From an uncultured Candidatus Saccharibacteria bacterium (GTDB taxonomy: Bacteria > Patescibacteriota > Minisyncoccia > UBA6257 > JAUSGH01), in assembly GCA_964360025.1 (NCBI GenBank), contig CAYHUD010000001.1, positions 3,922 to 67,921 on the forward strand: a stretch of DNA of 64,000 nucleotides, in the 5' to 3' direction. Numbering within the stretch: the first letter of the stretch is position 1; every line of letters begins with the position of its first letter. A program made the position numbers and the translations under genes. Below, piece after piece: positions 1 to 64,000 of this stretch. A model generated the notes under the pieces. That model saw only the letters and a list, made by a program, of their open reading frames with translations. It was not told the origin of the DNA and made no database searches.

Positions 1-1
1 C

Positions 2-78
2 GCTATCGCCGTTGGTCTTCTTGCCAAAGGACTTCCCTTGCTTGTGGACTCCATCATCGGCACAAATATATTAGGTTA
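2..78 (+). CDS. C-terminal fragment of an upstream ORF (hydrophobic tail ...AIAVGLLAKGLPLLVDSIIGTNILG*)
   Basis: open frame from window edge to TAA at 76-78, followed by hairpin+T-run. Confidence 0.25.
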
Positions 79-96
79 ATAGATTTCGTATTTACA

Positions 97-129
97 AAAA
101 AACGCTGCGGCTTTGCCTAGCGTTTTTTT
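97..129 (+). terminator. rho-independent terminator (aaacgctgcggctttgcctagcgttttttt)
   Basis: GC hairpin followed by T7 run after stop at 78. Confidence 0.55.
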
Positions 130-144
130 GTTTTACTTGTCATT

Positions 145-176
145 GTCCCCCTGCGGGGGATCACCCGTAGGGTGAC
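145..176 (+). repeat. family C twin-hairpin motif copy 1 (gtccccctgcgggggatcacccgtagggtgac)
   Basis: near-identical motif also at 4527-4559 and 20202-20233, always directly 3' of a terminator. Confidence 0.6.
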
Positions 177-305
177 GGGGTTTGAAGTCACCGCCTCCGG
201 CGGGACCCCGCCTTCCTTATCTAAAACTTGTGGCGGGGCAATCTTACTTTATATCTATTTATATTATTCCCGCCCTCGGCGGGCGTAATTATTTTATAAA
301 AAGAA

Positions 306-356
306 AGCCCCCGCGGTTCGCGCGCGTCACCTGACGCCGCGAACCGCGGGGGTCCA
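306..356 (-). terminator. hairpin terminator for minus-strand gene 359-946 (cccccgcggttcgcg...cgcgaaccgcggggg)
   Basis: 15-bp perfect inverted repeat immediately 3' of stop on minus strand. Confidence 0.55.
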
Positions 357-358
357 AA

Positions 359-946
359 CTACTTGTGGCACCTCCGGCATGGTGGCCACGACTTGATCGT
401 GACCGTCCCACTGCCGGACACCCGAAATCTAGGCACCGCCTCGGTGAACTCTAGATCGGGCAGCCGTCCGTCCACCGCGAGAGGATTTTCCATCCCCTCA
501 AAGTGGACGGCGACTATGCTTCCCGGTGGAATGCAAACCCGGAAGCACTCCCCGGGGAACTGGAACCAGTCGCCCGGACCATCCGGACCGACTGGGAGCG
601 ATCCCAGCGCGATCGTTTCCGATCGCACCGCGGGGCACGAGTGCCCCACCTGCGGCGCCGCGCCGACTTTTTTCTCTCCGCCTCCCCAGGAGACGGAGAG
701 AATAGCGAGCGAGATGAGCGCCAGCCCCACGATGAGGCCGACACTCGCCTGTTTGCGTGTGATCCAGCGTCCCGCCGGACCACCACGGAGATCCCGAGCG
801 GGGCTTTCGCCACCACCCGCTCCGCCGCCAGATCCTCCGCTCCGCCCCTGCGGAGCCGGTTGTTGCTGGCCACCACCCTGGTGGCCCTGACCCTGACCCG
901 CATCCCCGCTCTGCTGCTGGGAACGCGGTCCGTGTTCGCGAGCCAT
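359..946 (-). CDS. hypothetical Gly/Gln-rich protein with one TM helix; GC-rich ORF
   Basis: ATG preceded by GAAGGAGG RBS on minus strand, terminator hairpin downstream; TM segment ASVGLIVGLALISLAILSV; mirror ORFs on + strand considered artefacts of high GC. Confidence 0.55.
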   Translation of the reverse strand: MAREHGPRSQQQSGDAGQGQGHQGGGQQQPAPQGRSGGSGGGAGGGESPARDLRGGPAGRWITRKQASVGLIVGLALISLAILSVSWGGGEKKVGAAPQVGHSCPAVRSETIALGSLPVGPDGPGDWFQFPGECFRVCIPPGSIVAVHFEGMENPLAVDGRLPDLEFTEAVPRFRVSGSGTVTIKSWPPCRRCHK

Positions 947-958
947 GAAACCTCCTTC

Positions 959-996
959 TGTCCACTATCTCGTCCCATCGGACGAGATAGTGGACA
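959..996. repeat. family B 38-bp palindrome (tgtccactatctcgtcccatcggacgagatagtggaca)
   Basis: near-perfect inverted repeat; copies at 2841, 3495, 26754, 42775, variant 42893. Confidence 0.8.
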
Positions 997-1005
997 CCTG
1001 AAACT

Positions 1006-2058
1006 CTAGAAGATTCTAAACAAGCCACCTTCGGGTATCCCACGAACATCGTGGGTTGTAACCACCCGAGTGGCCTGTCCTACGCTCACTTGAGCATCAA
1101 TGAGGGCATCGCCAGACGACATACCTTGTATCTTACGCTTGGCGATAATTACGTCTTTTTCCTCTTCGCGCGACTCAACGGCTTTCATTTCGCCGTCGGC
1201 GCGCTGTTTCGCCCCCAACGCTTCCTGCGTCGTTTTGCTGAAGGCGATAGAAGCAAGTGAGAACTCTTCCACATCTACGCCATACGTAGTCTCGATGCGG
1301 GAGCGGTCGGCTACATTTTCTTTCTCACGGGCGAGGAGTAACCGAATCCTCGCCGTATTTTTTTCGTAGAAGGCGAGCCGCTTTCTCGGCTTGATCTCAT
1401 TGTGATCAAGCCCGACTACCGGCGGCTCCGCCGGTAGTCCCCCATTTAGAACACCCTCGGGGTCCAGATGGGGGGCGCGAGAGAGTCGGAGCGTGCATTC
1501 AACGAGAAGGAGAATTGCCTCTCGTTTCTCAATGAATGCGCCTCCCCCGTGAGCCCCAGCGATAATCCCCAACGACTCCTTGATGGAGTCGCGGAGACCA
1601 CCGCAAATGGAAACCGCCGGAACCTGCTTGAACTTGCGGATAAGCGCAAGATCAAACCGATACTGCGCGCTCCCCTTGACCCGAATCCCGAGGCGGTCCT
1701 TTGATAAGACCTCTACCTCGAGATTTGCGTCCACAAGCTCGTTTTTCACGAGCTCGTCCACGTTTTGGAAGAATGGCACGATGAAGTGCCACCCCTCCTC
1801 GAGAAGTGGGGGCGGGTTGCCGTCATCCGGCACCCGTTTCCCCCAAGTGAGAACCTCCGTGTAGTGGTCCTTAGGGACCACGACCACCGAGGCGATGACG
1901 ATGATGGCGATGAGGGTCAGAGCCCCTACCACCGCCCACAACGCCACGCTCCCCGAGAGGAGCACAACGCTGTAAAAGGCGACCAGCGCCCACTTTTCGT
2001 ATTTTTCCATGACATACCTTTCTGGGCTTTTTGAGCCCTTGTTTAAGTATCTTGGCAA
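1006..2058 (-). CDS. SPFH/band-7 (stomatin/HflC-like) membrane protein; true start probably internal Met (MEKYEKW..., ~2010)
   Basis: N-terminal TM helix followed by SPFH-like region and C-terminal charged coiled-coil tail. Confidence 0.65.
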   Translation of the reverse strand: MPRYLNKGSKSPERYVMEKYEKWALVAFYSVVLLSGSVALWAVVGALTLIAIIVIASVVVVPKDHYTEVLTWGKRVPDDGNPPPLLEEGWHFIVPFFQNVDELVKNELVDANLEVEVLSKDRLGIRVKGSAQYRFDLALIRKFKQVPAVSICGGLRDSIKESLGIIAGAHGGGAFIEKREAILLLVECTLRLSRAPHLDPEGVLNGGLPAEPPVVGLDHNEIKPRKRLAFYEKNTARIRLLLAREKENVADRSRIETTYGVDVEEFSLASIAFSKTTQEALGAKQRADGEMKAVESREEEKDVIIAKRKIQGMSSGDALIDAQVSVGQATRVVTTHDVRGIPEGGLFRIF

Positions 2059-2112
2059 AGACCAACAATTCTGTTATAATTATACCATTCTAGAACGATA
2101 AAGTCAATAGAA

Positions 2113-2197
2113 GCCCTCGTGGCGGAACTGGCATACGCGCATGGCTTAGGACCATGTCTCGCAAGAGTTAGAGGTTCAAATCCTCTCGAGGGCACCA
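2113..2197 (+). tRNA. tRNA-Leu (anticodon UAG), CCA encoded
   Basis: acceptor GCCCTCG/CGAGGGC, anticodon arm CATGG-CTTAGGA-CCATG, long variable arm, T-arm AGAGG-TTCAAAT-CCTCT. Confidence 0.8.
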
Positions 2198-2291
2198 ATA
2201 CATTGACGTAACAAAATAATATTGTTATATTATTGTCTGTCTTTGCTGTGTGTCGCGGCATAGAAATAGCTCTTTAGGAACAGGAGGTTGT

Positions 2292-2726
2292 ATGAAAAAC
2301 GAGCAAGAAGAAAGTGTTCTCAACAGCGCATATGGTAAAGTGTGGGATAGCCTGGCCATAATAAGACTTTTGAGAAGCAGGCCGTTGGAGCCCAACACCG
2401 ATCTGGGATTCGGCCAAGAGTTCATCTTCGCGACCGAAGATGGGGGGCGCACCATCGCCGGAACAATCATGGGGATGGAGAATACGCCCGACGGACTCCT
2501 GCTCTACGTTTCTGTTCCTCGCTTTCGCGGCAGAAAACTCATCGGACTGATACGCTCCAACGGAAAGTGGGGCGCGTATGTGGACGAGGACCCCTTCGAT
2601 ATGGATACGGCAAATCTCGCGATGGCGGTCGCGCGAGGGGAAATGTCCTCAGAGCAGGCAGATAATCTTATCAAAGCCGTGATCGCATCGCGGTTCGAGG
2701 GTGGTTACCTAAGGCTACTTAAGTAA
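2292..2726 (+). CDS. hypothetical protein
   Basis: AGGAGG RBS 5 nt upstream of ATG 2292 (six-frame ORF 2250-2726). Confidence 0.55.
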   Translation: MKNEQEESVLNSAYGKVWDSLAIIRLLRSRPLEPNTDLGFGQEFIFATEDGGRTIAGTIMGMENTPDGLLLYVSVPRFRGRKLIGLIRSNGKWGAYVDEDPFDMDTANLAMAVARGEMSSEQADNLIKAVIASRFEGGYLRLLK

Positions 2727-2840
2727 CTCTCTCTTCTACCTCTGTCACATAGCGGTCGGGAAACACTCCCGGGCCGCTTTTCTTTTTCCTGGAGAATACA
2801 GAATACTACCACCATACACAGACCTCAATCCCTCCCGCTT

Positions 2841-2878
2841 TGTCCACTATCTCGTCCCATGGGACGAGATAGTGGACA
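2841..2878. repeat. family B 38-bp perfect palindrome
   Basis: tgtccactatctcgtcccatgggacgagatagtggaca; flanks gene 2916-3491 on the 5' side. Confidence 0.85.
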
Positions 2879-2915
2879 AATATCAAAAAAATAATAAGCT
2901 GTGTAATATATCAAT

Positions 2916-3491
2916 ATGCGTGGAGATTTAATTCTATTCGTATTAAAAACGCTTCAAGTTGGCGCCCTATCCGTTACTGCGATCGCAGATTTACTGGATG
3001 AACACAGCATTCGCAATACCAATGCCTCTTTTTGGGGGCATCCTATAAAATCACCTCCGAAGCGCAGGATGATTTTTGAAGATAAAATAAATTCTCTCTC
3101 GCGGCAAAGGATGTTGGCTAAAATGGTATCAAAATTAAAATCTGAGGGGCTGGTGGTAAAAGACAAACAAGATATATGTGGGATAACAAAAAACGGCATA
3201 GTAAAATTGGGAAAATTATTAAATCTTAGAAGTCAGACGCCGAATTATGTCACCGAACAATCAAACGAGGTTAAAATAATCACCTTTGATATTCCGGAAT
3301 CAAAAAGGTCATCCCGTGTTTGGTTAAGACAAGCTTTAAAAAATCTCCGATTTAACTTTTTACAAAAAAGCGTCTGGGTGGGCAAAACTATAATCCCCCA
3401 CGAGTTCTTAAGCGATCTCCGCCAAAGAGAAATCTTTGATTTTGTAGAAATACTCGCAGTCACTAAAAAAGGCACGCTCCGTCAAATATAA
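2916..3491 (+). CDS. winged-helix DNA-binding protein with C-terminal Cas2/VapD-like domain (AT-rich gene)
   Basis: N-terminal wHTH-like segment; C-terminal 'KIITFDIPESKRSSRVWLRQALKNLRFNFLQKSVWVGK' matches Cas2 signature (YDI...KRR...L...G.R.Q.SVF); no cas1 or CRISPR array nearby. Confidence 0.5.
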   Translation: MRGDLILFVLKTLQVGALSVTAIADLLDEHSIRNTNASFWGHPIKSPPKRRMIFEDKINSLSRQRMLAKMVSKLKSEGLVVKDKQDICGITKNGIVKLGKLLNLRSQTPNYVTEQSNEVKIITFDIPESKRSSRVWLRQALKNLRFNFLQKSVWVGKTIIPHEFLSDLRQREIFDFVEILAVTKKGTLRQI

Positions 3492-3494
3492 AAA

Positions 3495-3531
3495 TCCCCT
3501 ATCTCGTCCCATGGGACGAGATGGGGGACAA
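3495..3531. repeat. family B palindrome (tcccctatctcgtcccatgggacgagatgggggaca)
   Basis: flanks gene 2916-3491 on the 3' side, 4 nt after stop. Confidence 0.8.
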
Positions 3532-3696
3532 GATAATACCCGAGAGAAGTAGCGCCCGGATAAAATAGTGCGGCAAGCCCCGAGTTTTAGCCCGTGACTT
3601 GCAACCAGGTTGGATCAGAATCACAATTTTGCTTTTTTATAATAAATGCTATTATAGCCGTTAGGTCATTGAAAAACCGCTTTGCGGGGGTGAAAT

Positions 3697-4476
3697 ATGT
3701 CACTCGTGACCACAAAGAAGAATCCGCAGGAAATACAAGAGAAATCCGGAAGAGAATGTGTCAAGTGGTCGGATGTTTATACCAGTATTCAAAGAAGAAA
3801 TCTTCTCGCGAAAACGAAAAGGGCTCTGCAGGACTTTCTCGCCTTCCTGTGTCATGTACCGCGGCTGACCGAAGAGGTGGAGATCGCCGGAGCTTACGGA
3901 CTTGTCCCCGACAAGCTGGTCGTAGTAGGGCACGCAAACCTGCCGCCCAATACGATCTGCGAAAGAACCTGGTCCTATGAAGCCGACGCGGAAGCAAAAC
4001 CGCCCAAACCGCAATATCTCTACCAGCCCGTGCTCTGGCGAGACGCCGATCGGATCATCCTGAATTATTCCCTGACTCCGGAAGACATTTGGGAAGCTCG
4101 GGACAAAATCCAGAAGCTAACATCTTTGAAACAAAATGCCATAGGTCAGTCACCGGACGAAACGAGCGCAATAGTCTCCGCGCTCTTGGCTTTGGCTGGT
4201 TCTCCGGCGGCGTGGCGACTCATACGGACCATCCGACTAGCGGTATCAAAAGAACCGTACACTTCTCAGTCCGGAGTTCCCGAGTTTGCATGTCTCATAA
4301 TGGATACGAACTGGGATACAGAAGATTGTGGTGGCCTTTGTCATCTTATGATGGGGGGTCTTAGGCGTTATTACGTCAATACCAACAACCCAAAAGAACT
4401 TACCGCCATAGCGGCAACATACGAACTCTCTGCAGAAAAATTGCGCCAAATCAAAGAAATGATTGAAGCAACTTAA
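3697..4476 (+). CDS. hypothetical protein (259 aa)
   Basis: long ORF, terminator follows; no recognisable motif. Confidence 0.5.
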   Translation: MSLVTTKKNPQEIQEKSGRECVKWSDVYTSIQRRNLLAKTKRALQDFLAFLCHVPRLTEEVEIAGAYGLVPDKLVVVGHANLPPNTICERTWSYEADAEAKPPKPQYLYQPVLWRDADRIILNYSLTPEDIWEARDKIQKLTSLKQNAIGQSPDETSAIVSALLALAGSPAAWRLIRTIRLAVSKEPYTSQSGVPEFACLIMDTNWDTEDCGGLCHLMMGGLRRYYVNTNNPKELTAIAATYELSAEKLRQIKEMIEAT

Positions 4477-4483
4477 ACCATGA

Positions 4484-4510
4484 AACCCTGCCCAGGCGGG
4501 GTGTTTTTTT
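4484..4510 (+). terminator. rho-independent terminator (ccctgcccaggcggggtgttttttt)
   Basis: GC hairpin + T7. Confidence 0.6.
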
Positions 4511-4526
4511 ATATTAAAGTAAGATT

Positions 4527-4559
4527 GTGTCCCTGCGGGACATCTCCCGAAGGGATGAC
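4527..4559 (+). repeat. family C twin-hairpin motif copy 2 (gtgtccctgcgggacatctcccgaagggatgac)
   Basis: same orientation and context (just after a terminator) as copies 1 and 3. Confidence 0.6.
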
Positions 4560-4562
4560 CAC

Positions 4563-4683
4563 GCTTCGCTCTCAATGACAACAGATGGAGATTCTTCGCG
4601 CAACGCTCAGAATGACAGAAAAACCGCTCTAGCGACGGCGGCCATCGGCTCGCCAAAGCTCTAGCGACGGCGGCCGTGAAATG
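4563..4683. repeat. family A fragment (gagattcttcgcgcaacgctcagaatgaca) plus 2x direct repeat 'ctctagcgacggcggcc'; overlaps 3' end of recombinase gene
   Basis: direct sequence match to family A modules; 17-bp exact duplication 40 bp apart. Confidence 0.6.
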
Positions 4684-5620
4684 TCTTATGAATATCCTTC
4701 AGTTCCTTATTAGTGATATGAGTATAGACCTGCGTTGTCGCAATATTGCTATGCCCCAAAAGCTCCTGTACAGCACGAAGGTCGGCGCCGTTCATCAGCA
4801 AATCGGTCGCGAAAAGATGGCGTAAACTGTGCGGCGTGAGCCGCTTTCCCGCTATCCCCGCCTTCGCCCCATAAAAATGAATAAGCCGCTGAATGGTGCG
4901 CGGCACGATGCGCCCAATCATTTTGGGATTCTTTGCTTTAGTAAAACTAACGAATAAAGCCTCGTCAGCATCGGTCCTCTTGTCCAAATAATTTTTAATA
5001 CTCGTCTTGGCTTTATCCGACAAAAATACAATGCGCAGCTTGTCGCCTTTGCCGCGGATGGTGAGCTCGCCTTTTTGTAAATCAAGATAACGATTCAGCT
5101 TGCAAAGCTCCGAAATACGAAGGCCTGTGGAAAAAAGTGTTTCTAGAATCGCCCTGTCGCGCAGGGTTTTAACTTCATCTCCCGCAGGCGCGGCTAAGAG
5201 ACGCACCAGCTCGGGGTATTCAATCACCTCAATTTGTCGCGAGACGGCCTTGGGAAGCTCTATTTTGTCGGGCGATAAAACATCGTAATCACGTTTGGTG
5301 AGATACTTCAAAAAATTACGGATGGCGATGACATAGTAGCTCTGCGTGGACTTTTTGAGCGGTTCGCCACTGCGCGTGCTTTCACGCGCTAAACTGATGC
5401 GAAAAGCCCGCACCGCCTCGGGAGTAATATCGGCTATGTTCTTAACTCCGGAACTACTGACGAATCGTGTTAAATACCGCTCGTAGTTTTCCCGCGTCTT
5501 CGGTGAGCGATTTTTTTCCACCTCCAAATAATCCAAATATTCTTTTAAAAGTTTGGCGATCACACTTCTATTATATAATATTTTGCGACAGTTGCCGCCT
5601 TGCTTTGCGACAAAGACCAT
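4661..5620 (-). CDS. xerD: tyrosine site-specific recombinase, XerC/XerD family
   Basis: C-terminal catalytic signature ...HSLRHLFATDLL...LLGHSNIATTQVYTHI; start may be internal GTG. Confidence 0.85.
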   Translation of the reverse strand: MVFVAKQGGNCRKILYNRSVIAKLLKEYLDYLEVEKNRSPKTRENYERYLTRFVSSSGVKNIADITPEAVRAFRISLARESTRSGEPLKKSTQSYYVIAIRNFLKYLTKRDYDVLSPDKIELPKAVSRQIEVIEYPELVRLLAAPAGDEVKTLRDRAILETLFSTGLRISELCKLNRYLDLQKGELTIRGKGDKLRIVFLSDKAKTSIKNYLDKRTDADEALFVSFTKAKNPKMIGRIVPRTIQRLIHFYGAKAGIAGKRLTPHSLRHLFATDLLMNGADLRAVQELLGHSNIATTQVYTHITNKELKDIHKTFHGRRR

Positions 5621-5643
5621 CTATACTCTATACTTAAATTACT

Positions 5644-7479
5644 ATGGACTCTCTATACAAAAATATATTTTGGGCAGTGATAACATTGATAGTTGTCGCG
5701 GTAACGTTTTCATTTCTTGTCGGCGACGGAGAAACGACAAAAAATCTTTCCATCAACCAACTGGTCGCGGAAATAAACGCGGGGAAGGTCGCTAAAATCG
5801 CCGTCTCCGGAAACAATCTGGAAATTGAGCTTAAAGATGGGGTGAAGGCAGTGGCTAGAAAAGAAAATGAGGCGGGGCTTACCGAAACATTAAAAAACTT
5901 TGGGCTGGACAGCCGACTTTTAGAAAATGTGGACATCCAAATCAAAGACGAGTCGGGTCTGCGCTTCTGGCTGGGCATTATCATCCCGACAGTTTTGCCG
6001 ATTATCGTCATCCTCATCATCTTCTGGTCTGTTTTCCGCCAAGCGAAAAGCGGGGCATCGCAGGCATTTACTTTCGGACGCGCCAACATCCGTCTTTTCT
6101 CGTCATATAAAAATCGTGTTTCATTTAAGGATGTCGCGGGACTGAAGGAAGCCAAACAGGAACTGGAGGAAGTGGTGGATTTCCTCCGCAATCCGAAAAA
6201 GTTTATGGATATCGGGGCGCGCATACCACGCGGAGTGTTACTTATGGGCGCGCCGGGCACGGGGAAGACGCTTCTGGCTCGCGCCGTAGCAGGGGAAAGC
6301 GGCGTGCCTTTTTTTCATATTTCGGCTTCGGAGTTTGTGGAAATGTTCGTAGGCGTGGGAGCGGCGAGAACCAGAGACGCTTTTGAAACGGCAAAAAAAG
6401 CCGCGCCCTCTATACTTTTCGTTGACGAGATAGACGCCGTGGGCCGCGAGCGCGGATCCGGTATAGGCGGCGGACATGACGAAAGAGAGCAGACTTTAAA
6501 CCAGATCCTTGTGGAGATGGACGGCTTTGAACGCGATACGCGCGTCATCGTCCTTGCCGCAACGAACCGCCCCGATGTTCTGGATCCGGCATTGCTCCGT
6601 CCCGGACGCTTTGACAGGAGAGTAGTGCTTGATCTCCCCGATATTACCGACAGGGAAGCCATACTTAAAATACACGCGCTCAATAAACCGCTAGATAAAG
6701 AAGTTGATCTGCGTAAGATCGCCGTACGCACTCCGGGATTTTCCGGCGCCGATTTAGCCAATCTTGTAAACGAGGCGGCAATCTCAACCGCGAGAAAAAA
6801 TAAAAGAATCATCGGCCAAAACGAGCTGTATAATTCTATAGAAAAAGTTTTGCTTGGTCCGGAACGGCGGAACAGAGTCATTTCACAGAAAGAACGCGAC
6901 ATCACCGCCTACCATGAAGCGGGACACGCCCTTGCCGCCGCCAGTTTAAAAAATTCCGATCCGGTGCATAAAGTTTCTATTGTGAGCAGGGGACAGGCGG
7001 GGGGCTATACGCTGAAATTGCCTCTGGAAGAAACCCGCCTGCATACCCGTTCGCAATTTTTAACCGACCTCGCGATGATGCTCGGCGGCTATGCGGCGGA
7101 AGAAAAAGTTTTCGGCGAGATGTCCACTGGCGCATCAAGCGATCTGCAAAAAGCTTCGGAGCTCGCCCGCCGGCTCGTAACCCAATACGGCATGAGCGAC
7201 AAACTGGGCCCGATGACTTTCGGCAAGACACAGGAGATGATATTTCTGGGACGCGAAATGACAACCGAAAAAAATTATTCTGAAGACGTCGCCAAGGCGA
7301 TTGACGGAGAGGTCCAAAAATTTATCGCCAACGCCCATAAAACAGCGCAGAAGATTATCCAGACGCGGCGCAAAGTGCTGGATGTGATTGCTAAAGTGCT
7401 TCTGGAAAAAGAAACGATTGAACAGGACGAATTTGCCGAGCTGATGAAGCAACACAATACGAAGCCGATTATTGCTTAA
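5644..7479 (+). CDS. ftsH: ATP-dependent zinc metalloprotease FtsH
   Basis: N-terminal TM, Walker [21 protein letters not shown] region, zinc motif HEAGHAL. Confidence 0.95.
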
Positions 7480-7563
7480 GTTTTAAAATCCCCGAACTGG
7501 GGGTTTTAATTTAAATACGGATTGATATTTTACCCGAATAAAGCTATTATATAGGGTAGCAAC

Positions 7564-7636
7564 GCGCGTGTAGCTCAACGGTTAGAGCATCGAGCTTATA
7601 CCTCGGGGGTTCATGGTTCGAATCCATGCACGCGCA
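7564..7636 (+). tRNA. tRNA-Ile, apparent anticodon UAU (loop CTTATAC); no CCA encoded
   Basis: cloverleaf: acceptor GCGCGTG/CACGCGC, D GCTC/GAGC, T-arm CATGG-TTCGAAT-CCATG. Confidence 0.65.
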
Positions 7637-7652
7637 CAAAATAGCAGGTTTT

Positions 7653-7724
7653 GCGCGCTTAGCTTAGTGGTAGAGCGACCCGTTTACACCGGGTAGGTCG
7701 GGGGTCCGATTCCCTCAGCGCGCA
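7653..7724 (+). tRNA. tRNA-Val (anticodon UAC)
   Basis: acceptor GCGCGCT/AGCGCGC, anticodon arm ACCCG-TTTACAC-CGGGT; slightly atypical T-loop. Confidence 0.65.
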
Positions 7725-7804
7725 CAAATAGAATTTGTGCCGCGAAGGAATCGGATCGGGAAAAGGGATTTTAGGCTAGTAAAATAGTGACTTGGTCGGG
7801 GATA

Positions 7805-7832
7805 TTGACAAATCCTGTGTATTTGCTATAAT
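7805..7832 (+). promoter_or_regulatory. sigma70-type promoter TTGACA-N16-TATAAT
   Basis: consensus hexamers read directly; upstream of ORF 7891. Confidence 0.5.
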
Positions 7833-7890
7833 AGATGATGTAGTAAATTGACATTGTGGTTTCGGTTTTTTTTCAATTGGAGGGCATAAC

Positions 7891-8112
7891 ATGCCCAGCC
7901 AACTCAAGCGCAAGTTCACGACCGACGAGGGGCCGCACGCGCGGTTCCTCGAGTCCTGCCGGCACGGTGCCGATGTGGCGCCGCCGCCGCAGAAACCGTG
8001 TTCCCGCAACGCGCGGGAGCACAACTTCGGGGACTTCCACTCCGCGCGGCAAATCGCCGCCGCGGAGCGGATGGAGCAAGAAGACGAAGCCAATCAGGGC
8101 CTCGTCAACTAG
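7891..8112 (+). CDS. small hypothetical protein (73 aa), GC-rich
   Basis: GGAGGG RBS 8 nt upstream; high GC3. Confidence 0.45.
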   Translation: MPSQLKRKFTTDEGPHARFLESCRHGADVAPPPQKPCSRNAREHNFGDFHSARQIAAAERMEQEDEANQGLVN

Positions 8113-8220
8113 CAGAAGCCGAGGGAGGGGGAGACTCATTCTACTCCCTCCCTCGGCTGGGTGAAAATCTCTGTGGTTGTCGGTTGTTCGGGGAAAAAAC
8201 TCAAGAACAAGGAGAAAGAA

Positions 8221-8430
8221 ATGTCCGCTCCAGCAGCAGCACCGCGAAAGCACCAAGACGCTTTCCGGGTGGCGAACCGCGCCGCCCGCCACGCCCAGTC
8301 GGCAGGACCCAGCGTCCCGCCGGAGGAGAACCTCCCCGTGGGGAACACCGCCACGGAAGAGGCCTTCTATGGCGGTGTCATGCGCGCGATGCGCAACACC
8401 GCCCACGCGCCTGCTCGCGGAGGCGAGTAG
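8221..8430 (+). CDS. small hypothetical protein (~69 aa), GC-rich
   Basis: AAGGAG RBS before ATG 8221 (six-frame ORF 8161-8430). Confidence 0.4.
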   Translation: MSAPAAAPRKHQDAFRVANRAARHAQSAGPSVPPEENLPVGNTATEEAFYGGVMRAMRNTAHAPARGGE

Positions 8431-8522
8431 ACGCACCGCCACCAGGAGGTGGCGGCAACGAGAACTCTCAAACCAAGACCCAGGGGGTCAGAGGTATGAG
8501 AGTTCTTTTTTTATTTAAAGAA

Positions 8523-8692
8523 AGAGAGATTCTTCGCGGGACGCCTGCCTGCCGGCAGGCAGGCTCAGAATGACGAAGGGGTTGTTACCCTCCTGGAATT
8601 AAATTCTGTCATCCTGAGGTTTACCGAAGGATCTCAAGTGAGATTCTTCGCGGGACGCCTGCCTGCCGGCAGGCAGGCTCAGAATGACGATC
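8523..8692. repeat. family A repeat array 1 (2 long units gagattcttcgcgggacgcctgcctgccggcaggcaggctcagaatgacga + 1 mirror unit tgtcatcctgag..gaaggatctc)
   Basis: exact 51-bp unit at 8525-8575 and 8639-8690. Confidence 0.85.
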
Positions 8693-8704
8693 AACCATAG
8701 AGAA

Positions 8705-8733
8705 TTTGACAAATGGGCGTAAAACCACTATAA
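8705..8733 (+). promoter_or_regulatory. sigma70-type promoter TTGACA-N17-TATAAA
   Basis: upstream of ORF 8780. Confidence 0.45.
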
Positions 8734-8779
8734 ATACTGAAGGCAGTCGTTCATATTCCCACCTCACTGGAGGGAGAAA

Positions 8780-8971
8780 ATGCCCACACCGGTAAAAGAA
8801 CCAACTCGACGCGGACAACTGGAAGCAGAATTTGCAGAGCATCGCTGGCGGCAAAAGAAGATGAATAAGTTGGAAGATGCGGCATTCCACCCTCTGTTGC
8901 CGAATCCGGATATGGCAAAAGTCGTTTGGCAACAGATGATCCAGGATCTTCAAATCCAAAATTCGCACTAA
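8780..8971 (+). CDS. small hypothetical protein (63 aa)
   Basis: GGAGGG RBS 6 nt upstream of ATG. Confidence 0.5.
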   Translation: MPTPVKEPTRRGQLEAEFAEHRWRQKKMNKLEDAAFHPLLPNPDMAKVVWQQMIQDLQIQNSH

Positions 8972-9105
8972 AAGTTAAGACGCGGAATCTCATTACTGCC
9001 CAGAAGGGGCAGTGGTGAGAATTTTTTTATTTATAATAAAACTTGCTTTTCACGACAATTTCTTTTATCATAGGTTTTAGTTTTATTGACAACGAAGGAG
9101 GTGCG

Positions 9106-9726
9106 ATGAAAGTCTTGATCGGGCTCATCGGGAAACCGCGCGTCGGCAAAGGAACTGTTGCCGGCATCATCACAAAACTTCTGGAGGAGAAAGGGATTAC
9201 AAGTAAAAACATGCGGTTCTCTGACCCGTTGAATGACATTCTCAAAATCCTCAATATTCCAAACTCCCGCACCAATCTGCAGAATCTTGCTCTCGTCTTA
9301 AGAAATGGGATCAGCGAAGATGTGCTTGCGCGTGCAATGGAACACAAAATCCTTCAAACAAAGGGGGATGTCATCATCCTGGATGGCATCCGGTGGATAC
9401 CGGATTTCGCGATGATAAAAAAGCTGGGCGGCATCACAATTTACATCAAGGCCAGTTTAGAAACCGCTTTCCGACGGACCCTGAGAAGTCAAGAAAAGGC
9501 AGGGGAATCCGAAACTACGCTGGATCAATTCCTCGCCCAACAAAAGGCAGAATCCGAAAAGTATATTGAGGCCATCGGCGAACATGCCGATTTCGTTTTG
9601 GAAAACGACGAGGACGACGATGCCTCTCCCTCGGCGCCAAAAGTTCTGACGCCGAGAGTGGAGATGATTATCGGGAATCTCGTAATCCCGATCCTGGAAA
9701 TCCCAACGGAGGAGGGGAAAGAATGA
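9106..9726 (+). CDS. P-loop NTPase, putative nucleotide/nucleoside kinase-like
   Basis: GGAGG RBS; P-loop GLIGKPRVGKGT near N-terminus; acidic C-terminal tail. Confidence 0.55.
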   Translation: MKVLIGLIGKPRVGKGTVAGIITKLLEEKGITSKNMRFSDPLNDILKILNIPNSRTNLQNLALVLRNGISEDVLARAMEHKILQTKGDVIILDGIRWIPDFAMIKKLGGITIYIKASLETAFRRTLRSQEKAGESETTLDQFLAQQKAESEKYIEAIGEHADFVLENDEDDDASPSAPKVLTPRVEMIIGNLVIPILEIPTEEGKE

Positions 9727-10199
9727 AAAGAATGTCCGTGATCGTTTTCGTTTCGCTGATTGCGATTACCCTCACTTACGTTTGGACGGGAAGTGTCGCC
9801 GCGCAGAACAAGCCGGTGGACGATCACCACAAGGCGAAGATTTTCAACTTCACGAATGTGAACGGCAGCGGCCGCGACAAGGCCGAGGCGGAAGTGAATG
9901 CGTGGCTTGCCGACAAGAACAACAAGGCGGCGGAGCCGATGGTGCTCTTCTGTTACAACGCACCGGCAGGAACCCTGCTTGTCACCGTCATCTGGAAGAA
10001 CGACGCGGTGACAAAGCCGTATCAGGTCAGGTTTTTTCCCATCACGGCCACAAACAGAGACAGCAAGAAAGAAAAGAACAAGAAGAAGAAGTCCCTGGAG
10101 GAAGAACTGAACGAGTTTTTCGCCGGAGTGACCCTGAAGCGGGTCTGGCAGGAGACCTCCGACGGAGTTGGAATGATCTTCGTCGTTTATCAGAAGTAA
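9723..10199 (+). CDS. secreted hypothetical protein (signal peptide MKRMSVIVFVSLIAITLTYVWTGSVAA)
   Basis: ATGA start/stop overlap with upstream gene; terminator follows. Confidence 0.55.
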   Translation: MKRMSVIVFVSLIAITLTYVWTGSVAAQNKPVDDHHKAKIFNFTNVNGSGRDKAEAEVNAWLADKNNKAAEPMVLFCYNAPAGTLLVTVIWKNDAVTKPYQVRFFPITATNRDSKKEKNKKKKSLEEELNEFFAGVTLKRVWQETSDGVGMIFVVYQK

Positions 10200-10205
10200 T
10201 CTCGT

Positions 10206-10250
10206 AACCCCATAGCTACAGCGTCAGGTGACGCACGCAGCTGTGGGGTG
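10206..10250 (+). terminator. rho-independent terminator (ccccatagctacagcg...cgcagctgtggggtgttttttt)
   Basis: long hairpin + T-run. Confidence 0.6.
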
Positions 10251-10259
10251 TTTTTTTAT

Positions 10260-10990
10260 TGAAAGTAGTTGGTAGTCCATAATTCATAATTCTTGATTCA
10301 TTATTCACTCCCTACCTCCCCCGCTCTCCCCTCCTGCTTGCCGCATTGCCTTATCCGGCAAGATATGGGGCTATAGTTGCCGATTGAAGAGTAGGGAAGC
10401 GGCAATCGGCAAATGTGGCAATTGCCGTGTAAAACAATGTGTTTTACATTTGTTTTACACTAATTTTAGAGCTTTTTAGAAGCCAATCGGTAGATAAAAC
10501 CTACATTATTTGAGTGTTTCGGGGTGTTTTACATAGTGTTTTCCATGGCCTACAAGCTCGGAAGCCGATCGTGCGATGAAACCTACATTATTTGCATTTT
10601 CGTGTTTTGGAGTGTTTGACGTTTTCCTTTTTTTACACACAATGGAAAACGTTAAACATCTTTTACCGGAAAAAAACTTTTTAAATTGCCGATTGAGGCA
10701 CATCAAGACGGCAATTCAATCGGCAAATGCGGCAATTTATGCGACTAATTGCCGCATCATACGGCAAAAAATGGTTGTAGTGTTTGACGTTAAACAAACA
10801 GTTAAAGTATGGCGAGATTGCCACGGGCCGACAACTGTCGGCCCTCGTAATGACAGATCGAGGAAAACGTCAAACATCGTTTTACACAGGAATTGGACAT
10901 GGATCATGAAACACGCATCATGGATCATGTGAGAACATGCGTCCCGTACTCCGTGTTATGTGTTATGTTAAACACACACGATGTTTCACG
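10260..10990. repeat. ~700-bp repeat-dense non-coding region (duplicated ~50-bp 'gccgattga.g...ggcaat.c..tcggcaaatg.ggcaatt' unit; 'aaacctacattatttg' x2; 'gtttgacgtt'/'aacgtcaaac'; 'gtgttttaca' motifs; family E copy at 10817-10855)
   Basis: direct reading; only short spurious ORFs. Confidence 0.6.
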
Positions 10991-10996
10991 TTTTCC

Positions 10997-11365
10997 ATGA
11001 CTAACCAAATTACGGGCAAAATAGGCGAAGATCTGGCGACCGACTATCTAACATCTCGCGGATATAAGCTAATTGAAAAAAACTACCGCCAGAAGTGGGG
11101 TGAGATTGACATAATAGTCAAATCATTGTCTGGTATTCTGGTCTTCGTTGAGGTTAAAACTCTTAACGGTATCCCCGACTCCGGCCTAACTCCCGAGGAT
11201 AACATCACCGCCTTTAAAATGCGGCAACTAAAAAAATGCGCTGAGTTTTACGCTGCAAAACATCCCGAGCTGATTAACGAAAAATCGGGGTGGCGAATTG
11301 ATGTTCTTGCTATAAATATTACCGAGGACTCGCCCGCCGATATCCGCCACTATGAAAATATCTAG
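10997..11365 (+). CDS. yraN: YraN/UPF0102-family endonuclease-like protein
   Basis: GEDLA.DYL...GY.LIEKNYRQKWGEIDII....GILVFVEVK signature; start at MTNQITGK. Confidence 0.7.
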   Translation: MTNQITGKIGEDLATDYLTSRGYKLIEKNYRQKWGEIDIIVKSLSGILVFVEVKTLNGIPDSGLTPEDNITAFKMRQLKKCAEFYAAKHPELINEKSGWRIDVLAINITEDSPADIRHYENI

Positions 11366-11386
11366 CCCCGCACTTTTACAATCTTT

Positions 11387-11429
11387 GGATACGCCACTTC
11401 CAAAGTAAAACTTTGGAAGTGGCGTATCC
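11387..11429 (+). terminator. perfect 19-bp stem hairpin (ggatacgccacttccaaag-taaaa-ctttggaagtggcgtatcc)
   Basis: follows yraN stop; weak T-run, so it may instead act as a regulatory hairpin. Confidence 0.45.
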
Positions 11430-11455
11430 ACGTTTGCATATTTGGATGCGGCGAA

Positions 11456-11483
11456 TTGACTTTCTGTAGGATGTTGCTATACT
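11456..11483 (+). promoter_or_regulatory. sigma70-type promoter TTGACT-N16-TATACT upstream of nusA
   Basis: hexamers read directly. Confidence 0.4.
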
Positions 11484-11551
11484 CATAATATGGATTAAAG
11501 GTCGCTCGCGAAGCGGCCTTTATTCTTGAATTACAAAATACAAAAAATAAT

Positions 11552-12751
11552 ATGATTGATTTAAAAAGTTTATCAAAAGCGGTGTCTCAGGTTGCAGAAG
11601 AAAAAGGTATTGATGCCAATCAGGTTTTGGACGCGATTGAGTCGTCTATCGCCGCGGCCTATAAAAAGGAGTATGAAAAGCGCGGTGAAATTATTAAATC
11701 CAAATTCAGTCTCAAAACCGGAGACATGAAGTTCTGGCAGGTGAAAGTCGTCGTGGACGAAACGACGGTTGATATGACCAAGCCCGAGGAAAACACGGAA
11801 GAAATAAATTCACAAAATGAGAGATCTGCCCCCGCCGAATTTACGACTGAAGGCGAAGACAAACTGCCGCGCTATAACTCCGACCGCCATATATTAATAG
11901 AAGAGGCGAAAAAAATTAAGGAAGATGTGAAGCTCGGAGAGGAAATGGAGTTCCCTCTGGAACCGCGGGAGGATTTCGGACGCATCGCCGCACAGACGGC
12001 AAAGCAGGTTATCTTACAGAAACTTCGCGAAGCGGAAAGAGAATCAATTCTTAAAGAATTCCACAATCGCGAAGGTGAAATCGTAAGCGGACTTGTGCAG
12101 AGAATTGAGCGCAATAATATCTATATTGATCTGGGACGCACCGTCGGCGTAATGTTTTTCAACGAATCAATTCCCAACGAACACTACCGTATCGGCGAAC
12201 GCCTGCGCTTCTTAATACTCGCCGTGCAAAATGACGCGAGACTGCCGGGAATTATTTTATCCCGCGCGCATCCGAAATTTATCAACAAATTATTCTCCAT
12301 TGAGGTGCCGGAAATTGCCGATGGCAGCGTGGAGATGAAGGCTATCGCCCGCGAACCCGGAAGCCGCACCAAAATCGCCGTCCACTCTAACGTCTCCGGT
12401 ATTGATCCCGTGGGATCCTGCGTGGGACAACGCGGCACGCGCGTGATGGCGCTTTCCAATGAGCTTGGACAGGAAAAACTGGATATCATTGAGTGGTCCG
12501 ATGACGCCGCGAAATTCATCGGCAATTCCCTCTCGCCCGCCAAGGTTTCCAAAGTGGAAGCCCTGCCGCACAACGAAGCCCGGGTTTATGTCCCCGAAGA
12601 TCAGCTAAGTCTCGCTATCGGACGTGGCGGACAAAATGTCCGTCTCGCGGCCAAACTCACCGGCTGGAAAATAGACGTGCGTTCCGAAACACGCCCCACG
12701 GAAGAACAAAACGGCGGGGTGGCGGACGCGGTTTCCGGCGCTAAAGAATAA
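11552..12751 (+). CDS. nusA: transcription termination/antitermination factor NusA
   Basis: N-terminal domain, S1 and two KH regions (…GSRTKIAVHSNVSGIDPVGSCVGQRGTRV…). Confidence 0.9.
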   Translation: MIDLKSLSKAVSQVAEEKGIDANQVLDAIESSIAAAYKKEYEKRGEIIKSKFSLKTGDMKFWQVKVVVDETTVDMTKPEENTEEINSQNERSAPAEFTTEGEDKLPRYNSDRHILIEEAKKIKEDVKLGEEMEFPLEPREDFGRIAAQTAKQVILQKLREAERESILKEFHNREGEIVSGLVQRIERNNIYIDLGRTVGVMFFNESIPNEHYRIGERLRFLILAVQNDARLPGIILSRAHPKFINKLFSIEVPEIADGSVEMKAIAREPGSRTKIAVHSNVSGIDPVGSCVGQRGTRVMALSNELGQEKLDIIEWSDDAAKFIGNSLSPAKVSKVEALPHNEARVYVPEDQLSLAIGRGGQNVRLAAKLTGWKIDVRSETRPTEEQNGGVADAVSGAKE

Positions 12752-12787
12752 AGTCGGATATTAAAAAATAAAAATTAAAAAAAATAA

Positions 12788-14755
12788 ATGTCATATTATT
12801 TCATATTCGTTCCCGTAGGCGTTGCACTTCTCTGGAGCGCGTACATCATGCTTTGGTTAATGAAGCAGAATAAAGGCAATGAAAAAATGCAGGAAATTTC
12901 CCGCGCCATTCAGGAGGGTTCCAGCGCGTATCTTAACAGGCAATATAAAGCCGTCTCCGTAGTCGCATTCATACTTCTGATAGTTTTATACTTCGCTCTC
13001 GGCGCCACGGCGGCTGTCGGATTTCTTATCGGGGCGGTCGCATCAGCTGTCGCCGGATATATCGGCATGAACATCGCGGTCCGCGCCAACGCGCGCACGG
13101 CGCAAGCGGCATCAGGAGGAATGATGAGCGCGCTCTCCCTGGCTTTTAAAGCAGGGTCTGTCACGGGATATCTCGTTGTGGCTCTGGGACTACTGGCTGT
13201 CGCCGGATTTTACTTCGCAACGGGAGATGCCAAGGCGCTTGTCGGACTTAGCTTTGGAGCCAGCTTGATTTCCATTTTTGCCCGACTGGGTGGAGGAATT
13301 TTTACAAAAGCGGCGGATGTCGGAACCGACCTCGTGGGAAAAGTTGAGGCGGGCATACCCGAAGACGATCCGCGTAATCCGGGCGTAATCGCCGACAATG
13401 TGGGTGACAATGTGGGTGACTGCGCAGGAATGGCCGCCGATCTTTTTGAAACATACGCCGTCACGCTTTCCGCCGCGATGCTCCTAGGATCGCTCACTCT
13501 TGGTGAAAACGCCGTTGTTTTCCCGCTAGTCCTGGGAGGCGCCGCGATCATTGCTTCCATCGTCGGAGGAATGTTTGTGCGGCTCGGCAAATCTACGATC
13601 ATGGGCGCCCTCTATAAAGGACTTGTGGCATCCATCGTCCTTTCCGCCGGAATGTTTTACTGGTTATCTAAGATTTATTTTGCCGACACCTATCTCCCGA
13701 TATTTTTGGCATCAGCCATTGGCCTCGCTGTCACGGCGCTGATGGTTGTCGTAACCGACTACTATACGGCAAAGAAATTCCGTCCGGTTAAGTCCATCGC
13801 CGAGGCCTCTCGCTCAGGACACGGCACTAATATCATCATGGGGCTTTCTGTGGGAATGGAGTCCACCGTTTTGCCGATTGCGATCATAGTCGCGGGCATC
13901 GGCGGAGCATATGCTCTCGCCGGACTCTACGGCATAGCTATCGCCGCGACCGCCATGCTTTCCGTCGCTGGGATAGTCGTTGCTATTGATTCCTTCGGGC
14001 CTATCACAGACAACGCCGGCGGTATCGCCGAGATGACGGGCGCTCCGGAAGAAATCAGAAACATAACCGACGCGTTGGACGCTGTCGGCAATACGACCAA
14101 AGCCGTGACCAAGGGCTATGCCATCGCTTCCGCGGGACTTGCCGCGCTCGTGCTTTTTGCCGGATACACGGAGGAACTGCTTGCTCTCGGAAAGGCAACC
14201 GTATTTGAACTGCAAGACCCGACGGTTGTCATCGGGCTTTTACTCGGAGCCGCCGTCCCCTATCTTTTCGCTTCCATTGCAATGAAAGCTGTGGGTGAAA
14301 CCGCGGGCGCGGTCGTAGAAGAAGTGCGCCGCCAGTTCCGTGAAATAAAAGGTATTATGGACGGCACGGCCAAACCGGAATACGGCAAAGCGGTGGATAT
14401 TGTTACCAAAGCCGCCCTCCGCAAAATGATCGTCCCCGCTATTATCCCGATTGCAAGCGTGCTTTTTGTGGGCCTGGTTCTAGGGAGCACGGCGCTCGGA
14501 GGATTTCTAATGGGCACTATTATTTCCGGGCTGTTTGTCGCGATCTCTATGACTTCCGGCGGAGCCGCCTGGGACAACGCCAAGAAATATATTGAAAGTG
14601 GTAACTTCGGAGGCAAAGGTTCCGACGCGCATAAAGCGGCGGTAACCGGAGACACGGTCGGCGATCCCTACAAAGACACCGCCGGACCAGCCGTGAATCC
14701 CCTGATCAAAGTCATAAATATTGTAGCTCTGCTTATCGTTCCATTTCTTAAATAG
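12788..14755 (+). CDS. hppA: K+-stimulated membrane pyrophosphatase (H+/Na+-translocating PPase)
   Basis: multi-TM; diagnostic motifs [41 protein letters not shown]. Confidence 0.95.
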
Positions 14756-14857
14756 GAAGCGCGCGCAATACCACAAAACCCCGCTCTGGCAAAGAACGGG
14801 GTTTTGTGGTTAAGATAACTTAGGATAAAAGCACTTTGAAAAATGCGGAGGCGATCC

Positions 14858-15436
14858 ATGAAAGTACGGCGCTTTATGACAGCGATTGACGGAACGTGCC
14901 CCGCGACGAACTGCAAGAAATTCGCCATTTTTTTGAAGCGACTAGCTAAGGTGAAGTTTCTGGGAAGCGACTTTGACGGAGTGATGACCGACGGCTTTGC
15001 CTATATAAGCGAAGACGGCAAGCAATCAGTAAGATGCAGCGAAAAAGACGCGATGGGAATACACATTATGAAACTGATTGGCATCGTTCCTTTCGTTATT
15101 TCCGGTAAACAGAACAAAATCGTCGCCGCAAGATGCAAGACTATCGGCATTGACTGCGTTTACGGTGCCATCGGAAGTCCCCGATGCAAAGAGGAAGCAC
15201 TACTTAAAAAGCTCGCTGAACTGGGCCTCTCTCCGGATCAAGCTTTGTTCATCGGAGATGATATCAACGACAAAGGGATTTTGGATAAAGTCGGAGTGGC
15301 TTTCGCCGTTCGCGACGCTCATCCCGAAATCCTCAAAATCGTGGACTACGTCACGGCGGCCAAAGGCGGCGAACATGCCGTGCGCGAGGTCTGCGATTTG
15401 ATACTCGGCGCCCTCGGACTCCAACCCGAAGTATAG
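14858..15436 (+). CDS. HAD-IIIA hydrolase, KdsC/YrbI-like (KDO 8-phosphate phosphatase family)
   Basis: motif GSDFDGVMTDG and IGDDINDKGILDKVGVAFAV; GGAGG RBS. Confidence 0.7.
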   Translation: MKVRRFMTAIDGTCPATNCKKFAIFLKRLAKVKFLGSDFDGVMTDGFAYISEDGKQSVRCSEKDAMGIHIMKLIGIVPFVISGKQNKIVAARCKTIGIDCVYGAIGSPRCKEEALLKKLAELGLSPDQALFIGDDINDKGILDKVGVAFAVRDAHPEILKIVDYVTAAKGGEHAVREVCDLILGALGLQPEV

Positions 15437-15446
15437 GGAGGAAGAA

Positions 15447-16208
15447 ATGAGAAACCTCCTCGGAATAGCCATGGCGATAACGACGATTTTCATCGGCTGC
15501 GCCTCGCCTCCTCCAACCGTTACACAAAAGCCCGTTGTCGCGGCAAAAAACGAACCGCCCCAAAATACCAAACCGGTAAAACCTCCCACGAATCCCCCAC
15601 CCGCAAAACCCAAAATACAGGATAATAAAAACAGTCGAGCGAAGATACCTCCCGACTTTCCGATACCGATATATAATGCCACGGAAAATGACTGGGAAAT
15701 CATCCGTGACACATTTGCCGACCAGGCACCCGAGCTCATTCGCTCAATCAAAAACATCACCATTTACGCGGACAATTCCACGCATCACTTTGAGGGGTCG
15801 CACGCGGCGCACACCGAACCCAACGGAAACGTTTGTTTTCTCCGGAAGTTCATGACGCCGAGCATTATCCGCCACGAAGCCGTCCACTCTCTGGAAAATA
15901 AACTTTCAAGCGAAGATATCCGGAAATGGATAAATATTACCGGCGAAGACGAATATATCCAACTTGCAAAACTGCCGGATAACGCCTTTCCGCTCTTGGG
16001 CATCATCATCAAACGCGGGGCGGATAATTATTCAGAAGATATGGGAGAGTGGGTGGAAGCGATCGTGCGCTGCAGCCAGGGCCTCACGCATCCGTTTCTC
16101 AAAATACAGAAAGCCGATCCCCGCTACCGCGAAAAACTCCGATTTTTCCGTGATCATAAAGCCATAAATAACAAGGAGTACGAAAAAATACTTTCTTACT
16201 TCCATTAG
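15447..16208 (+). CDS. putative lipoprotein with HExxH motif (HEAVH), Pro-rich linker
   Basis: signal peptide + lipobox-like IFIGCAS; paralogous to 16289-16951. Confidence 0.55.
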   Translation: MRNLLGIAMAITTIFIGCASPPPTVTQKPVVAAKNEPPQNTKPVKPPTNPPPAKPKIQDNKNSRAKIPPDFPIPIYNATENDWEIIRDTFADQAPELIRSIKNITIYADNSTHHFEGSHAAHTEPNGNVCFLRKFMTPSIIRHEAVHSLENKLSSEDIRKWINITGEDEYIQLAKLPDNAFPLLGIIIKRGADNYSEDMGEWVEAIVRCSQGLTHPFLKIQKADPRYREKLRFFRDHKAINNKEYEKILSYFH

Positions 16209-16288
16209 CCCTCGAGGGTCTCGGGGGTGTTTTTTTTAATCATTGATATATATTAAACAATAGCTCTTATCAAACGGAGGATGGGCAG

Positions 16289-16951
16289 ATGGAAAAACTG
16301 GGCGCGTCAAACAAACTCCTCATCCTGATTTTCATCCTGGGTTGCGGCGTCAATCACGAGAATCCGCAATCCAAATCCAAATTTCTTTACAGAGAACCGG
16401 CAAATAATGTCAAAATATCCGGCGCAATAAAAAAATACAGCGAGTATTTCATACGCGAAACGTTGGGAGCAATGACGAAGGAAACACAGGAAGCAGTGGG
16501 ACAAATAATTGTCTGTCCAAGTCGCGACGACTGTAAGGATTTTACAGAAAAAGAAGTCGGACACTGCCACTATCCGGAAATCAAGATATGCATTCTAGAA
16601 AGAAAGTTGTCCCGAGGCGCAGTGTGGCATGAAGCGGAGCATGCCGCCTATCATAAGCTGGGCGAAGAAACTTGGGCGGAGTGGAAAAAAATTGCCGGCG
16701 ATGTCTACGGCAAGGTCTCAAAAAAATACCCCAGAGAAGGCGTGCTGGACGACTATGCAGCCAAAGATCATTTTGAAGACGTGGCGATGTGGGTGGAATA
16801 TTGCTATTCATATTGCGATGGCCTCTGGACGCCATTTCCAAAAATCAAAGACAAAGACGATCCCCGCTACATTCAAAAACTAAGCTTCCTCCTGCAAAAG
16901 AAAAAGATCTCCCGGGAAATTTACGATAAGATCTTGCCGCTCCTAAAGTAG
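16289..16951 (+). CDS. putative lipoprotein with HExxH motif (HEAEH), paralogue of 15447-16208
   Basis: signal peptide ILGCGV; conserved C-terminal DPRY..KL.F tail shared with neighbour. Confidence 0.55.
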   Translation: MEKLGASNKLLILIFILGCGVNHENPQSKSKFLYREPANNVKISGAIKKYSEYFIRETLGAMTKETQEAVGQIIVCPSRDDCKDFTEKEVGHCHYPEIKICILERKLSRGAVWHEAEHAAYHKLGEETWAEWKKIAGDVYGKVSKKYPREGVLDDYAAKDHFEDVAMWVEYCYSYCDGLWTPFPKIKDKDDPRYIQKLSFLLQKKKISREIYDKILPLLK

Positions 16952-17034
16952 GGGCGGTTTTTCTTGACTACACCCTAACAACCTGTTAAATTAGGCCTAG
17001 TATCCGGTTCTTTGTTATAAAAGAAGGGGGTGAA

Positions 17035-18276
17035 ATGACCGAGGCAGGAACCCTCGACGTATTTACCGATTGGTATCTGAAACAGTTTCCGCCGCAACAA
17101 GAACTTGCAGAGCGGCGCGTTGCCATAAAAAAAGAATATCCGATTGTTGATGCCCAAACGTTCCGCGCCGCGGATGTACGCCTGATTTTCCCCCACTTGA
17201 CGCAAGCGGACTGGACGCCCATCTTAGACGAAAAAGGCAAAATTAAGTCCCTGACAAAAGACGGGGTTGAAATCACAACCGGCATCGGCTGGTGCACACT
17301 CCGGATCAGTATCCCATTTTCCACCCATCTCTTCATCGCGGCTAGGATGATAGAGGAAGTAGAAAATGAAGTCGCCGACCTATGTTGGGAAAAAAAGATG
17401 CGGGTTCTGGGATACGGTATTCAACCGCTCAGCTATCCGGACAGATATTTCTCCGTGCCGGAATATGGCACATCTCTATTCCAGAACAGGAGACTGCACC
17501 CCCATGTAGATCCGCTAACTATCGCCGCGAGGGATGTGGTGCTCGTAGAAATGAACCGCGAAGAGATCTCACAAGCGATAAACATTTTGAACGCACTAAG
17601 CGGGCCGATTATCTGGCTCTTCGCCAATTCCCCGGTGTGGAGGGGCGAAATGGACCCCCTCTCCAGAATGGCAGTGCGAGCGGACGCGGGAACCGCTATG
17701 ACCGAGAGTATGTTCGGCGGAACTCCGCCTATTATCTTTGGGAATAACAAGGACTTGATTTCGTACTTAACAAGCCATTTCTCCGAACGAAAACTGCTCC
17801 GGAGATTGCAATCCAAAGAACATGATTGGCGGGAAGACTGGACGGATTACGAAGAACACATATGGCTTGATGCCCGTCCGAGAACGAAATACAAAGCGCT
17901 GGAAATCATCGTGCCCTGCTCGCAAAAAACAGGGGAAAACAGACACCTTATGGCGCTCATCCTCGGTCTCATGGAAAATCTGAACGGAGCCAGTAAGCTT
18001 TTGGATGATTTCCTCATGAGAAACAGAGTGAATCTTCGCAGATTCGCAATTTGCAATCCTCCTTCGGACGCCATGAGTGGTCTGATAGAAAAAATGCTAA
18101 GCGTCTCCCGTGAAGGACTGAAAAAAAGGGGGTATGAGGAAGAAATATTCCTCACCCATCTTCGGACACGGCTTAGAGAATGCAAAAATCCGGCAACAGA
18201 AGCATTGAAGATTTTCAAGCAGAGAAACGGCATGCCCCGACTCATTGACTCCGTTGATGTGCGAAACGTGCCCTAA
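17035..18276 (+). CDS. carboxylate-amine ligase, glutamate-cysteine ligase family 2 (YbdK-like)
   Basis: segments LFANSPVWRGEMDP and RPRTKYKALEIIVPCS parallel YbdK LSAASPYMQGTDT / RP..VEVRVMD. Confidence 0.5.
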   Translation: MTEAGTLDVFTDWYLKQFPPQQELAERRVAIKKEYPIVDAQTFRAADVRLIFPHLTQADWTPILDEKGKIKSLTKDGVEITTGIGWCTLRISIPFSTHLFIAARMIEEVENEVADLCWEKKMRVLGYGIQPLSYPDRYFSVPEYGTSLFQNRRLHPHVDPLTIAARDVVLVEMNREEISQAINILNALSGPIIWLFANSPVWRGEMDPLSRMAVRADAGTAMTESMFGGTPPIIFGNNKDLISYLTSHFSERKLLRRLQSKEHDWREDWTDYEEHIWLDARPRTKYKALEIIVPCSQKTGENRHLMALILGLMENLNGASKLLDDFLMRNRVNLRRFAICNPPSDAMSGLIEKMLSVSREGLKKRGYEEEIFLTHLRTRLRECKNPATEALKIFKQRNGMPRLIDSVDVRNVP

Positions 18277-18360
18277 CATTGGGGGACCAAATAACGGTTC
18301 CCCTCTTTTTTTATTAAAATTCTTGATTAAACATGGTATTTTTGTTATAATAAGCACACT

Positions 18361-19572
18361 ATGAAATCAACATTTAAAAAACTTAAAGGATCTAAAATCG
18401 CGCTGGAAGTGACCGTGGAACCGCAGGATTTTCAAAAATACTGGGACTCGGCCTACGAAAGGGCGGTTTCCAATGTCTCTATCAAAGGATTTCGTCCGGG
18501 CGCTGCTCCCAAGGAACTCGCCGACAATGCCATCAACAAAGCTCTGGTTATGGAAAATGCTGTAAACGACGCCGTGCGTTTCACTCTTAATAAAATTACC
18601 GATGAAAACTCCTGGACCATGATTGACAAGCCTAAAGTTGAAGTCGTCTCCGAAAACAGTCCGCTGGAAAAAAGCGGCTTCAAATACACCGCCGAGCTCG
18701 TGCTATATCCGGAAATAACTCTCCCCGATTATAAAAAGATTGCGGCGAAGATCCGCGAGGAGAAACATGAGGTTGCCGTCACTGCGGAAGAAATCAGCCA
18801 GTCTTTGGAATGGCTCCGCAAATCGCGCGCGCCCCTCGTACTCGTAGCTCGTCCCGCTCGGAAAGGCGATGTGGTGGAAGTTGATTTTGAAGCCGATGGC
18901 AAACCGGCAACGGATAAATTTGAGCTGGGTGAGGGGAAATTCATCCCGGGCTTTGAAGAAAATATAGAAAACAAAAAGGGCGGCGATGAATTTTCTTTTA
19001 CCATCAAAGCGCCAAATGATTATTGGAAAGAAGAAATGCGCGGCAAAGATATTGCCTTCAAAGTGAAGCTGAAAAGCGTCTTTGAGATGAACGCCCCTGA
19101 AGCAAATGACGAATTCGCGAAGACGCTCGGCAAATTTGAAAACTTGGAAGATCTGAAGAAGAATATCAACGAGGGGCTAAAAGCCGAGAAAGAAAATAAA
19201 GAAGCGGACCGCATCAAAGTGAAAATACTGGAGGGAATCTGCGAGGGAACCAAAGCGGATTTGCCCGAAATCTTTATAGAAAAAACGCTGGACGGACTGG
19301 TAGAGGAACTGCGGAAAACGATTGAAGGCGCGGGCAAGAAGGCCGAGGATGCGCGAGGAGACCTGCGGAAAGCTGCGGAGCGGAGAGTGCTCGCCAATAT
19401 CGTCATCCATGAGATAGCAAAGCAGGAACATCTGGAGCCGTCCAAAGAAGAAGTGGAAGAGGAGTCCAAATTTCACGCCGGAGAGACCAAAGGACTTGAC
19501 GTTTCCAGATTTTATGATTACATTTACGGTATCTTAATCAATAAAAAAGTCTTTGAATTATTGCAGAAATAA
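18361..19572 (+). CDS. tig: trigger factor
   Basis: GFRPG motif near N-terminus, size, classical position immediately upstream of clpP. Confidence 0.7.
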
Positions 19573-19573
19573 C

Positions 19574-20182
19574 ATGAAAAATAAATCCGTAACAAACGAA
19601 TATCTGATTCCCACAGTCATAGAGAAATCAATGCACGGCGAACGGGCGTATGACATCTACTCTCGCCTGCTCAAAGAACGCATCGTATTTTTAAGCGGAC
19701 AAATCAACGACGGCCTGGCGAATACCGTCATCGCCCAGCTTTTGTTTTTAGAGCACGAAGACCCGAAAAAAGATATTCAGCTCTATATCAATAGCCCTGG
19801 CGGTTCAGTTTCCGCCGGTCTCGCCATTTATGACACGATCCAATACATCAAACCCGATGTTTCCACGATCTGCGTCGGCATGGCTGCCTCTATGGGCGCG
19901 GTACTACTCGGCGCCGGGAAAAAAGGCAAAAGATTTGCCCTCCCGAATGCCGAAATAATGCTCCATCAGGTGATGGGCGGAGCGGAAGGACAAGCGGTGG
20001 ACGTGGAAATTTCCGCAAAACACATCATTAAGATAAAAGAGAAATTAAATCAGATTCTTGCCAAGCATACCGGCCAACCGATTTCTAAAATTGATAAAGA
20101 CACCGATCGCGACTACTATATGTCGGCCGGCGAGGCGAAAGAATACGGACTGATTGATGAAATGGTGAAAAATAAGAGGTAG
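19574..20182 (+). CDS. clpP: ATP-dependent Clp protease proteolytic subunit
   Basis: catalytic region ...[39 protein letters not shown]...MLHQ. Confidence 0.95.
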
Positions 20183-20201
20183 GATTGCTTCGGAAGAGCT
20201 C

Positions 20202-20233
20202 GTCCCCCTGCGGGGGATCTCCCAAAGGGAGAC
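20202..20233 (+). repeat. family C twin-hairpin motif copy 3 (gtccccctgcgggggatctcccaaagggagac)
   Basis: directly after clpP. Confidence 0.6.
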
Positions 20234-20246
20234 AATGACAAAAACC

Positions 20247-20275
20247 TTGACAATGTTGGGGTTTTTTGTTATAAT
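20247..20275 (+). promoter_or_regulatory. sigma70-type promoter TTGACA-N17-TATAAT
   Basis: perfect consensus hexamers upstream of ORF 20344. Confidence 0.5.
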
Positions 20276-20343
20276 GTACATTGTGTGTTCGTTGAGATTC
20301 GGCGCTTAAAAAGCGCCAAAACCCCAAGATAGGAGGTCCATCT

Positions 20344-21129
20344 GTGATCATCGAAAGAGCGGATTTCGTACCACTCAAAGAAGTAAGGAAACTTCTCTGG
20401 GAGAAGTTCGCGGAAAGAGATTTTGAGAATCTCCTCGCCGCGATGAAACGGCACCCGGAGATTATCAAAATCTACGGTCCCGATGGTTATCGTAAGCTAA
20501 ATAAGCTTGCGAATCTCGCCGTGAAAAAACAGATTCAAGTCGGGGAAATCCCGGCCGAGGATCTTGTCTGGCATCTCAATATTATCTTTGGGATGCCAGC
20601 TTCGACGGGGAGGATTATTGGACATAAGCACTCCCATGTCGACCGCGTTCACCTGATGAAACTCATCGGGCGAGCGCGACGCGAGCTCCTCGGTCTGGCC
20701 GAGGAGAGAGACCCCGCCGCTTCGCCGCCACAAATGGCACGGCCGGTGGCGGCGGTCGCCGCTCCATTCCAGCCGACCCAGCTCGTCCATGAAAAGCTGG
20801 GCGTGGTGCGCGTGACGCGTCACGCGTATGAACAGTTCGTGGAGAGATTTTACCAGGAACACAAGAAGTTTCTGGGTGATCTCTCTGACTTCTGGACTGT
20901 CCAGACACGGATGCAATTCGTGTTTGGACACACAGAAGAAGTTAAGCTTTCGCCCGAGGCACGGGTGATAAAGCTCATCATCCACCGGGAGCGGGCAAGC
21001 TTCTGGGACAACAAGGCGTATAACATGCGCTTTGTCGTCGCGGAGACTCCGGATGGTCCGGAGCTCCGCACGGCGGAGATCCCCGAGCCCTGGCGGCCGC
21101 GAAAGCCGCCAACCAGAGCCCGCCGCTAA
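20344..21129 (+). CDS. hypothetical protein (GTG start, AGGAGG RBS)
   Basis: ORF + RBS + downstream terminator. Confidence 0.5.
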   Translation: MIIERADFVPLKEVRKLLWEKFAERDFENLLAAMKRHPEIIKIYGPDGYRKLNKLANLAVKKQIQVGEIPAEDLVWHLNIIFGMPASTGRIIGHKHSHVDRVHLMKLIGRARRELLGLAEERDPAASPPQMARPVAAVAAPFQPTQLVHEKLGVVRVTRHAYEQFVERFYQEHKKFLGDLSDFWTVQTRMQFVFGHTEEVKLSPEARVIKLIIHRERASFWDNKAYNMRFVVAETPDGPELRTAEIPEPWRPRKPPTRARR

Positions 21130-21156
21130 CGCTAAGCGGCGAACGCGAAACTACGA

Positions 21157-21192
21157 CAGCCGCATCCGGGAGGATGCGGCTGTTTTCTTTTT
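21157..21192 (+). terminator. rho-independent terminator (cagccgcatccgggaggatgcggctgttttctttttt)
   Basis: hairpin + T-run. Confidence 0.7.
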
Positions 21193-21256
21193 TATAAAAT
21201 TATGGTAAATTAGTAGCAGTTCCTGTTTGTTGTTGTTTTCTTGAGAGGAGAAGGCT

Positions 21257-21667
21257 GTGGCAAAGACAGAATCTTCCCCGATGTTGGTTCTTGTGTGGAT
21301 CATGGCATCTGCCATCGTAATTCTCGGCGCACTGCTCGCCAACAGCTGGGCCAAAAAAGACCATGACACCCAAGAAGTAATCGGCCGACTGTATGGATTC
21401 AGCAAGACGGGCTCCGAAGACCGAGGGTGGCGGGAATTCAGGATAGACTTCTATACGGGAATAGGGACGAATCGTGAGACCTACCTAATGTTTGCCTCAA
21501 AGAAAGATTACGATCGTGCATGGGAGTGGATGGAATCCAATCGACGCCCAATAATGGTCAGGGTCCGGTTTGTGCAAAGCGTAGAAGACGTGGTCTGGAC
21601 AAATGAGGCGCCCGCTGATTACATCTTCGGTCACGCCAAAACCATTGAACTTCTGGACGAAGAATAA
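21257..21667 (+). CDS. hypothetical membrane-anchored protein (GTG start)
   Basis: GAGGAG RBS; N-terminal TM; terminator follows. Confidence 0.5.
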   Translation: MAKTESSPMLVLVWIMASAIVILGALLANSWAKKDHDTQEVIGRLYGFSKTGSEDRGWREFRIDFYTGIGTNRETYLMFASKKDYDRAWEWMESNRRPIMVRVRFVQSVEDVVWTNEAPADYIFGHAKTIELLDEE

Positions 21668-21699
21668 CTCATACCCACCCGAGCCACAAACTTAGCCCC

Positions 21700-21733
21700 A
21701 CAGGCAACCACGCGTTGCCTGTTTTCTTTTTTT
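21700..21733 (+). terminator. rho-independent terminator (caggcaaccacgcgttgcctgttttctttttt)
   Basis: hairpin + T-run. Confidence 0.7.
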
Positions 21734-21779
21734 GGAATAAGATTTATAAATATAGTAATGTAAAATTGCCGCGTCGCTG

Positions 21780-21855
21780 CGCTCCTCGCAATGACGGGGA
21801 AGACGCGACACAAGCTTGCCACGGGTCCAACAATTGTCGGACCCTCGCAATGACA
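21780..21855. repeat. family F (ctcctcgcaatgacggggaag, also at 44324-44345) + family E hairpin (ttgccacgggtccaacaattgtcggaccctcgcaatgaca, also at 10817-10855); overlaps tyrS start codon
   Basis: direct sequence matches between loci. Confidence 0.6.
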
Positions 21856-23010
21856 AAATATATGAAACCAGATATCAAAACACTACTCGGGGATGGGGTG
21901 GCCGAGGTGATCGTTAAAAAACACCTGGAGGAAGCGCTTCAGTCCGGCAAAAAATTACGGATCAAGTTTGGCGCCGATCCGACATCGTCCGATCTCCACC
22001 TGGGACACGCCGTCGCGCTCATTAAACTACGCGAGTTTCAAGACGCCGGACACCAGATCGTATTTATAATAGGCGACTATACCGCACGGATCGGCGACCC
22101 CACGGGGAGGTCAAAAGCGCGGCCGCAATTAAGCGAAAAGGAAATTGAACGAAACGCTGAAACATATTTTGCCCAAGTCAGTAAAATACTGGATGTTAAA
22201 AAAATTGAGATAAGGTACAACAGCGAGTGGTTTGGTAAAGAGCCGGAGTGGGCTCTGCAACTCACGCGGCTTTTCACCGCCCAGCGTATTCTAGAGCGAG
22301 ACGATTTCACAAAACGAATAAAAGAGGGCACGGAGGTATTTGTAAATGAGATGCTTTATCCAATAATGCAGGCCTATGATTCCGTAAAAGTTTCCGCCGA
22401 TGTGGAACTGGGCGGCACTGATCAAAAGTTTAATATGCTGACTGGACGCGATATCCAGCGCCATATGAACTTGCCGGAACAAGACGTCATCACCGTGCCG
22501 CTCTTAGTTGGTCTCGATGGTATCCATAAGATGTCTAAATCTTTAGGAAACTATATCGGCCTTACCGAGGAGCCGAACTCAATGTTTGGGAAGATAATGT
22601 CCCTGCCCGATGCTTTGATTGATTCCTACTATGAACTGCTCGTTGGCGGTAAAAGCGCGGCTAAAGACCCGCGCGATTCTAAACTGCAACTCGGCCAACT
22701 TATCGTGGATATGTTTCACGGCAAGGGATCAGGACGTAAAGCGCAGGACGAGTTTATTGGGATATTCTCCAAGAAAGAAAAGCCAAAAGATATTCCGGAG
22801 ATTGCAATAGGGAAAGACAGCTTGACGCTTAGCGAGTTATTGATAACGACAGACCTCGCTAAAAGCAAAAGCGAAGCGCGTCGGCTGATAGAGCAGGGGG
22901 GCGTGAAGGTGGACGATGAGAAGCAGAGCGATCCCGCGGCAATGATAAATCTGAAAGAATCAAAACTGCTACAGGTAGGGCCGAAAAAGTTTTTGAAAGT
23001 AGTGAAATAA
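21850..23010 (+). CDS. tyrS: tyrosyl-tRNA synthetase
   Basis: HIGH-type motif HLGHAVAL and KMSKS (KMSKSLGN); C-terminal S4-like domain. Confidence 0.9.
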   Translation: MTKYMKPDIKTLLGDGVAEVIVKKHLEEALQSGKKLRIKFGADPTSSDLHLGHAVALIKLREFQDAGHQIVFIIGDYTARIGDPTGRSKARPQLSEKEIERNAETYFAQVSKILDVKKIEIRYNSEWFGKEPEWALQLTRLFTAQRILERDDFTKRIKEGTEVFVNEMLYPIMQAYDSVKVSADVELGGTDQKFNMLTGRDIQRHMNLPEQDVITVPLLVGLDGIHKMSKSLGNYIGLTEEPNSMFGKIMSLPDALIDSYYELLVGGKSAAKDPRDSKLQLGQLIVDMFHGKGSGRKAQDEFIGIFSKKEKPKDIPEIAIGKDSLTLSELLITTDLAKSKSEARRLIEQGGVKVDDEKQSDPAAMINLKESKLLQVGPKKFLKVVK

Positions 23011-23103
23011 AATATAAAATCCCCTTTTAGGGGATTTTATATTGGAGCGGGCCGCTCATTTTAAAAAATGAGCGAGCCTCGCTCAAAATCGTGTATGATT
23101 TTG

Positions 23104-23175
23104 AGCGGGTAACGGGAGTCGAACCCGTATTTTTACCTTGGCAAGGTAATGTAATTGCCGCTATACGATACCCGC
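23104..23175 (-). tRNA. tRNA-Gly (anticodon GCC)
   Basis: rc: acceptor GCGGGTA/TACCCGC, anticodon arm TTACC-TTGCCAA-GGTAA, T-arm ACGGG-TTCGACT-CCCGT. Confidence 0.75.
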
Positions 23176-23259
23176 GACATTCATTATCTTACGGTATTTT
23201 ACCTAATAAATCAATCATTAAAAAAAACCGCGCATAAGCTATCTTGCGCGGAATAAGCT

Positions 23260-23865
23260 CTATCCTCCCCTTCCAAGCTCTTGGCTGATAGGAACTCCGG
23301 CTTTGCAGAGCGGACAATGCTTTGCCTCCCAAGATTTCAGATCCTGATTGATAAGCGAAACGAGGGGAACGCCACCCACATCTTTGGCAGTCACCTTGCC
23401 GCGGTTGAAAAGGGCTCCCACAGCCACTACTTCCCCGCCGCATTTCTGTACGGCCTTTACAACTCCCCGCGCCGATTTACCGGTCGTAAGCACATCCTCC
23501 ACGACCGCTACGCGCCCATCACGGAGATACGCGCCGAATCCGCGCTTGAAGATGAATTCCTCGCCGTCTTTTTCGGCATAGACACTTATGATGTCCGACC
23601 ATTCCTGAAAATGCCCATAATGGAAGGCAACGCGATTTCCCAAAACGATGCCACCAAGGGCCGGAGCGGCAACGACGTCACACCACCCTCCCGTATTTTC
23701 AAGAAGCAAGCGCGCAAGATTCATTGCCAATTCATCCAATCGCCACGGGTAAAGCGACAGCGCATCCTTATTGATATAGACCCGACTATGCCGCCAGGAG
23801 GTAAGGATAAAATGTCCATCAACAAAAGCTCTTACAGCAAGGGAAATAATATCCTGCTCGTTCAT
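23260..23865 (-). CDS. type I phosphoribosyltransferase (orotate phosphoribosyltransferase-like)
   Basis: PRPP-binding motif VVEDVLTTGKSA. Confidence 0.6.
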   Translation of the reverse strand: MNEQDIISLAVRAFVDGHFILTSWRHSRVYINKDALSLYPWRLDELAMNLARLLLENTGGWCDVVAAPALGGIVLGNRVAFHYGHFQEWSDIISVYAEKDGEEFIFKRGFGAYLRDGRVAVVEDVLTTGKSARGVVKAVQKCGGEVVAVGALFNRGKVTAKDVGGVPLVSLINQDLKSWEAKHCPLCKAGVPISQELGRGG

Positions 23866-23959
23866 CGTTGCACCCTCCTTAAGACAAAGAACCAGCTCAA
23901 AGCTTAACTAAAAAATTGCCGCGCGGCAAATTGGTTCCGAAGATCGAAAAATTTGATAT

Positions 23960-24043
23960 TGGTGCCCGGGGCCGGACTCGAACCGGCATGCCTCTCGGCG
24001 CATCCTCTTAAGGGATGTGCGTCTGCCATTTCGCCACCCGGGC
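23960..24043 (-). tRNA. tRNA-Leu (anticodon UAA), CCA encoded
   Basis: rc: acceptor GCCCGGG/CCCGGGC, anticodon arm CATCC-CTTAAGA-GGATG, long variable arm. Confidence 0.75.
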
Positions 24044-24139
24044 ATATTACTAATGAAAAATTCAAAAATCAAAATGGAAAATTAAAGTTTAGTTCATCGC
24101 TATTTATAATTTTGAGATTTACATTTTCAATTTACTATG

Positions 24140-24212
24140 AGGCCTGGGCGAGAATCGAACTCGCGCAATATCTCTTTTGCAGAGAGACGCCTTTCCACTT
24201 GGCTACCAGGCC
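24140..24212 (-). tRNA. tRNA-Cys (anticodon GCA)
   Basis: rc: acceptor GGCCTGG/CCAGGCC, anticodon arm TCTCT-CTGCAAA-AGAGA, T-arm GCGAG-TTCGATT-CTCGC. Confidence 0.7.
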
Positions 24213-24224
24213 GACAGCCTTATT

Positions 24225-24572
24225 TTAACTGTTTTCTTCTGTCTTTTCAATCTCCAGCAAATCCTTCTCAATCATCGCCGCCTTTTCCGGACCATGATCC
24301 AGAAAGAACAAAATACGCGGAGTGGGCCGCAAATTAAGCTTATGATTCAACTCGTGTTGAAGCCGTCCCGTAAACTTTTTTAAAACTTCCGCTACGCGCT
24401 CTTCCTTATCATGAGGGATAACGCTAAAACCGACATTGGCGTGCTCTACGTCTTTTGACACCTCTACATTAGTGATAGTGACTAGAGCGCCGTCAAACTC
24501 CAGCTCGCGAATGATTAGCTCCGCAAGAGTTTCCCTGATTAATTCACTCATTCTTTCCGGACGATGCTTCAT
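24225..24572 (-). CDS. rbfA: ribosome-binding factor A
   Basis: size/sequence pattern (R.R...L..E......TITNVEVS.D...A.V) and position directly downstream of infB. Confidence 0.75.
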   Translation of the reverse strand: MKHRPERMSELIRETLAELIIRELEFDGALVTITNVEVSKDVEHANVGFSVIPHDKEERVAEVLKKFTGRLQHELNHKLNLRPTPRILFFLDHGPEKAAMIEKDLLEIEKTEENS

Positions 24573-24580
24573 GTTAATAG

Positions 24581-26026
24581 TTATTGCCTAAAAACCAAAT
24601 GGTCGCCGACGCGGGGCTCGGTATCGGACTCAAATAACATCCCACACTCCGCGCCAGAGGCAACCACCGCCACATCTTTCTTCTGGCTTTGCAGATTGAT
24701 GATCCGGCCCTTGCCTAAAATCTCGCCGCGCCGCTCCATCTCCAAAACAAAACTATTTTTTATTTCACCTGCGACAACTTTCCCGCCCAACACCTGTTTT
24801 TTCCCGGAGCGCTTTCCAAAAAGCGCCAGAATCTCCAAATCGCCCACAATCTTCAGAGTCGTGCCTGTTTTAATCATCTCCTCCACCACCTTAACCAAAT
24901 CATAAATAATTTCCGACTGAATAATTTTCACACTACTGGCTAAAGCTAACGCCGCAGCGGCTTTTGTCGGCTTTACTCTGAAAGCAATGATCGCCGATTT
25001 ATTAGCAAGAGCCGATTTCACATCGCCGTCAGTGATTTCACCCACGCCCTCGCCGATTATTTCTACATGAACGCTTTCGGGGCGCGGCAGGCTCTTAATG
25101 ATGCCTGAGAGCGCCTCCAGTGATCCGGAAACATCACCCTTAAGAACGAAATTTAAAATCGTGAGGCCCTCTGCGGGAGCGACGGCCTTAGTTTTCGCAG
25201 TTGTCGCGGAAGCAATATCTTTTAGTTCAATATTTCCGGCAATAAATTTATCACCCACCGCCGGCAGGATTTCAAAGCCAAAAATAGAAGCGGGACTGGA
25301 CGGTATCAACATACTTTCTTTTTTACCCAGAAAATTTTCCAGCACTTTCACCCTGCCTCTCGCCGCTCCGGCTTGGATATTGTCGCCCGTTCGCAAAGTC
25401 CCATTTTTCAAAATGACATTGGCGATATTTCCCTTGCGCGTATCAAGACGGCTTTCCAGAATAAAACCCTCGGCATCTGTCTCCGGATCATAAGTCAGGC
25501 CCTCCACATCAGCGGCAAGAAGTATCAAGTCCAGAAGCTCGGGGATGCCCGCGCCTGTTTTCGCGGAGACACCTTGATAGCTAGTCGCGCCGCCGAATCC
25601 TTCCAGAAAAACTTCCTCCGAGAGAAGCTGGTTTTTAACATTTTGGATATCCGCATCGCTGGCTTTATCAATTTTATTGATCGCCACAACAAACGGTGTT
25701 TCAGTTTGTTTAAGGACCTTAATCGCTTCTTTGGTTTGATTTTGCACGCCATCAGTTGCCGCGACGAGCAAAATAGCGACGTCGGCAATGTTTGCTCCGC
25801 GGGCGCGCATCTTAGAAAATGCTTCGTGGCCCGGAGTATCAATAAAGGTAATACGCTCGCCATTATGAGCAACTTCATAGGCGCCGGTCCCCTGCGTAAT
25901 ACCGCCGGCTTCCTTCCCGGCAACATTGGCCTTCCTAATATAATCCAGCAAACTGGTTTTACCGTGGTCAACGTGGCCCATAACGACCACGACCGGCGGT
26001 CTCTTTTTCATTTCAGACATAGCCAT
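24581..26026 (-). CDS. infB: translation initiation factor IF-2 (short form); six-frame ORF extends to 26413 but N-terminal 129 codons look spurious
   Basis: G-domain [25 protein letters not shown]; start assigned at MAMSEMKK. Confidence 0.9.
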
Positions 26027-26115
26027 ATTATACGCTATTTCTATATCCCTAGTCAATTTAAGCTGTGTTTTCGTGGTTACTTTTTCACTTATTCCTATTT
26101 TGTTATAATTACAAT

Positions 26116-26610
26116 ATGCCAAAAAGAAAAATAGAAAACTTAAAAGATCCGGCGCTCGCAGAAATGAAGGAATCAACCAAGGCGCTTTTTGAAGACAGGG
26201 AGGAAGGAAAAGAAGTCGCGGGGCGGCTTTTGGAAGAAGAAAAAGAAAAGATATTAGCCGAGGAAGAGGCGGCCGAGGAAGCAACCAGGAAAGAATTCCG
26301 TGAAATGGCGGAGATGACCGAGGCGCTCCATGAAGCCAAAGAACCATTAAGAGAAGAAACCCCTCTGGATACGCTGGAGCCCAAAAGAAAAGAGGCGGTG
26401 CTCCGCTGGGCAAAAATAGCTGAAAAAAATCCGGAATTAAAGGATATGTTTAAGGCCTTTTTGTATGAGGAGGTTTTGAAAGCGCAGAAAAGAAAAAAAG
26501 AAGAAGAAACGAGGAAGGCAGAAAGGCAGAGAAAAGCGGGGACGATGCGCGCTCTTCCGCCGAAAAAACGCGGCTTTTGGGACAGGGTCAGCGGGTGGTT
26601 AAACTGGTAA
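26116..26610 (+). CDS. Lys/Glu-rich coiled-coil protein with Trp-rich C-terminal tail (…GFWDRVSGWLNW)
   Basis: paralogous in composition and tail to 28755-29423. Confidence 0.5.
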   Translation: MPKRKIENLKDPALAEMKESTKALFEDREEGKEVAGRLLEEEKEKILAEEEAAEEATRKEFREMAEMTEALHEAKEPLREETPLDTLEPKRKEAVLRWAKIAEKNPELKDMFKAFLYEEVLKAQKRKKEEETRKAERQRKAGTMRALPPKKRGFWDRVSGWLNW

Positions 26611-26753
26611 CCGGGAAGTAGAAACTCAGCTGATGAAACTAAGCGTGGGCTGAGTTTGCACTTCCTGGTAAAAATTGAGGGGTAAAAAAGCCACGCTGCC
26701 GGCGTGGCTGGGTATCATCCGAGGAAACTACTCTCCGTCTATCTTTATTCAGT

Positions 26754-26791
26754 TGTCCACTATCTCGTCCCATGGGACGAGATAGTGGACA
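26754..26791. repeat. family B 38-bp perfect palindrome
   Basis: tgtccactatctcgtcccatgggacgagatagtggaca. Confidence 0.85.
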
Positions 26792-26868
26792 ATCTACGCG
26801 GTATCAGAGGCGGGAAACTTGCCGATTAACATATAAAAGTGTATCTTATAGACAGCATCGCGCGATAT

Positions 26869-26958
26869 GGAGGCGTGGCCGAGCGGCTTAAGGCAGCATC
26901 CTGCTAAGATGTTGTCCGCGAAAGCGGACCGGAGGTTCGAATCCTCCCGCCTCCGCCA
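26869..26958 (+). tRNA. tRNA-Ser (anticodon GCU), CCA encoded
   Basis: acceptor GGAGGCG/CGCCTCC, anticodon loop CTGCTAA, long variable hairpin GTCCGC-GAAA-GCGGAC, T-loop GGTTCGAATCC. Confidence 0.8.
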
Positions 26959-27020
26959 GTAAATTTAGGCATAAATACAACAAATTTTCATCAATACCCG
27001 GAAGGGATTCGAACCAAATT

Positions 27021-27575
27021 ATGGCTATTAAGTACAAACAAAAACATCCTGAAACTTGTTTAGCAAAATGCCTTATGATTTTGTTAGAAAAGAAAGAGGG
27101 TAAAAAAATCGCTGATAAATATGAGATGGATTTACTCAATTATTCTTTTAGACATGAAAGGGAGAATATAGCTCGCGGTCACCTTGAGAAGGTCATAAAA
27201 GATTTTAGTATTTCTGTTAATTGGTTTGTTGATTCAAAAATATTTTTTGACTTTATTAAGGAAAAAAATATGAAAAAGAAAATAAAACTGGTTAACCAGA
27301 AAGTTAACTTGAAATTTATTGATAAAATTTTAGATAACCCGATTATCGTCTATTTGGATAGATTTTTTCTTTGGGATAAAAGTCACAGTTTGTATTACAA
27401 ATATCATTATCCCCATTTTATAATAATCAATAAAAAGATAGGTAATGATTATGAAATTATTGATCCAGATGACGGTAAAGTAAAAATAATTCCCAACAAA
27501 ACTTTATCAAAGGCTATTATTTCGCTAAGAAATTATTTATGGATCAGTCCACACATTATCAATATTAACCGCTAA
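27021..27575 (+). CDS. papain-like cysteine peptidase, C39-like domain (stand-alone); strongly AT-rich gene
   Basis: Q-x5-C (KQKHPETCLAKC), later HFIII and IIDPDDG resembling C39 Cys/His/Asp arrangement. Confidence 0.5.
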   Translation: MAIKYKQKHPETCLAKCLMILLEKKEGKKIADKYEMDLLNYSFRHERENIARGHLEKVIKDFSISVNWFVDSKIFFDFIKEKNMKKKIKLVNQKVNLKFIDKILDNPIIVYLDRFFLWDKSHSLYYKYHYPHFIIINKKIGNDYEIIDPDDGKVKIIPNKTLSKAIISLRNYLWISPHIININR

Positions 27576-27689
27576 TATGGATATAGCGGATTACAACAGA
27601 TTATAGCGGCAAAATTTAGTAAATCTTTTGAGCAAACTCCGGAACATCAAAATAGTTCGGACTTTCCATGTAAAGTTTCCTTAATTGTC

Positions 27690-27920
27690 GTATAATTGAA
27701 TCGATCTTCCGAATATTTAGCCGATTTATCGGTTCAAAGTTCCGGAAATCGCCACCGCCTTCGTCACGACGTAGCTTTAGCGAAGTCGGAATTCACTAAA
27801 GCTACGTCGGACTACGGCGTGATGAAATCCGCCAAGACGAGCGAAAGCGGGAAGCGGTTCGCCAAAGCGAACCTACGGCGTGATACAGTCCGCCAAGTTT
27901 TACATTCAGCGAAATCAAAT
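27690..27920. repeat. non-coding region with inverted repeat (gacgtagctttag...ctaaagctacgtc) and direct repeats (acggcgtgat.a.a.tccgccaag x2)
   Basis: direct reading. Confidence 0.5.
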
Positions 27921-27993
27921 CGACTACATCTCTTTTCTCTGTAATAATTGTTGAGGTGGTTGTATGTCACAGCCCCATTCAAGGAGGAAATCC

Positions 27994-28581
27994 ATGGCCG
28001 AGTCATATGTTCTCATGGTGTCTTTGAGGCACCAGATATCCTTGATGCGGGAGCGCATCCGGTGGCATCGCGACCAAAAAGGTGATGACCGCTGCTGGCT
28101 GGATGACTACGAAGTTTGGGCATTGCTACCCGATTCACCGCCCGAGCCCAGAACGCCACCGACCTTTGAAGAGGGAATGCGCCGTTGCCGGGAATTCTGG
28201 ACATATCGCCGCGCCGAATATCCCGATCCCGCGCCGCCAAATGCCGCGCTTGACCGCAATTGTTGGGACGACGACCTTTCGGAAATGTCCGTGGAAGAAT
28301 TGGCCCGAGAGTTCCTTCGCATCGGCGGCGCCATTCGCGCCCATCGTGGTGTGACGGGTCGTCCACGGTATCTCCCCGATGACCGCGCTCTCTACGCCGT
28401 CTTGCCGGAGAAAATTCCGGCCGACTTCCGCCTGCCGCCTAAAGAAGAATTCTTGGGCGAAGCAAAAGCTCCCAATGCCGGATGTCCCGCCTTTTGGCGA
28501 AGCCACTCCCGATGCACCGCGTGCAACCTCCACCAGTGGGGGCCGTGCCGATTGACACCCCGACTTGCTCTAAATCATTAA
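27994..28581 (+). CDS. hypothetical Cys/Trp-rich protein, GC-rich gene (C-terminal CPAFWRSHSRCTACNLHQWGPC)
   Basis: AAGGAGG RBS before ATG 27994; GC3-rich. Confidence 0.5.
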   Translation: MAESYVLMVSLRHQISLMRERIRWHRDQKGDDRCWLDDYEVWALLPDSPPEPRTPPTFEEGMRRCREFWTYRRAEYPDPAPPNAALDRNCWDDDLSEMSVEELAREFLRIGGAIRAHRGVTGRPRYLPDDRALYAVLPEKIPADFRLPPKEEFLGEAKAPNAGCPAFWRSHSRCTACNLHQWGPCRLTPRLALNH

Positions 28582-28754
28582 TTTAGATGAGCTTGAAAAG
28601 ATTTCTGTTTTTGTTTGACTAATAGCTAAATTTGTGTAAGAATCGCTGTTCGTCCGGAGCCTTGGAGTTACACTCCTCGGCCTTTTTCTTTTTTTATGAG
28701 ATATACTTTGTTATAATAAAATCTAGTTATAAACTCTTAAATTAAATTTTATTT

Positions 28755-29423
28755 ATGGCGAGAAAAAAGCTAGAAGAATTTGTCGTAGGGGGAACAGCTC
28801 CGGTTAGCGAAAAAAGATTGAAGAGTATGAAAAAGAGCCTGGGTAAAACCCTGGAAAAAGTTCTTGCTCAAAAACCGGAACCAGTGGAAGAAAAACCGGT
28901 TGATGAAAGACCCACGGCAAAGTCCGCAGCTGAAGTGATTATGGAAAAAGCGGCTAAAAAGAGAGATGAAGCGAAGGCAGAAGCTGCAAAAACAGAACAA
29001 GAACTTAATACTTATGAAAAAAGGCGGAGTGATTTAGAGGAAGCCGGCAAAGAAGCCATAGCGCAATCAATGGAGGAGAAAAAAACACGGGAAAGAAAAG
29101 CGCGGCGTGAAAACATACGCAAAGAAATGGCGGGGATAAAGGAAAAGATAAAAATAGAAGGACCGTTGTCGCCAACCACTAAAGAAAAGGAGCAAAAGGC
29201 GGAAGAACTGGCCCGCCAGCTGGCTCATAAGGGGTGGGAAGAAGCTCAAAAAAAAGACGCGGAGAAGGTGGCGATGGAACTAAGGGAGGCAGAGACCGAG
29301 AAAACCAGTATGCAGGCCGGAGAAATAGGGACAGCCCCCGCAGAGATGACATTGCCGGCTAAACTATGGGGCAAGGCCAAACAATACGGATGGAAGGCCT
29401 GGGGTTGGCTTAGAAGTTTGTAA
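28755..29423 (+). CDS. Lys/Glu-rich coiled-coil protein with Trp-rich C-terminal tail (…LWGKAKQYGWKAWGWLRSL)
   Basis: paralogue-like of 26116-26610. Confidence 0.5.
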   Translation: MARKKLEEFVVGGTAPVSEKRLKSMKKSLGKTLEKVLAQKPEPVEEKPVDERPTAKSAAEVIMEKAAKKRDEAKAEAAKTEQELNTYEKRRSDLEEAGKEAIAQSMEEKKTRERKARRENIRKEMAGIKEKIKIEGPLSPTTKEKEQKAEELARQLAHKGWEEAQKKDAEKVAMELREAETEKTSMQAGEIGTAPAEMTLPAKLWGKAKQYGWKAWGWLRSL

Positions 29424-29436
29424 CGGTTAGATTTTA

Positions 29437-30330
29437 ATGAAAAAAATACGCGTAGCAGTCCTCATGGGCGGCCCGTCCGCGGAGCACGAAATATCGCTCC
29501 GGACGGGCCGTATGGTTTTAGAACACCTTGATAAAAATAAATATCAGGCGCGAGGTATTGTTATTTCTGAATCCGGACATTGGCCGACCTCTATCGCCAG
29601 TATAAAAAGAAGCTTTGATCTGGCTTTCATCGCTATGCACGGAGAATATGGCGAGGACGGGCAGGTGCAGGAGCTATTGGAAAGGGCGGGTATTAAATTC
29701 ACGGGCTCCGGAGCCGCGGCAAGCAGACTGGGGATGGATAAAGCCGCCTCCGGCGCTTTATTTCAAAATGCGGGGCTAAAAATACCGCCACGAGCGGATA
29801 AAGTCCCTTTGGTTATCAAGCCATCCGATCGCGGATCAAGCGTAGGCGTGAGTATTGTAAAAAAGAATTACGAAATCGCTCCAGCCGTGCTTCTCGCGGC
29901 AAAATATTCCGCGAACATAATCTGTCAGAAATACATTCAGGGACGCGAGTTCACCTGTGGCATCTTGGAAACAAACAGCAAAGCAAAAGCTTTGCCGCCA
30001 ACGGAAATAATCCCTAAGACCAACTTTTTTGACTATAAAGCGAAGTATACCAGCGGAGCGTCGCGAGAAATAACGCCTCCGGAATTGTCCGTTTCTAAAA
30101 TTAAAGAAATTCAAAGAACCGCGCTTGCGGCGCATCGCGCCATCGGCGCGCGGGGACTATCACGGACCGATGTTATCATGGATAAAAAGGGCGTTTTTTA
30201 TGTATTGGAAATAAACACCCTGCCGGGACTGACAAAAACCAGCTTATTACCGCAAGAAGCGGCGGCTCTGGGCATAGAGTTCCCGCGTCTCTTGGAGATT
30301 ATTATTGAAAATGCTCTGCGTAGGGTATAG
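29437..30330 (+). CDS. ddl: D-alanine--D-alanine ligase
   Basis: N-terminal RVAVLMGGPSAEHEISL, ATP-grasp C-terminal half. Confidence 0.85.
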   Translation: MKKIRVAVLMGGPSAEHEISLRTGRMVLEHLDKNKYQARGIVISESGHWPTSIASIKRSFDLAFIAMHGEYGEDGQVQELLERAGIKFTGSGAAASRLGMDKAASGALFQNAGLKIPPRADKVPLVIKPSDRGSSVGVSIVKKNYEIAPAVLLAAKYSANIICQKYIQGREFTCGILETNSKAKALPPTEIIPKTNFFDYKAKYTSGASREITPPELSVSKIKEIQRTALAAHRAIGARGLSRTDVIMDKKGVFYVLEINTLPGLTKTSLLPQEAAALGIEFPRLLEIIIENALRRV

Positions 30331-30401
30331 AGACTAGGGTATAGCCAATAGGAAGATGCAGATACTAGCCACTAGGGTATGGGGTGTAGTAAAATAGGAG
30401 T

Positions 30402-30869
30402 ATGGAAATAAAATGGGAAGCTCCGGAGTTTGACGATCATAAAAGAGGGGCAATCTGGTACTATAGTGTCGTTGTGGTTTCTGTGGCATTAATTATGCTT
30501 TCCGCATGGCGAGGAAATTTTCTCTTTTCCATTTTTGTTATTATCGCCGCCGCGCTTATCATCGCCTGGAGTTTTGAAAAATCTCCCATCCATCTTTTCT
30601 CCGTATCTGAAAAAGAAATACACCTCGGCACGGCCAAAACATACCGCCTGTCGGAGCTGGAAAGCTTCTCTCTCGCCGGAGCTGGACAAGACGACGCAAA
30701 ATGGGGTAAATTAGTCCTGCGGCCAAAAGGACGTTTTCACATGGATATTATTCTCAATATACCGGGTGAAAACGTAGAAAGCGTGAGAAATCTGCTCGCA
30801 AAAATATTGCCGCAATTCGCGCACCAGGATTCTCTGATGGAGGAGATAATCAGGGCGTTAAGACTTTAA
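30402..30869 (+). CDS. hypothetical membrane protein (2 TM + soluble domain)
   Basis: ORF with hydrophobic N-terminus. Confidence 0.45.
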   Translation: MEIKWEAPEFDDHKRGAIWYYSVVVVSVALIMLSAWRGNFLFSIFVIIAAALIIAWSFEKSPIHLFSVSEKEIHLGTAKTYRLSELESFSLAGAGQDDAKWGKLVLRPKGRFHMDIILNIPGENVESVRNLLAKILPQFAHQDSLMEEIIRALRL

Positions 30870-30883
30870 AAAAGCCCTCATCG

Positions 30884-30955
30884 TTCAACGGATAGGACGC
30901 AAGATTGCGGATCTTGCAATTGAGGTTCGATTCCTCATGAGGGCACAATTCATAA
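30884..30955 (+). tRNA. tRNA-Arg (apparent anticodon GCG; loop TTGCGGA)
   Basis: acceptor GCCCTCA/TGAGGGC, T-arm TGAGG-TTCGATT-CCTCA; paralogous to tRNA-Arg at 42362. Confidence 0.65.
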
Positions 30956-30997
30956 CTTGGTCGGTATTTTGTTGATAAACGGGGTCCTACAGGCGCC

Positions 30998-33613
30998 ATG
31001 ATTCAGAAGAAGTTACAAAATGAAATACAAAGAAGCCCTTTTTGGGCATTATCCGTGTTCGAAGTTGTTAAGCTATTGCAAACGAACGGCCAAAACGGAA
31101 TTTCAAAGGAGGAAGCGGATGAGCGATTAAAAATTTTTGGTCTAAATGTTATAGAAAAATCGCGGCAAGCCCCTGGTTTTTTTATTCTTTTGGATCAATT
31201 TAAAAGTCCGCTGATCTTGATTTTATTGTTTGCGGGAATCGTGACGCTTTTTCTCGCTCATTACCGTGATGCATCTTTTATTTTTGCCGCTTTGATAGCC
31301 AATGCCACGCTAGGTTTTTATCAAGAATATAAGGCCGAGAGGGCTTTGGCGGAGCTTAAAACATATCTTAAACAGCGGTCACGAGTTATTCGCGGCGGTG
31401 TTGAGCGAGAAATAGATGCCGCAAATTTAGTGCCGGGAGATGTTATTCGTCTTACTCAAGGAGATCGTGTTCCTGCGGACGCACGGCTTCTCTACATCAA
31501 TGATTTCCAAATAGACGAGGCCATTCTTACCGGTGAGTCCTTGCCTGTATCAAAGCGGGTTGATCCGGTAAGTAGTGATGCCGTACTGGGTGATCAACTT
31601 TCCATGGTTTTTGCGGGGACGCTTGTCACTCAAGGTCTTGCCACTGCGCTGGTTTGCCGCACTGATTTTTCTACCGAACTGGGTAAAATTGCGTCCTTGG
31701 TCGCCGAGTCGCGCAGAGAAGAAACTCCTTTACAAGTAGCGATCAAGCGTTTCAGTATACAGGCCGGATTCTTTCTGGGGATCCTTACGTCGGCCATCTT
31801 TGTTATTGGCATTATTTTGGGATATTCGCGAGTAGAAATGTTTCTAACATCCGTGGCTATTGCCGTTGCGGCGGTTCCGGAGGGTCTGCCTATTGCGATG
31901 ACGGTGATTTTAGCAATAGGAGTCCAACGTATGGCAAAGCGCAAGGGTGTTATCAGAAAACTAGTCGCCGCCGAAGCACTCGGTAGCACCACCATAATTT
32001 TGACTGATAAAACGGGGACTTTGACGATGGCAAAAATGGAGCTAAGCAAAATTTTGCCGGCGCGAGACACAGAGGAGAATAAATTACTTGAACTGGCGCT
32101 TCTTAATACGAATGTCCTCATAGAAAACCGCGACAAAGAGCCATCAGAGTGGCGTATCAACGGTAAAGTAATTGAAGCGGCATTAGTGCGTTCTGCCGCG
32201 CTTCGGGGCGTCACGGCTGAAGAAGTAAAAAATAAGGTTTCAGTTTTGAATTCTTTACCGTTTAACGCGGTCAATAAATTTTCCGTCTCGCTCGTGCATG
32301 ATCACGGGAAACACCGGCTTATATTTCTTGGCGCGCCGGATATTTTTATCCGTCATTCCACGCTTAGTTCCGAAGAGCAAAAAGATGCCCTGGAAAGAAT
32401 TGATTCATTGGCCGAATCCGGCGAACTGGTTATTGGCGTGGCAACAAAGGAGATCAGCGTAAAAGAAGATTTTTCCTTTTCAAAAGATATGCAATTTAAT
32501 CATCTTTCTTTTGAGGGACTGATTACGCTGCATGACCCGGTACGGCCAAATATCAAGGAAGCAATTCGCAGAGTGGAATCGGCGGGAATAAAGACAGTAA
32601 TAATGACCGGCGACCATCGCGGCACGGCGACTGCTGTCGCCAGAGAAGTTGGTGTGATAATTGACGGTGGCAATGTTCTTGACGCCACAGAGCTCCGCAC
32701 ATTATCGGATGATGATTTAAAAAAACGGCTACCCGGGTTGCGCGTCATTTCACGCGTGTCTCCTCTTGATAAAATGAGGATTGTAAAGGCGTTTCAAGAG
32801 TTGGGAGAAGTGGTGGCAATGACCGGCGACGGGGTGAATGACGCGCCGAGCATCAAGCAGGCAAATATCGCCATCGCGATGGGTTCAGGAACTGAAGTTG
32901 CCCGAGATGTTGCGGACTTGGTGCTACTGGATGATAATTTTGAGACAATTGCCGCATCCGTGGAAGAGGGCCGCCAGATATTAAATAATATCCGCAAGGT
33001 GCTTGTATATCTTCTTTCTTCCGTGACAGACGAGCTCCTGTTAATCGGCGGGGCTCTCATGACCGGCTTAGCTTTGCCGCTTAACGCGCTTCAGATACTT
33101 TGGGTAAATTTTTTTACAGACAGCTTCCCAGCCGTCGCATTCGCATTTGAAAAAGACATTGACGGACTAGTCCGCCGTTCCCGAGGCGTTAAGTCCGGAC
33201 TATTTGATCCTTTGATGAAGTTCTTGATCTTGTTTGTCGGTCTTTCCACAAGCGCTCTTTTATTTATCTTATACTGGCTATTGTTGCGAACCGGTTTTCC
33301 GGAAGAAATTGTAAGAACATTTATTTTCGCCAGTTTCGGAAGTTATACGCTATTTTTAACGCTTTCCATCAGAAGTTTGGAGAAAAGTATTTTTGAATAC
33401 CCTCTATTTTCTAATCGTTACCTAGTCATGGGAATAGGTGTCGGAATTATCATGATGGGCGCGGCTATTTATATTCCCTTTTTACAAGCCTTGTTCGGTA
33501 CCGTTTCATTACCGTTCTACTGGATACTCGGCGTTGTATTGATCGGGATATTAAATATTGCCGCGGTAGAACTCGGGAAAATGATTTTTCGTCGCAGGCA
33601 GTCAATAGCTTGA
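30998..33613 (+). CDS. cation-transporting P-type ATPase (type II, Ca2+/Mg2+-like)
   Basis: TGES, DKTGTLT phosphorylation site, MTGDGVNDAPSIKQANIAIAMG hinge; 10 TM. Confidence 0.9.
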   Translation: MIQKKLQNEIQRSPFWALSVFEVVKLLQTNGQNGISKEEADERLKIFGLNVIEKSRQAPGFFILLDQFKSPLILILLFAGIVTLFLAHYRDASFIFAALIANATLGFYQEYKAERALAELKTYLKQRSRVIRGGVEREIDAANLVPGDVIRLTQGDRVPADARLLYINDFQIDEAILTGESLPVSKRVDPVSSDAVLGDQLSMVFAGTLVTQGLATALVCRTDFSTELGKIASLVAESRREETPLQVAIKRFSIQAGFFLGILTSAIFVIGIILGYSRVEMFLTSVAIAVAAVPEGLPIAMTVILAIGVQRMAKRKGVIRKLVAAEALGSTTIILTDKTGTLTMAKMELSKILPARDTEENKLLELALLNTNVLIENRDKEPSEWRINGKVIEAALVRSAALRGVTAEEVKNKVSVLNSLPFNAVNKFSVSLVHDHGKHRLIFLGAPDIFIRHSTLSSEEQKDALERIDSLAESGELVIGVATKEISVKEDFSFSKDMQFNHLSFEGLITLHDPVRPNIKEAIRRVESAGIKTVIMTGDHRGTATAVAREVGVIIDGGNVLDATELRTLSDDDLKKRLPGLRVISRVSPLDKMRIVKAFQELGEVVAMTGDGVNDAPSIKQANIAIAMGSGTEVARDVADLVLLDDNFETIAASVEEGRQILNNIRKVLVYLLSSVTDELLLIGGALMTGLALPLNALQILWVNFFTDSFPAVAFAFEKDIDGLVRRSRGVKSGLFDPLMKFLILFVGLSTSALLFILYWLLLRTGFPEEIVRTFIFASFGSYTLFLTLSIRSLEKSIFEYPLFSNRYLVMGIGVGIIMMGAAIYIPFLQALFGTVSLPFYWILGVVLIGILNIAAVELGKMIFRRRQSIA

Positions 33614-33645
33614 GGTGAATATTTAAGCTAAACTCCGAACAAAAA

Positions 33646-33672
33646 ACGGCCGAGTAGCCGTATTTTCGGTTT
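33646..33672 (+). terminator. rho-independent terminator (acggccgagtagccgtattttcggttt)
   Basis: hairpin + T-rich tail after ATPase stop. Confidence 0.55.
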
Positions 33673-33729
33673 GCAATACTTAATCCTTTATTGCTAATAT
33701 GCTTTATGTTCTTTAACGGAGGTGTGGCG

Positions 33730-34134
33730 ATGAAATACCGAGACAACTCCCGATTGGATCTGGCAAATCAAGCAAGGGCTCTTTGGCATAAAGTAATGAA
33801 TGAGTCATATACGGCAAAAGAGGTCTGTAAAATGCTTCGGATTTCCCGGAAGCGCTTGGCGTGTCTGCGGCAAAATCACTTTTTGCTTTTTGATAAAAGA
33901 AATGATGACCGAGGGTTGCGATATCCCAAATTCCAATTTGAACGCAAAATCCGACCTTACCTTTGGCGAGTCCTATACTATCTCGGCCGAAATACGCTAG
34001 ACGGGTATCTTGACACGCTTCATTATCGGAAAGCCGATGCTGTCGGCACAAGCTATATGGACTTAATTCTCGCCGGAAAAGGCGAACGGGCAATAGCCCA
34101 AGCCAGATCCGTCAGGGAATATAATAGGAAATGA
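33730..34134 (+). CDS. hypothetical small protein with putative HTH (AKEVCKMLRISRKRLACLRQ)
   Basis: GGAGG RBS before ATG 33730. Confidence 0.45.
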   Translation: MKYRDNSRLDLANQARALWHKVMNESYTAKEVCKMLRISRKRLACLRQNHFLLFDKRNDDRGLRYPKFQFERKIRPYLWRVLYYLGRNTLDGYLDTLHYRKADAVGTSYMDLILAGKGERAIAQARSVREYNRK

Positions 34135-34169
34135 AGACCGGCCCCTTTCGGGGGCACGGTCTTTTTTCT

Positions 34170-34670
34170 TTAGAGCACTACGATCTCCGCAGTGCGCTTG
34201 CCGAACTTCAAGGCAGTGGAACGGTCAGCAAACCAGATATCCATACGATCACTGAAACGCCTATTCATGCGGTCTTTTACCACAAACACCTTATCACCGA
34301 AAAGCTTCGGTATCTGGACTTTGGTGTTAAACGGCAAGAAATTCGCGGCGACAATACCATCCTCCACATGCGCTCCGGAAGCGGTGATAAACGGCGTATC
34401 GTCGGTCTGATCGGGCGTGGAAGAATAACCGGTAATTACAACTACCATTTTCTTCTTAACCCTTTCACCTCCCGAAATATCCACTAAAGATGTCTCTGCA
34501 ATAGCGGACTCCAGGTCGTGAGCCACAGCGGGAGCCGTAATAGGCATAACAGAGGCGGAGGCAATATTAAACGCCAAAAGCAAAGCAAAGCCATTGAAAT
34601 AGTGATTTTTAGCGTATTCCCGCAAAGCTTTGATAGCGCGGAAAACCAGGTTTTTAGCTTGTTTTTTCAT
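34170..34670 (-). CDS. secreted 3D-domain (MltA-like) protein
   Basis: signal peptide; C-terminal 3D-like region DDTPFITASG...DRMDIWF. Confidence 0.5.
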   Translation of the reverse strand: MKKQAKNLVFRAIKALREYAKNHYFNGFALLLAFNIASASVMPITAPAVAHDLESAIAETSLVDISGGERVKKKMVVVITGYSSTPDQTDDTPFITASGAHVEDGIVAANFLPFNTKVQIPKLFGDKVFVVKDRMNRRFSDRMDIWFADRSTALKFGKRTAEIVVL

Positions 34671-34719
34671 ATTATTGGCAATATTAAAACCCCTTACGGG
34701 GTCTTAACATTGTTAGGTG

Positions 34720-34748
34720 TTATTATAGCACACTATCTACCCGCTTGT
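34720..34748 (-). promoter_or_regulatory. sigma70-type promoter on minus strand (TTGACA-N17-TATAAT) for 34170-34670; spacer contains family B half-site 'cactatct'
   Basis: reverse complement of 34715-34752 reads ttgacaagcgggtagatagtgtgctataat. Confidence 0.45.
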
Positions 34749-34769
34749 CAAGCTAGCCGATTCGTGGCT

Positions 34770-35477
34770 TTATAGGGTCTTCGTCGGGGGCTCGGTATCG
34801 TATTTTTTCAATATTTCAAAGTCGTTAAGCAGGAAAAAGGCGGCTGCCACAAGCAGGGCAGTGGCCACAAGCGACTCCGGACCGTAGACGATAATAAGAT
34901 GGTTGAAGATGGCATGGAGAAGCGTAGCAACTCCAATGCCCTCAATGATCATCAGTTTAAAACCGCTCTTTTGAAGCATTGCCAGACCCCAATAATAGCC
35001 GACGAAGGCGGAGCTGACGCTGTGAAGCAGGGTGGCGCCGATAAATCTTAAAGAAAGCAAAGAGATACCCATAGCCGAAATCGTGCTTCCGTTTTCACCG
35101 TTTAAAATAGACGCGACATTCTCCACAGCGGCGAAACCCAGGGCAACGACGATCATATAGATCATGGCATCCAGCGGCTCATCAAAATCACGGGTGCGTG
35201 AGACCAGAAAATAAACAGCTAAGAATTTAAAGACTTCTTCCACTAAACTTAAGACAAAAAGCGGAACAAAACCATACTGCGTAGTGCCAAAGTCGGCAAA
35301 AAAATTACTAAGAAACATTTGCGGCCCCAAAACAAAAAAAGTAACCAGCGCTCCGGCGATGAAAGTATAGATAATCAGACTTTTCGGCTCCGGGTGCGCC
35401 TCATCTTCACGGATAAAAAAGTATAGCCAGATGAAGCTGGGAATGAAACCTAACAAAAGGGCGGGGATTAATGACAT
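34770..35477 (-). CDS. PrsW-family intramembrane protease-like protein
   Basis: multi-TM; EExxK (VEEVFKF) and His-containing TM motifs. Confidence 0.45.
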   Translation of the reverse strand: MSLIPALLLGFIPSFIWLYFFIREDEAHPEPKSLIIYTFIAGALVTFFVLGPQMFLSNFFADFGTTQYGFVPLFVLSLVEEVFKFLAVYFLVSRTRDFDEPLDAMIYMIVVALGFAAVENVASILNGENGSTISAMGISLLSLRFIGATLLHSVSSAFVGYYWGLAMLQKSGFKLMIIEGIGVATLLHAIFNHLIIVYGPESLVATALLVAAAFFLLNDFEILKKYDTEPPTKTL

Positions 35478-35532
35478 CTGACTTAATTATAGACCTGGTG
35501 ATAAAACACGGCAAACAAATATCTGGCGCGCA

Positions 35533-35671
35533 GATAAACTATCTTTCGGACACGGCGTTCTTCGCCCCGGCCGGCGAAGCCGCCTCGCTCTCGGCGAACT
35601 ATCGCTCGAAACTAAAACGAGCGAACCGTGCTAGCTCGCCTTCGAGATGTTCCTTAAGATAGTTTATCCTC
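35533..35671. repeat. inverted-repeat-bounded element (gataaactatct ... agatagtttatc, ~115 bp internal with nested hairpins)
   Basis: 12-bp perfect terminal inverted repeats; shares ACTATCT/AGATAGT core with family B. Confidence 0.5.
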
Positions 35672-35697
35672 GCGCTCGTGGTTCACCCCCACACAAA

Positions 35698-37920
35698 CTA
35701 CCACTTCTCAACAATCAGCCAGGACTTATTTTCCACGGGAAGTTTCTGATAAATTTCTTCGGTCAAATGAGGCATAAAGAGGTGTAGGATCTTTAATGAC
35801 TCAAGGAGAATATAGCCCAGAACGGCATTCGTATTTTCATCAATCTGCTTTTTGGACTCCTCAAGATAGATATCGCAGAAATCATGCCAGAAAAAATCAT
35901 AAACCTCATGGAGCGCCGCACCCATATTATATTTTTTAATGCCGGCCTCCACGGATTTTTTGACTGATTTGAGTCGCGCGATGATTTTTTTATCAGCGGC
36001 GGTTTTTGGCTTTACGCTTTGCTCTTTGCCCTTTGCGCTTCGCGCCAGAACAAACCGCGCCGCATTCCAAATTTTATTGGCGAACTTTTTACCGGCCATA
36101 ACTGCCGCCTCATCCCAACGGACGTCCTGTCCGCCCATCGCCTGCCAGATGATGCCAAACCTAGTGGCATCGGCGCCGTATTTTGAAACGAGCTCAAGAG
36201 GATCCACGCCCGTGCCCAGTGACTTAGACATTCTCCGGCCATCTTTTGCGAGCACGGTCGCGTGAATGAGCGCCGTCTTAAAAGGCGTTTTCCCACCCAT
36301 AAATTCCAGGCCGGAAAAAATCATGCGACCAACCCAGAGATTGATAATATCACGGGCGGTAATCAGGACATCTGAGGGATAAAATAATTGCAAATCGGTT
36401 TGAGAAAGTCCTGCAAACGGCCACAAAGCTGAAGAGAACCATGTATCCAGGACATCCTCTGACTGAACAAACTCCGCATCGCAAAATTCGCACCCAGGTT
36501 TTGCAAGAGATACAATCATATCTTTGCACTTTACTATTTCGTCTTCGTGGCCGGACTTGGGCACGCACTTCGGCTCGTGGAACCAAACAGGAAGACGATG
36601 CCCCCACCAAATCTGGCGGGAAATGCACCAGTCCTTAATATTTTTTAGCCAGTCAAAAAACGGTTTTTCAAAATTTTTGGGAACAATCTTTGTTTTACCG
36701 GATTTAACAGTTTTTGCCGTCGCTTTTGCCAGTTTATCCATATCCATAAACCATTGATTGGAAAGAATAGGTTCCAGAGTGCTGTCACAACGGTAGCACT
36801 TTGCCACATTGTGTTTGTAGTCCTCTATTTTTTCCATTAAGTTTTGGCTCTCCAGCTCCGCTATGACTTTCTCGCGACATTCGGAAATTTTCAAGCCATC
36901 GCACACCGCTCCGACATTTTTCATACGGCCGCGTTCGCTGATAATTTCATAACTCGGCAAATCATGGCGTCCGGCAATTTCGTTATCCAGCAAATCATGC
37001 GCCGGAGTTACTTTTACCATTCCGGTGCCAAAGGTTATATCAATAGCATCGTCGCCAATTATGGGAATCTCCCGATTAACTATCGGCAAGACAGCTTTTT
37101 TTCCGATCAAATTTTTATACCGCTTATCTTTTGGGTTCACTGCCACAGCCGCATCGCCCAACATTGTTTCCGGGCGGGTAGTCGCGACAACGATAAAATC
37201 TTTAGTATTGTCATTCTGAGGCGAAGCCGAAGAATCTTTTTGAGATCCTTCGGGTGCACTCAGGATGACAGAATCTGGAGTAGTACTTAAGAGGGGATAT
37301 TTAATAAAATAAAGCTTGCCCGTCTCTTCTTTGTGTTCAATTTCCAGATCGGAAAGAGAAGTGCCGCAACGAACGCACCACGAAACCATTCTTTTGCCGC
37401 GATAAATGAAACCTTTTTCGTAATAATGCACGAATACCTTAAGCACTTCCTCGCTATAAGACGGGTCCATGGTAAAACGCGTACGGCTCCAGTCGGCAGA
37501 AGCCCCGAGGCGTTTTAGCTGGTCAAGAATGATATTGCCGTATTTGGCTTTCCATTCCCAAACTTTTTCCACAAACTTCTCGCGGCCGAGATCAAAGCGA
37601 CTGATATTTTCTTTACGCAAGTTTTTTTCCACCACATTTTGCGCGGCGATACCGGCATGGTCTATGCCCGGGAGCCAGGCGGTTTTAAAACCCTTCATCC
37701 GATGATAACGAATCAAAATATCCGTCGTTGTGGCATTTAAGGCGTGACCCATGTGCAATGACCCTGTTATATTCGGCGGCGGAAGGAGGACGGTGTAGGA
37801 TTTTTTACCTTTTCCCGGAGCAAAAAAACCGCGCGAGAGCCACTCTCCGTAAATGCGGGTTTCCACTGACTTGGGATCGTAAGCTGATGACGCTTCCTGC
37901 TTTTTATTTAGGTCTTCCAT
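35698..37920 (-). CDS. valS: valyl-tRNA synthetase (compact form)
   Basis: HIGH (PPNITGSLHMGHAL), TTRPETMLGD, KMSKS (RMSKSLGT). Confidence 0.9.
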   Translation of the reverse strand: MEDLNKKQEASSAYDPKSVETRIYGEWLSRGFFAPGKGKKSYTVLLPPPNITGSLHMGHALNATTTDILIRYHRMKGFKTAWLPGIDHAGIAAQNVVEKNLRKENISRFDLGREKFVEKVWEWKAKYGNIILDQLKRLGASADWSRTRFTMDPSYSEEVLKVFVHYYEKGFIYRGKRMVSWCVRCGTSLSDLEIEHKEETGKLYFIKYPLLSTTPDSVILSAPEGSQKDSSASPQNDNTKDFIVVATTRPETMLGDAAVAVNPKDKRYKNLIGKKAVLPIVNREIPIIGDDAIDITFGTGMVKVTPAHDLLDNEIAGRHDLPSYEIISERGRMKNVGAVCDGLKISECREKVIAELESQNLMEKIEDYKHNVAKCYRCDSTLEPILSNQWFMDMDKLAKATAKTVKSGKTKIVPKNFEKPFFDWLKNIKDWCISRQIWWGHRLPVWFHEPKCVPKSGHEDEIVKCKDMIVSLAKPGCEFCDAEFVQSEDVLDTWFSSALWPFAGLSQTDLQLFYPSDVLITARDIINLWVGRMIFSGLEFMGGKTPFKTALIHATVLAKDGRRMSKSLGTGVDPLELVSKYGADATRFGIIWQAMGGQDVRWDEAAVMAGKKFANKIWNAARFVLARSAKGKEQSVKPKTAADKKIIARLKSVKKSVEAGIKKYNMGAALHEVYDFFWHDFCDIYLEESKKQIDENTNAVLGYILLESLKILHLFMPHLTEEIYQKLPVENKSWLIVEKW
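37208..37270. repeat. family A palindromic element inserted in frame within valS (tgtcattctgaggcgaagccgaagaatctttttgagatccttcgggtgcactcaggatgaca)
   Basis: encodes ValRS segment ...ILSAPEGSQKDSSASPQNDNT... Confidence 0.75.
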
Positions 37921-37957
37921 GGGATTATTTAATCATAAAAACTGGCTTTTTTATAGA

Positions 37958-37986
37958 TTGACAGGAGTCTTTCTGTATGGTATAAT
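37958..37986 (+). promoter_or_regulatory. sigma70-type promoter TTGACA-N17-TATAAT
   Basis: perfect hexamers upstream of ORF 38057. Confidence 0.5.
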
Positions 37987-38056
37987 GTTGAGGTTCTTTG
38001 CTGGGGAAGATAAAAATCGTGGGGTTGAATGGTAGATACAAGAATAAGGAGGCGAA

Positions 38057-38332
38057 ATGATACCAGGAATGAAGCTGACGGCGGCGGAAGAAGACCAACT
38101 TCTTTGCGCCTTTGCGAGTCTGGGACAGGAACTCGCGGAAAGATGCGAAGAGGAAATACTCCGCGAGTTGGAACAAACGAAAGAGGAGCTGGAGGCACAA
38201 GAAGGTGTCCTCTTCGCGCAAAGGTGCGCGAGCCAGATCATCGAGGGAGTTTTATGCGCGCAAAAGTGCGCGGACGAAATCGTCGAAAAGGCACCCGCGC
38301 CGCGCGGGGAAGCAACTGAACATGGGGTATAG
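38057..38332 (+). CDS. small acidic Cys-containing hypothetical protein (91 aa)
   Basis: AGGAGG RBS; perfect promoter upstream. Confidence 0.5.
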   Translation: MIPGMKLTAAEEDQLLCAFASLGQELAERCEEEILRELEQTKEELEAQEGVLFAQRCASQIIEGVLCAQKCADEIVEKAPAPRGEATEHGV

Positions 38333-38385
38333 TCACGGAGCGGATCAGGGATGACCCGCTCTTTCTTTTTTTAAAGCGTCAAATT

Positions 38386-39630
38386 TTAAAGCGTCAAACC
38401 GGAGTCCGCAACAAGCGGATATTTTTTTCTGCGGGACTTTTGTTGTAGATAAGCGGCAACGGCAATCATTGCGGCGTTATCAGTGTTGTATTCAAAATCC
38501 GGAGCGAAGAACTCCGCCCCCGCCGCATTCGCGGCTTTTTTCAATTCTTTACGCAAAGTTTTGTTAGCCGCCACGCCGCCGCATAAAAATACCGACTTCG
38601 CGCCGAACTCGCGCACGGCGCGAATAGTTTTTGCAGTTAAAACATCAATCACGGCGAACTGGAAACTCGCCGAGACATCGGACAGCTGCTCTGCCGTCAT
38701 TCTGAAGTCCGACAATTGCCGGACTGAAGAATCTACTGAAGATTCTTCACGAGATCCTTCGCTCCGCTCAGGATGACTTACTAAACTTTTCAAGTAATAC
38801 AAAACCGATGTTTTGAGGCCGGAGAAACTGAATTCGTAATTTTTCTCCCGCATCATCGGGCGCGGGAAGGCGATCGCCTTGCCATTTCCCTTTTTTGCCA
38901 GCTTTTCAATCAGAGGACCGCCGGGGTAGGGCAGGCTCATCATTTTTGCGACTTTATCATACGCCTCGCCGGCGGCATCGTCGCGCGTTTCGCCTATTTT
39001 TTTCCATGTCTTCAAATTTTTCATCACTACAAGAATCGTGTGGCCGCCGGAGACAAGCAGCGCTACTGCCGGAAATTCCAATTTCCAATTTCCAATTTCC
39101 AATTTTGGTAACTCCTCGACAAGCTTGAGGGGTAATTTTTTATTTTTGGGTATTAGATATTGGATATTGGTAATTACAGTTTTTTGCGGCAGTAAAAAAC
39201 TGTACAGATGCCCCTCCAGGTGATTTACGCCTACGAGCGGGATTTTTAATTCTGCAGAAAGTTTTTTTGCGAACTCCACGCCGGTCCAGAGAGAGGGCTC
39301 AAGACCGGGGCCGACGGTGACGGCGAGCAGATCGGGAATAACGAATTTTGAATTATGAATCATGGACTTTTTATTCTTTATTCTTAATTCTTTATTCATA
39401 ATTCGTTTCCAAAGAATCGGCAGATTCTTCAAGTGCTCACGCTTGGCAAGGTTGGGCACCACTCCGCCCCAATGGCTATGGATTTTTGTCTGCGAGGAAA
39501 CCAGATTTTTTAGAACTTTAAAATGCGGGACTAAAACGCTTGGCGTTCGCCCAAGATTCTTCGGCTCCGTAACCTCCACAATGGCCATGGAAGTATCGTC
39601 GCAACTGGTTTCAATAGAGAGAATGCGCAT
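38386..39630 (-). CDS. tsaD: tRNA N6-adenosine threonylcarbamoyltransferase TsaD (Kae1/Gcp family)
   Basis: N-terminal MRILSIETSCDDTSMAIV; contains in-frame family A insertion and a 7-nt x4 tandem repeat. Confidence 0.85.
   Translation of the reverse strand: MRILSIETSCDDTSMAIVEVTEPKNLGRTPSVLVPHFKVLKNLVSSQTKIHSHWGGVVPNLAKREHLKNLPILWKRIMNKELRIKNKKSMIHNSKFVIPDLLAVTVGPGLEPSLWTGVEFAKKLSAELKIPLVGVNHLEGHLYSFLLPQKTVITNIQYLIPKNKKLPLKLVEELPKLEIGNWKLEFPAVALLVSGGHTILVVMKNLKTWKKIGETRDDAAGEAYDKVAKMMSLPYPGGPLIEKLAKKGNGKAIAFPRPMMREKNYEFSFSGLKTSVLYYLKSLVSHPERSEGSREESSVDSSVRQLSDFRMTAEQLSDVSASFQFAVIDVLTAKTIRAVREFGAKSVFLCGGVAANKTLRKELKKAANAAGAEFFAPDFEYNTDNAAMIAVAAYLQQKSRRKKYPLVADSGLTL
38695..38778. repeat. family A palindromic element inserted in frame within tsaD (gtcattctgaag...gaagattcttcacgagatccttcgctccgctcaggatgac)
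   Basis: encodes extra segment SHPERSEGSREESSVDSSVRQLSDFRMTAE. Confidence 0.7.
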
Positions 39631-39632
39631 TG

Positions 39633-39707
39633 TAGTCCCAACGAGATTCGAACTCGTGTTTCTTCCGTGAAAGGGAAGCGTCCTAGACCAGGCTAGACGA
39701 TAGGACC
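39633..39707 (-). tRNA. tRNA-Glu (anticodon UUC)
   Basis: rc: anticodon arm CTTCC-CTTTCAC-GGAAG, T-arm ACGAG-TTCGAAT-CTCGT. Confidence 0.7.
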
Positions 39708-39816
39708 GTCTTTCTCACTATATTAAACTATTTTCCGATATTTTTCAAATAAATCCGTCGTGATCTGATATAATAAAATTATGTTAACTAATCTATATTT
39801 ATACGGGGGGATAGCG

Positions 39817-40173
39817 ATGCTGGCTTTGCGTTTGGTGATGGGGCTGATTTTCATCGTGCACGGCGCGCCGAAATTACGAAATCTGAAGGAAACCGGTATC
39901 TGGCTGGGGAGCGAGGGATTCCGCCCGGGAATTTTCTGGGCGCTAATGCTGGGACTCCTGGAGGTTTTCGGCGGACTGGCTCTGATCATCGGGTTTACCA
40001 CCGAACTTTTCGGACTGCTATTTACCGTGGAGATGATTATCGCCGCCCTCTGGAAAATGAAAAAGAAAATGGGGCTCGTCATGGGCTATGAACTGGATCT
40101 AGCGCTCGCCGCCGCCGCTTTCGTTATCGCCACGCTCGGTCCGGGCATCTACAGTGTTGCCGCTTATCTCTAA
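39817..40173 (+). CDS. DoxX-family membrane protein
   Basis: MLALRLVMGLIFIVHGAPKL N-terminus; 4 TM. Confidence 0.6.
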   Translation: MLALRLVMGLIFIVHGAPKLRNLKETGIWLGSEGFRPGIFWALMLGLLEVFGGLALIIGFTTELFGLLFTVEMIIAALWKMKKKMGLVMGYELDLALAAAAFVIATLGPGIYSVAAYL

Positions 40174-40231
40174 ATTTGTTTTCTGTAAAAAATCTCCGAG
40201 CGCAAAGCCGGAGATTTTTTATTTATAAGAT

Positions 40232-42352
40232 TTATTCCAAATGAATCTTCTTCTGGAAAAGATCAAAACGGTTTTTGAGGGCCGGGAAAGCGCCAAGGGT
40301 CAGATCACGCTTCACAATCATCGCTGCCGCATCGCGGGCGGATTTCACAAGTTCCAGATTATTTAGCCCCTGCATCGCCGCATCGGGAATACCTGTCTGG
40401 CTCTGTCCTAAAAACTCACCCGGTCCGCGAATGGCTAAATCTTTTTCGGCAAGCTCAAAACCATTACGCGCGTCAATCAAGGACTTTAGACGCCGCTCCA
40501 CGCCATCGCTTCCGGAATCGGTGAAAAGCAAACAATATGACTGATGCTCCCTGCGGCCCACGCGCCCGCGAAACTGGTAAAGCTGGGCGAGACCGAAACG
40601 GTCCGCGCCTTCAATCAGCATAATCGTCGCGTTCGGCACATCCACGCCGACCTCAATTACAGAGGTGGAAACAAGAATGTCGGTATTTTTTGCGGCGAAT
40701 TCCGTCATCACCGCCGATTTTTCCTTCGGCTTCATACGGCCGTGAAGCATCGCTAACTTAAACTCGGGGAAGATCTTAATGGAAAGTTTTTCAAACTCTT
40801 CTTTCAACGCCTTGGCCTCGTTCCACTTAAGATGAAGCTCTGTTGTAGAGCCTTCTTTTTCTTCGGCTTTTTCAATTCGCGGATAAATCACAAATGCCTG
40901 CCGGCCTTTTTTAATTTCTGCGCGGATAAAGTCATACGCCTTGGCGCGATTCTCCGGAGCGACGACTTTAGTAATCACGGATTTGCGCCCCTTGGGAAGC
41001 TCCGTAATCGTAGAAAGATCTAGGTCGCCGAAAATGGTGAGTGTCAGCGTGCGCGGGATGGGCGTGGCGCTCATAGAAAGAAAATGGGGGATAAACGACT
41101 GCTTATTTTTTAAAAGCGCGGCGCGCTGAGCGACGCCGAAACGGTGCTGTTCGTCCACGATCGCCAGAGCCAACGACTTCCAATCCACCGATTTTTGGAT
41201 AATGGAGTGCGTGCCGATGACGATTTTAATTTCACCGCTTTTCACCTTTGCCAAAAAATCGGATTTTTTTATTTCGCTTTCCAAACCCTCTTCAAAGAAA
41301 ACTTTGGCTCCGGCTCCGGTCAGGATACCGATCGGTGTTTTCAAATGTCCGAAGGTTCTGATCAAAGTTTTATAATGCTGGCCGGCCAGAACTTCCGTCG
41401 GGGCCATAAACGCCGCCTGGTAACCGGCGCGGGCCGCGACAAAAGCCGCCATGGCGGCGATAACCGTTTTTCCCGAACCGACATCACCCTGAAGCAAGCG
41501 GTTCATCGGGCGCGCTCTCCCGATATCTTCCAGGATTTCCCGCAGACTTTGTTTCTGGGAGGCGGTAAGTTCAAAAGGCAGGCGGCCGACGGTCGCGTCA
41601 ATAAACGCGGCGTCGGCAAGAAGCGCCGGCGCTTTTTCTTTAGCCAATGCCAAACGGAGCTTGATGTTATTTAACTGGAGCAAAAACAAATCTTCAAAGG
41701 CGAATCTTTTCCTCGCCGCGGCGGCGTCTTCGAGACGCTTCGGAAAGTGAATCTCCTGAATGGCGGCGTTGATTTCAGGAAAATCATTTTTTTCCAGAAC
41801 TTCGCGCGGAAGAAAATCGGCGAGCGGCTCAATGTTAGCAAGAATCGGCTTAATCAAATAACGCAGACCTTTGGATGTAAGGCCTTTCGTCTCGGGGTAA
41901 ATAGGGATAAGACCGGCGGTGTGCTTGGTTTCCGAAGAAAAACTGCCGATGACTTCGTAAGAGGGGTTAGAGAGATACATGCCGTCATCGCCGAAAGAAA
42001 CTTTTCCGGCAAAGCTCGCCATGCGTCCCGGGCGGAGAGTTTTTGCGATATACGGCTGGTTAAACCAGACGGCATTCATCGCGCCCGTCTCGTCCTCTAT
42101 CGTCGCCTCCACAATAACCATATGCTTTCTGAAAGTGCGGCGGATACCCACGTGCCTCACGGCGCCCTGAATTGTGGCGTTTTCATTACCCTCCAGATCG
42201 GCGATTTTCGCGACAGTCGTGAAGTCCTCGTAACGCGAGGGAAAGTGCCATAAAAGATCGCGGACGGTTTTGATGCCCAGTTTGCCGATTTTTTGCAAAA
42301 ATCTCGGGGGGAGCCCTTTGATTTTCGCGATTTCAGTGTTGATGGATAACAT
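40232..42352 (-). CDS. recG: ATP-dependent DNA helicase RecG
   Basis: Walker A GDVGSGKT, DEQHRFG, helicase C motifs, N-terminal wedge domain. Confidence 0.9.
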   Translation of the reverse strand: MLSINTEIAKIKGLPPRFLQKIGKLGIKTVRDLLWHFPSRYEDFTTVAKIADLEGNENATIQGAVRHVGIRRTFRKHMVIVEATIEDETGAMNAVWFNQPYIAKTLRPGRMASFAGKVSFGDDGMYLSNPSYEVIGSFSSETKHTAGLIPIYPETKGLTSKGLRYLIKPILANIEPLADFLPREVLEKNDFPEINAAIQEIHFPKRLEDAAAARKRFAFEDLFLLQLNNIKLRLALAKEKAPALLADAAFIDATVGRLPFELTASQKQSLREILEDIGRARPMNRLLQGDVGSGKTVIAAMAAFVAARAGYQAAFMAPTEVLAGQHYKTLIRTFGHLKTPIGILTGAGAKVFFEEGLESEIKKSDFLAKVKSGEIKIVIGTHSIIQKSVDWKSLALAIVDEQHRFGVAQRAALLKNKQSFIPHFLSMSATPIPRTLTLTIFGDLDLSTITELPKGRKSVITKVVAPENRAKAYDFIRAEIKKGRQAFVIYPRIEKAEEKEGSTTELHLKWNEAKALKEEFEKLSIKIFPEFKLAMLHGRMKPKEKSAVMTEFAAKNTDILVSTSVIEVGVDVPNATIMLIEGADRFGLAQLYQFRGRVGRREHQSYCLLFTDSGSDGVERRLKSLIDARNGFELAEKDLAIRGPGEFLGQSQTGIPDAAMQGLNNLELVKSARDAAAMIVKRDLTLGAFPALKNRFDLFQKKIHLE

Positions 42353-42361
42353 TTTAAATAG

Positions 42362-42433
42362 TGCCCTCGTGAGGAATCGAACCTCAATCTGCTGGTTCGA
42401 AGCCAGCCATTCTATCCGTTGAACTACGAGGGC
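42362..42433 (-). tRNA. tRNA-Arg (anticodon UCG)
   Basis: rc: acceptor GCCCTCG/CGAGGGC, anticodon arm GCTGG-CTTCGAA-CCAGC. Confidence 0.7.
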
Positions 42434-42671
42434 AAATGAGGAGAATGTGAAAATGTCTTCATTTATATAAACTCCCTATGCCGCACCCGCAAGCTATGCT
42501 TACGAGGGCAATTTTTACTCCTATATTTTACCACATTTATAATTTGTCTCAAAATTCGGTGCGCAATCATCAAATATGCCCAAAATTATATTTTATTTTT
42601 AGATTAAAAGCAATACTTCACAAATAAGCTTTTTTGTATTATTGTTTGGAGGAAAGAAAATAAGATGGCAA

Positions 42672-42742
42672 GCCCCCATAGCTTAGTGGTAAAGCAGTTG
42701 ACTCTTAATCAATTGACCTTGGTTCGATTCCAAGTGGGGGCA
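42672..42742 (+). tRNA. tRNA-Lys (anticodon CUU)
   Basis: acceptor GCCCCCA/TGGGGGC, anticodon loop CTCTTAA, T-arm CTTGG-TTCGATT-CCAAG. Confidence 0.75.
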
Positions 42743-42774
42743 CAAAAATAATTTAGTTTTACGATAAATGATTT

Positions 42775-42812
42775 TGTCCCCTATCTCGTCCCATGGGACG
42801 AGATAGGGGACA
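42775..42812. repeat. family B palindrome (tgtcccctatctcgtcccatgggacgagataggggaca)
   Basis: direct reading. Confidence 0.85.
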
Positions 42813-42892
42813 AAATAAAAAACACCTCGGCTACAAAGACACTCTTAACAGGAGTGGTTTTGTTTTGAACGTCTTTGTTCCTGAATCCGAAA

Positions 42893-42930
42893 TGTCTACT
42901 ATCTCAAACGATCGTTTGAGATAGTAGACA
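42893..42930. repeat. family B variant palindrome with different centre (tgtctactatctcaaacgatcgtttgagatagtagaca)
   Basis: conserved outer arms ACTATCTC/GAGATAGT, centre replaced by aaacgatcgttt. Confidence 0.8.
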
Positions 42931-42988
42931 TTTGAAAATTAAAATTATCTGATGATTGGAACCGGCAAACGGGCTTGCTTTTTGTCTA

Positions 42989-43017
42989 TTGACATTTTGG
43001 GGATATGGTGCTATAAT
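42989..43017 (+). promoter_or_regulatory. sigma70-type promoter TTGACA-N17-TATAAT (distal of two tandem perfect promoters)
   Basis: direct reading. Confidence 0.5.
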
Positions 43018-43153
43018 ATATATAGCTTTATGACAACAGCGGTTGTGCCGCGCTTCTAGGGGAAGCGTAAGAACTGGCAAAAATTGAGTGTACTTTCAAT
43101 ATTCCTCACTTGCCTGCACCTTATCATCCCCTAAAAGCGCGGATTACGGAGTC

Positions 43154-43182
43154 TTGACACATAACCGCGCGTTTGCTATAAT
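43154..43182 (+). promoter_or_regulatory. sigma70-type promoter TTGACA-N17-TATAAT (proximal; ~100-nt leader to ATG 43292)
   Basis: direct reading. Confidence 0.5.
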
Positions 43183-43291
43183 GGGTAAAGTTTAACTAGT
43201 CGTACTTTGAACTATCAATCTTGGGTTTTTACGGGGCGTGCGCTCCGGAATCTAAGATTGTGAACATAGAAGTGGTTTCGAGGGTACAAAG

Positions 43292-44248
43292 ATGAACCAG
43301 CAGGACGAGACCTTTTTCTGGGGTCGCTTCATCAAGCTGGTGAAGGCGGCCTACGAGCACTTCGTCATCTCGATGACCGCCAAGGAGGCGGTCAGCAAGA
43401 TGGCGGACGAGGCCAAGAAGAGCCTCGATGCGGCCTACCGCCTCAGCGATGACGACCCCACGAGAGGGGAAGCCATCGCCGCGGGGCGGGAGCTCCGCTC
43501 CGCCGCATTCTCCGGGAAGGCGGAGGCGGAAAAGAGCCGCGCTCTGGCGCAGAAGTGCCAGAAGGAAGCGGCGAAAGAAATGCAGAGCGTCATCGCGGAC
43601 GCTCTGCACACCGATTCTGCTCTGCAGGACGCGGAGCGGGGGGCTTGCAACGGCGCGCTCGGCACCCTACAGGCGGCGGTGGCGGGGGGTTCGCTCCCGC
43701 CCGGCGGTCTCAAGACCGCAGAGCTCGTGACCCGACAGGCAGGATATCCCCGCCTCGCCGGGAACATCGCGAAGACCATGGCGGTCTTCGCGATGATCGC
43801 CACCAGAGAAAGCGATCTAGCGGCTGTCTTCCCCGGGTGGTCTGCCGGGTATTACCGGGGAGTCAGGGGGCTCCTCGGTGCTCTCCGGGACCTGGACTGG
43901 AAAATCAAGGTCACGGATCAGCGGGTCCAGGACCTGCGTAAGCAGGACCCGCGGGAAGAACTTCTGGCTGCCGAACGGCGGCTGAAGGAGCTCCAGCGGG
44001 CCGCGTCCGTGAAGGATGCGGTGCTCGCGGAGCTCCGGGTCTCCGTCCCGGAGACCTGGTTCGCCGAGGGCCCCCGGAAGCAGGGCGCTTCCGAGGCCTC
44101 CGCCCCGATCCTCCTCCACCCCGCCACGGAGGTCATCCAGATGGAGACCTCGGTGGCGAAGGATGCCGAGCGCGACGCCCGTAAGGGCAAGCGCGACGCC
44201 GAAAAGGCAGCGAAGGCGGCCAAGCGGACCAACGTCCGCGAGGCCTAG
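43292..44248 (+). CDS. hypothetical alpha-helical protein (318 aa), strongly GC-rich gene
   Basis: long ORF with GC3-rich codons; no recognisable motif. Confidence 0.55.
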   Translation: MNQQDETFFWGRFIKLVKAAYEHFVISMTAKEAVSKMADEAKKSLDAAYRLSDDDPTRGEAIAAGRELRSAAFSGKAEAEKSRALAQKCQKEAAKEMQSVIADALHTDSALQDAERGACNGALGTLQAAVAGGSLPPGGLKTAELVTRQAGYPRLAGNIAKTMAVFAMIATRESDLAAVFPGWSAGYYRGVRGLLGALRDLDWKIKVTDQRVQDLRKQDPREELLAAERRLKELQRAASVKDAVLAELRVSVPETWFAEGPRKQGASEASAPILLHPATEVIQMETSVAKDAERDARKGKRDAEKAAKAAKRTNVREA

Positions 44249-44398
44249 CCACCGACCCGTTATTGCGAGGAACTTCTTCAAGGCAATCACTCAGAAAATC
44301 AACGAGATTGCTTTGTCGAGGACTCCTCGCAATGACGGGGAAGGAAACCGCCGACCCGGGCAAGTCCACTCGACGAGCCCGGGGAACCACACCAGTAA

Positions 44399-44456
44399 CG
44401 AGCCCACCCACACACGAACGAAAACGCGTTCTGTGAGTGGGTGGGCTCAATTTTTT
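44399..44456 (+). terminator. rho-independent terminator (gagcccacccacacacgaacgaaaacgcgttctgtgagtgggtgggctc + T6)
   Basis: long hairpin + T-run. Confidence 0.65.
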
Positions 44457-44477
44457 AAGGATACATATTTGGGGATT

Positions 44478-44610
44478 AGAGATCCTTCGCAAAGCTCAGA
44501 ATGACAAAAATTGTCATCCTGAGTGTTGCACGAAGGATCTCGAAAAAGAGATTCTTCGCAAAGCTCAGAATGACAGAGCTCTGCGTTCAGAATGACGAAA
44601 TAAATAATCT
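44478..44610. repeat. family A repeat array 2
   Basis: units agagatccttcgcaaagctcagaatgaca / tgtcatcctgag..gaaggatctc / gagattcttcgcaaagctcagaatgaca / ttcagaatgacga. Confidence 0.8.
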
Positions 44611-44663
44611 TCAAATATGTGCTCTTAAACAACAAAAAATGGCCCCGGTAAAAGAGGTGAGTT

Positions 44664-45398
44664 ATGGACATCAAGGGAATCCTCAACCAGGCGTTGGAAG
44701 TCGCTGACGTGGTCTATGTCGGCGATGATCGTGAAGTTTCGGTTTTCGCTTTTTTGGAGGAACAAAAGCGACAAGTAGGCCCGGCCTACCAGGCCGCAAA
44801 TGATGTGCGTCATCACTCCAAAATCGGAATGGTGGCGCTGAAGGAGAGTAACTACGCCCTGCTCGCCCTGTGCGCTCAGCGCATCGGAGAGAACATGGCC
44901 ACTCTCCGAAGATTGAACCTCCCCGCCGATCTGCTGTGGCAGCATATCGGCGAGGCTGGGCAGGAAGCCGGGGAGTTCATGCTGGTGCGTGAGCTCCACG
45001 AACTTCTCTTCCCCCGAGGCATGGTGCCCTCGGGATCCGAGCCGTTTGAGGGGGGGATGAATATCCCCTCAGCGACCGATCTCTGCCTCGAGCCGCAGGC
45101 GTGGCTCGCGGCATTGATCGACGCCACGAGCGAGCTGGGCAAGCTCGCCGTGGAACGGATGTGCCGCGGGGACATGACCCGCGCACAACATGTGGCGACG
45201 CTCCGGAGAATGCTGGAGATTGCCCGTACGGTGTACGGCTACCTTCAGAAATTTGAAGGGGCGGTTCCCATGATCATCAACAACAGCCGTCGCAGGGGGT
45301 ATGGAAATACCTTCCGCGGCGCGATGTACCGCATCGAGCGGCTGATTGAGAACAACGAGCTCGCCCTGCTCCGGATGGTGCAGGACGACTCCAAGTAA
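44664..45398 (+). CDS. hypothetical protein (244 aa), strongly GC-rich gene
   Basis: GAGGTG RBS; terminator follows. Confidence 0.55.
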   Translation: MDIKGILNQALEVADVVYVGDDREVSVFAFLEEQKRQVGPAYQAANDVRHHSKIGMVALKESNYALLALCAQRIGENMATLRRLNLPADLLWQHIGEAGQEAGEFMLVRELHELLFPRGMVPSGSEPFEGGMNIPSATDLCLEPQAWLAALIDATSELGKLAVERMCRGDMTRAQHVATLRRMLEIARTVYGYLQKFEGAVPMIINNSRRRGYGNTFRGAMYRIERLIENNELALLRMVQDDSK

Positions 45399-45423
45399 TA
45401 ATCGCCTGCTCGCAGTTTCAGGA

Positions 45424-45452
45424 CCCCCCACGGGATGTGGGGGGTTTTCATT
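45424..45452 (+). terminator. rho-independent terminator (ccccccacgggatgtggggggttttcattttt)
   Basis: hairpin + T-run. Confidence 0.7.
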
Positions 45453-45472
45453 TTTATGGGGAGAGGATCAAG

Positions 45473-45730
45473 TAGAGATTCTTCGCGCGACGCCTGCCTG
45501 CCGGCAGGCAGGCTCAGAATGACAAGGTGTAAAGCTCAGAAAGACAGGAGGAAAACGCGAATCAGGATGACCAAATGCGACGTTTAAGATGACAGAGGGG
45601 AACCGTGTCATCCTGAGGTCTACCGAAGGATCTCGGGATTGAGATTCTTCGCAAGGCCTGCCGGCAGGCAGGCAGGCTCAGAATGACAACGTGTTGCGCT
45701 TAGAACGACAGGGCTCTGCGCTCAGAATGA
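45473..45730. repeat. family A repeat array 3
   Basis: multiple gagattcttcgc..ctcagaatgaca, tgtcatcctgag..gaaggatctc and gcctgcctgccggcaggcaggc modules. Confidence 0.85.
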
Positions 45731-45752
45731 CGAAAAAGTAATAAGATAATTA

Positions 45753-46040
45753 TCAAAGATCCAATGATAAGTCCCTGAAATCAGGATTGTTTTCTTTAAT
45801 AAGAACTTCCTTTTTAATACGCGTCCAGCCTTTTATTTTCTTCTCCGCTAGAATAGCAAACTCTGGAGAATTAAATACTTCGTAGAATATCAGCTTGTTA
45901 AGATTGTATCTCTTTGTAAACCCATCAACTAATTTTTCTTTATGTTCCTGCATCCGACGACGAAGATTGTTGGTCATACCTGTGTATAAAACAGTGTGTA
46001 TTTTATTCGTAATTATATAGACAAAATAATTTTGGTTCAT
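45753..46040 (-). CDS. GIY-YIG nuclease family protein (small, ~96 aa)
   Basis: YFVYIITNKIHTVLYTGMTNNLRRRMQEH; six-frame N-terminal extension is repeat-derived. Confidence 0.75.
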   Translation of the reverse strand: MNQNYFVYIITNKIHTVLYTGMTNNLRRRMQEHKEKLVDGFTKRYNLNKLIFYEVFNSPEFAILAEKKIKGWTRIKKEVLIKENNPDFRDLSLDL

Positions 46041-46047
46041 AAAATTT

Positions 46048-46332
46048 AGAGATTCTTCGCGCGACGCCTGCCTGCCGGCAGGCAGGCTCAGAATGACGGA
46101 GAGTGGTGTCGGCGTCCTGGAATTAAATTCTGTCATCCTGAGCGAAGCGAAGGATCTCGGAATTGAGATTCTTCGCGAAGCTCAGAATGACTAGTGAATG
46201 TTTGTCATCCTGAGACTAGTTTCTGTCATCCTGAGGTTTGACGAAGGATCTCGGAAAAGAGATTCTTCGCGAAGCTCAGAATGACAAGGTGCAAAGCTCA
46301 GAATGACAAAGTGTTGCGCTCAGAATGACAAA
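46048..46332. repeat. family A repeat array 4
   Basis: five or more modules, begins 8 nt upstream of GIY-YIG start. Confidence 0.85.
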
Positions 46333-46340
46333 AATAAAAA

Positions 46341-47396
46341 TTACTTAGCAAAAGGATTCCTTGCACCAATCACTTCAAAGTGCAAATGGCAGCCCGTCGG
46401 GCCGTGGACATTGCCGGTGTTGCCGATATAGGCGATGGTGTCGCCTTGTAAAACATAGTCGCCTACCGAAACGACATTTTTAGAATTATGCGAGTAGCGG
46501 GTTTTCGTATTATTGGGGTGTTCAATCACAATGTAACCGCCATAGCCTTCGTTCCAGCCTCCGCTTTTTGACTCCGCGACCAGCCCCTCCGCCGCCGCGT
46601 AAATAGCCGTGCCGCAGGCGTTCGCGATATCCACGGCATTAAAATTATGCAGCTTGCCCCAGTTCCAGCCGGTAGTCGGAATGGCGTAATACCCCGGAAA
46701 GTTGGGTAACTTAGATGCTGTGGCTACAGTTGCCGGCGGTTTGACATCGGGAATAATTAAATTAACCCCTGCGTAAAGACCCTGGCTCAAAACTCTGGGA
46801 TTATATTTTAAAATACGCGACTCCGGTATGGAAAAAGACGCCGCAATGCTATCCAGCGTCTCACCGCTAGCCACTTGGTAAATAATGCCGGACACGGGCA
46901 AAATAGTAATCTCCTGGCCGATTTTAAGCGACGAACCTTTTACGCTTTTATTCGCCCAATAAATAGTATTTAAAGAGATGCCAAAGTTAGCGGCGATCTT
47001 AGAAAGGGTGTCGCCTTTCTGGATTTTATAAATAATAAGCCCATCGCGATGCACCAGCACGCTACTTTGCGGATTGCCGGTATTCAGGAAAGCCGAGTCG
47101 TCAATAATAAAAGAGCCGGGATCGTCATCGTCGCTCAAAATCATAATGCTATCATCGTCGGGCGCGCCGGATGCGCCCAGAGTGGCATCACTGCCCACAA
47201 AACCCAGCGAAGTTCCGTCACCCGGCCCTCCGCCGTTTCCGCCTTCCGCCGAAAAGGCCGTGCTGACCTCGTTCTGTAAAGAAATATTGATAAAAACGGT
47301 GATAATAAGCAAAACAACCGGTATGGCGACGGTTGCTCGGTGAATATGCTCCCGCAAGTGCTTTATTAACTTAGAAAACTTGTGTATATTTCCCAT
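46341..47396 (-). CDS. LysM-domain M23 family metallopeptidase
   Basis: two LysM-like segments (DTLSKIAANFGI, ETLDSIAASFSI) and M23 C-terminus (…IAYIGNTGNVHGPTGCHLHFEV). Confidence 0.8.
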   Translation of the reverse strand: MGNIHKFSKLIKHLREHIHRATVAIPVVLLIITVFINISLQNEVSTAFSAEGGNGGGPGDGTSLGFVGSDATLGASGAPDDDSIMILSDDDDPGSFIIDDSAFLNTGNPQSSVLVHRDGLIIYKIQKGDTLSKIAANFGISLNTIYWANKSVKGSSLKIGQEITILPVSGIIYQVASGETLDSIAASFSIPESRILKYNPRVLSQGLYAGVNLIIPDVKPPATVATASKLPNFPGYYAIPTTGWNWGKLHNFNAVDIANACGTAIYAAAEGLVAESKSGGWNEGYGGYIVIEHPNNTKTRYSHNSKNVVSVGDYVLQGDTIAYIGNTGNVHGPTGCHLHFEVIGARNPFAK

Positions 47397-47488
47397 TAGG
47401 CGTGATACTTATTTAAAGAAAAATCTACGGAAACGCAGGGTTCACGCTTTCTAAATATAGCATTTATGCGCCTTTTATTCAACCCCGT

Positions 47489-47540
47489 TAGAAGCCGCGA
47501 GGGCACACAGCGCGCCCCCTGCTTCTAACGGGGTCAACCC
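47489..47540. repeat. family D palindrome (ccccgttagaagccgcgagggcacacagcgcgccccctgcttctaacgggg)
   Basis: 12-bp terminal inverted repeats; second copy inside rsmA. Confidence 0.75.
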
Positions 47541-47563
47541 AACACTACCGAGACTCTAAAATA

Positions 47564-49432
47564 ATGGACGACCTTAATCCTCAGCAAAAACTAGCCGTCA
47601 ACCACCCCGGAGGACCGCTTTTAATCATCGCCGGAGCCGGATCGGGGAAAACAAAAACCCTGACTTCGCGTATCGTCCGCCTCGTAGAGTCCGGCGTCCC
47701 CGCCGCGGCTATTTTAGCCATCACCTTCACCAACAAAGCGGCTGAAGAAATGCGAAACAGAATAATGCGACAAGGGACAGGAGACAAACAAATCACCGCG
47801 GCGTTCATCGGCACATTCCACTCCTGGGGCGCGCGGGTTTTGAAACAGGAGGCGCGATTTTTCGGACGGACGGAAAACTTTTCCATCTTTGACGAGGACG
47901 ACAGCCTGCGGACGGTAAAAGCAATCGTCAAAGAAATGAATTTGGATAAAGAAAAATTTAATCCGGCGGGATTTCGCGCCAAAATCGGCGATATAAAAAA
48001 CGAACTTTTGTCTTCAGAGGATCTGCACGCTGAAGGAAGCGTCCGCGAAAAACTTGCCGCCGACATTTACGAAAAATATGAAGAGGCGCTCAAAAAAAAT
48101 AATGCTTTTGACTTTGACGACCTCATCACAAAAGTCGTTGTCCTTTTTATGCGGCATCCGGAGGTTCTGGAAAAATATAGAAATAAATATCAACAAATAC
48201 TCGTCGACGAGTATCAGGATGTGAACACCTCGCAATACCGATTGGTAAAACTTCTCGCGGAAAAACATAAAAACATAACCGTGGTCGGAGACGACGCGCA
48301 GGCGATTTACGCTTTCCGCGGATCGGACTTCCGCATCTTTTTAAACTTTGACCGCGACTGGCCAGATGCCACAATCATCAAGCTGGAAGAAAACTACCGC
48401 TCTACGGCGAACATCATTTCCGCCGCTTCAAACCTCATCAAAAATAATGTCCTGCAGAAACCGAAGTCGCTCTGGACGCAAAACGAAAACGGAGAAAAAA
48501 TCTCTATTGACGGCTTCGCGACCGAAGACGATGAGTCGTATTTTTTAACGACGCGCATTTTGGAAATAGTCCGCCGGACAAAAAATAATTCTTTACTAAG
48601 GATGGATCGCGATCCCCAGATCGCGATACTCTATCGGACGAATGCCCAATCACGCGCGATAGAACAAGCGCTCCTCCAAAACGGAATTCCTTACCGTATT
48701 TACGGCGGACTGAAATTTTATGACCGCATGGAAATCAAAGATATTGTTTCCGCGCTCGTCTCTGCTTCCAATCCCGAAAACGAGATGGCCCAAGAACGCA
48801 TCAGAAAAAATTTCGGGAAAAAAGAAGCTGCGCGTCTCATGGGTGAGATGCCGCGCCTCGCCCAAAAGTTACAACCCGCGGAACTCATCGGTTTTTTTCT
48901 GGAAGAAACAAGATATCTGGAATATTTGGAAAATAATTATAAAAATTATGCCGAACGGATTGAAAACGTCAACGAACTCATTTCTTTCGCCGGAACTTTT
49001 TCTCCAGATAATAAAACCCCCTCCGAAAAAGGAACAGGGCTTGCCGCTTTTTTGGAACAGATCAGCCTTGTGTCTTCGCTTGACACCCCAAACGGCAAAA
49101 TCAATAGCTGCTCCGGAAGGACGACGATCACCCTCATGACGATTCACGCTTCAAAGGGACTGGAGTTCAGTCATGTTTTTGTGGCGGGAGCGGCGGAGGG
49201 ATTTTTACCCCATGAAAGATCAATCACTGAAGAAAACGGACTGGAAGAAGAAAGGCGGCTGATGTATGTGGCAATGACGCGCGCCAAAGAACGGTTATTC
49301 CTCACTTTTTACGGCATTCCTTCGCGATTTCTCTACGAAATACCGCAAGAATTGACCGATTTTAAGGATCATGTAGCGACAAAACGGCGCCTAGCGTCGT
49401 TTGAGGACGAGGATTATATAAGTTATGATTAA
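47564..49432 (+). CDS. UvrD/PcrA/Rep-family ATP-dependent DNA helicase
   Basis: Walker A AGAGSGKTKTLTSRI, motif II VDEYQD, later helicase motifs. Confidence 0.9.
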   Translation: MDDLNPQQKLAVNHPGGPLLIIAGAGSGKTKTLTSRIVRLVESGVPAAAILAITFTNKAAEEMRNRIMRQGTGDKQITAAFIGTFHSWGARVLKQEARFFGRTENFSIFDEDDSLRTVKAIVKEMNLDKEKFNPAGFRAKIGDIKNELLSSEDLHAEGSVREKLAADIYEKYEEALKKNNAFDFDDLITKVVVLFMRHPEVLEKYRNKYQQILVDEYQDVNTSQYRLVKLLAEKHKNITVVGDDAQAIYAFRGSDFRIFLNFDRDWPDATIIKLEENYRSTANIISAASNLIKNNVLQKPKSLWTQNENGEKISIDGFATEDDESYFLTTRILEIVRRTKNNSLLRMDRDPQIAILYRTNAQSRAIEQALLQNGIPYRIYGGLKFYDRMEIKDIVSALVSASNPENEMAQERIRKNFGKKEAARLMGEMPRLAQKLQPAELIGFFLEETRYLEYLENNYKNYAERIENVNELISFAGTFSPDNKTPSEKGTGLAAFLEQISLVSSLDTPNGKINSCSGRTTITLMTIHASKGLEFSHVFVAGAAEGFLPHERSITEENGLEEERRLMYVAMTRAKERLFLTFYGIPSRFLYEIPQELTDFKDHVATKRRLASFEDEDYISYD

Positions 49433-49509
49433 ACATCGTTCAAAGAACGATGTTTAATGTGTGGGGGTGGGCGTGAAACACGGGGATTTAGAGACTAAGT
49501 ACAAATTCT

Positions 49510-50391
49510 ATGCACCAACGACTCGGACAACACTTTTTAATCAATAAATCGGCTATTGCGGAAACAATTGCCGCATTGACATTGGAGGAAAATGATTTAG
49601 TTGTGGAGATCGGGCCCGGGCATGGAGCTCTTACGCTACCCCTAGCTCAAAAATGTGTAGGTTTTAACTGCAAAATCATGGCTATTGAGAAAGACGCCGC
49701 GCTTGTGGATAACCTGTCAGAAACGATGCGGAAATACGGCAATATGGTGCAAATTATTGCCGGGGATGCGCTCGAAGAACTGCCTAAACTCGCAAAGCGC
49801 GAATCGCTGGGCGATGAAGACGGAAAAGGGTGGAAACTGGTGGGAAATATACCCTATTACATCACCGGAAAATTGCTAAGAATCATCGGGGAGCTAGAAA
49901 ATAAGCCCCACATTACGGTTTTGATGGTCCAAAAAGAAGTCGCGGAAAGGATAACAGCCACTCCAAAAGGGGGAATGAATCCCGTTAGAAGTAGCCCGCC
50001 CATAGGCCCTTCGGGCGCGCTTCGCGCGGGCGCGACTTCTAACGGGATGAATCTGCTTGCCGCCGCAACTCAATTCTGGAGCGATATTTCCATCATAAAA
50101 CGCTTAAAACCTAGCGATTTTGATCCGCCGCCAGAGGTGGACTCGGCAATAATTAAATTAAAGATCAAAGATCAAAGATCAAAAAGACGGGAGGCTGAGG
50201 GTTATTATAAATTGATCAAAATTGCCTTTAAACAACCAAGAAAGACGCTTTTGAATAACCTTGTAGATGGTCTTGATGATAAAAAAGAGGTGATTTTACA
50301 GAAAATCGCCGATTTGGGCTTTAACGAAAAAACTCGGGGGCAAGAATTGAGCGTGGAACAGCTTTTGGTTTTGGCGAGATCCTTCGGCTAA
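49510..50391 (+). CDS. rsmA: 16S rRNA (adenine1518/1519-N6)-dimethyltransferase RsmA/KsgA
   Basis: LGQHFL, VEIGPGHGALT, GNIPYYITGKLL; contains in-frame family D insertion; 3' end lies in repeat. Confidence 0.85.
   Translation: MHQRLGQHFLINKSAIAETIAALTLEENDLVVEIGPGHGALTLPLAQKCVGFNCKIMAIEKDAALVDNLSETMRKYGNMVQIIAGDALEELPKLAKRESLGDEDGKGWKLVGNIPYYITGKLLRIIGELENKPHITVLMVQKEVAERITATPKGGMNPVRSSPPIGPSGALRAGATSNGMNLLAAATQFWSDISIIKRLKPSDFDPPPEVDSAIIKLKIKDQRSKRREAEGYYKLIKIAFKQPRKTLLNNLVDGLDDKKEVILQKIADLGFNEKTRGQELSVEQLLVLARSFG
49979..50048. repeat. family D palindromic element inserted in frame in rsmA, flanked by ATGAAT direct duplication
   Basis: cccgttagaagt...acttctaacggg; encodes extra NPVRSSPPIGPSGALRAGATSNG between duplicated GMN codons. 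Confidence 0.7.
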
Positions 50392-50745
50392 CACCTCAGG
50401 ATGATAAAGAATAACCTCGGGACAACAAACACAACCCTGTCATTCTGAGCCTGCCTGCCCGCTTCGCCCGCCTAGACTCGGCGAGGCCTGGCCGTGGCTT
50501 CAGCGAGGCGAGCCGGCAGGCAGGCGTTGCGCGAAGAATCTCGAGATCCTTCGCTTCGCTCAGGATGACAAAAATTAGCCTCGGGATGGTCAACTAAGTA
50601 ACGAGATCCTTCGGCTAACACCTCGGGATGATAAAGAATAACCTCGGGACAACAAACACAACCCTGTCATTCTGAGCGTTGCGCGAAGAATCTCGAGATC
50701 CTTCGCTTCGCTCAGGATGACAAAAATTGGTTTCGGGATGGTTCG
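50380..50745. repeat. family A repeat array 5, includes ~225-bp tandem duplication (50386-50610 / 50611-50745) and nested long palindrome 50449-50526
   Basis: 'gagatccttcggctaacacctc.ggatgataaagaataacctcgggacaacaaacacaaccctgtcattctgagc' present twice. Confidence 0.85.
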
Positions 50746-50806
50746 CTAAGTGGTGCGAACCACTTATTCACATCTTGTTCACATCGGAGAATGATATAAT
50801 AAAGTA

Positions 50807-51583
50807 ATGCGAAAGCTTTTAACGCTCGGTTTCGTCGCAGTAATTTTGATTTTCTCCGCGCTTATAACTCTCGGCAACTGGAGTTTGAATGACGACAAAA
50901 AACAGGCGGCTGACGACTCTGCCAAAAATCCCGGCGTCTCTATTTCTTTTCCTCAGATTGAAGAGCAAAAAATAGCCGAGGCGTTGCTCCAAAAAACCCT
51001 CTCGCAGACCACAAAAATTCTGGGTGAAAATGCCACGAAAAAATTAGCCGACGATCTCTCCAAAGAAATAGTTGAAAAAAATCCTAACGGACCGGGACCT
51101 CTGGGAAGCCAAAAAATCAGCGTGCCGCAAGCAGAGGAAATAGTCGCCGATTTTTTGCAAAAGGGCGTGGATAATTTTAATTATGAAGAACTGAAGCCCG
51201 CGATTGCCGACTCCGATTTGAATATTGTTGGCGATGATCCCGCCGCGCTTGCCCGATATTATAAAAACTTTTTTGAAATCCTGAGCGGAAATTTTAATCT
51301 CGGCCCCGCCGAATCCGATCCGCAGAATTCTTTGGACATTCTGGTTTCCGTCTATGAGAACTACATTAAGAAATTTTATTTGTTGGAAACTCCTGAGAAA
51401 TTCGCCGACATACAGAAACAACAGATCTCGCTTCTCGCCGCTCAGAGAAATATTTACCGCCTGATGAGGGACTATGAAAATGATCCGCTTAAAGCCGTGC
51501 TGGCGATGAAGGCGCTTGACACGGTAAAACAAGAAACCGCCGATCTCTATACCAAGCTGGCGAAGACGGTGGCGAAAATTTAA
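50807..51583 (+). CDS. hypothetical membrane-anchored protein (first gene of T4SS-like cluster)
   Basis: N-terminal TM; co-directional cluster. Confidence 0.5.
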   Translation: MRKLLTLGFVAVILIFSALITLGNWSLNDDKKQAADDSAKNPGVSISFPQIEEQKIAEALLQKTLSQTTKILGENATKKLADDLSKEIVEKNPNGPGPLGSQKISVPQAEEIVADFLQKGVDNFNYEELKPAIADSDLNIVGDDPAALARYYKNFFEILSGNFNLGPAESDPQNSLDILVSVYENYIKKFYLLETPEKFADIQKQQISLLAAQRNIYRLMRDYENDPLKAVLAMKALDTVKQETADLYTKLAKTVAKI

Positions 51584-51625
51584 TAAGCGGTAATCAACAC
51601 GCAGAAAAGAAGAGCGAAAACTTAA

Positions 51626-53272
51626 ATGAAATTTTTAAAAAAAATAATTTTGGCGGGACTGCTGGCGGCGATGATTCTGCCGTATATGGGCGCGCCCCTC
51701 AAAGCGCAGGCGCAAGATGCCGCTTCAATATCCCGCGCCGCCACAAGAGCCGCCAGAATAGTAGCGGCGGAAGCGTGGGTCGCGGCGGCGACCGCAAGAT
51801 TTGAAGCGGCAACCTTGGCAGCCAGTTTCGTGCCTCCGTTTAATCCCTATTTGATAGTCCCCGGGGGACCTCTGATCGTGGCCGATTTCGGAGTCAGAAC
51901 CCAAGAGGCGGCGGCGGCGGCCGAAGAACTCGCCCGCGCCAGTAAAGCTCTGGCCGATGCCATAGCTGAAACGGAGGACAGTATTTTAGATATCTTGGAA
52001 AAAGTTCTTTTTGAAAGTTTGAAGAAAAAGATTTTGGATATGATGGTGGACCAGATCATCGGCTATATTCAGGGAGAGGGTGCGCCGCGTTTCATCACCG
52101 ACTGGGAGGGATTTTTCGGAGAAATCGCCCAGGGCGCCGTGGGCGATCTCGCGCAGGCACTCGGGGCCGGATTTCTCTGCTCGCCATTTAGTTTAAAAAT
52201 AAAATTAAGCTTACTCTTGCCGCCTGTTGAGAGATTTAAAACAAACTTCACTTGCACGCTGGACCAAATCGTCGGCAACATAGAAAATTTTTATACTGAT
52301 TTCCGAAACGGCGGGTGGATCGCCTATGAGGCGGCGTGGTCCCCGCAAAATAATTACTATGGCGCGGTCTGGCTCGCCTGGGACGCGAAACAGAACACGA
52401 TCGCCAGCAAACTTTTTGCCTCGGCAAATGAAGCGGTCGCGAACGCCGGATTTCTGGGTGTAAAACAATGCGATGAAAATGGCGAGAATTGCCGCACGGT
52501 CACTCCCGGAAAAGTTTTGGGTGATCTTGTCGGCAAAGCTGTCGGCTCCGACATTGACTTCCTCGTGAACGCCGAGGACTTGAGCACTTATGTCGCCGCT
52601 ATCGCGAACGCGCTCATCAATCGTATCGTCCGCGAAGGCGTGGGACTCGCCGGGGTATCGCTCCCCTCGCAACCGCAAAAAGTGCGGACGCGCCAGGAAA
52701 TTAATGGCGTGGTTTATGGTCCCGCGAATATCGCTCCCGACATAAGAAACACAATCAACCAATACACAACTTCAATCAACGACCAGACGGGACAAAGCTC
52801 CGGCGGAGCTCAAATCGCGGCGACTTCAAAAACGGATTTTATAGAGCAGTTAAGTGTAATCCGCGACATCAGGACGGAAGCTCAATCATTCCTCACACAA
52901 CGGCTGGATTTGGAAAAAATACTCTTAACCAAGATCCAAGCCCTGGCGGCTTGCCTGAAAAATAAAGAGGGTCTTGCCAATGCGGCGGCGGAAGCAAAAG
53001 TTGCGGCGCAGCAAAAGATTGTTAATGATGCCAGTAAGCAAGTAGGCGACAATCTAGCTGTTATCAATAACCTTAATAATGTAATCAATCAAATTTCTCA
53101 GTTAACCGAAGCTCAATTTGCAGGGCTGGGGTCTACACTGTCCATTTCCGCGGTTGCCGAAGCTATCTCGTTTAGAACTAACGCCAAAAATCAGAGGGAC
53201 ACGGCTCTGGCGAATGTTCCGGCCCAAGTCACGAACGCAGACAACGATCTCGTGGCATGTAACGCACTTTAA
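51626..53272 (+). CDS. secreted Ala-rich hypothetical protein (548 aa)
   Basis: signal peptide MKFLKKIILAGLLAAMILPYMGAPLKA. Confidence 0.5.
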   Translation: MKFLKKIILAGLLAAMILPYMGAPLKAQAQDAASISRAATRAARIVAAEAWVAAATARFEAATLAASFVPPFNPYLIVPGGPLIVADFGVRTQEAAAAAEELARASKALADAIAETEDSILDILEKVLFESLKKKILDMMVDQIIGYIQGEGAPRFITDWEGFFGEIAQGAVGDLAQALGAGFLCSPFSLKIKLSLLLPPVERFKTNFTCTLDQIVGNIENFYTDFRNGGWIAYEAAWSPQNNYYGAVWLAWDAKQNTIASKLFASANEAVANAGFLGVKQCDENGENCRTVTPGKVLGDLVGKAVGSDIDFLVNAEDLSTYVAAIANALINRIVREGVGLAGVSLPSQPQKVRTRQEINGVVYGPANIAPDIRNTINQYTTSINDQTGQSSGGAQIAATSKTDFIEQLSVIRDIRTEAQSFLTQRLDLEKILLTKIQALAACLKNKEGLANAAAEAKVAAQQKIVNDASKQVGDNLAVINNLNNVINQISQLTEAQFAGLGSTLSISAVAEAISFRTNAKNQRDTALANVPAQVTNADNDLVACNAL

Positions 53273-53344
53273 GGATTCGTCTCGGCTTGCCGGAAGAGCG
53301 CGGTAGTAATAACGCTCTCCTCAGGCAAGCGGAGAAAACAAAAA

Positions 53345-55366
53345 ATGTCCGGATTTATTAAAAAACACTATAAGACAATTATTTTGGCATCGCTTTTCGC
53401 GGTTCTAGTTTTGGGCGGCTTGGGAATAGGCACCGAAAATACCTTTGCCGCAGGAGATGACGCCGCTAAAGGAGGCGAGTCTCAAAAGGAAAGCGGGTGG
53501 ACAGCCGGATTCAAAGCCGCGATCGGCGCCCTCGTTATACCGATAATTTATAAAATACTTTACATTATCAGCTATATAGCCGCGATTATTTTCAAATTCG
53601 GCGGCTACCTCATAGACGCCGTCATCTCTCTCAATACGCAGATTCTGGGAAGCTCTATGGTAACCACCGGCTGGACGATCACGCGCGATTTTGCGAACCT
53701 TGGCTTCGTTCTCGCCATCATTTATATCGCCTTCGCCACGATGCTCCGCGTATCGTCTTTTGAGTTAAAAAAGTTCCTGCTCCGCCTCGTGATTATGGCT
53801 CTGCTTATCAACTTCAGCCTGACAATAGCGGGTGTGTTTATCAAGGCCTCCGATAAAGTCTCCGCTTTCTTTATTGAAAAAATAAGCGGCGAGGGCAGTC
53901 TTGCCGATTTCGCGCAAGTTCTTGCGGGACCCACCATTAAAGAAATTGCCGCTGGAGAGAAAACAGAAAAAGAGGAAGAATCCGGAATTATCTCTGCCGT
54001 AAAAACCGGCGCCCGCGTCGGGCTTGGAGTAACGACCTTTGGAATGTCTGAAATAGTCGGGGAGGCTCTTGATGCTTATAAATTATTAAGCGCCAAGAAT
54101 ACGGACGGCAATCTGGATCTTGGGGAATCGGCGCTCGTTATGGTAGGCAAGGTATTCTTCCTTACGGCGTTTACGGTGATGTCGGCGATTATCTTCTTTG
54201 CCATTGGCGTCATGGTTCTCGTCCGCTGGCTGTGGCTGGTCGTACTTCTGATTCTCGCGCCTTTCGCCTGGCTAGCCTTTGCCGTCCCGCAACTCACTAA
54301 ATACTTTGAACTCTGGTGGGATAAATTCTGGAAATGGACGCTCTATCTTCCTGTGGTTTTATTCTTTTTATACCTTGCCATGACGGCCACTCTCTCACCC
54401 AATATCAATTCCCCAACCACACCGTTCTTTTCCACCGCCAATCTCCCCGGATACCAAACAACGCCTATCGGCAATGATTTCGGTTCTTACGGTAAAATCA
54501 TCATCGCCATCGGCCTCATGGTCGCCGGACTGATCGTCGGAGAGAAAATGAGCATTGCCGGAGCGAAGACAGGACTTGCCGCGGCAAAAACCACGAGAGA
54601 CTGGGCGATAGGCAAAGTGAAGGGCGTTGCCACGGGTGTCGCCATGGGTGCTGCCGGATATGCTTTGAGAAATACCCTTGCGGGACACCAGGATAAAGAA
54701 GGAAGGACCCTGGGACAGCGCATCGCCGCCGGAATTTCCACCGTGCCTCTCCTTGGCACTGCGGCCGCGCGCGGACTGGACAGTATCTCCACGCGCCGCC
54801 CGCAGGAAGTTGATAATTCGCAGAAACAATATGCTAATATGAGCGACGCTCTCCTCATGTCCAGCGCTGAACAGGGCCTGTGGAGGTTCAGTGATCCGGA
54901 GACCGCTGCCGTTGTGCGGGAACTTGCTAAACGCAAAAAACTCGGTAAGCTGCCAACCGACCGACTAATGGAACTTGCCAAGAAAGGAAAAACCTATGGC
55001 GCGGAAAAGGAGGTTTATAAAGCCAGACCGGATCTCGCTGATAATCCGCTGGAGATATTCAAAGGCCTTAGCCCCGGACAAAAAGCCGAGCTGGCTCCGG
55101 ACGTTTACTATGAATCTAAGAAATCCAATGATCCTAAGAAGCGGGCGTTGGTACTTAGCTTGAAAGAAAAAGATTTGAGAGAAATCGCGGCCAAAGGATC
55201 GGACGAGGTTATTGATGCCATCACCGCAACCCTTAAAGAAGCCATAACGATGCATGCCGCCGGAGTAGGCGCGGGCGCGTTTACCCCGGCCGAAGAAGCC
55301 TCTTTAAAGGGGGTGCTGAAAGCTATAGATGACAATATCGGACTAAAATCAACGTTTATTTTCTAA
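53345..55366 (+). CDS. polytopic membrane protein, VirB6/TrbL-like candidate
   Basis: many TM helices, size and cluster context with VirB4. Confidence 0.4.
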   Translation: MSGFIKKHYKTIILASLFAVLVLGGLGIGTENTFAAGDDAAKGGESQKESGWTAGFKAAIGALVIPIIYKILYIISYIAAIIFKFGGYLIDAVISLNTQILGSSMVTTGWTITRDFANLGFVLAIIYIAFATMLRVSSFELKKFLLRLVIMALLINFSLTIAGVFIKASDKVSAFFIEKISGEGSLADFAQVLAGPTIKEIAAGEKTEKEEESGIISAVKTGARVGLGVTTFGMSEIVGEALDAYKLLSAKNTDGNLDLGESALVMVGKVFFLTAFTVMSAIIFFAIGVMVLVRWLWLVVLLILAPFAWLAFAVPQLTKYFELWWDKFWKWTLYLPVVLFFLYLAMTATLSPNINSPTTPFFSTANLPGYQTTPIGNDFGSYGKIIIAIGLMVAGLIVGEKMSIAGAKTGLAAAKTTRDWAIGKVKGVATGVAMGAAGYALRNTLAGHQDKEGRTLGQRIAAGISTVPLLGTAAARGLDSISTRRPQEVDNSQKQYANMSDALLMSSAEQGLWRFSDPETAAVVRELAKRKKLGKLPTDRLMELAKKGKTYGAEKEVYKARPDLADNPLEIFKGLSPGQKAELAPDVYYESKKSNDPKKRALVLSLKEKDLREIAAKGSDEVIDAITATLKEAITMHAAGVGAGAFTPAEEASLKGVLKAIDDNIGLKSTFIF

Positions 55367-55378
55367 CTTGTAAAAACG

Positions 55379-56515
55379 ATGGACAACAAAACCCTACGCA
55401 CAACTTTCCGTGCACTGCCAAGCGACATCAAAGACTGGCTTTTTTCCGAAAAAGTAACCTATTCGGTAGCAGAGTTAAATACCCGCCTTAATATAAAAGG
55501 CGAGCGTGCAGGTGTTGTTGCTAAACTGGTAGCGCGGCTTGTCGTCCAGGATTTGGATACTCGCGATTTCGTGAACGAATTGGCGATAGAGTTAAATGTC
55601 AGCAATTCCGCCGCTAAGGCCATCACTAAAGAAGTTGAGGAAAAGGTTCTACACCCGATAGAAGCATCGCTTCGCGCCAATCTGGGAATTGATGTGGCTA
55701 TGCTCCATATGGGAAACGAGGTTTCCCTGTCATCGATTACGCCCCTACCGGATGAAGCCGAAAAAACTCCGGCGCCGCGTACGCCTTTTTCCGTGCCTGA
55801 CGCCGCTAAAAGCGAAGCCACCCCACATATCTTCGCTCCGATGGCGCCTAAAGTTTCCGACACAAAAACCCCCTCCGGTCCTTTTATACTACACACCGAA
55901 CAAGAACCGGCGAAACCCATCGCGCCGCCCATAAACGCCCCGCAAAGACCCACTTTCTCTATAAAAATTCCTCTGGCGCAAAAGAAATACGGCGCTCCTC
56001 CCGTAACAGCTCGCATTGAAACCGGCGCACCCGAAACCAGAACTCCCGAGACGCAAAAGACATCCGAATTCCAGGGCTCACGGATCATTCCGGTACCGCC
56101 CTTGCGCCAGAGCCTCACCATACAGCCCCCGCGCCGTCCGGTTTCATTTGAACCAATACAACCAAGTACAGCCAATCAGGCTCCCTTGAAAATAACACCT
56201 CCGCCACTCCGCCGCCTGCCCCCACTTCCGCCTCTTATAAAACCACAAAACCAACAAATCACTACCGCGCCGTCAGCGGCTCCCAAACAAGAGATTTCCA
56301 TTCTACCCATAAATCCCGCCCTTCCTGTAAAACCAAGCGTCCCCGCTCCGATTCCGGCCAGACCGGCGGCGCCGCCTTTAACATTGCCGCCCAAAGTTTC
56401 TTCGCCCGCCGCGCCGAAACCACCCATGCCCCAGATTCCGCTAAAAACACCGACAAATACGGTGAACATCCAAAAAGTAGTCCACTATTCCGACTTTTTC
56501 ACAAAGTTACAATAA
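55379..56515 (+). CDS. Pro-rich hypothetical protein
   Basis: PPxP-rich low-complexity C-terminal half. Confidence 0.45.
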   Translation: MDNKTLRTTFRALPSDIKDWLFSEKVTYSVAELNTRLNIKGERAGVVAKLVARLVVQDLDTRDFVNELAIELNVSNSAAKAITKEVEEKVLHPIEASLRANLGIDVAMLHMGNEVSLSSITPLPDEAEKTPAPRTPFSVPDAAKSEATPHIFAPMAPKVSDTKTPSGPFILHTEQEPAKPIAPPINAPQRPTFSIKIPLAQKKYGAPPVTARIETGAPETRTPETQKTSEFQGSRIIPVPPLRQSLTIQPPRRPVSFEPIQPSTANQAPLKITPPPLRRLPPLPPLIKPQNQQITTAPSAAPKQEISILPINPALPVKPSVPAPIPARPAAPPLTLPPKVSSPAAPKPPMPQIPLKTPTNTVNIQKVVHYSDFFTKLQ

Positions 56516-56516
56516 A

Positions 56517-56990
56517 ATGCAATTTCAAGTCCCACAATTTATAGAAACGGAGGACACCATCATCGGCTCCATTACGATCAGGCAATTTGTCTATATGGGC
56601 ATTGCCGGACTCATCAGTTTCGTGTCTTTCTTTTTTTTAAACACTACTTTGTGGCTGATATTTACCGGCTTTGTAGGCACGATCGCCGGAGCTCTGGCTT
56701 TCATTAAATATAACGGCAGGCCGTTATCTAAAATCATCCTCGCCATGTTCAACTATCTCTGGAAGCCGAAAATGTTTTTATGGAGGAGAAAAGAAGAGTT
56801 GGAAGCCCTGCGCGCCGAGGAGGCAGCCAAAAGAGGATCTCTGCTCCAGAACTTGTGGCTGCGCGTCACTGCCGGGAAAGAAGCCATACCCAAACGCGCT
56901 GATGCGCCCAAGTCTCTTGAAGAACGCTATCAAGTGGTGGAGAAGATTAGTGGGGAGAGGGATATGGCAAAGAGGGTGGACTATCGGTAA
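56517..56990 (+). CDS. PrgI/VirB3-like small membrane protein
   Basis: MQFQVPQFIETEDTIIGSITIRQFVYMGIAG... typical PrgI-type N-terminus + 2 TM. Confidence 0.5.
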   Translation: MQFQVPQFIETEDTIIGSITIRQFVYMGIAGLISFVSFFFLNTTLWLIFTGFVGTIAGALAFIKYNGRPLSKIILAMFNYLWKPKMFLWRRKEELEALRAEEAAKRGSLLQNLWLRVTAGKEAIPKRADAPKSLEERYQVVEKISGERDMAKRVDYR

Positions 56991-57206
56991 ATCATGAATC
57001 GACTTAAATCCCTCCCTCAACCCGCTGCGCTCGCCCAGCCGCTCGCTTGCTTGTCCTCGCCGCTCGCCCGCCGTGCGCTACGCGCCTAAAACGGCGGACC
57101 GTGCTCTCACGGCTCCGGGGGTTTCGGAGAGGAATTTAAGCCGATTCATTAATAGTCAATCCCCGCGCAATTCCTGAATTAAGAATTTGTTTGTATAATA
57201 AAGTAT

Positions 57207-57866
57207 ATGCCACAACAAAAAGAAGCTCGGCCGACGCAAGAATTTGTAGAAATTGATCGCGCGGAACAAGGTGTGCTTGTTTTAAAAAACGGCTCTTTGC
57301 GCCAAATACTTTTAGTATCCGGGGTTAATTTTGATCTGAAATCCGAGGAAGAACAGCAGATGATTATTTCCTCGTATCAGGCGATGCTTAATTCCCTGCG
57401 CTTTTCCCTGCAAATTTTCGTCCATTCCCGAAAAATCAACATAGAATCGTATTTGGCAAAATTGGAAGCGCGCCTCGCGGAAGAAACGAGCGAGCTTCTA
57501 AAAAACCAGATTACGGAATATATGGAGTTTATCCGCTCTTTCGTAGGACAAAATCCCATCATGACGAAGTCGTTTTTCGTAGTTGTGCCCTTTGATCCCA
57601 TCGTCATACCTGGATCAGAAACAAAAACCGGAAAAAGATTATTTGGTCTTTTTAGAAAATCCTCCGCAGAGGGAAATACCGAAGCAAAACAGCATGAACT
57701 CCAGGAAAATATGCGCCAGCTTTCGCAAAGAGTGTCGCAAGTCGTTGCCGCGATATCGCAAATCGGCCTGCGGGCCGTCCCCCTGCAGAACGAAGAGGTG
57801 ATTGAGCTGTTTTATAATCTTTACAATCCCGAAGCGCAGGAGAAAAAAAGTCTGCCAACCGCATAA
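57207..57866 (+). CDS. VirB4-family N-terminal domain encoded as a separate ORF
   Basis: LVLKNGSLRQILLVSGVNFDLKSEEEQQMIISSYQAMLNSLRFSLQIFV parallels VirB4 N-termini. Confidence 0.5.
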   Translation: MPQQKEARPTQEFVEIDRAEQGVLVLKNGSLRQILLVSGVNFDLKSEEEQQMIISSYQAMLNSLRFSLQIFVHSRKINIESYLAKLEARLAEETSELLKNQITEYMEFIRSFVGQNPIMTKSFFVVVPFDPIVIPGSETKTGKRLFGLFRKSSAEGNTEAKQHELQENMRQLSQRVSQVVAAISQIGLRAVPLQNEEVIELFYNLYNPEAQEKKSLPTA

Positions 57867-57873
57867 TAATAAA

Positions 57874-59589
57874 ATGGAAAAAGAACTGGAAAATTTAATA
57901 GCGCCTCCGGCCGTAGAAATCAATTCTGACTATTTGAAAGTCGGTAATAAATTTACGCGTTCTTTATTCCTTTTCACCTATCCGCGCTATCTTTCAACCG
58001 GCTGGTTTTCTCCCGTGATCAATATGCCCGAGCTTTTGGATATCTCCATCTTTATCCACCCCGTTGATACCGCTCTGGCGCTTAAGAATTTGAGAAAGAA
58101 GGTAACGCAACTGCAGTCGCAGATCAATGAATCCGCTGAAAAGGGTCTGGTCCGGAATCCCGTTTTAGAAACCGCCTTTCAGGACATTGAAAAACTCCGC
58201 GATGATCTCCAAAGATCGCAGGAAAACCTTTTCAATGTTGGTGTCTACATGACCCTTTACGCCGACTCCGTGGACGAACTGAATAAACTTGCCTCCAAGA
58301 TTACAAACTTTCTTGAAGGACGCCTTGTCTATACGAAACCGGCGGCTTTCCAACAGGTAGAGGGTTGGTCTTCCACGCTCCCTATCGGTACGGACAAGCT
58401 TACCATCCAGACTCCGCTCAATACTTCCCCCATCTCCTCGTTTTTCCCGTTCATTTCAGCAAATCTTACCTCGGAAGAAGGTATTCTATACGGCATCAAT
58501 ACGGCTAATAACACCTTAATCATTTTTGACCGCTTCTCGCTGGAGAATGCCAATATGGTCGTTTTCGCTAAATCCGGCGCGGGAAAATCATATTTTACCA
58601 AGCTGGAGGCCCTGCGACTTTTAATGTTGGGGACTGATGTGATGATTATTGACCCGGAAAACGAATATGAGAATCTTGCGAATACTGTGGGCGGCAGTTT
58701 CTTTAAGATCTCTCTGGCATCAGAGCATCGCATCAACCCGATGGATATTCCGGTTATTCCCCAAGACGAAGACCCGTCTGATGCCTTAAAATCGCATTTC
58801 GCTAATCTTTCCGGACTGCTGAAGCTGATGATGGGCGGATCTGACCCGCAGAAAGGCGGGATCACACCGGAAGAAGACGCTATTCTAGACCGAGCCATCT
58901 CGGAAACATACGCCGCGCGCGACATTTTGCCCGGCAAAGACTTCTCGGGCATAGAAGCGCCTCTACTTGAAGATTTGGAAGTGGTTCTGCGGGGGATTGA
59001 AGGGGGAACAGGACTTGCGGAACGGCTCTACAAATTTACTAAAGGCAACTATTCCGGTTTTACCAACCAGAAGACAAACGTAGATGTTAAAAATCGTCTT
59101 TTGGTTTTCTCTATCCGCGATCTGGAAGAAGAACTGCGCCCGATAGCCATTTATATAATTTTAAACTTCATCTGGAACATTATCAGGGCGGAGTTAAAAC
59201 GGCGCGTCGTGATGATTGACGAGGCCTGGTGGATGATGAAAAATCCCGACAGCGCCCTTTTCCTTTTCGGACTTGTCAAACGCGCCCGCAAATACTATCT
59301 GGGAGTTACAACCATCACACAGGACGTAGAGGACTTCCTGCTCTCGCCCTACGGACGACCGATTATTACCAATTCGTCCCTGCAACTACTCCTAAAACAA
59401 GCTCCGGCAATGATTGACCTCATCACCAAAACCTTTAACCTCTCCGAAGGCGAGAAAAATTATCTTCTGGAGGTTCCTGTGGGGCAAGGACTTTTCATTG
59501 CCGGCCTCCAACATGCCGCTATTCAAATAGTAGCTTCATATCTTGAGGATCAGATTGTGACCACGAAGCCGCAGGAGATAGCAGGATAG
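57874..59589 (+). CDS. VirB4/TrbE-family type IV secretion ATPase (ATPase portion)
   Basis: Walker A AKSGAGKSYF, Walker B VVMIDEAWWMM. Confidence 0.8.
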   Translation: MEKELENLIAPPAVEINSDYLKVGNKFTRSLFLFTYPRYLSTGWFSPVINMPELLDISIFIHPVDTALALKNLRKKVTQLQSQINESAEKGLVRNPVLETAFQDIEKLRDDLQRSQENLFNVGVYMTLYADSVDELNKLASKITNFLEGRLVYTKPAAFQQVEGWSSTLPIGTDKLTIQTPLNTSPISSFFPFISANLTSEEGILYGINTANNTLIIFDRFSLENANMVVFAKSGAGKSYFTKLEALRLLMLGTDVMIIDPENEYENLANTVGGSFFKISLASEHRINPMDIPVIPQDEDPSDALKSHFANLSGLLKLMMGGSDPQKGGITPEEDAILDRAISETYAARDILPGKDFSGIEAPLLEDLEVVLRGIEGGTGLAERLYKFTKGNYSGFTNQKTNVDVKNRLLVFSIRDLEEELRPIAIYIILNFIWNIIRAELKRRVVMIDEAWWMMKNPDSALFLFGLVKRARKYYLGVTTITQDVEDFLLSPYGRPIITNSSLQLLLKQAPAMIDLITKTFNLSEGEKNYLLEVPVGQGLFIAGLQHAAIQIVASYLEDQIVTTKPQEIAG

Positions 59590-59618
59590 GGTTTAGAAGA
59601 TAGGTTATCATCTTATTT

Positions 59619-60026
59619 ATGGAAAATGGGCCGAAAATTACTGGCGTAGAGGCGTTTCTGCTCCTCGTTTTTGTGGGTTTTTTGGATTTAATAGGAGTTT
59701 TGTTATTGCTTATAGGTCTGGACGACTTCTTTCTTCTGGATTCCGGAACAGCCGCGACTCAGTTTTATCTCCGCCGCAAGGGGGTAAAAGCGACCTATGA
59801 CCTCGCCATGGGGCTCGTAGAAATGATTCCCTATGTCGGCGCGCTTCCGCTTAAAACTATTGGTGTTATTATGGTTATATGGGCCGATTGGCGGGGGAGT
59901 GAATCGCGGGCTGAATCAGCCGCGGAAGAACTGCAATACATAACGAAGCCGGAGACGGCACTGACATCGTTTGAATATACGCCACGTGGGTCCGGGAAGA
60001 TTGATAACAGCAAAAAAGCGGCTTAA
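59619..60026 (+). CDS. small membrane protein (2 TM)
   Basis: ORF in cluster. Confidence 0.45.
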   Translation: MENGPKITGVEAFLLLVFVGFLDLIGVLLLLIGLDDFFLLDSGTAATQFYLRRKGVKATYDLAMGLVEMIPYVGALPLKTIGVIMVIWADWRGSESRAESAAEELQYITKPETALTSFEYTPRGSGKIDNSKKAA

Positions 60027-60031
60027 GCTAT

Positions 60032-60715
60032 ATGAAAAATTATTTTTTAAAATTAAGTTTGTTTATAACGCTTTTTTCGCTTTTGACAACCGTCGTCGTC
60101 CACGCCCAGGCAAACGGGGCCAAATTCTTTGTTTCCTGGCGTTCAGAAAACTATGTTCCCGGATGGTATGCCGGGAAAATACTGCCATCTCCGGGCAGTT
60201 CGGTGATAATCGGTTTTGAATTGATTGAGGGGGACAAGGCGGTAAATATCACACAAAACGAGATACGATGGTTCGCAAACGATGTCCTATTCCAGAAAGG
60301 GTTCGGTCTAAAAACAGTGAAATACGCCATCCCCACCACGCGCACATCTAACTCCCAAAAGATAAAGATAGTCGTCGGCGGCTATAAGGGCGCTGATATT
60401 TCCAAATTTATTGATATTCCGGTTGCCAGTGCGGAGGTAGTCGTGCCGGTTCCCTATGTGGGCGGCGCCCTCTCTCCCGGAAAACACACCCTGAGTTCAC
60501 TGCTCTACTTCTGGAATATAAGGGAGTTATTCGCAACTTTGCTAGAATGGTCTTATAACGGCACAGAAATCTCTTCCGCGGGAAATAATAATTCTCTGGA
60601 AATAGAAGTTCCTGCCACGGCGAGCGGTGGCACCCTGCGATTAAGCGTCCAAGCGACAAAAATAGGGGACGAAGCAACTTTTGCCAAAAATAACGCGGTG
60701 TTATTGATTAAATAA
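60032..60715 (+). CDS. secreted hypothetical protein
   Basis: signal peptide MKNYFLKLSLFITLFSLLTTVVVHA. Confidence 0.5.
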   Translation: MKNYFLKLSLFITLFSLLTTVVVHAQANGAKFFVSWRSENYVPGWYAGKILPSPGSSVIIGFELIEGDKAVNITQNEIRWFANDVLFQKGFGLKTVKYAIPTTRTSNSQKIKIVVGGYKGADISKFIDIPVASAEVVVPVPYVGGALSPGKHTLSSLLYFWNIRELFATLLEWSYNGTEISSAGNNNSLEIEVPATASGGTLRLSVQATKIGDEATFAKNNAVLLIK

Positions 60716-60717
60716 TT

Positions 60718-61341
60718 ATGCAGAATTTATTTTCTAACATACTACCTATAGCGCGCGCTCAAGTCTCTACCGAGCTGGTCCGGGGGGTAAATACTTTTTA
60801 TGAATGGAGTATTATGATCGCGGGAATCCTCGCCTTCGGGCTAATTGTCGTCGGCGGAATACAATATATCGTAAGCGCCGGTAATCCCGGATCGCAATCT
60901 GATGCCAAAGACCGCATTATCCAAGCTGTTACCGGCCTCGTCCTGCTCCTATCCGGAGTTTTTATACTTTCCACGGTTAACCCGCGGCTGACTAATATTC
61001 CCACCATCAGTTCATCTCCGCAACAAGAACCCCAAAAAATATTAAACCCTCTGGATGCTAATCAAGAAGAAAGGGAGGCGTTTTATAGAGAAAAAATTAA
61101 AAACAATGAGACCTACAGAGCCAGTTTAAGATTTACCATCAAAGATAAAATCATGAAGCTTGCGCCAAGCGAGAAAACCGCCGTTTTAAACGCCTATCAG
61201 ACGCTTGTGGAGGATGCAATCAGCGATACACAGATAAAATCTTTTTTAATGAGATCTCCTCTTAATTTCAGAGAGGATGAGGTGGTTTATTTTATGGGTT
61301 TATCGTCTAAAGAAAGATTTGAATTATTACAAGGAAAATGA
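60718..61341 (+). CDS. VirB2/TrbC pilin-like membrane protein candidate
   Basis: N-terminal leader, two hydrophobic helices separated by short polar loop. Confidence 0.35.
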   Translation: MQNLFSNILPIARAQVSTELVRGVNTFYEWSIMIAGILAFGLIVVGGIQYIVSAGNPGSQSDAKDRIIQAVTGLVLLLSGVFILSTVNPRLTNIPTISSSPQQEPQKILNPLDANQEEREAFYREKIKNNETYRASLRFTIKDKIMKLAPSEKTAVLNAYQTLVEDAISDTQIKSFLMRSPLNFREDEVVYFMGLSSKERFELLQGK

Positions 61342-62441
61342 AAAGTATCTTGAAAATTTTAGGCGTCCTATCGGTCTTAGCTATTATAGGCGCGAGCGGT
61401 TATTTTATCTACAAGGCATTTTTTACAGCTCCGGCGACTACTACCATAGCAAAACCCGAAACCATAGACCAAAAAAAAGCTGAGTTGGGGGTTAGATCGC
61501 CCGATCTAAACGTCTTCAGTAAAAACAAAGCCCTATCCTACTGGATTGACGAAAAGACGGGCGCCATTTACTACGCCGATCCTACGGGAACAATCTTTAA
61601 ACTATTCGGCGCCGAAAGAGAAGAGGAGATTAGCACGCAAAGCCTGCCCGACTTCCACTCCCTGACACCTTCGCCTGACGGCACTAAGGCGCTTGCCGAA
61701 TTTGGTTATCCTTTTGAACCGGTTTTTGCCGTATTTAACACTGAAAATAATAGCTGGGAAAGATTGCCGCAGGGGACGATTGCTGCCGATTTTGACCCAA
61801 CATCAAAACAAATAGCTTTTGTCACGAACGGAACGTCAGGATCACTCAAAATATTAAACCTTGCTGATAAAAAATCAGTAACTATCACCGCCGTCCCCGC
61901 GGGAGATCTGATTCTATCTTGGATAAAGAGCGATAAAATATACCTGCAGTCAAAACCGACATCTGCCTCCTCTCTAGAGACGTGGTCCGCTGACCCTGTC
62001 AAAAAAACTTTAAAGAAATTGGATATTTTGGGGTCTGCTTTGGATACGATTATGCTTAGGTGGTTCAAAAAATCGGGATTAGGATTAAGATTAAGCGCGC
62101 CTACGGTCAACACAACCAATCTTTCCCTGGTTCATGTGGCTGGAGCAGAGCTCTTAGGCCTCCCATTTAAAACACTCCCCGATAAATGCGCTTTCGCCAA
62201 TGCTGATCTGCTTTATTGCGCCGTTCCCAACAATCTCCCTGCGCGCGCCAACCTGCCCGACGATTATTTCCAGAAAAAGATTTTTACCACCGACTCCATA
62301 ATTTCATATAATTTGGAGACTCTGGAAGAAAGGGTGTTGTTTAGCGGAGAAGTGGACGCCACAGAGCTTAATATTCTCGGCAATCAGTTATTTTTCATCA
62401 ATAGATATGATGAAAAAATATATTCGCTAAAAATAAATTAG
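61338..62441 (+). CDS. membrane-anchored hypothetical protein with periplasmic beta-rich domain
   Basis: ATGA overlap with upstream gene; N-terminal TM. Confidence 0.5.
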   Translation: MKSILKILGVLSVLAIIGASGYFIYKAFFTAPATTTIAKPETIDQKKAELGVRSPDLNVFSKNKALSYWIDEKTGAIYYADPTGTIFKLFGAEREEEISTQSLPDFHSLTPSPDGTKALAEFGYPFEPVFAVFNTENNSWERLPQGTIAADFDPTSKQIAFVTNGTSGSLKILNLADKKSVTITAVPAGDLILSWIKSDKIYLQSKPTSASSLETWSADPVKKTLKKLDILGSALDTIMLRWFKKSGLGLRLSAPTVNTTNLSLVHVAGAELLGLPFKTLPDKCAFANADLLYCAVPNNLPARANLPDDYFQKKIFTTDSIISYNLETLEERVLFSGEVDATELNILGNQLFFINRYDEKIYSLKIN

Positions 62442-62454
62442 TGAGATGGGGATA

Positions 62455-62490
62455 AAAAAATCACTCCGATGACTGTCGGAGTGGTTTTTT
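62455..62490 (+). terminator. bidirectional rho-independent terminator (cactccgatgactgtcggagtggttttttt)
   Basis: hairpin + T-run between convergent genes. Confidence 0.7.
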
Positions 62491-62495
62491 TATGT

Positions 62496-62975
62496 TTAAA
62501 TGGGCTTTACGATGACGTAACGCGTGGGTCCTGATCCAACACTCTCCGTCTTAACATCGGGCCGCGTAGAGAGTTCTGTGTGCACCAAACGCCTTTCATA
62601 AGCATTCATCGCCGGCAAAGACACCTCTGCTTTACTTAAAAGCGCTTTTTTAGCGGCGGCTTTGGCGATTTCCACAATAAGGCGCTCTCTTTCTTTCCGA
62701 TAATTGTTAACATCAACAAAAATGTATTCGGCGCCCTCTTTTCTGGACGATAAGCGTAAAATTACCTCTAGATCAGAAACGATTTTGGGCACCCAGGGCT
62801 TAATCCATTCGTCTTCGTTGATGAAAATCCTAATCCGACGGCCTTCGGGCTCGGCCTCAACACTCACGTCGGAAAAACCCATCAATTCCAGCATTTTTTT
62901 AGTTGTTTCAATGATTTTCTCCATCCCGTTAGAGATGTCTGCCGCATTAATAGTTTGCTTTGCTATGTTTTCCAT
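62496..62975 (-). CDS. jag: Jag/KhpB-like RNA-binding protein (KH + R3H)
   Basis: C-terminal R3H (ERRLVHTELS) and position downstream of yidC. Confidence 0.7.
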   Translation of the reverse strand: MENIAKQTINAADISNGMEKIIETTKKMLELMGFSDVSVEAEPEGRRIRIFINEDEWIKPWVPKIVSDLEVILRLSSRKEGAEYIFVDVNNYRKERERLIVEIAKAAAKKALLSKAEVSLPAMNAYERRLVHTELSTRPDVKTESVGSGPTRYVIVKPI

Positions 62976-63010
62976 ATTTTTAATATTTAGAATTTGTTTG
63001 ATAGATATCT

Positions 63011-63718
63011 CTAACGGGATCCATTAGTGTTGGGTAAATTTAACTGCTTATTAATAATCCTCTGCTGTAATACGGAAAACGCAGACGATGTCATCCAATA
63101 AACACCTACCGCCGCCGGCAAACTCCATAAAATAACCAGGGTAAGGACGGGGCCGATATAAGACATCTTCTTTGCGATACGGGACTGATCTGTCTCCTCG
63201 CCGGGAAGCGTATGCGGAAGACTTAAGACGCTTTGATAGTACTGAAAAAGGGCTGCTAAAACCACAATCACTATACTCTTTTCCTGGAGATCAATCAAGC
63301 CCAGGGAGATTGTATTTAAATGTCCCGGATTGGAGATAAATGAATAAAGAACGTCCAGAGTGCCATCCGTAAATCCGCTCATAAATACTTTATAGAGGGC
63401 GATAAGTATCGGCAATTGGACCAGAATCAATAAAAATCCGGAAAACGGATTAACTTTATGGTTTTTATAGAGCTCCATCAAAGCGTGGGCCTGTTTTTCT
63501 TTGTCATCTTTATGAACATGTTGGATTCTTGCCACCTCCGGCTGTATTTTTTGCATAATGGTCTGCTGTTTGAAGCTTTTATAGAAAAGCGGGTAAAAAA
63601 TCAGACGAATAACTATGGTCAATAAAACAATGGCGATGCCGAGGTCGCTAAAAGTAACCGTGTTATATAAAGAGATAAGGATATTGAATAAGGGAATATA
63701 AAGCAGTGTTTGGAACAT
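63011..63718 (-). CDS. yidC: YidC/Oxa1-family membrane protein insertase (short form)
   Basis: 5 TM pattern, rnpA-yidC-jag order. Confidence 0.8.
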   Translation of the reverse strand: MFQTLLYIPLFNILISLYNTVTFSDLGIAIVLLTIVIRLIFYPLFYKSFKQQTIMQKIQPEVARIQHVHKDDKEKQAHALMELYKNHKVNPFSGFLLILVQLPILIALYKVFMSGFTDGTLDVLYSFISNPGHLNTISLGLIDLQEKSIVIVVLAALFQYYQSVLSLPHTLPGEETDQSRIAKKMSYIGPVLTLVILWSLPAAVGVYWMTSSAFSVLQQRIINKQLNLPNTNGSR

Positions 63719-63727
63719 AAATGGGGT

Positions 63728-63970
63728 TTAAGGTTTGGGGTTTAAAAAGGTAATTTCAAGCTCGCGCAGTAACTGCTCCTTGTCGATTTTGGCAGCAGCG
63801 GGATAAACAATAAAAATATAATCATAAAGGGGTATTTCCGTCAGTTTTGCGCTTAAAAATCCAAAAATGATCCTTTTTATGTGATTTCTGACCACAGAAC
63901 GCTTATCTACTTTTGTAGATACTATAACACTAAAACGAGGATTGGTCCCTGTGGATGTGAAAATTTTCAA
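63728..63970 (-). CDS. rnpA: ribonuclease P protein component (may extend beyond listed start)
   Basis: FSVIVSTKVDKRSVVRNHIKRI motif; adjacent to yidC. Confidence 0.7.
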   Translation of the reverse strand: MKIFTSTGTNPRFSVIVSTKVDKRSVVRNHIKRIIFGFLSAKLTEIPLYDYIFIVYPAAAKIDKEQLLRELEITFLNPKP

Positions 63971-64000
63971 GGAAAAATAAGCGTTTTTAACGTTTTTAAC

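Follow-up and report, generated by a model that had tools for sequence, protein, structure and literature searches.

Family D, a short hairpin element with ten-nucleotide inverted termini and a TNNA footprint, lies between genes and in frame within rsmA

Among the described systems, the Rickettsia palindromic elements (RPEs) are those to which the element analysed here, referred to as family D, is functionally closest. Both are short palindromic selfish DNA found in frame in genes that are unrelated and often have housekeeping roles, RPEs are translated as an extra peptide compatible with the protein fold, as copies of family D probably are, and both comprise several sub-families; RPEs, however, measure about 100-150 bp and are confined to Rickettsia (Ogata et al. 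2000, summarised in PMC10969869), whereas copies of family D are mostly 45-100 nt long and are spread over several phyla. Going by the descriptions, family D is further set apart by sharply bounded inverted termini of 10 nt and by a clear duplication of 4 bp. Because its hosts belong to unrelated phyla, membership of the RPEs is not claimed, and family D is best read as functionally like them.

A second point of comparison is provided by the bacterial MITEs, such as Correia/NEMIS, RUP, ERIC and the QMITEs of Coxiella. As in family D, these are non-coding, have terminal inverted repeats (TIRs) and a target duplication, and exist as many dispersed copies with occasional in-frame fusions, but each is found in a single genus, has an IS partner where one is known, and often duplicates TA (PMC10969869, PMC5896051, PMC3184786). 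Family D, in contrast, duplicates TNNA, has an extremely variable interior (5-140 nt), includes at least one sub-family whose PVR…SNG frame is open whichever way round the copy lies, and has no partner in the DNA searched. The REP/BIME (RAYT) sequences are also short GC-rich hairpins with high copy number and co-varying stems, but REPs carry a one-sided GTAG/CGTC tag, are extragenic and have no duplication (PMC3733652). In family D both ends are identical (YCCCGTTAGA), copies are often intragenic and the flanks are duplicated. Palindrome-associated elements derived from IS200/IS605 have neither inverted termini nor a duplication, their target tetranucleotide lies on the 5′ side only and their orientation is fixed; family D, with its inverted termini, two-sided repeats and unbiased orientation, differs on all these points. 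Finally, short T...A-type duplications (TTAA, TNA, YTAR) are made by piggyBac/IS1380 and IS5-family elements, whose termini contain CC...TAGA or GT..GAA motifs with a loose likeness to YCCCGTTAGAA, a resemblance that may serve as a lead to kinship and not as a classification.

Three copies of family D (E1, E2 and E3; Table 1) are present in the window, that is, the whole 64-kb stretch of DNA analysed, which comes from a groundwater bacterium. All have the ends YCCCGTTAGA...TCTAACGGGR and a perfect 4-bp direct repeat at both flanks, and none has coding capacity. The exact 9-mer CCCGTTAGA occurs six times in the window, as three inverted pairs, against a shuffle expectation of 0.38, and six occurrences were reached in 0 of 100 shuffles. 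The first-pass annotation had recognised two copies, both of which exist, and had missed E3; the intergenic copy, which it placed at 47489-47540 with a 28-nt spacer, is present with a shift of about 6 nt and reads CCCCGTTAGAAG-N27-CTTCTAACGGGG. This copy, E1, lies between a divergent LysM/M23 peptidase gene and a UvrD-type helicase gene, the ATG of the latter being 30 nt downstream, and its interior is similar to the insert that rsmA carries in a different genome (L003 10442). The left TCAA of E1 is overlapped on the minus strand by a promoter-like −35 hexamer, TTGAAT, which is a consensus match only. At the yidC/jag junction the yidC stop is now the terminal TAG of E3 (…NGSR-stop), and the jag ATG is formed from the terminal A of E3 and the duplicated TGGA. 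The copies fold into hairpins of −19.3 kcal/mol (E1, as DNA; z = −5.6), −26 kcal/mol (E2; z = −5.1) and −12.6 kcal/mol (E3; z = −4.6), and the other palindrome families of the window have no flanking duplication. The idea that the window copies act as terminators or promoters was considered and rejected: no terminator-like site (a GC-rich hairpin with a T run) coincides with E1 or E3, a −35 match overlapping a flank is all that was seen of a promoter, and E2 lies inside an ORF.

Table 1. Family D copies, their target duplications and the interrupted gene (positions in the window)
Feature	Position	Strand	Details
Element copy E1	47483..47533	.	51 nt, intergenic, ends C...G
E1 target duplication TCAA, left copy	47479..47482	.	
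E1 target duplication TCAA, right copy	47534..47537	.	
Host gene rsmA/ksgA (16S rRNA dimethyladenosine transferase, Pfam PF00398)	49510..50391	+	293 aa including the 24-residue insertion
Element copy E2	49980..50047	+	68 nt, inside rsmA, ends T...A
E2 target duplication TGAA, left copy	49976..49979	+	within ATG AAT, first Met-Asn
E2 target duplication TGAA, right copy	50048..50051	+	within second Met-Asn, then MNLLAAATQ
Element copy E3	62924..63019	-	96 nt, yidC/jag junction, AT-rich interior, ends T...A
E3 target duplication, jag side	62920..62923	.	TCCA on + strand, TGGA on gene strand
E3 target duplication, yidC side	63020..63023	.	TCCA on + strand

About 260 further copies were found in public genomes and metagenomes and were analysed as a set of 149 and an independent metagenome set of 111; in these, too, the inverted termini are conserved, the interior varies and four bases of the form TNNA are duplicated. 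Their length ranges from 23 to 153 nt. The commonest sub-family measures 66 nt and has an open PVR…SNG frame in both directions, and the sub-family of E2, with a conserved Y-shaped interior, has more than 110 copies elsewhere. The base outside CCCG is complementary to the base outside CGGG in 96% of the 149 copies and in 109 of the 111, and stem positions outside the 10-nt core differ among copies yet remain complementary. A perfect 4-bp direct repeat flanks 75 of the 149 copies (permutation mean 9.8, maximum 19) and 72 of the 111 (permutation mean 10, maximum 19), so that the search for more copies and for flanking duplications, envisaged when two copies had been noticed, ended far above chance. 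The central dinucleotide of the flanks matches directly in 84 copies and in inverted form in 13. In about one third to one half of the copies the perfect duplication is missing, which could be due to age or to a less uniform mechanism.

The length of the footprint had been taken as six bases, on account of the ATGAAT on both sides of the rsmA copy. The direct repeat is real, and the duplicated part of it is the 4-bp TGAA; the outer A and T are the terminal bases of E2, which by coincidence equal the neighbouring bases of the target. Indeed, a 6-bp duplication was rejected, as the two outermost bases agree in just 52-55% (149 set) and about 40% (111 set) of the copies whose TNNA is perfectly repeated. 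Targets show a weak extended preference, R-TNNA-Y, with no arm-like conservation beyond 6 bp. Their orientation relative to the interior is unbiased in the metagenome set (TCAA 17 versus TTGA 12; TGAA 9 versus TTCA 13), and the flank is not inherited with the element sequence (nearest-neighbour test, p = 0.07 and 0.23). An oriented or heritable target was also tried and rejected: a small cluster seemed to tie TCAA to one interior orientation, and the effect was gone in the larger metagenome set.

The reading that we regard as probable sees in family D a transposable element of the MITE type, one that is not autonomous, is moved in trans and duplicates TNNA, and that in rsmA has become an in-frame translated loop. 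More specifically, the mobile unit would consist of the two inverted termini, 5′-YCCCGTTAGA...TCTAACGGGR-3′, around a non-coding interior of 5-140 nt, and would enter targets of the form T-N-N-A, preferably with a purine before and a pyrimidine after, those four bases being duplicated on insertion as expected from a transposase acting in trans with 4-bp staggered cuts. The cutting would presumably be done by a DDE-type enzyme. Family D shares with MITEs a small non-coding body, TIRs, a duplication, dispersed copies and presence or absence at orthologous sites, and the MITE-like insertion proposed in the first-pass annotation is upheld by the dispersed copies, the inverted termini, the excess of flanking repeats, the empty sites and the RsmA orthologues, which mostly lack the segment. 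The same flanks bear on a site-specific recombinase, which might act on a circular or hairpin form with the core site TCTAACGGGR-TNNA-YCCCGTTAGA (4-bp crossover) and recombine it with genomic RTNNAY. Joined ends would presumably give a textbook inverted-arm core site, the R-TNNA-Y preference suits such a reaction and the window has a gene for a XerC/D-like recombinase, but the crossover should move along with the element and impose one orientation on it, and neither was observed; the flank tetranucleotides tend to be random with respect to element lineage, the targets lack arm-like conservation past 6 bp, and the window recombinase resembles an ordinary housekeeping Xer, so that this route appears very unlikely.

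The insertion into rsmA is where the element can be followed into a protein. As the first-pass annotation stated, a copy with ATGAAT on both sides (49979-50048) is present inside the 293-aa RsmA ORF; it is an in-frame insertion, as claimed, and element plus duplication amount to 72 nt, or 24 codons, instead of the approximately 23 residues first given. Since the PVR...SNG frame has no stop within these 72 nt, the rsmA frame remains open and the element should be translated, E2 itself reading PVRSSPPIGPSGALRAGATSNG. If the insert is translated, the junction peptides spanning it are predicted to be GGMNPVR and SNGMNLLAAATQ. An assembly artefact is not the cause, because replicate samples that were assembled independently (L001, L002) both contain the identical insert. 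KsgA homologues had been said to have no such segment, and the solved structures of B. subtilis KsgA (6ifs/7v2l) agree, aligning to RsmA residues 3-153 and 179-289 with a gap that leaves about two residues opposite the insert; the majority of RsmA orthologues are also without it. In the AlphaFold model of RsmA (mean pLDDT 88), residues 150-180 have a pLDDT of 51-57 and form a coil between helices 142-148 and 182-190, while the remainder of the protein is modelled with confidence. The target would have been TGAA within the codons ATG AAT, and the model suggests a 24-residue surface loop that the enzyme would tolerate and that is probably harmless.

Empty sites with a single ATGAAT were found in related genomes. 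For instance, the RsmA gene of a Harrisonbacteria genome reads AAA ATG AAT CTT, with a single occurrence, and a locus (L128) syntenic with another (L003) contains ATGAAT once in rsmA and once at the start of PrgI, where L003 has elements flanked by ATGAAT; canonical copies number 0 in 20.8 kb of L128 versus 7 matches at 6 sites (one tandem) in about 20 kb of L003. A near-identical empty allele of the window rsmA was not found in the databases, the next homologue being 54% identical; the allele is predicted to read GGGGGAATGAATCTGCTT. Family D may well still be active, and nothing in the data at hand shows recent movement in this population. Among RsmA homologues at least four interior sub-types or orientations occur at this one codon, while in the RsmA tree the seven other members of the window protein's clade are all without the insert, which indicates that the site has been hit repeatedly. 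We propose that independent hits on the same codon pair in other lineages are due to its match with the preferred target and its position in a permissive loop.

That several RsmA homologues have PVR...SNG at the same place could also be taken as the mark of an old, vertically inherited functional extension with many losses and no insertion. This is extremely unlikely and already contradicted by the palindromic DNA present in other contexts: these termini are also found between genes and across dozens of unrelated genes and phyla, the rsmA site holds interiors of different sub-families and orientations, RsmA of the nearest relatives has no such segment, and the Met-Asn codons are duplicated. 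An extra RsmA segment without palindromic DNA, which would have spoken for such an extension, was not seen; related RsmAs with an extra segment at this codon have the same palindromic termini in their DNA.

Life inside genes is a general habit of family D. A copy was counted as intragenic when spanned by an open frame with at least 50 codons on each side, and this holds for 37 of 149 copies (25%) and 37 of 99 (37%). Nearly all of these are stop-free, and their length is a multiple of three in 36/37 and 37/37 (73/74 in total), so that intragenic copies are presumably translated. Ribosomal bypassing is known from T4 gene 60 and the yeast mitochondrial byps, at sites with matching codons and a stable hairpin. 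The rsmA insert likewise has codons that match across it and folds stably, and removal of the insert at the RNA or translation level, intron-like or by bypassing, would yield RsmA without it; the constraint on length and stops, however, is expected only under read-through, and a search of 45000-64000 against Rfam 15 gave no family at E ≤ 1, which leaves this idea barely credible.

Family D is not private to the window genome. Its distribution is patchy and takes in many uncultivated bacterial phyla, its hosts including Patescibacteria, Omnitrophota, Planctomycetota, Desulfobacterota and Nitrospirota. Viral contigs gave 10 matches only, and BLAST against annotated plasmids and phages gave only chance GC-rich matches (E ≥ 0.6). 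A literature search on the terminal strings, on MITEs in Patescibacteria and on in-frame palindromes in CPR bacteria found no description of the family, which is apparently previously undescribed.

The trans-acting enzyme is hypothetical, since a search of 1.8 Mb of flanking DNA for an autonomous element bounded by family D termini (pairs 400-6000 bp apart) found none, the unpaired ends there being degenerate short copies only, and no recurrent transposase gene emerged among the neighbours, 1930 ORFs from the loci clustering into housekeeping families only; nor did a Pfam scan of 20 window ORFs detect a DDE transposase. GIY-YIG and Y1 genes, searched by tblastn against the loci, showed no association with family D. 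The lone Y1_Tnp gene seen lies on a relative's contig (L129), beside rsmA, and is flanked by another palindrome family, one copy of which sits in frame inside the Y1_Tnp gene with a 6-bp direct repeat; tblastn found no further Y1 genes in about 0.96 Mb of loci (L001-L129).

This Y1_Tnp gene and the missing DDE partner in the searched flanking DNA are among the arguments for a REP-like hairpin that an HUH/Y1 enzyme (RAYT or IS200/IS605-type) would move in single-stranded form, the repeat then being the target plus the 3′ cleavage tetranucleotide of the element. A single-strand hairpin substrate would look like family D, with co-varying stems and one strong hairpin, and the flanks are T-rich tetranucleotides, a known style of IS200/IS605 targets. 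The termini are symmetric, however, without the one-sided GTAG/CGTC tag, a carried 3′ tetranucleotide should be inherited whereas the flanks are not, no Y1 gene adjoins any family D copy in the searched loci, and 25-37% of copies are intragenic, unlike REPs; we therefore hold such a mechanism to be improbable. Somewhat less remote, though still unlikely, is an orphan hairpin transposon that crosses phyla and is adapted to intragenic life, its mover being a host-encoded enzyme or one of a new family, unrecognised as a transposase, from which the absence of a partner in the flanking DNA would follow.

Proteins of CPR bacteria and other groundwater lineages contain many unexplained insertions, and a MITE-type family D provides a tangible source for at least one such class, namely a mobile hairpin that can be recognised by its ends and its 4-bp footprint. 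These ends and the footprint can be used for annotating and dating insertions and for avoiding wrong calls of gene starts and stops (such as the yidC stop supplied by E3). The repeated hits at the rsmA codon, and possibly in other genes, are natural experiments on how much extra sequence a loop tolerates, and a 10-nt terminus shared across phyla without a known transposase defines a search for a possibly new mobilising enzyme. Should the orphan transposon be the true explanation, family D could quite generally supply uncultivated bacteria, with their streamlined proteomes, with new surface loops.

Family D, a hairpin element with the ends YCCCGTTAGA...TCTAACGGGR and a variable interior, is present in three copies in the window (E1 to E3 in the table), one more than the first-pass annotation had claimed; the copy in rsmA, with its ATGAAT flanks, lies exactly where that annotation had put it, while the intergenic copy exists at coordinates about 6 nt lower than those given. 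The window contains the exact 9-mer CCCGTTAGA six times, always in inverted pairs (shuffle expectation 0.38; none of 100 shuffles reached six), a strong single hairpin is predicted for each copy (z = -4.6 to -5.6 against shuffles), and perfect 4-bp repeats flank all three (TCAA, TGAA and TCCA). Both E1 and E2 are found unchanged in separately assembled contigs of replicate samples (Hainich groundwater 0.1 µm filtrate), so that neither the rsmA insert nor the intergenic copy is an assembly artefact. E1 lies between two genes, a divergent LysM/M23 peptidase gene, whose -35-like hexamer (a consensus match only) is overlapped by the left duplication, and a UvrD-type helicase gene, which starts 30 nt downstream of the element.

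Repeat features and associated genes (window positions unless a locus from another genome or metagenome, L-number, is named)
Feature	Position	Strand	Description
E1	47483-47533		intergenic; CCCCGTTAGAAG + 27 nt + CTTCTAACGGGG
E2	49979-50048		inside 293-codon rsmA ORF 49510-50391; ATGAAT on either side
E3	62924-63019		between yidC and jag; same termini, AT-rich interior; found by repeat scan
rsmA-site interior			window type (E2)
rsmA-site interior			GCCGCGAGGGC type, also that of E1
rsmA-site interior			third type, found in both orientations
Tandem or nested family D copies	L003 16244-16382; L095 2109-2190; L056 4621-4790; L014 2597-2760		one common duplicated target
LysM/M23 peptidase gene	46341-47396	minus	neighbour of E1
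UvrD-type helicase gene	47564-49432		neighbour of E1
TGTCCACTATCTCGTCCCA/TGGGACGAGATAGTGGACA palindrome	959-996, 2839-2880, 3495-3528, 26753-26792, 42771-42816, 42890-42933
GCCTGCCTGCCGGCAGGCAGGC palindrome	8543-8564, 8657-8678, 45473-45523		recurrent in window
GIY-YIG ORF	45753-46136
GGAAAACGTCAAACA... inverted repeats	10613-10658, 10862-10996
YraN/UPF0102 nuclease gene	10937-11365
TsaD homologue	38386-39630	minus	413 aa
Block downstream of rsmA	51626-53272 onwards; L003 11960-20843; L128 11635-20807		conserved
Y1_Tnp gene (RAYT-like)	L129 2849-3550	minus	adjoins rsmA
Palindrome flanking Y1_Tnp gene	L129 2822-2844, 3362-3390, 3567-3647

The ORF that holds E2 is a clear RsmA/KsgA (Pfam PF00398), and its nearest homologues (50-55% identical) come from Patescibacteria near Harrisonbacteria. 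Most of the 35 aligned homologues read ...PPK-MNLLAAATQ..., and the window protein reads ...GG-MN-PVRSSPPIGPSGALRAGATSNG-MN-LLAAATQ in the same alignment. The B. subtilis KsgA structures (6ifs, 7v2l) align in two blocks (residues 3-153 and 179-289), with about two residues opposite the insert, and an alignment-based AlphaFold model of the window protein (pLDDT 88, pTM 0.85) renders residues 150-180 as low-confidence coil with helices 142-148 and 182-190 on either side. Several other homologues carry insertions at the same point, starting with MN-PVR and ending with SNG-MN, with differing interiors and lengths; their DNA has the same termini with ATGAAT on both sides, and the interiors at this site are of at least four types or orientations. 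When the insert region was removed and a neighbour-joining tree was built, the window RsmA grouped in one clade with seven proteins, all lacking the insert, and insert-bearing proteins elsewhere in the tree were interspersed among empty ones. The simplest reading is one permissive, preferred site hit by repeated independent insertion.

Empty sites were found in a pair of genomes with the same gene order around rsmA, L003 (GCA_030646915.1), where seven matches fall at six sites within 20 kb (a tandem pair at one of them), and L128 (a Harrisonbacteria genome, GCA_016192685.1), which has none. Within rsmA, the L003 element is flanked by ATGAAT and L128 reads AAA ATG AAT CTT once. At the start of a PrgI-like gene, L128 has a single ACA ATG AAT TTT CAA, and L003 has two abutting elements, each after ATGAAT and before ATGAAT or ATGAAC, with the same MNFQ coding sequence next. 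The pair gives the before and after picture expected of a target-duplicating insertion, and the abutting elements show that a regenerated target can be hit again. The tandem or nested copies in L003, L095, L056 and L014 fit such re-insertion.

Family D spans phyla, beyond a single genome. With one genome searched per species, the pattern CCCGTTAGA, 26-56 nt, TCTAACGGG matched at least 120 stretches, and the matches listed come from many Patescibacteria classes, Omnitrophota, Planctomycetota (Pirellulales, Phycisphaerae), Cloacimonadota, Bacteroidales, Desulfobacterota, Syntrophia, Nitrospirota, Nitrospinota and one gammaproteobacterial MAG. In a first set of 149 simple copies tabulated from these listed loci, the base outside CCCG is C in 62% and T in 35%, and the bases outside CCCG and CGGG are complementary in 96%, so that the true ends of the element are Y...R. 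A perfect 4-bp direct repeat flanks 75 of the 149 (permutation mean 9.8, maximum 19), with the consensus T-N-N-A (most commonly TTTA, TGAA, TTCA, TAAA, TTGA and TCAA). The central two of the four flanking bases form a direct repeat in 84 copies and an inverted one in 13, so that the flank repeat is not a mere extension of the palindrome. Beyond a perfect repeat the adjoining bases agree in only about half of the copies, and the duplication is therefore of 4 bp and not 6. The 6-bp ATGAAT duplication originally proposed is thus reduced to TGAA in rsmA, to which the terminal T and A of the element add bases that here coincide with the neighbours of the target. A second, independent set, from a metagenome scan with the oriented interior of the rsmA copy (at least 111 unique sites), gave 72 perfect 4-bp repeats among the 111 sites listed, complementary ends in 109 of 111 and matching outer positions in about 40%. 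This rsmA-type interior, conserved between unrelated genomes, has a Y-shaped fold (14-bp outer stem, inner stem, two small hairpins), for which compensatory changes provide limited evidence.

Of the 149 first-set copies, 37 are spanned by open frames that extend 50 codons or more in both directions, and in 36 of these element and duplication together have a length divisible by three; the three length classes stand at 48:38:26 among non-coding copies. The frames read are PVR...SNG (30 copies) and PLE...LTG (seven), the third frame containing the TAG of the terminus. The rsmA-type sub-family has a modal length of 66 nt (66 of 111 copies); of 99 copies, 37 lie within genes, each a multiple of three in length, and both orientations are read (23 and 14). 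Only translation of the elements makes sense of these constraints on length and frame. Splicing or ribosomal bypass of the insert is argued against by these multiple-of-three, stop-free copies, and Rfam has no family matching the region.

Symmetric termini, the 4-bp duplication, empty sites and tandem re-insertions support the proposed MITE-like (miniature inverted-repeat transposable element) interpretation and, with a loosely palindromic target preference (R-TNNA-Y), point to a transposase acting in trans, which would probably move family D by cut-and-paste or copy-and-paste, the behaviour by which MITEs are defined. Alternatively, the flanking tetranucleotide could be carried by the element, as predicted for single-strand HUH enzymes or for recombinases with a crossover core. 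When the predictions of both were tested, flank sharing between nearest-neighbour elements was not above chance (p = 0.07 and 0.23), which speaks against an inherited flank, and an early small-sample hint of a fixed target orientation was absent in a larger sample (TCAA 17 versus TTGA 12; TGAA 9 versus TTCA 13). Because the element ends are perfectly palindromic, an enzyme acting on either strand is compatible with the orientation test, which is therefore insufficient on its own. What weakens the MITE model is that its enzyme is missing: the analysis found no long element with family D termini at its ends in 1.8 Mb of flanks, no transposase among the recurrent neighbouring genes (housekeeping families) and no DDE transposase among twenty window ORFs scanned, which include a Xer-like recombinase, a GIY-YIG protein and a YraN-like nuclease. 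A Y1-transposase gene adjoins rsmA in one relative, and the palindrome flanking it belongs to another family. The termini and T...A-type duplication presumably resemble those of piggyBac/IS1380 or IS5-family transposons.

Insertion also affects gene boundaries. At the yidC/jag junction the gene strand reads ...ACT AAT GGA T|CC CGT TAG, so that yidC ends in ...NGSR* on the TAG of E3, and the last A of E3 plus the duplicated TGGA forms ATGGAG, the probable start of jag; by their sequence, the two genes would overlap if E3 were absent. The same 'ESR*...ATG' type of arrangement is found at another junction in a relative. An ATG directly adjoins one end of the element in 75 of 294 copies (all loci), because the T...A-ended class lands on TGNA, and gene callers can therefore mis-set starts there; the automated ORF call runs jag 17 codons into E3. 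Copies with different interiors (L221, L223, L180) share the left flank ACGAACyTTCAT, whose reverse complement ATGAAAGTTCGT would start a gene with Met-Lys-Val-Arg, presumably (a guess) ribosomal protein L36; here, too, a start codon may be a site of recurrent insertion.

Further repeats accompany family D. The near-perfect, spacerless palindrome of about TGTCCACTATCTCGTCCCA/TGGGACGAGATAGTGGACA has no flanking direct repeat at any of its six window copies and may be bound by a protein or constitute a further repeat family. Translated GCCTGCCTGCCGGCAGGCAGGC forms the '...SLPAGRQAS...' N-terminal extension of the GIY-YIG ORF, and 'LPAGR'-like peptides interrupt RsmA homologues at other positions. 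In-frame insertions at other positions occur in the aligned homologues P0053, P0075, P0076, P0069, P0071 and P0026 (alignment A1), with peptides such as LDSRLRGND, CHSREGGNPE and SLPAGRHG; the sequences suggest translation of several more repeat families in these lineages. At L129, the palindrome ACTTTGTGAGGTCsGACCTCACAAAGT flanks the Y1_Tnp gene, with one copy in frame within it (flanking direct repeat TTACGA), and also encodes the RsmA C-terminus ...FVRSDLTK. The GGAAAACGTCAAACA... family brackets the start of the nuclease gene, and the TsaD homologue, with its Pfam match in two stretches, may carry another internal insertion. In the relatives, the proteins encoded by the block downstream of rsmA are type IV secretion-like or conjugation-like (TrbL_3, PrgI, TraC-like, VirB4/DUF87); the window ORF 51626-53272 is 39% identical to the first member of the block.

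Family D is absent from annotated plasmid and phage collections, and full-text literature searches (terminal strings; MITEs or in-frame palindromes in these phyla) returned no description of it, although silence of the searched library does not mean that it is unpublished. It lacks the features that define REP/RAYT repeats, IS200/IS605 derivatives, transcription terminators and curated RNA families. Descriptively it agrees with a bacterial MITE, except for the autonomous partner, of which none was found. The closest functional precedent is the Rickettsia palindromic elements, selfish palindromes with in-frame insertions in housekeeping genes, whose products tolerate them as added surface segments (PMC10969869). 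Family D explains one class of puzzling protein insertions in uncultivated bacteria, and sets a clearly defined task, to find the enzyme responsible for its movement.

Follow-up and report, generated by a model that had tools for sequence, protein, structure and literature searches.

Type IV secretion systems (T4SSs) of the Patescibacteria were described between 2023 and 2025 (Wang et al. 2023; Quinonero-Coronel et al. 2025), both from a survey of 3,035 genomes (PMC12102498) and from the Southlakia epibionticum locus SEML1_0006-0019 (PMC10633639). The published parts are VirB4, TrsD, PrgI, VirB6 and a VirB2-like pilin, with no relaxase, and the neighbouring genes are ksgA, rnpA and dnaA (PMC12102498; PMC10633639). 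Epibiotic growth of S. epibionticum requires the system, which is independent of comEC (PMC10633639; PMC12857230). This need was demonstrated only for this species, by Tn-seq (PMC10633639), and the experimental data come from a single Saccharimonadia species whose locus layout differs from the one described here. Possible T4SS pili have been noted where the cell meets its host, and uptake of host RNA is described alongside them (bioRxiv 10.64898/2026.06.21.733656).

The locus examined here is an ordinary member of this already described system, typical of ultra-small Patescibacteria, and an earlier sequence-only reading of the same DNA had interpreted it correctly. We read it, with a probability of roughly 85%, as a chromosomal, vertically inherited Patescibacteria-type T4SS in the Paceibacteria arrangement, derived from the conjugation machinery of monoderm MPF-FATA systems, whose locus has since lost its coupling protein and its relaxase.

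Core Components of the T4SS Locus

The DNA belongs to a Patescibacteria genome from groundwater (Hainich H52, 0.1 µm fraction) and was analyzed as a 64-kb stretch, referred to here as the window. The cluster at 50807-62441 consists of eleven tightly packed genes, all on the + strand, with ORFs at exactly the coordinates given in Table 1 and intergenic gaps of −4 to 72 nt, the exception being a 216-nt gap between PrgI and TrsD. The sequence-only reading had likewise counted eleven co-directional genes, and this number is confirmed when TrsD and VirB4 are counted separately. Profile searches of the cluster ORFs matched T4SS families beyond VirB4 (PrgI, TrsD and T4SS_pilin), the core parts PrgI, VirB4 and pilin score above curated cutoffs, and the identity and parts list of the T4SS locus are established.

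Table 1. Features of the T4SS locus and its flanks, in window coordinates.
Feature	Coordinates	Strand	Evidence
ksgA/rsmA, upstream neighbour	49510-50391	+	RrnaAD PF00398 7.7e-42; 415-nt gap before cluster
Gene 1, N-terminally membrane-anchored, fast-evolving, helical-looking C-terminal domain	50807-51583	+	one hydrophobic segment, residues 1-28
Gene 2, secreted, mostly alpha-helical, conserved cysteines, C-terminal helical bundle	51626-53272	+	
Gene 3, VirB6/TrbL-like, polytopic, long hydrophilic C-terminal extension	53345-55366	+	~8 hydrophobic segments
Gene 4, conserved ~95-aa N-terminal domain and long Pro-rich region	55379-56515	+	
Gene 5, PrgI/VirB3-like membrane protein	56517-56990	+	PF12666 1.2e-10 (42.2 bits, cutoff 27)
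ORF-less element flanked by inverted repeats	56994-57149	.	30-nt arms, 96-nt GC-rich centre; in PrgI/TrsD gap
Gene 6, TrsD-like, separately encoded VirB4 N-terminal domain	57207-57866	+	NF041427 5.8e-12
Gene 7, VirB4 ATPase, C-terminal ~570 aa	57874-59589	+	NF045971 (CD1110 family) 2.5e-112
Gene 8, small membrane protein, roughly 3 transmembrane segments, conserved D23 and P77	59619-60026	+	
Gene 9, secreted, tandem Ig-like beta-sandwich domains	60032-60715	+	signal peptide; Hoc Ig domain profile match 0.0095
Gene 10, VirB2-like pilin	60718-61341	+	T4SS_pilin PF18895 4.6e-9 (36.7 bits, cutoff 26.6)
Gene 11, N-terminally anchored TolB-like beta-propeller	61338-62441	+	transmembrane segment 1-25
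jag/khpB	62496-62975	-	R3H 8e-16; convergent with cluster
yidC	63011-63718	-	60KD_IMP 4.3e-47; convergent with cluster

The best curated model for gene 7 is NF045971, matched with 376.6 bits (cutoff 325) over profile positions 183-728, and the protein also matches P-loop_TraG PF19044 (1.4e-23) and the Thermoanaerobacter VirB4 structure 4ag5 (2.1e-39). Walker A (GAGKS, 58576-58590) and Walker B (MIDEAW, 59212-59229) are both intact. VirB4 has at least 8000 homologues. Its top matches with a named source share 69-79% identity and come from CPR or unclassified MAGs, Harrisonbacteria, Wolfebacteria and Pacebacteria being examples. The intact Walker motifs and an identity of 70-79% across Paceibacteria lineages suggest strong purifying selection. 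Gene 6 additionally matches TIGR00929 (positions 19-186), CD1110 (positions 7-111) and, in precomputed annotation, the TraC-like family PF26593.

The stretch 57207-59589 had previously been taken as one feature carrying VirB4 domains; the family assignment stands, but the stretch holds two genes in different frames. At the junction TAA TAA TAA is followed by the ATG at 57874, leaving 7 nt between the genes. The VirB4 family is conjugation-derived (CD1110), and here it is read in two ORFs whose frames differ, an A7 run lying shortly before their junction. This would be compatible with an integrative conjugative element, intact or decaying, of which the cluster is the transfer module and in which VirB4 has become a frameshift pseudogene. 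However, 74 of 79 related loci carry TrsD and VirB4 as separate genes, at spacings of −4 to 602 nt and in each of the three frame offsets, and a frameshift was therefore rejected as the origin of the split. The intact Walker motifs also speak against a pseudogene, as do three independent Hainich assemblies, which agree (3, 4 and 7 SNPs) with no indels over the stretches compared. Separate TrsD and VirB4 genes are also known in pGO1-type systems (PMC12102498).

PrgI, which had been recognized from sequence as PrgI/VirB3-like and is borne out by its PF12666 match, is present in 73 of 80 related loci. In NF045975, a model of the fused VirB4 of Mycoplasma ICEs, the consecutive segments 12-99, 103-217 and 287-891 are matched by the consecutive PrgI, TrsD and VirB4 proteins, which, along with a PrgI-TrsD fusion in Embleya, supports a physical association of the three.

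Gene 3 had been proposed to be a polytopic VirB6/TrbL-like protein. Its direct matches are weak (CD3337/EF1877 at 0.0021; precomputed TrbL_3, also weak), and the assignment holds through its hydrophobic segments and through its orthologues, 5 of 23 of which match TrbL/VirB6 PF04610 (best 1.9e-7). The two-helix protein suspected to be a pilin (gene 10) proved to match T4SS_pilin and also the Mbov_0395 pilin-like family (1.2e-5); the pilin domain spans residues ~25-90 with two transmembrane helices and is followed by a C-terminal tail of ~115 aa. Conservation of the tail is low, and members of the pilin family are commonly 200-440 aa long.

Partner Genes

Six genes (1, 2, 4, 8, 9 and 11) remain without family assignment in the locus, in keeping with the earlier expectation that several components would have no recognizable family and be lineage-specific. 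These six of the eleven cluster genes are tied to secretion by conserved synteny only, and a keyword search of the survey text (PMC12102498) turned up no mention of them.

Gene 1 gave no match in Pfam, NCBIfam and PDB profile searches and has only 3 homologues among the 5.8 billion proteins searched, while a profile search places its family in 38 loci; bacterial TSP3 repeats in 13 of 26 orthologues imply an extracytoplasmic location. New in this analysis is that gene 2 belongs to a large, uncharacterized family (~5,700 clusters) whose fold is not recognizable. Gene 4 is the Pro-rich protein of the sequence-only reading, a largely disordered protein in which neither a transmembrane segment nor a signal peptide was found; its family occurs in 58 loci (profile search), and Pfam searches of 24 orthologues and a PDB profile search gave no match. 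The gene 8 family is found in 68 loci by profile search and has no match in the PDB.

Also new are the natures of genes 9 and 11, a secreted Ig-like protein and a membrane-anchored TolB-like beta-propeller. Orthologues of gene 9, whose family is in 66 loci, match the BiPBP_C, PKD, Ig and Big families, and the gene 11 family profile (54 loci, both by profile search) matches TolB chains in the PDB at 1e-9 to 1e-8 over query positions 98-296. Extracellular proteins of these kinds are common in adhesins and the VirB2-like pilin carries a variable, presumably surface-exposed tail, so the cluster could encode an adhesive or contact pilus for host attachment through which no macromolecule passes. We consider this improbable given that Patescibacteria type IV pili already serve adhesion and motility (PMC12857230, PMC11665869), and that a VirB6 channel protein conserved beside VirB4 is typical of translocating systems.

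A VirB8-like (NTF2-fold) protein was not detected by sequence or profile matches among genes 1, 2, 4, 8 and 9, with gene 1 being the bitopic candidate, and Pfam and NCBIfam searches found no VirB1-like cell-wall hydrolase inside 50807-62441. An M23+LysM gene lies 3.4 kb upstream of the cluster (46341-47396, - strand) and recurs near the locus in four relatives.

Chromosomal Context and Inheritance

The cluster is flanked by uvrD-ksgA on one side and jag-yidC-rnpA on the other, and dnaA is about 2 kb away. Related loci likewise have ksgA ahead of the cluster. In the locus here, rnpA comes after yidC. The dnaA gene starts ~470 bp past the window end (window-equivalent ~64472), as read from a contig of the same population (L083, 7 SNPs in 11 kb) that carries Ribonuclease_P and then DnaA. 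Comparison with Paceibacteria relatives, a check already suggested by the sequence-only reading, showed the cluster to be collinear, and the order uvrD-ksgA-1-2-B6-4P-B3-D-B4-8-9-B2-11-jag-yidC-dnaA-dnaN is kept among species representatives. All eleven families are present in 23 of the 28 fully covered Paceibacteria species representatives, and 24 of the 28 are collinear. This conserved gene order argues for vertical inheritance and against an integrative conjugative element.

To further support this, the GC content of the cluster is unremarkable and like that of its surroundings, and the position between housekeeping genes is syntenic in many species. No VirD4/T4CP or relaxase was found by Pfam among the scanned ORFs of the 64-kb window, every ORF of at least 220 aa included, or in a ~2.8-kb extension, which agrees with the absence noted previously. 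The only integrase in the window is Xer-like and lies 45 kb from the cluster (4661-5620), leaving none adjacent. With these findings, an integrative conjugative element, intact or decaying, becomes highly improbable. The DNA examined comprises the window and its extension of about 2.8 kb, and a T4CP homologue may lie elsewhere in the genome; VirD4-like genes occur in most Patescibacteria genomes, usually far from virB4 (PMC12102498). The earlier view of a T4SS-like, non-conjugative system like those of small-genome episymbionts is thus supported by the parts, the housekeeping context, the synteny and the published description.

Comparison with Related Systems

The locus shares with the Patescibacteria-clade T4SSs VirB4 with adjacent TrsD, PrgI/VirB3, VirB6 and a PF18895 pilin, as well as a chromosomal position, a locus devoid of relaxase and T4CP, and the neighbours ksgA, rnpA and dnaA that have been reported in Paceibacteria. 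In Southlakia (Saccharimonadia), the locus contains a pair of VirB6-like genes, a small-pilin array and an NTF2-like protein with the VirB8 fold, whereas the locus here has one long-tailed pilin, six further conserved genes and no recognized NTF2-like protein.

The nearest conjugative relatives are monoderm CD1110-type systems, with 29-35% identity and the same VirB6-PrgI-VirB4 order, and the best plasmid matches of VirB4 are likewise monoderm, at only 29-35%. One example of this MPF-FATA CTn2/CD1110 type is C. botulinum pCDC3875, with 32% VirB4 identity and that order shared. Unlike the locus here, pCDC3875 has VirD4 (CD1115) directly upstream and an SLT transglycosylase downstream, its VirB4 is full-length at 797 aa, and it is typed as carrying a MOBP relaxase. 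A pilin is missing from it, and the profiles of genes 1, 2, 4, 8, 9 and 11 match nothing there.

The best non-CPR VirB4 matches, at 34-35% identity, are on a megaplasmid of Pontibacillus sp. ALD_SL1 and a plasmid of Embleya sp. NBC_00896. In both clusters the order is PF18895 pilin(s), VirB6-like, PrgI, TrsD and short VirB4, and this core being already present on the plasmids of the closest non-CPR relatives is a further new observation. The Paceibacteria family HMMs match their TrsD (4.3e-46), VirB6 (1.6e-20 in Pontibacillus, 1.8e-6 in Embleya), pilin (4e-19) and PrgI (9.6e-11). The Pontibacillus cluster likewise contains no T4CP or relaxase within 12 kb, and a 1,050-aa M23 peptidase follows its VirB4, whereas Embleya retains a T4CP, Replic_Relax and NlpC/P60 and has PrgI fused to TrsD. 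Both clusters are plasmid-borne while the locus here is chromosomal, and family profiles found no homologues of genes 1, 2, 4, 8, 9 and 11 in either.

To our knowledge, the Trs system of pGO1/pSK41 (TrsD and TrsE) has no pilin. As in our locus, the VirB4 N-terminal domain is a small protein of its own, encoded upstream of the ATPase (PMC12102498). Unlike our locus, the Trs system belongs to conjugative plasmids and includes a relaxase and a T4CP (PMC12102498 and general knowledge).

H. pylori ComB and archaeal Ced also combine a VirB4-family ATPase with small membrane proteins and a polytopic one, and both lack a relaxase and a coupling protein. ComB belongs to a diderm and includes VirB7-10, and the locus has no specific sequence relationship to ComB or Ced; the CedB (40.2 bits, cutoff 700) and CedD (17.1 bits, cutoff 600) models match through the P-loop region only. 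The likeness of the locus to these importers is functional and compositional only.

Proposed Working of the System

By analogy with characterized T4SSs, we infer an assembly order, a transport direction and a substrate. The VirB6-like protein would form the membrane channel, and PrgI/VirB3 would tether an ATPase made of two polypeptides, the TrsD-like N-domain and the short VirB4. This ATPase could power the extraction of the VirB2-like pilin and its polymerization into a tube that crosses the wall, with the extracytoplasmic products of genes 1, 2, 9 and 11 and the variable pilin tail possibly acting as a lineage-specific wall-spanning or host-contact module.

As to the substrate, we tentatively prefer an uptake of host macromolecules (nucleic acids) that needs no T4CP, for which macromolecule import by ComB and Ced is the mechanistic precedent (PMC11665869; PMC12102498). 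Transport could instead run outwards, with proteins, effectors or toxins exported into or onto the host bacterium so as to co-opt it, in the manner of effector-translocating T4SSs. A distant VirD4 homologue would then recruit these substrates, or recruitment would do without any coupling protein from the locus. Protein export was proposed by Wang et al. since relaxase and T4CP are missing (PMC10633639), effector delivery is mentioned as speculation elsewhere (PMC11665869), and gene 4, having no signal peptide or transmembrane segment and being largely disordered, might conceivably serve as substrate or adaptor. The VirD4-like genes elsewhere in most Patescibacteria genomes would fit such recruitment (PMC12102498), but the distant t4cp of S. 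epibionticum is non-essential while its T4SS genes are essential (PMC12102498). Furthermore, family searches found no effector-like or toxin/immunity gene in or beside the cluster, and the known systems that lack a T4CP either import, like ComB and Ced, or export by a two-step, Sec-dependent route, like Ptl. We consider export somewhat less likely than uptake.

PrgI-TrsD Intergenic Element

The ORF-less element between PrgI and TrsD has a predicted fold of −64.2 kcal/mol (z −2.9), is present as a single copy in the window and has no match in Rfam. A metagenome scan for a further copy returned a sole match, which was rejected as a chance coding match. In related loci, the PrgI/TrsD junction carries IVS-type insertions.

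Composition of the cluster

The region 50807-62441 holds eleven ORFs, all on the forward strand and separated by spacers of -4 to 72 nt, with a single wide spacer of 216 nt between PrgI and TrsD (56990 to 57207). The sequence-only reading had proposed an eleven-gene, co-directional type IV secretion system (T4SS)-like cluster here, and every ORF was found at precisely the coordinates it gave. Curated family models name five of the eleven genes, and the T4SS matches extend beyond VirB4 to PrgI, TrsD and a pilin, as that reading would have it. Within the window, each of the ten non-VirB4 families is single-copy. A promoter and terminator scan returned sites no more numerous than in shuffled sequence.

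Features of the cluster, its surroundings and the compared loci (window coordinates unless a locus or accession is named)
Feature	Position	Strand	Assignment
ORF, Gly/Arg/Pro-rich N-terminus	359-946	-	
LysM + Peptidase_M23 gene	46341-47396	-	
uvrD/pcrA, ksgA			upstream neighbours
Gene 1	50807-51583	+	
Gene 2	51626-53272	+	
Gene 3	53345-55366	+	polytopic VirB6/TrbL-like
Gene 4	55379-56515	+	
Gene 5	56517-56990	+	PrgI/VirB3, PF12666, 1.2e-10
Inverted-repeat element	56994-57149		
Gene 6	57207-57866	+	TrsD-like, VirB4 N-terminal domain protein, NF041427, 5.8e-12
Gene 7	57874-59589	+	VirB4 ATPase, NF045971 CD1110 family, 2.5e-112, exceeds curated cutoff
Gene 8	59619-60026	+	
Gene 9	60032-60715	+	
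Gene 10	60718-61341	+	VirB2-like pilin, PF18895, 4.6e-9, exceeds cutoff
Gene 11	61338-62441	+	
jag, yidC, rnpA			downstream neighbours, convergent
Pontibacillus cluster (L087)	NZ_CP062975, 7462-13776		
Embleya cluster (L088)	NZ_CP108778, 7577-17441		
Junction inserts in relatives	L009 4053-4511, 5243-5689; L010 9612-9989; L050 2999-3379; L059 9460-9855		
Junction inserts in relatives	L053 8235-8663; L071 8640-9044; L078 5789-6145		

The VirB4 protein also matches P-loop_TraG (1.4e-23) and the Thermoanaerobacter VirB4 structure 4ag5 (2.1e-39), and both of its Walker motifs, A and B, are intact. The PrgI/VirB3-like protein and the two-helix pilin-like protein proposed from the sequence were both matched by their family models. 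Conservation in the pilin family is confined to the two-helix VirB2-like domain (residues ~25-90), the C-terminal tails being long and poorly conserved. For the proposed VirB6/TrbL-like protein, the direct scores of the window protein are weak, and the assignment stands through its orthologues, 5 of 23 of which match TrbL (best 1.9e-7). One population SNP at window position 56940 (position 4012 of L083, a replicate Hainich assembly) creates an earlier stop, leaving PrgI at 141 instead of 157 aa, so that its C-terminal tail seems to be dispensable.

TrsD and VirB4 are separate genes

The VirB4 domains at 57207-59589 had been read as one unit; the family assignment holds, and the single unit is in fact two genes. 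The TrsD ORF ends in TAA TAA TAA and the VirB4 ORF starts 7 nt further on in a different frame. A frameshifted or pseudogenized VirB4 was rejected, since the two-gene form is the norm in relatives and is reproduced in independent assemblies: TrsD and VirB4 are separate in 74 of 79 related loci and fused in five only, the spacers between them range from -4 to 602 nt with all three frame offsets, and three independent assemblies of the groundwater population differ from the window by 3, 4 and 7 SNPs with no indels over the stretches compared. The pair is therefore a TrsD gene followed by a short VirB4, an organisation that also occurs in pGO1-type systems and has been reported as the commonest T4SS component of Patescibacteria (PMC12102498). 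The window PrgI, TrsD and VirB4 match successive segments of a Mycoplasma ICE (integrative conjugative element) VirB4 model, and this collinearity with a fused protein supports a PrgI-TrsD-VirB4 complex.

The remaining six genes

Several components had been said to lack a recognisable family, and profile searches against the PDB gave no match for genes 1, 2, 4 and 8. Gene 1 is anchored and fast-evolving, with only three proteins recovered in its homologue search; bacterial TSP3 repeats, which bind calcium, occur in half of its orthologues, so the protein faces outward. Gene 2 encodes a secreted, mostly alpha-helical protein with invariant cysteines, and its family, which at 50% identity comprises 5,669 cluster representatives, has no recognisable fold; the structure prediction proposed for it gave two AF2 models (pLDDT 72) with no significant structural neighbours. 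Gene 4 has a conserved N-terminal domain of ~95 aa and a long Pro-rich region, both signal peptide and transmembrane segment being absent, and gene 8 encodes a small protein of ~3 transmembrane segments. In gene 9 a signal peptide is followed by Ig-like beta-sandwich domains, and gene 11 combines an N-terminal anchor with a TolB-like beta-propeller, its profile matching TolB chains in the PDB at 1e-9.

Four relatives (L008, L022, L023, L024) carry a reduced locus, ksgA-VirB6-4-PrgI-fused TrsD-VirB4 (~790 aa)-(8)-pilin, without genes 1, 2, 9 and 11, and these four genes thus behave as an accessory block. Of the 120 best VirB4 homologues, roughly one in four has this ~790-aa fused form.

Chromosomal context

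Identical proteins are present in Hainich H52 groundwater 0.1-um assemblies, and VirB4 homologues at 69-79% identity are labelled Harrisonbacteria, Wolfebacteria, Pacebacteria or Parcubacteria. For synteny, one genome per GTDB species was scanned, giving 80 loci that were compared by tblastn and iterated family HMMs. Most loci with enough flank share the order uvrD-ksgA-1-2-VirB6-4-PrgI-TrsD-VirB4-8-9-pilin-11, then jag and yidC on the minus strand, followed in relatives by dnaA-sized and dnaN-sized ORFs; here dnaA starts at ~64472, ~2.0 kb past the last cluster gene and just outside the window end. In 28 loci the sequence runs from ksgA to 4.5 kb or more beyond VirB4; all eleven families occur in 23 of these, and the gene order is collinear in 24. 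This conserved order among housekeeping genes fits vertical inheritance as a core cellular machine and not as a mobile element.

The proposed lack of VirD4 and relaxase was borne out by Pfam scans of 40 ORFs outside the cluster, including all ORFs of at least 220 aa: these contained no coupling protein (T4CP) or relaxase, only housekeeping functions and unassigned proteins. The only integrase among the scanned ORFs is Xer-like and lies 45 kb from the cluster, whose GC content is that of its surroundings. An ICE was rejected on these grounds, with relaxase, T4CP and adjacent integrase all absent from the scanned ORFs and the housekeeping synteny conserved, and we consider conjugation highly improbable as the function of this locus.

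The cluster is preceded, 3.4 kb upstream, by a gene with LysM and Peptidase_M23 domains, which is also found near the locus in four relatives (L004, L016, L024, L036). It may stand in for VirB1, because M23/LysM domains have been noted in VirB1-like proteins (PMC12102498), and a general enzyme of the cell wall is an equally possible identity. Together with uvrD and ksgA, the entire cluster (47564-62441) reads towards dnaA, converging on jag-yidC-rnpA, and ~70% of the window genes share this orientation. If oriC adjoins dnaA, replication would meet this supposedly highly expressed operon head-on. The negative GC skew at 54-62 kb was considered as a replication signal, but the Pro-rich gene and the C-rich intergenic element account for it more simply.

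Relation to known systems

Wang et al. (2023) showed that Southlakia epibionticum cannot grow epibiotically without an unusual Gram-positive-like T4SS, whose pilins are essential and in which neither a relaxase nor a coupling protein is recognisable (PMC10633639). Quinonero-Coronel et al. (2025) reported VirB4 in 2,417 of 3,035 Patescibacteria genomes, as a monophyletic clade within MPF-FATA, partnered by TrsD, PrgI, VirB6 and VirB2-like pilins and almost never by a relaxase; in Paceibacteria its neighbours are dnaA, dnaN, rnpA, ksgA and rpmH (PMC12102498). The window locus has every testable defining trait of the Patescibacteria T4SS and lacks those of an ICE, in keeping with the earlier suggestion of a non-conjugative system of small-genome episymbionts. 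It typifies a system that is already in the literature and adds no new kind; what we add is the annotation of its components, synteny statistics and relatives on monoderm plasmids.

In tblastn searches against plasmids, VirB4 matched only monoderm CD1110-type proteins, at 29-35% identity. C. botulinum pCDC3875 has the classical conjugative order VirD4-VirB6-PrgI-full-length VirB4-SLT. The best VirB4 matches, a Pontibacillus megaplasmid and an Embleya plasmid, hold proteins matched strongly by the Paceibacteria family HMMs. The former reads pilin-pilin-VirB6-like-PrgI-TrsD-short VirB4-M23 peptidase, neither T4CP nor relaxase occurring within 12 kb, and the latter pilin (PF18895, 3.3e-20)-VirB6-like-PrgI-TrsD fusion-short VirB4-T4CP-Replic_Relax. 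Genes 1, 2, 4, 8, 9 and 11 have no counterpart in either cluster. A five-gene core including the pilin therefore exists in monoderms outside the Patescibacteria radiation, which is at odds with the published view that VirB2 pilins are missing from Gram-positive T4SSs; that view may have to be qualified. Together with the collinearity of PrgI, TrsD and VirB4 with fused proteins, this core on Bacillota and Actinomycetota plasmids suggests that the pilin entered as part of the ancestral monoderm system, not as a later acquisition from a diderm one.

Possible function

The role of the T4SS in Patescibacteria has been termed 'completely unknown' (PMC11665869), and a 2026 preprint on a cultivated member describes tubular structures, possible T4SS pili, together with uptake of host RNA (bioRxiv 10.64898/2026.06.21.733656). 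By analogy with characterized systems, VirB6 would form the channel, VirB3 would anchor the two-piece VirB4 ATPase, and VirB4-driven pilin extraction would build a tube, while the outward-facing accessory proteins would make a wall-spanning or host-contact module. We tentatively favour T4CP-independent import of host macromolecules (probability about 0.4) over export, adhesion and conjugation. Effector export is possible and somewhat less likely; a role in adhesion only is improbable.

More speculatively, and we think doubtfully, the six genes and the variable pilin tail could be a new extracellular module that turned a conjugation channel into a host-penetrating tube importing host RNA or DNA, with the reduced fused lineage having another host interaction. 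Few machines are known on which the epibiotic life of this vast, mostly uncultured radiation depends, and the Patescibacteria T4SS is among them; the eleven-gene Paceibacteria module defined here offers six conserved partners as targets for structural and genetic work.

Junction inserts and other local features

Most of the PrgI|TrsD gap is filled by a 156-nt element with no ORF, bearing 30-nt terminal inverted repeats (80% complementary) around a GC- and C-rich centre, with a folding energy of -64 kcal/mol (z -2.9). Three identities were considered and set aside, namely an oriT-like site, a MITE and a known RNA: the element had no Rfam match and occurs once in the window, and a metagenome scan gave a single match, a chance hit in coding sequence. 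At the PrgI|TrsD and TrsD|VirB4 junctions of relatives, inserted small ORFs flanked by inverted repeats recur, belonging to the 23S_rRNA_IVP (PF05635) or PDDEXK_3/GxxExxY (PF13366) families. Both junctions thus resemble insertion hotspots of IVS-type elements; the ORF-less inverted repeat in the window may be a relative or a remnant.

Near the start of the window, a 195-aa ORF has ~65% GC in a genome region averaging ~48%. Several frames are open across it and GC-rich hairpins precede it at 300-360, and the sequence may be foreign or of low complexity.

Follow-up and report, generated by a model that had tools for sequence, protein, structure and literature searches.

Based on the results below, we suggest that the two consecutive ORFs at 57207–59589 of the window (the whole 64,000-nucleotide stretch of DNA that was analysed) are a natural two-gene VirB4, a TrsD-like protein followed by a short-form VirB4 ATPase, in a normal chromosomal T4SS locus of the Paceibacteria/Parcubacteria type found in Patescibacteria (probability about 0.9). 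The arrangement is ordinary, conserved and already published for Patescibacteria. In Quinonero-Coronel et al. 2025 (PMC12102498), TrsD homologues beside virB4 are described as the most abundant T4SS component of this group. They are given there as remotely homologous to the VirB4 N-terminus, with 2,272 homologues in Patescibacteria, 1,664 of them adjoining virB4. The features of the locus are as follows.

49510–50391, ksgA
56517–56990, + strand, PrgI-family (VirB3-like) membrane protein, 157 aa (Pfam PF12666, E 1.2e-10, above cut-off)
57194–57205, + strand, TATAATAAAGTA, -10-like box abutting the ORF1 start codon (exact 12-mer search)
57207–57866, + strand, ORF1, TrsD-like protein, 219 aa (ATG 57207 to TAA 57864–57866, read from the sequence)
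57843–57849, + strand, A7 homopolymer near the end of ORF1 (read from the sequence)
57864–57872, + strand, three tandem in-frame TAA stops terminating ORF1 (read directly from the sequence)
57874–59589, + strand, ORF2, short-form VirB4 ATPase, 571 aa (ATG start, MEKELENL...; profile and PDB matches)
58567–58590, + strand, Walker A, AKSGAGKS, ORF2 residues 232–239 (motif search)
59206–59223, + strand, Walker B, VVMIDE, ORF2 residues 445–450 (motif search)
60718–61341, + strand, VirB2-like T4SS pilin (Pfam PF18895 T4SS_pilin, E 4.6e-9)
62496–63970, jag, yidC and rnpA

The sequence-only reading had placed ORF1 at these coordinates with its TAA at 57864–57866, quoted a peptide from it and let the ATPase portion restart at ATG 57874, 7 nt later; all of this was confirmed. 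It had also noticed that ORF1 resembles the N-terminal domain of VirB4 proteins, and this likeness, seen there by eye, is statistical (E 5.8e-12 to 5.2e-7). In a profile search, ORF1 was matched by the NCBIfam TrsD/TraD model NF041427 (E 5.8e-12, 45.9 bits). Since this score lies far below the curated cut-off of 200 bits, we call the product TrsD-like and not a member of the curated family. Three VirB4 models matched ORF1 at their N-termini, namely Mbov_0397 VirB4 (E 1.4e-9), TIGR00929 VirB4_CagE (E 6.4e-8) and CD1110 VirB4 (E 5.2e-7, positions 7–111 of 752). The gene layout is also that of TrsD/TraD, a protein of ~200–220 aa encoded just 5′ of a VirB4-type ATPase; here it is 219 aa and the gap is 7 nt. 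A local Pfam scan of ORF1 gave no significant family, and PF26593 and PF27097 are precomputed annotations on its homologues.

ORF1 has 1316 homologues, of which the best 120 are all stand-alone proteins of 213–311 aa; those retrieved are from Harrisonbacteria, Wolfebacteria and Paceibacterota MAGs. The best protein match is 77% identical, and a relative of ORF1 is encoded in 442 species genomes. Across 25 homologues at 54–66% identity, 47 alignment columns are invariant. The AF2 model of ORF1 was of moderate confidence (pLDDT 74). Its 14 best PDB fold matches were all R388 TrwK/VirB4 chains (probability 0.99–1.00), with a TM-score of 0.46 to TrwK. No PDB sequence was matched when the ORF1 alignment was used as a profile; the likeness to TrwK emerged from the fold comparison only. 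Judging by these matches, ORF1 is a TrsD-like protein that represents the first half of the N-terminal domain of VirB4, detached from the rest, and corresponds to roughly positions 1–185 of a canonical VirB4.

ORF2 was matched above the curated cut-off of 325 bits by the CD1110 VirB4 model NF045971 (E 4.9e-112, 375.6 bits, positions 187–728 of 752), as well as by Pfam TraG P-loop, AAA_10 and DUF87. With both Walker motifs in a RecA-like C-terminal domain and T4SS genes as neighbours, it has the marks of the VirB4 family. The crystallised VirB4 C-terminal domain (PDB 4AG5) matched ORF2 residues 223–563 (E 2.1e-39), and the first ~220 residues of ORF2 are therefore the latter half of the N-terminal domain of VirB4. 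The polypeptide does not hold a complete N-terminal domain, as it starts at position 187 of 752 (CD1110) or 238 of 792 (TIGR00929), and the part that it lacks is encoded by ORF1. ORF2 thus consists of the remaining half of the N-terminal domain and a complete C-terminal ATPase domain. The sequence-only reading had described an N-terminal ORF and an ATPase ORF. The two ORFs stand, but the cut falls inside the N-terminal domain, whose second half is in ORF2.

The profile coverage of the two ORFs is complementary and non-overlapping (7–111 for ORF1 and 187–728 for ORF2 of the 752 positions of CD1110), and the cut lies within the N-terminal domain near position 185–235 of a ~790-position VirB4. 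It falls in a short linker of variable sequence that is flanked by the conserved motifs ELFYNLYNPE and IAPPAxE. The 7 nt that separate ORF1 from ORF2 (57867–57873) are TAA TAA A, and with respect to ORF1 the second ORF is read in the +1 frame (57874 − 57207 = 667). No convincing terminator was found between the two ORFs.

To compare split and fused forms, as the sequence-only reading had proposed, 79 evaluable related Patescibacteria loci were used. The split state was found in 71 of them, where the homologue of ORF1 ends and is followed by a short virB4 in the same orientation; the two closest relatives (L002 and L003) are both split. The relative frame is +1 in 41 of the 71 split loci, +2 in 17 and 0 in 13, and the spacers range from overlaps up to ~490 nt. 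With all three frames and differing spacers, many independent junction sequences therefore keep one architecture. In the remaining 8 loci a single gene of ~800 aa is fused in frame precisely at the ORF1/ORF2 cut point, by way of a short linker of variable sequence, which shows that the two ORFs are halves of the same protein. Furthermore, clustering at 50% identity gave 3335 clusters with E ≤ 1e-3, and among the 150 best representatives 149 are stand-alone proteins. Together with the published description of TrsD plus VirB4, these counts strongly support the natural two-polypeptide VirB4, one of the two options that had been offered from the sequence.

An alternative view is that ORF1, a descendant of the VirB4 N-terminus, acts alone, for example as an assembly factor or a regulator, and forms no protomer with ORF2. 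According to PMC12102498, TrsD is without an experimentally assigned function in any system, and the TrsD homologues of Gracilibacteria are reported not to adjoin virB4; in addition, some cluster representatives carry extra C-terminal extensions of up to 443 aa. We consider this view improbable. Close relatives switch between the fused and the split form at the same linker, which implies that the two parts work in one complex. ORF2 is without the first ~185 positions that are present in all canonical VirB4s, and adjacency to virB4 is strict (71/71 split loci).

Two other explanations concern the A7 run. The run lies 15 nt 5′ of the stop and the frame of ORF2 is open across it, so that +1 frameshifting or transcriptional slippage on A7 might yield a minor fused TrsD-VirB4 isoform beside the two separate proteins. 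An A7 run is short for transcriptional slippage. A −1 frameshift on A_AAA_AAG was rejected, as translation would then pass into a wrong, closed frame. Relatives have neither a conserved homopolymer nor a fixed frame relation, since all three frames and spacers of up to ~490 nt occur among them, and we regard such recoding as very unlikely.

Just as little weight can be given to an assembly or sequencing artefact, in which an extra A in the run (57843–57849) would falsely divide one continuous virB4. On paper, removal of one A gives a continuous ORF1–ORF2 frame of 793 aa, because the frame of ORF2 is open upstream as far as TTG 57802; however, 24 codons without a stop are nothing out of the ordinary. 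The ORF1-frame tail 3′ of the run, EKKSLPTA*, fits the family pattern EKKxLxIAK*, while the hypothetical fused linker EKKVCQPHNNKMEKE (VCQPHNNK) is unlike that of any relative, including the linkers of true fused relatives. With the split being the majority state among relatives as well, this explanation was rejected.

The second option of the sequence-only reading, a recent nonsense or frameshift mutation that broke a single virB4 and inactivated the ATPase of the cluster, is hardly credible and was also rejected: the fused form in 8 of the 79 loci makes a single-gene state possible in the lineage, but ORF1 ends in tandem stops together with a frame change, the disruption is shared by L002, L003 and the other split loci with unrelated junctions, the ATG of ORF2 sits where the short virB4 genes of relatives start, both ORFs are full length and conserved without decay, the Walker motifs are intact, and TrsD in this arrangement is, according to PMC12102498, essential in a cultivated relative, Ca. 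Southlakia epibionticum ML1 (Wang et al. 2023). The locus should be annotated as a TrsD-like protein and a short-form VirB4, not as a virB4 pseudogene, and this genome should be regarded as having an intact T4SS.

The fused relatives form two groups with distinct linkers (EKKTLEIAKEasmGKTvTDIIAPP versus IAKTPE...NILAP). It is conceivable, though doubtful, that in this clade of Patescibacteria the split state is ancestral and selected and that fused TrsD-VirB4 was re-formed at least twice; the number of fusion events is drawn from these linkers and an NJ tree without bootstrap support. If so, TrsD would be a detachable sub-domain of VirB4, and a separate TrsD could uncouple the stoichiometry or assembly order of the VirB3-binding and dimerisation module from the ATPase ring. 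The natural split/fused polymorphism would then offer a natural experiment on the workings of the VirB4 N-terminal domain. In the sections of PMC12102498 that we draw on, there is apparently no discussion of fused TrsD-VirB4 variants or of such a polymorphism. The fused relatives also identify TrsD with the first half of the N-terminal domain of VirB4 and show precisely which linker tolerates a cut, which could guide constructs for structural and biochemical work on monoderm VirB4 proteins.

The surroundings are those of a chromosomal T4SS. The PrgI-family gene lies immediately 5′ of the split VirB4, and a PrgI homologue precedes the ORF1 homologue in all 70 related loci with enough upstream DNA. 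A pilin homologue was found downstream in 47 related loci. The T4SS locus, with ORF1 and ORF2 co-oriented, adjoins the rnpA-yidC-jag block, and dnaA is outside the window. According to PMC12102498, the T4SS of Patescibacteria lies near dnaA/rnpA/ksgA. The window accordingly holds VirB4, TrsD, PrgI/VirB3 and a VirB2-like pilin near ksgA and rnpA, and no relaxase was found among the scanned neighbouring genes.

Directly 5′ of ORF1, TATAATAAAGTA may be the promoter of the trsD-like/virB4 transcription unit. The exact 12-mer has two copies in the window, the other one (50795–50806) being directly 5′ of ATG 50807, and the expected count is 0.29 even when one mismatch is permitted. When the regions 5′ of 50807 and 57207 were aligned, they had nothing in common except the 12-mer. 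A sigma-70 promoter scan gave no site on the + strand ahead of either ORF, and an Rfam scan of the window gave tRNAs only.

For the two-gene VirB4, we suggest the following mechanism. ORF1 and ORF2 would be translated separately from one mRNA, and with the stop of ORF1 and the start of ORF2 only 7 nt apart, termination-reinitiation coupling is plausible. ORF2 would be initiated at ATG 57874 in an A/T-rich context typical of the genome. The search for a ribosome-binding site, which had been recommended as a check, gave no Shine-Dalgarno sequence, and in its start context ORF2 is like other genes of the window, the majority of which also have none. The two products may then associate non-covalently and rebuild a VirB4-like protomer. 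In R388 VirB4 (TrwK), the N-terminal domain (residues 15–400) mediates dimerisation and VirB3 wraps around it (PMC9259494). By analogy, it is most likely through the TrsD-like subunit that the PrgI/VirB3-like protein and the membrane are contacted and that protomers touch each other. The hexameric ATPase driving the essential T4SS of Patescibacteria would be made up of ORF2.

The homology of TrsD and VirB4 is attributed by PMC12102498 to Guglielmini et al. 2014, in the main text of which the term TrsD is absent; the FEMS 2025 review of T4SS mentions neither TrsD nor a split VirB4. The TrsD-like and VirB4 genes of Patescibacteria described in PMC12102498 are the same gene pair with the same PrgI/VirB3-like protein, VirB2-like pilin and ksgA/rnpA/yidC neighbours near the origin. 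There is no essential difference, and the window is one more instance.

The order of a PrgI gene, a TrsD-like gene and a short VirB4 (DUF87) gene is shared with plasmids of Firmicutes and Actinomycetota, and was found in Weissella pNH9449-1 (annotated trsD), C. perfringens pJFP838A and a Miltoncostaea plasmid. Also among the closest known systems are TrsD/TrsE of staphylococcal pGO1/pSK41 (MPF-FATA, pGO1 subclass) and other TrsD/TraD genes of Firmicutes. In these plasmid systems, as here, a VirB4 N-terminus homologue of ~200–220 aa is encoded between a small membrane protein and a short VirB4/DUF87 ATPase. However, the similarity is remote (24–38% identity, tblastn), and the plasmid systems are conjugative with a relaxase, whereas the present locus is chromosomal.

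Compared with canonical single-chain VirB4 (R388 TrwK; the CD1110 family of CTn2; TIGR00929), ORF1 and ORF2 jointly span the profile, but as two polypeptides cut within the N-terminal domain. The opposite extreme of gene organisation is the mycoplasma ICE ATPase Mbov_0397, a VirB3-VirB4 fusion of 894 positions. It carries in one polypeptide the same three modules that are separate here, with the PrgI-like protein corresponding to positions 12–99, ORF1 to 103–217 and ORF2 to 293–891.

The VirB4 split in this window is genuine but ordinary, a natural arrangement of a TrsD-like gene and a short virB4 in a patescibacterial T4SS. Re-reading of the sequence confirmed the coordinates that the sequence-only reading had given for both genes, and the peptide quoted in it is present in the ORF1 translation.

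Features of the split virB4 region (window coordinates; Walker motifs by ORF2 residue)
56517-56990: PrgI-family (VirB3-like) gene, directly upstream of ORF1
57207-57866, + strand: ORF1, TrsD-like, ATG 57207 to TAA 57864-57866, 219 aa, read from sequence
57843-57849: run of seven A (A7) near the end of ORF1
57874-59589, + strand: ORF2, short-form VirB4 ATPase, ATG 57874, 571 aa, read from sequence
ORF2 residues 232-239: Walker A, AKSGAGKS
ORF2 residues 445-450: Walker B, VVMIDE
60718-61341: VirB2-like T4SS pilin gene (PF18895), downstream of ORF2

Based on profile searches, the top-scoring family for ORF1 was TrsD/TraD (E 5.8e-12), at 45.9 bits, far under the curated cut-off of 200. Further matches of ORF1 fell at the N-terminus of several VirB4 models: the CD1110 family (positions 7-111 of 752, E 5e-7), TIGR00929 (19-186 of 792, E 6e-8) and Mbov_0397 (103-217 of 894, E 1e-9). 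ORF2 matched the CD1110 family at positions 187-728 of 752 with 375.6 bits (cut-off 325) and, judged by this match, is a bona fide VirB4. Since the matches of the two ORFs occupy separate positions, their predicted products are complementary and cover one VirB4 without overlap. An AlphaFold2 model of ORF1 (input alignment of 25 sequences; pLDDT 74, pTM 0.62) was compared with the PDB. TrwK/VirB4 chains from the R388 T4SS took all of the first 14 places among the fold matches (probability 0.99-1.00, best E 4e-4), and the remaining matches had a probability of at most 0.35; a sequence-profile search of the PDB with ORF1 gave no match. The crystallised VirB4 C-terminal domain (4AG5) aligns with ORF2 residues 223-563. 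Because the N-terminal domain of R388 TrwK spans residues 15-400 (PMC9259494), the cut lies in the middle of this domain. Thus, the proposed resemblance of ORF1 to the VirB4 N-terminus is borne out by the profile matches, but the split does not fall at the boundary between the N-terminal and ATPase domains, as had been supposed.

Protein searching with ORF1 yielded 1316 homologues, and the best 120 were all stand-alone proteins (213-311 aa, 54-77% identity) from Patescibacteria MAGs. When all 1.84 billion cluster representatives were scanned, 3335 clusters matched; among the best 150, 149 were stand-alone and the remaining one had 797 aa. ORF1 relatives are encoded in 442 GTDB species genomes, from which 80 related loci were fetched and 79 could be evaluated. 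In 71 of these, the ORF1 homologue terminates and is followed by a short virB4 on the same strand, in relative frame +1 (41 loci), +2 (17) or 0 (13), with junctions ranging from 4-nt overlaps to spacers of ~490 nt. As junction sequences, frames and spacers vary between relatives, the comparison shows that the split architecture itself is maintained, which supports the natural two-polypeptide VirB4 that had been one of two alternatives offered. In four relatives (L013, L021, L056 and L079), ~420-490 nt separate the stop of the trsD-like gene from the start of virB4, an unusually long spacer.

The other eight loci (L005, L017, L020, L022, L025, L040, L050 and L072) encode a single fused protein of 793-810 aa (703 aa in L017; cut by the locus end in L020); in most of them the match runs from ~6001 onward. 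In them a short variable linker, flanked by the conserved motifs ELFYNLYNPE and IAPPAxE, connects the ORF1 and ORF2 parts in frame. The existence of such relatives proves that ORF1 and ORF2 correspond, as orthologues, to the two parts of a single protein. A neighbour-joining tree without bootstrap resolved the fused forms into two groups, both nested among split forms and each with its own linker type; the window itself grouped with L002 and L003, which are split loci. Fused TrsD-VirB4 genes are apparently secondary fusions in a mostly split clade and suggest repeated re-fusion.

The main remaining rival is that TrsD is an independent accessory factor; it is opposed by the fact that fused and split forms interconvert and that the two genes are strictly adjacent in 71/71 split loci. 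In R388, the VirB4 N-terminal domain is wrapped by VirB3, and VirB4 dimers are held entirely by N-terminal domains (PMC9259494). By this analogy, the TrsD-like polypeptide of a two-polypeptide VirB4 would pair non-covalently with the first ~220 residues of ORF2, supplying the contact to the PrgI/VirB3-like protein and the membrane and contributing to the protomer-protomer interface, and ORF2 would form the ATPase ring.

The second alternative offered, a nonsense mutation turning the ATPase gene into a pseudogene, is rejected, being contradicted by the split common to 71/79 relatives and by the conservation of ORF1 homologues (47 invariant columns in 25 sequences at 54-66% identity). ORF1 closes with three tandem in-frame stops, as its own TAA is followed by the seven bases TAA TAA A that separate the two ORFs, and ORF2 lies in the +1 frame. 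Neither a single inherited lesion nor a recurring sequencing error can account for junctions so diverse among relatives. With one A fewer in the A7 run, the two ORFs would read as a continuous 793-aa ORF, and the ORF2 frame stays open upstream to 57802. However, an error here is rejected as improbable, since the ORF1 frame past A7 reads EKKSLPTA-stop, conforming to the family tail EKKxLxIAK-stop, and the hypothetical linker EKKVCQPHNNKMEKE resembles nothing, real fused relatives included. Recoding is rejected as improbable because a -1 slip on A7 leads into a closed frame.

Start contexts are A/T-rich and without a Shine-Dalgarno sequence in most window genes, including ORF2, so the missing ribosome-binding site there is normal for this genome, in which translation initiation seems to proceed largely without Shine-Dalgarno sequences. 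Among the start regions of 24 genes (e.g., 56517, 57207, 57874, 62975 and 63718), the anti-SD duplex energy was ~0 for most. The exact 12-mer TATAATAAAGTA has just two copies in the 64 kb (50795-50806 and 57194-57205; expected count 0.29 even allowing one mismatch), both abutting the start codon (ATG) of a gene of the T4SS, orf258 (50807) and ORF1 (57207). It looks like a shared, putative -10 box; the T4SS would then have two transcription units, whose mRNAs would be leaderless or have very short leaders. ARAGORN placed a tRNA-Ile with anticodon TAT (UAU) at 7564-7637; in most bacteria, AUA is read by a lysidine-modified CAU tRNA.

A PrgI-family gene precedes the ORF1 homologue in 70/70 relatives with enough upstream sequence. 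In the window its 157-aa product carries the Pfam PrgI domain at residues 5-85 only; the ~70 aa beyond the domain form a charged C-terminal extension, and a 216-nt non-coding gap separates the gene from ORF1. Between a large membrane protein (53345-55366) and prgI lies a 378-aa ORF (55379-56515) without a Pfam match, whose long C-terminal half is proline-rich and of low complexity; 35 related loci carry a homologue upstream of their trsD-like gene, and the product may be a cell-envelope-spanning T4SS component. The pilin gene overlaps the start of the next ORF (61338-62441) by 4 nt (ATGA); neither this ORF nor others at 59619-60715 had a Pfam family. The T4SS cluster is preceded by ksgA and uvrD and followed, on the opposite strand, by jag, yidC and rnpA.

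TrsD is a component of MPF-FATA systems of the pGO1 subclass. The searched text of the patescibacterial T4SS survey by Quinonero-Coronel et al. (2025; PMC12102498) reports 2,272 TrsD homologues, 1,664 of them adjoining virB4, one such homologue being essential in Ca. Southlakia epibionticum ML1, and places those T4SS near dnaA, rnpA and ksgA. The window has exactly the same arrangement, which is thus already described and gains a new instance. Fused TrsD-VirB4 genes are not mentioned in that searched text, and the modest added value here lies in the comparison: the in-frame fusions that occur in nature define TrsD as the VirB4 N-terminal domain's first half. The order PrgI, TrsD-like, DUF87/VirB4 is also found on Weissella cibaria plasmid pNH9449-1 (where trsD is annotated), C. 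perfringens plasmid pJFP838A and a Miltoncostaea (Actinomycetota) plasmid. The opposite extreme is seen in mycoplasma ICE ATPases of the Mbov_0397 family, whose single chain combines all three modules (PrgI-like, TrsD-like and ATPase).
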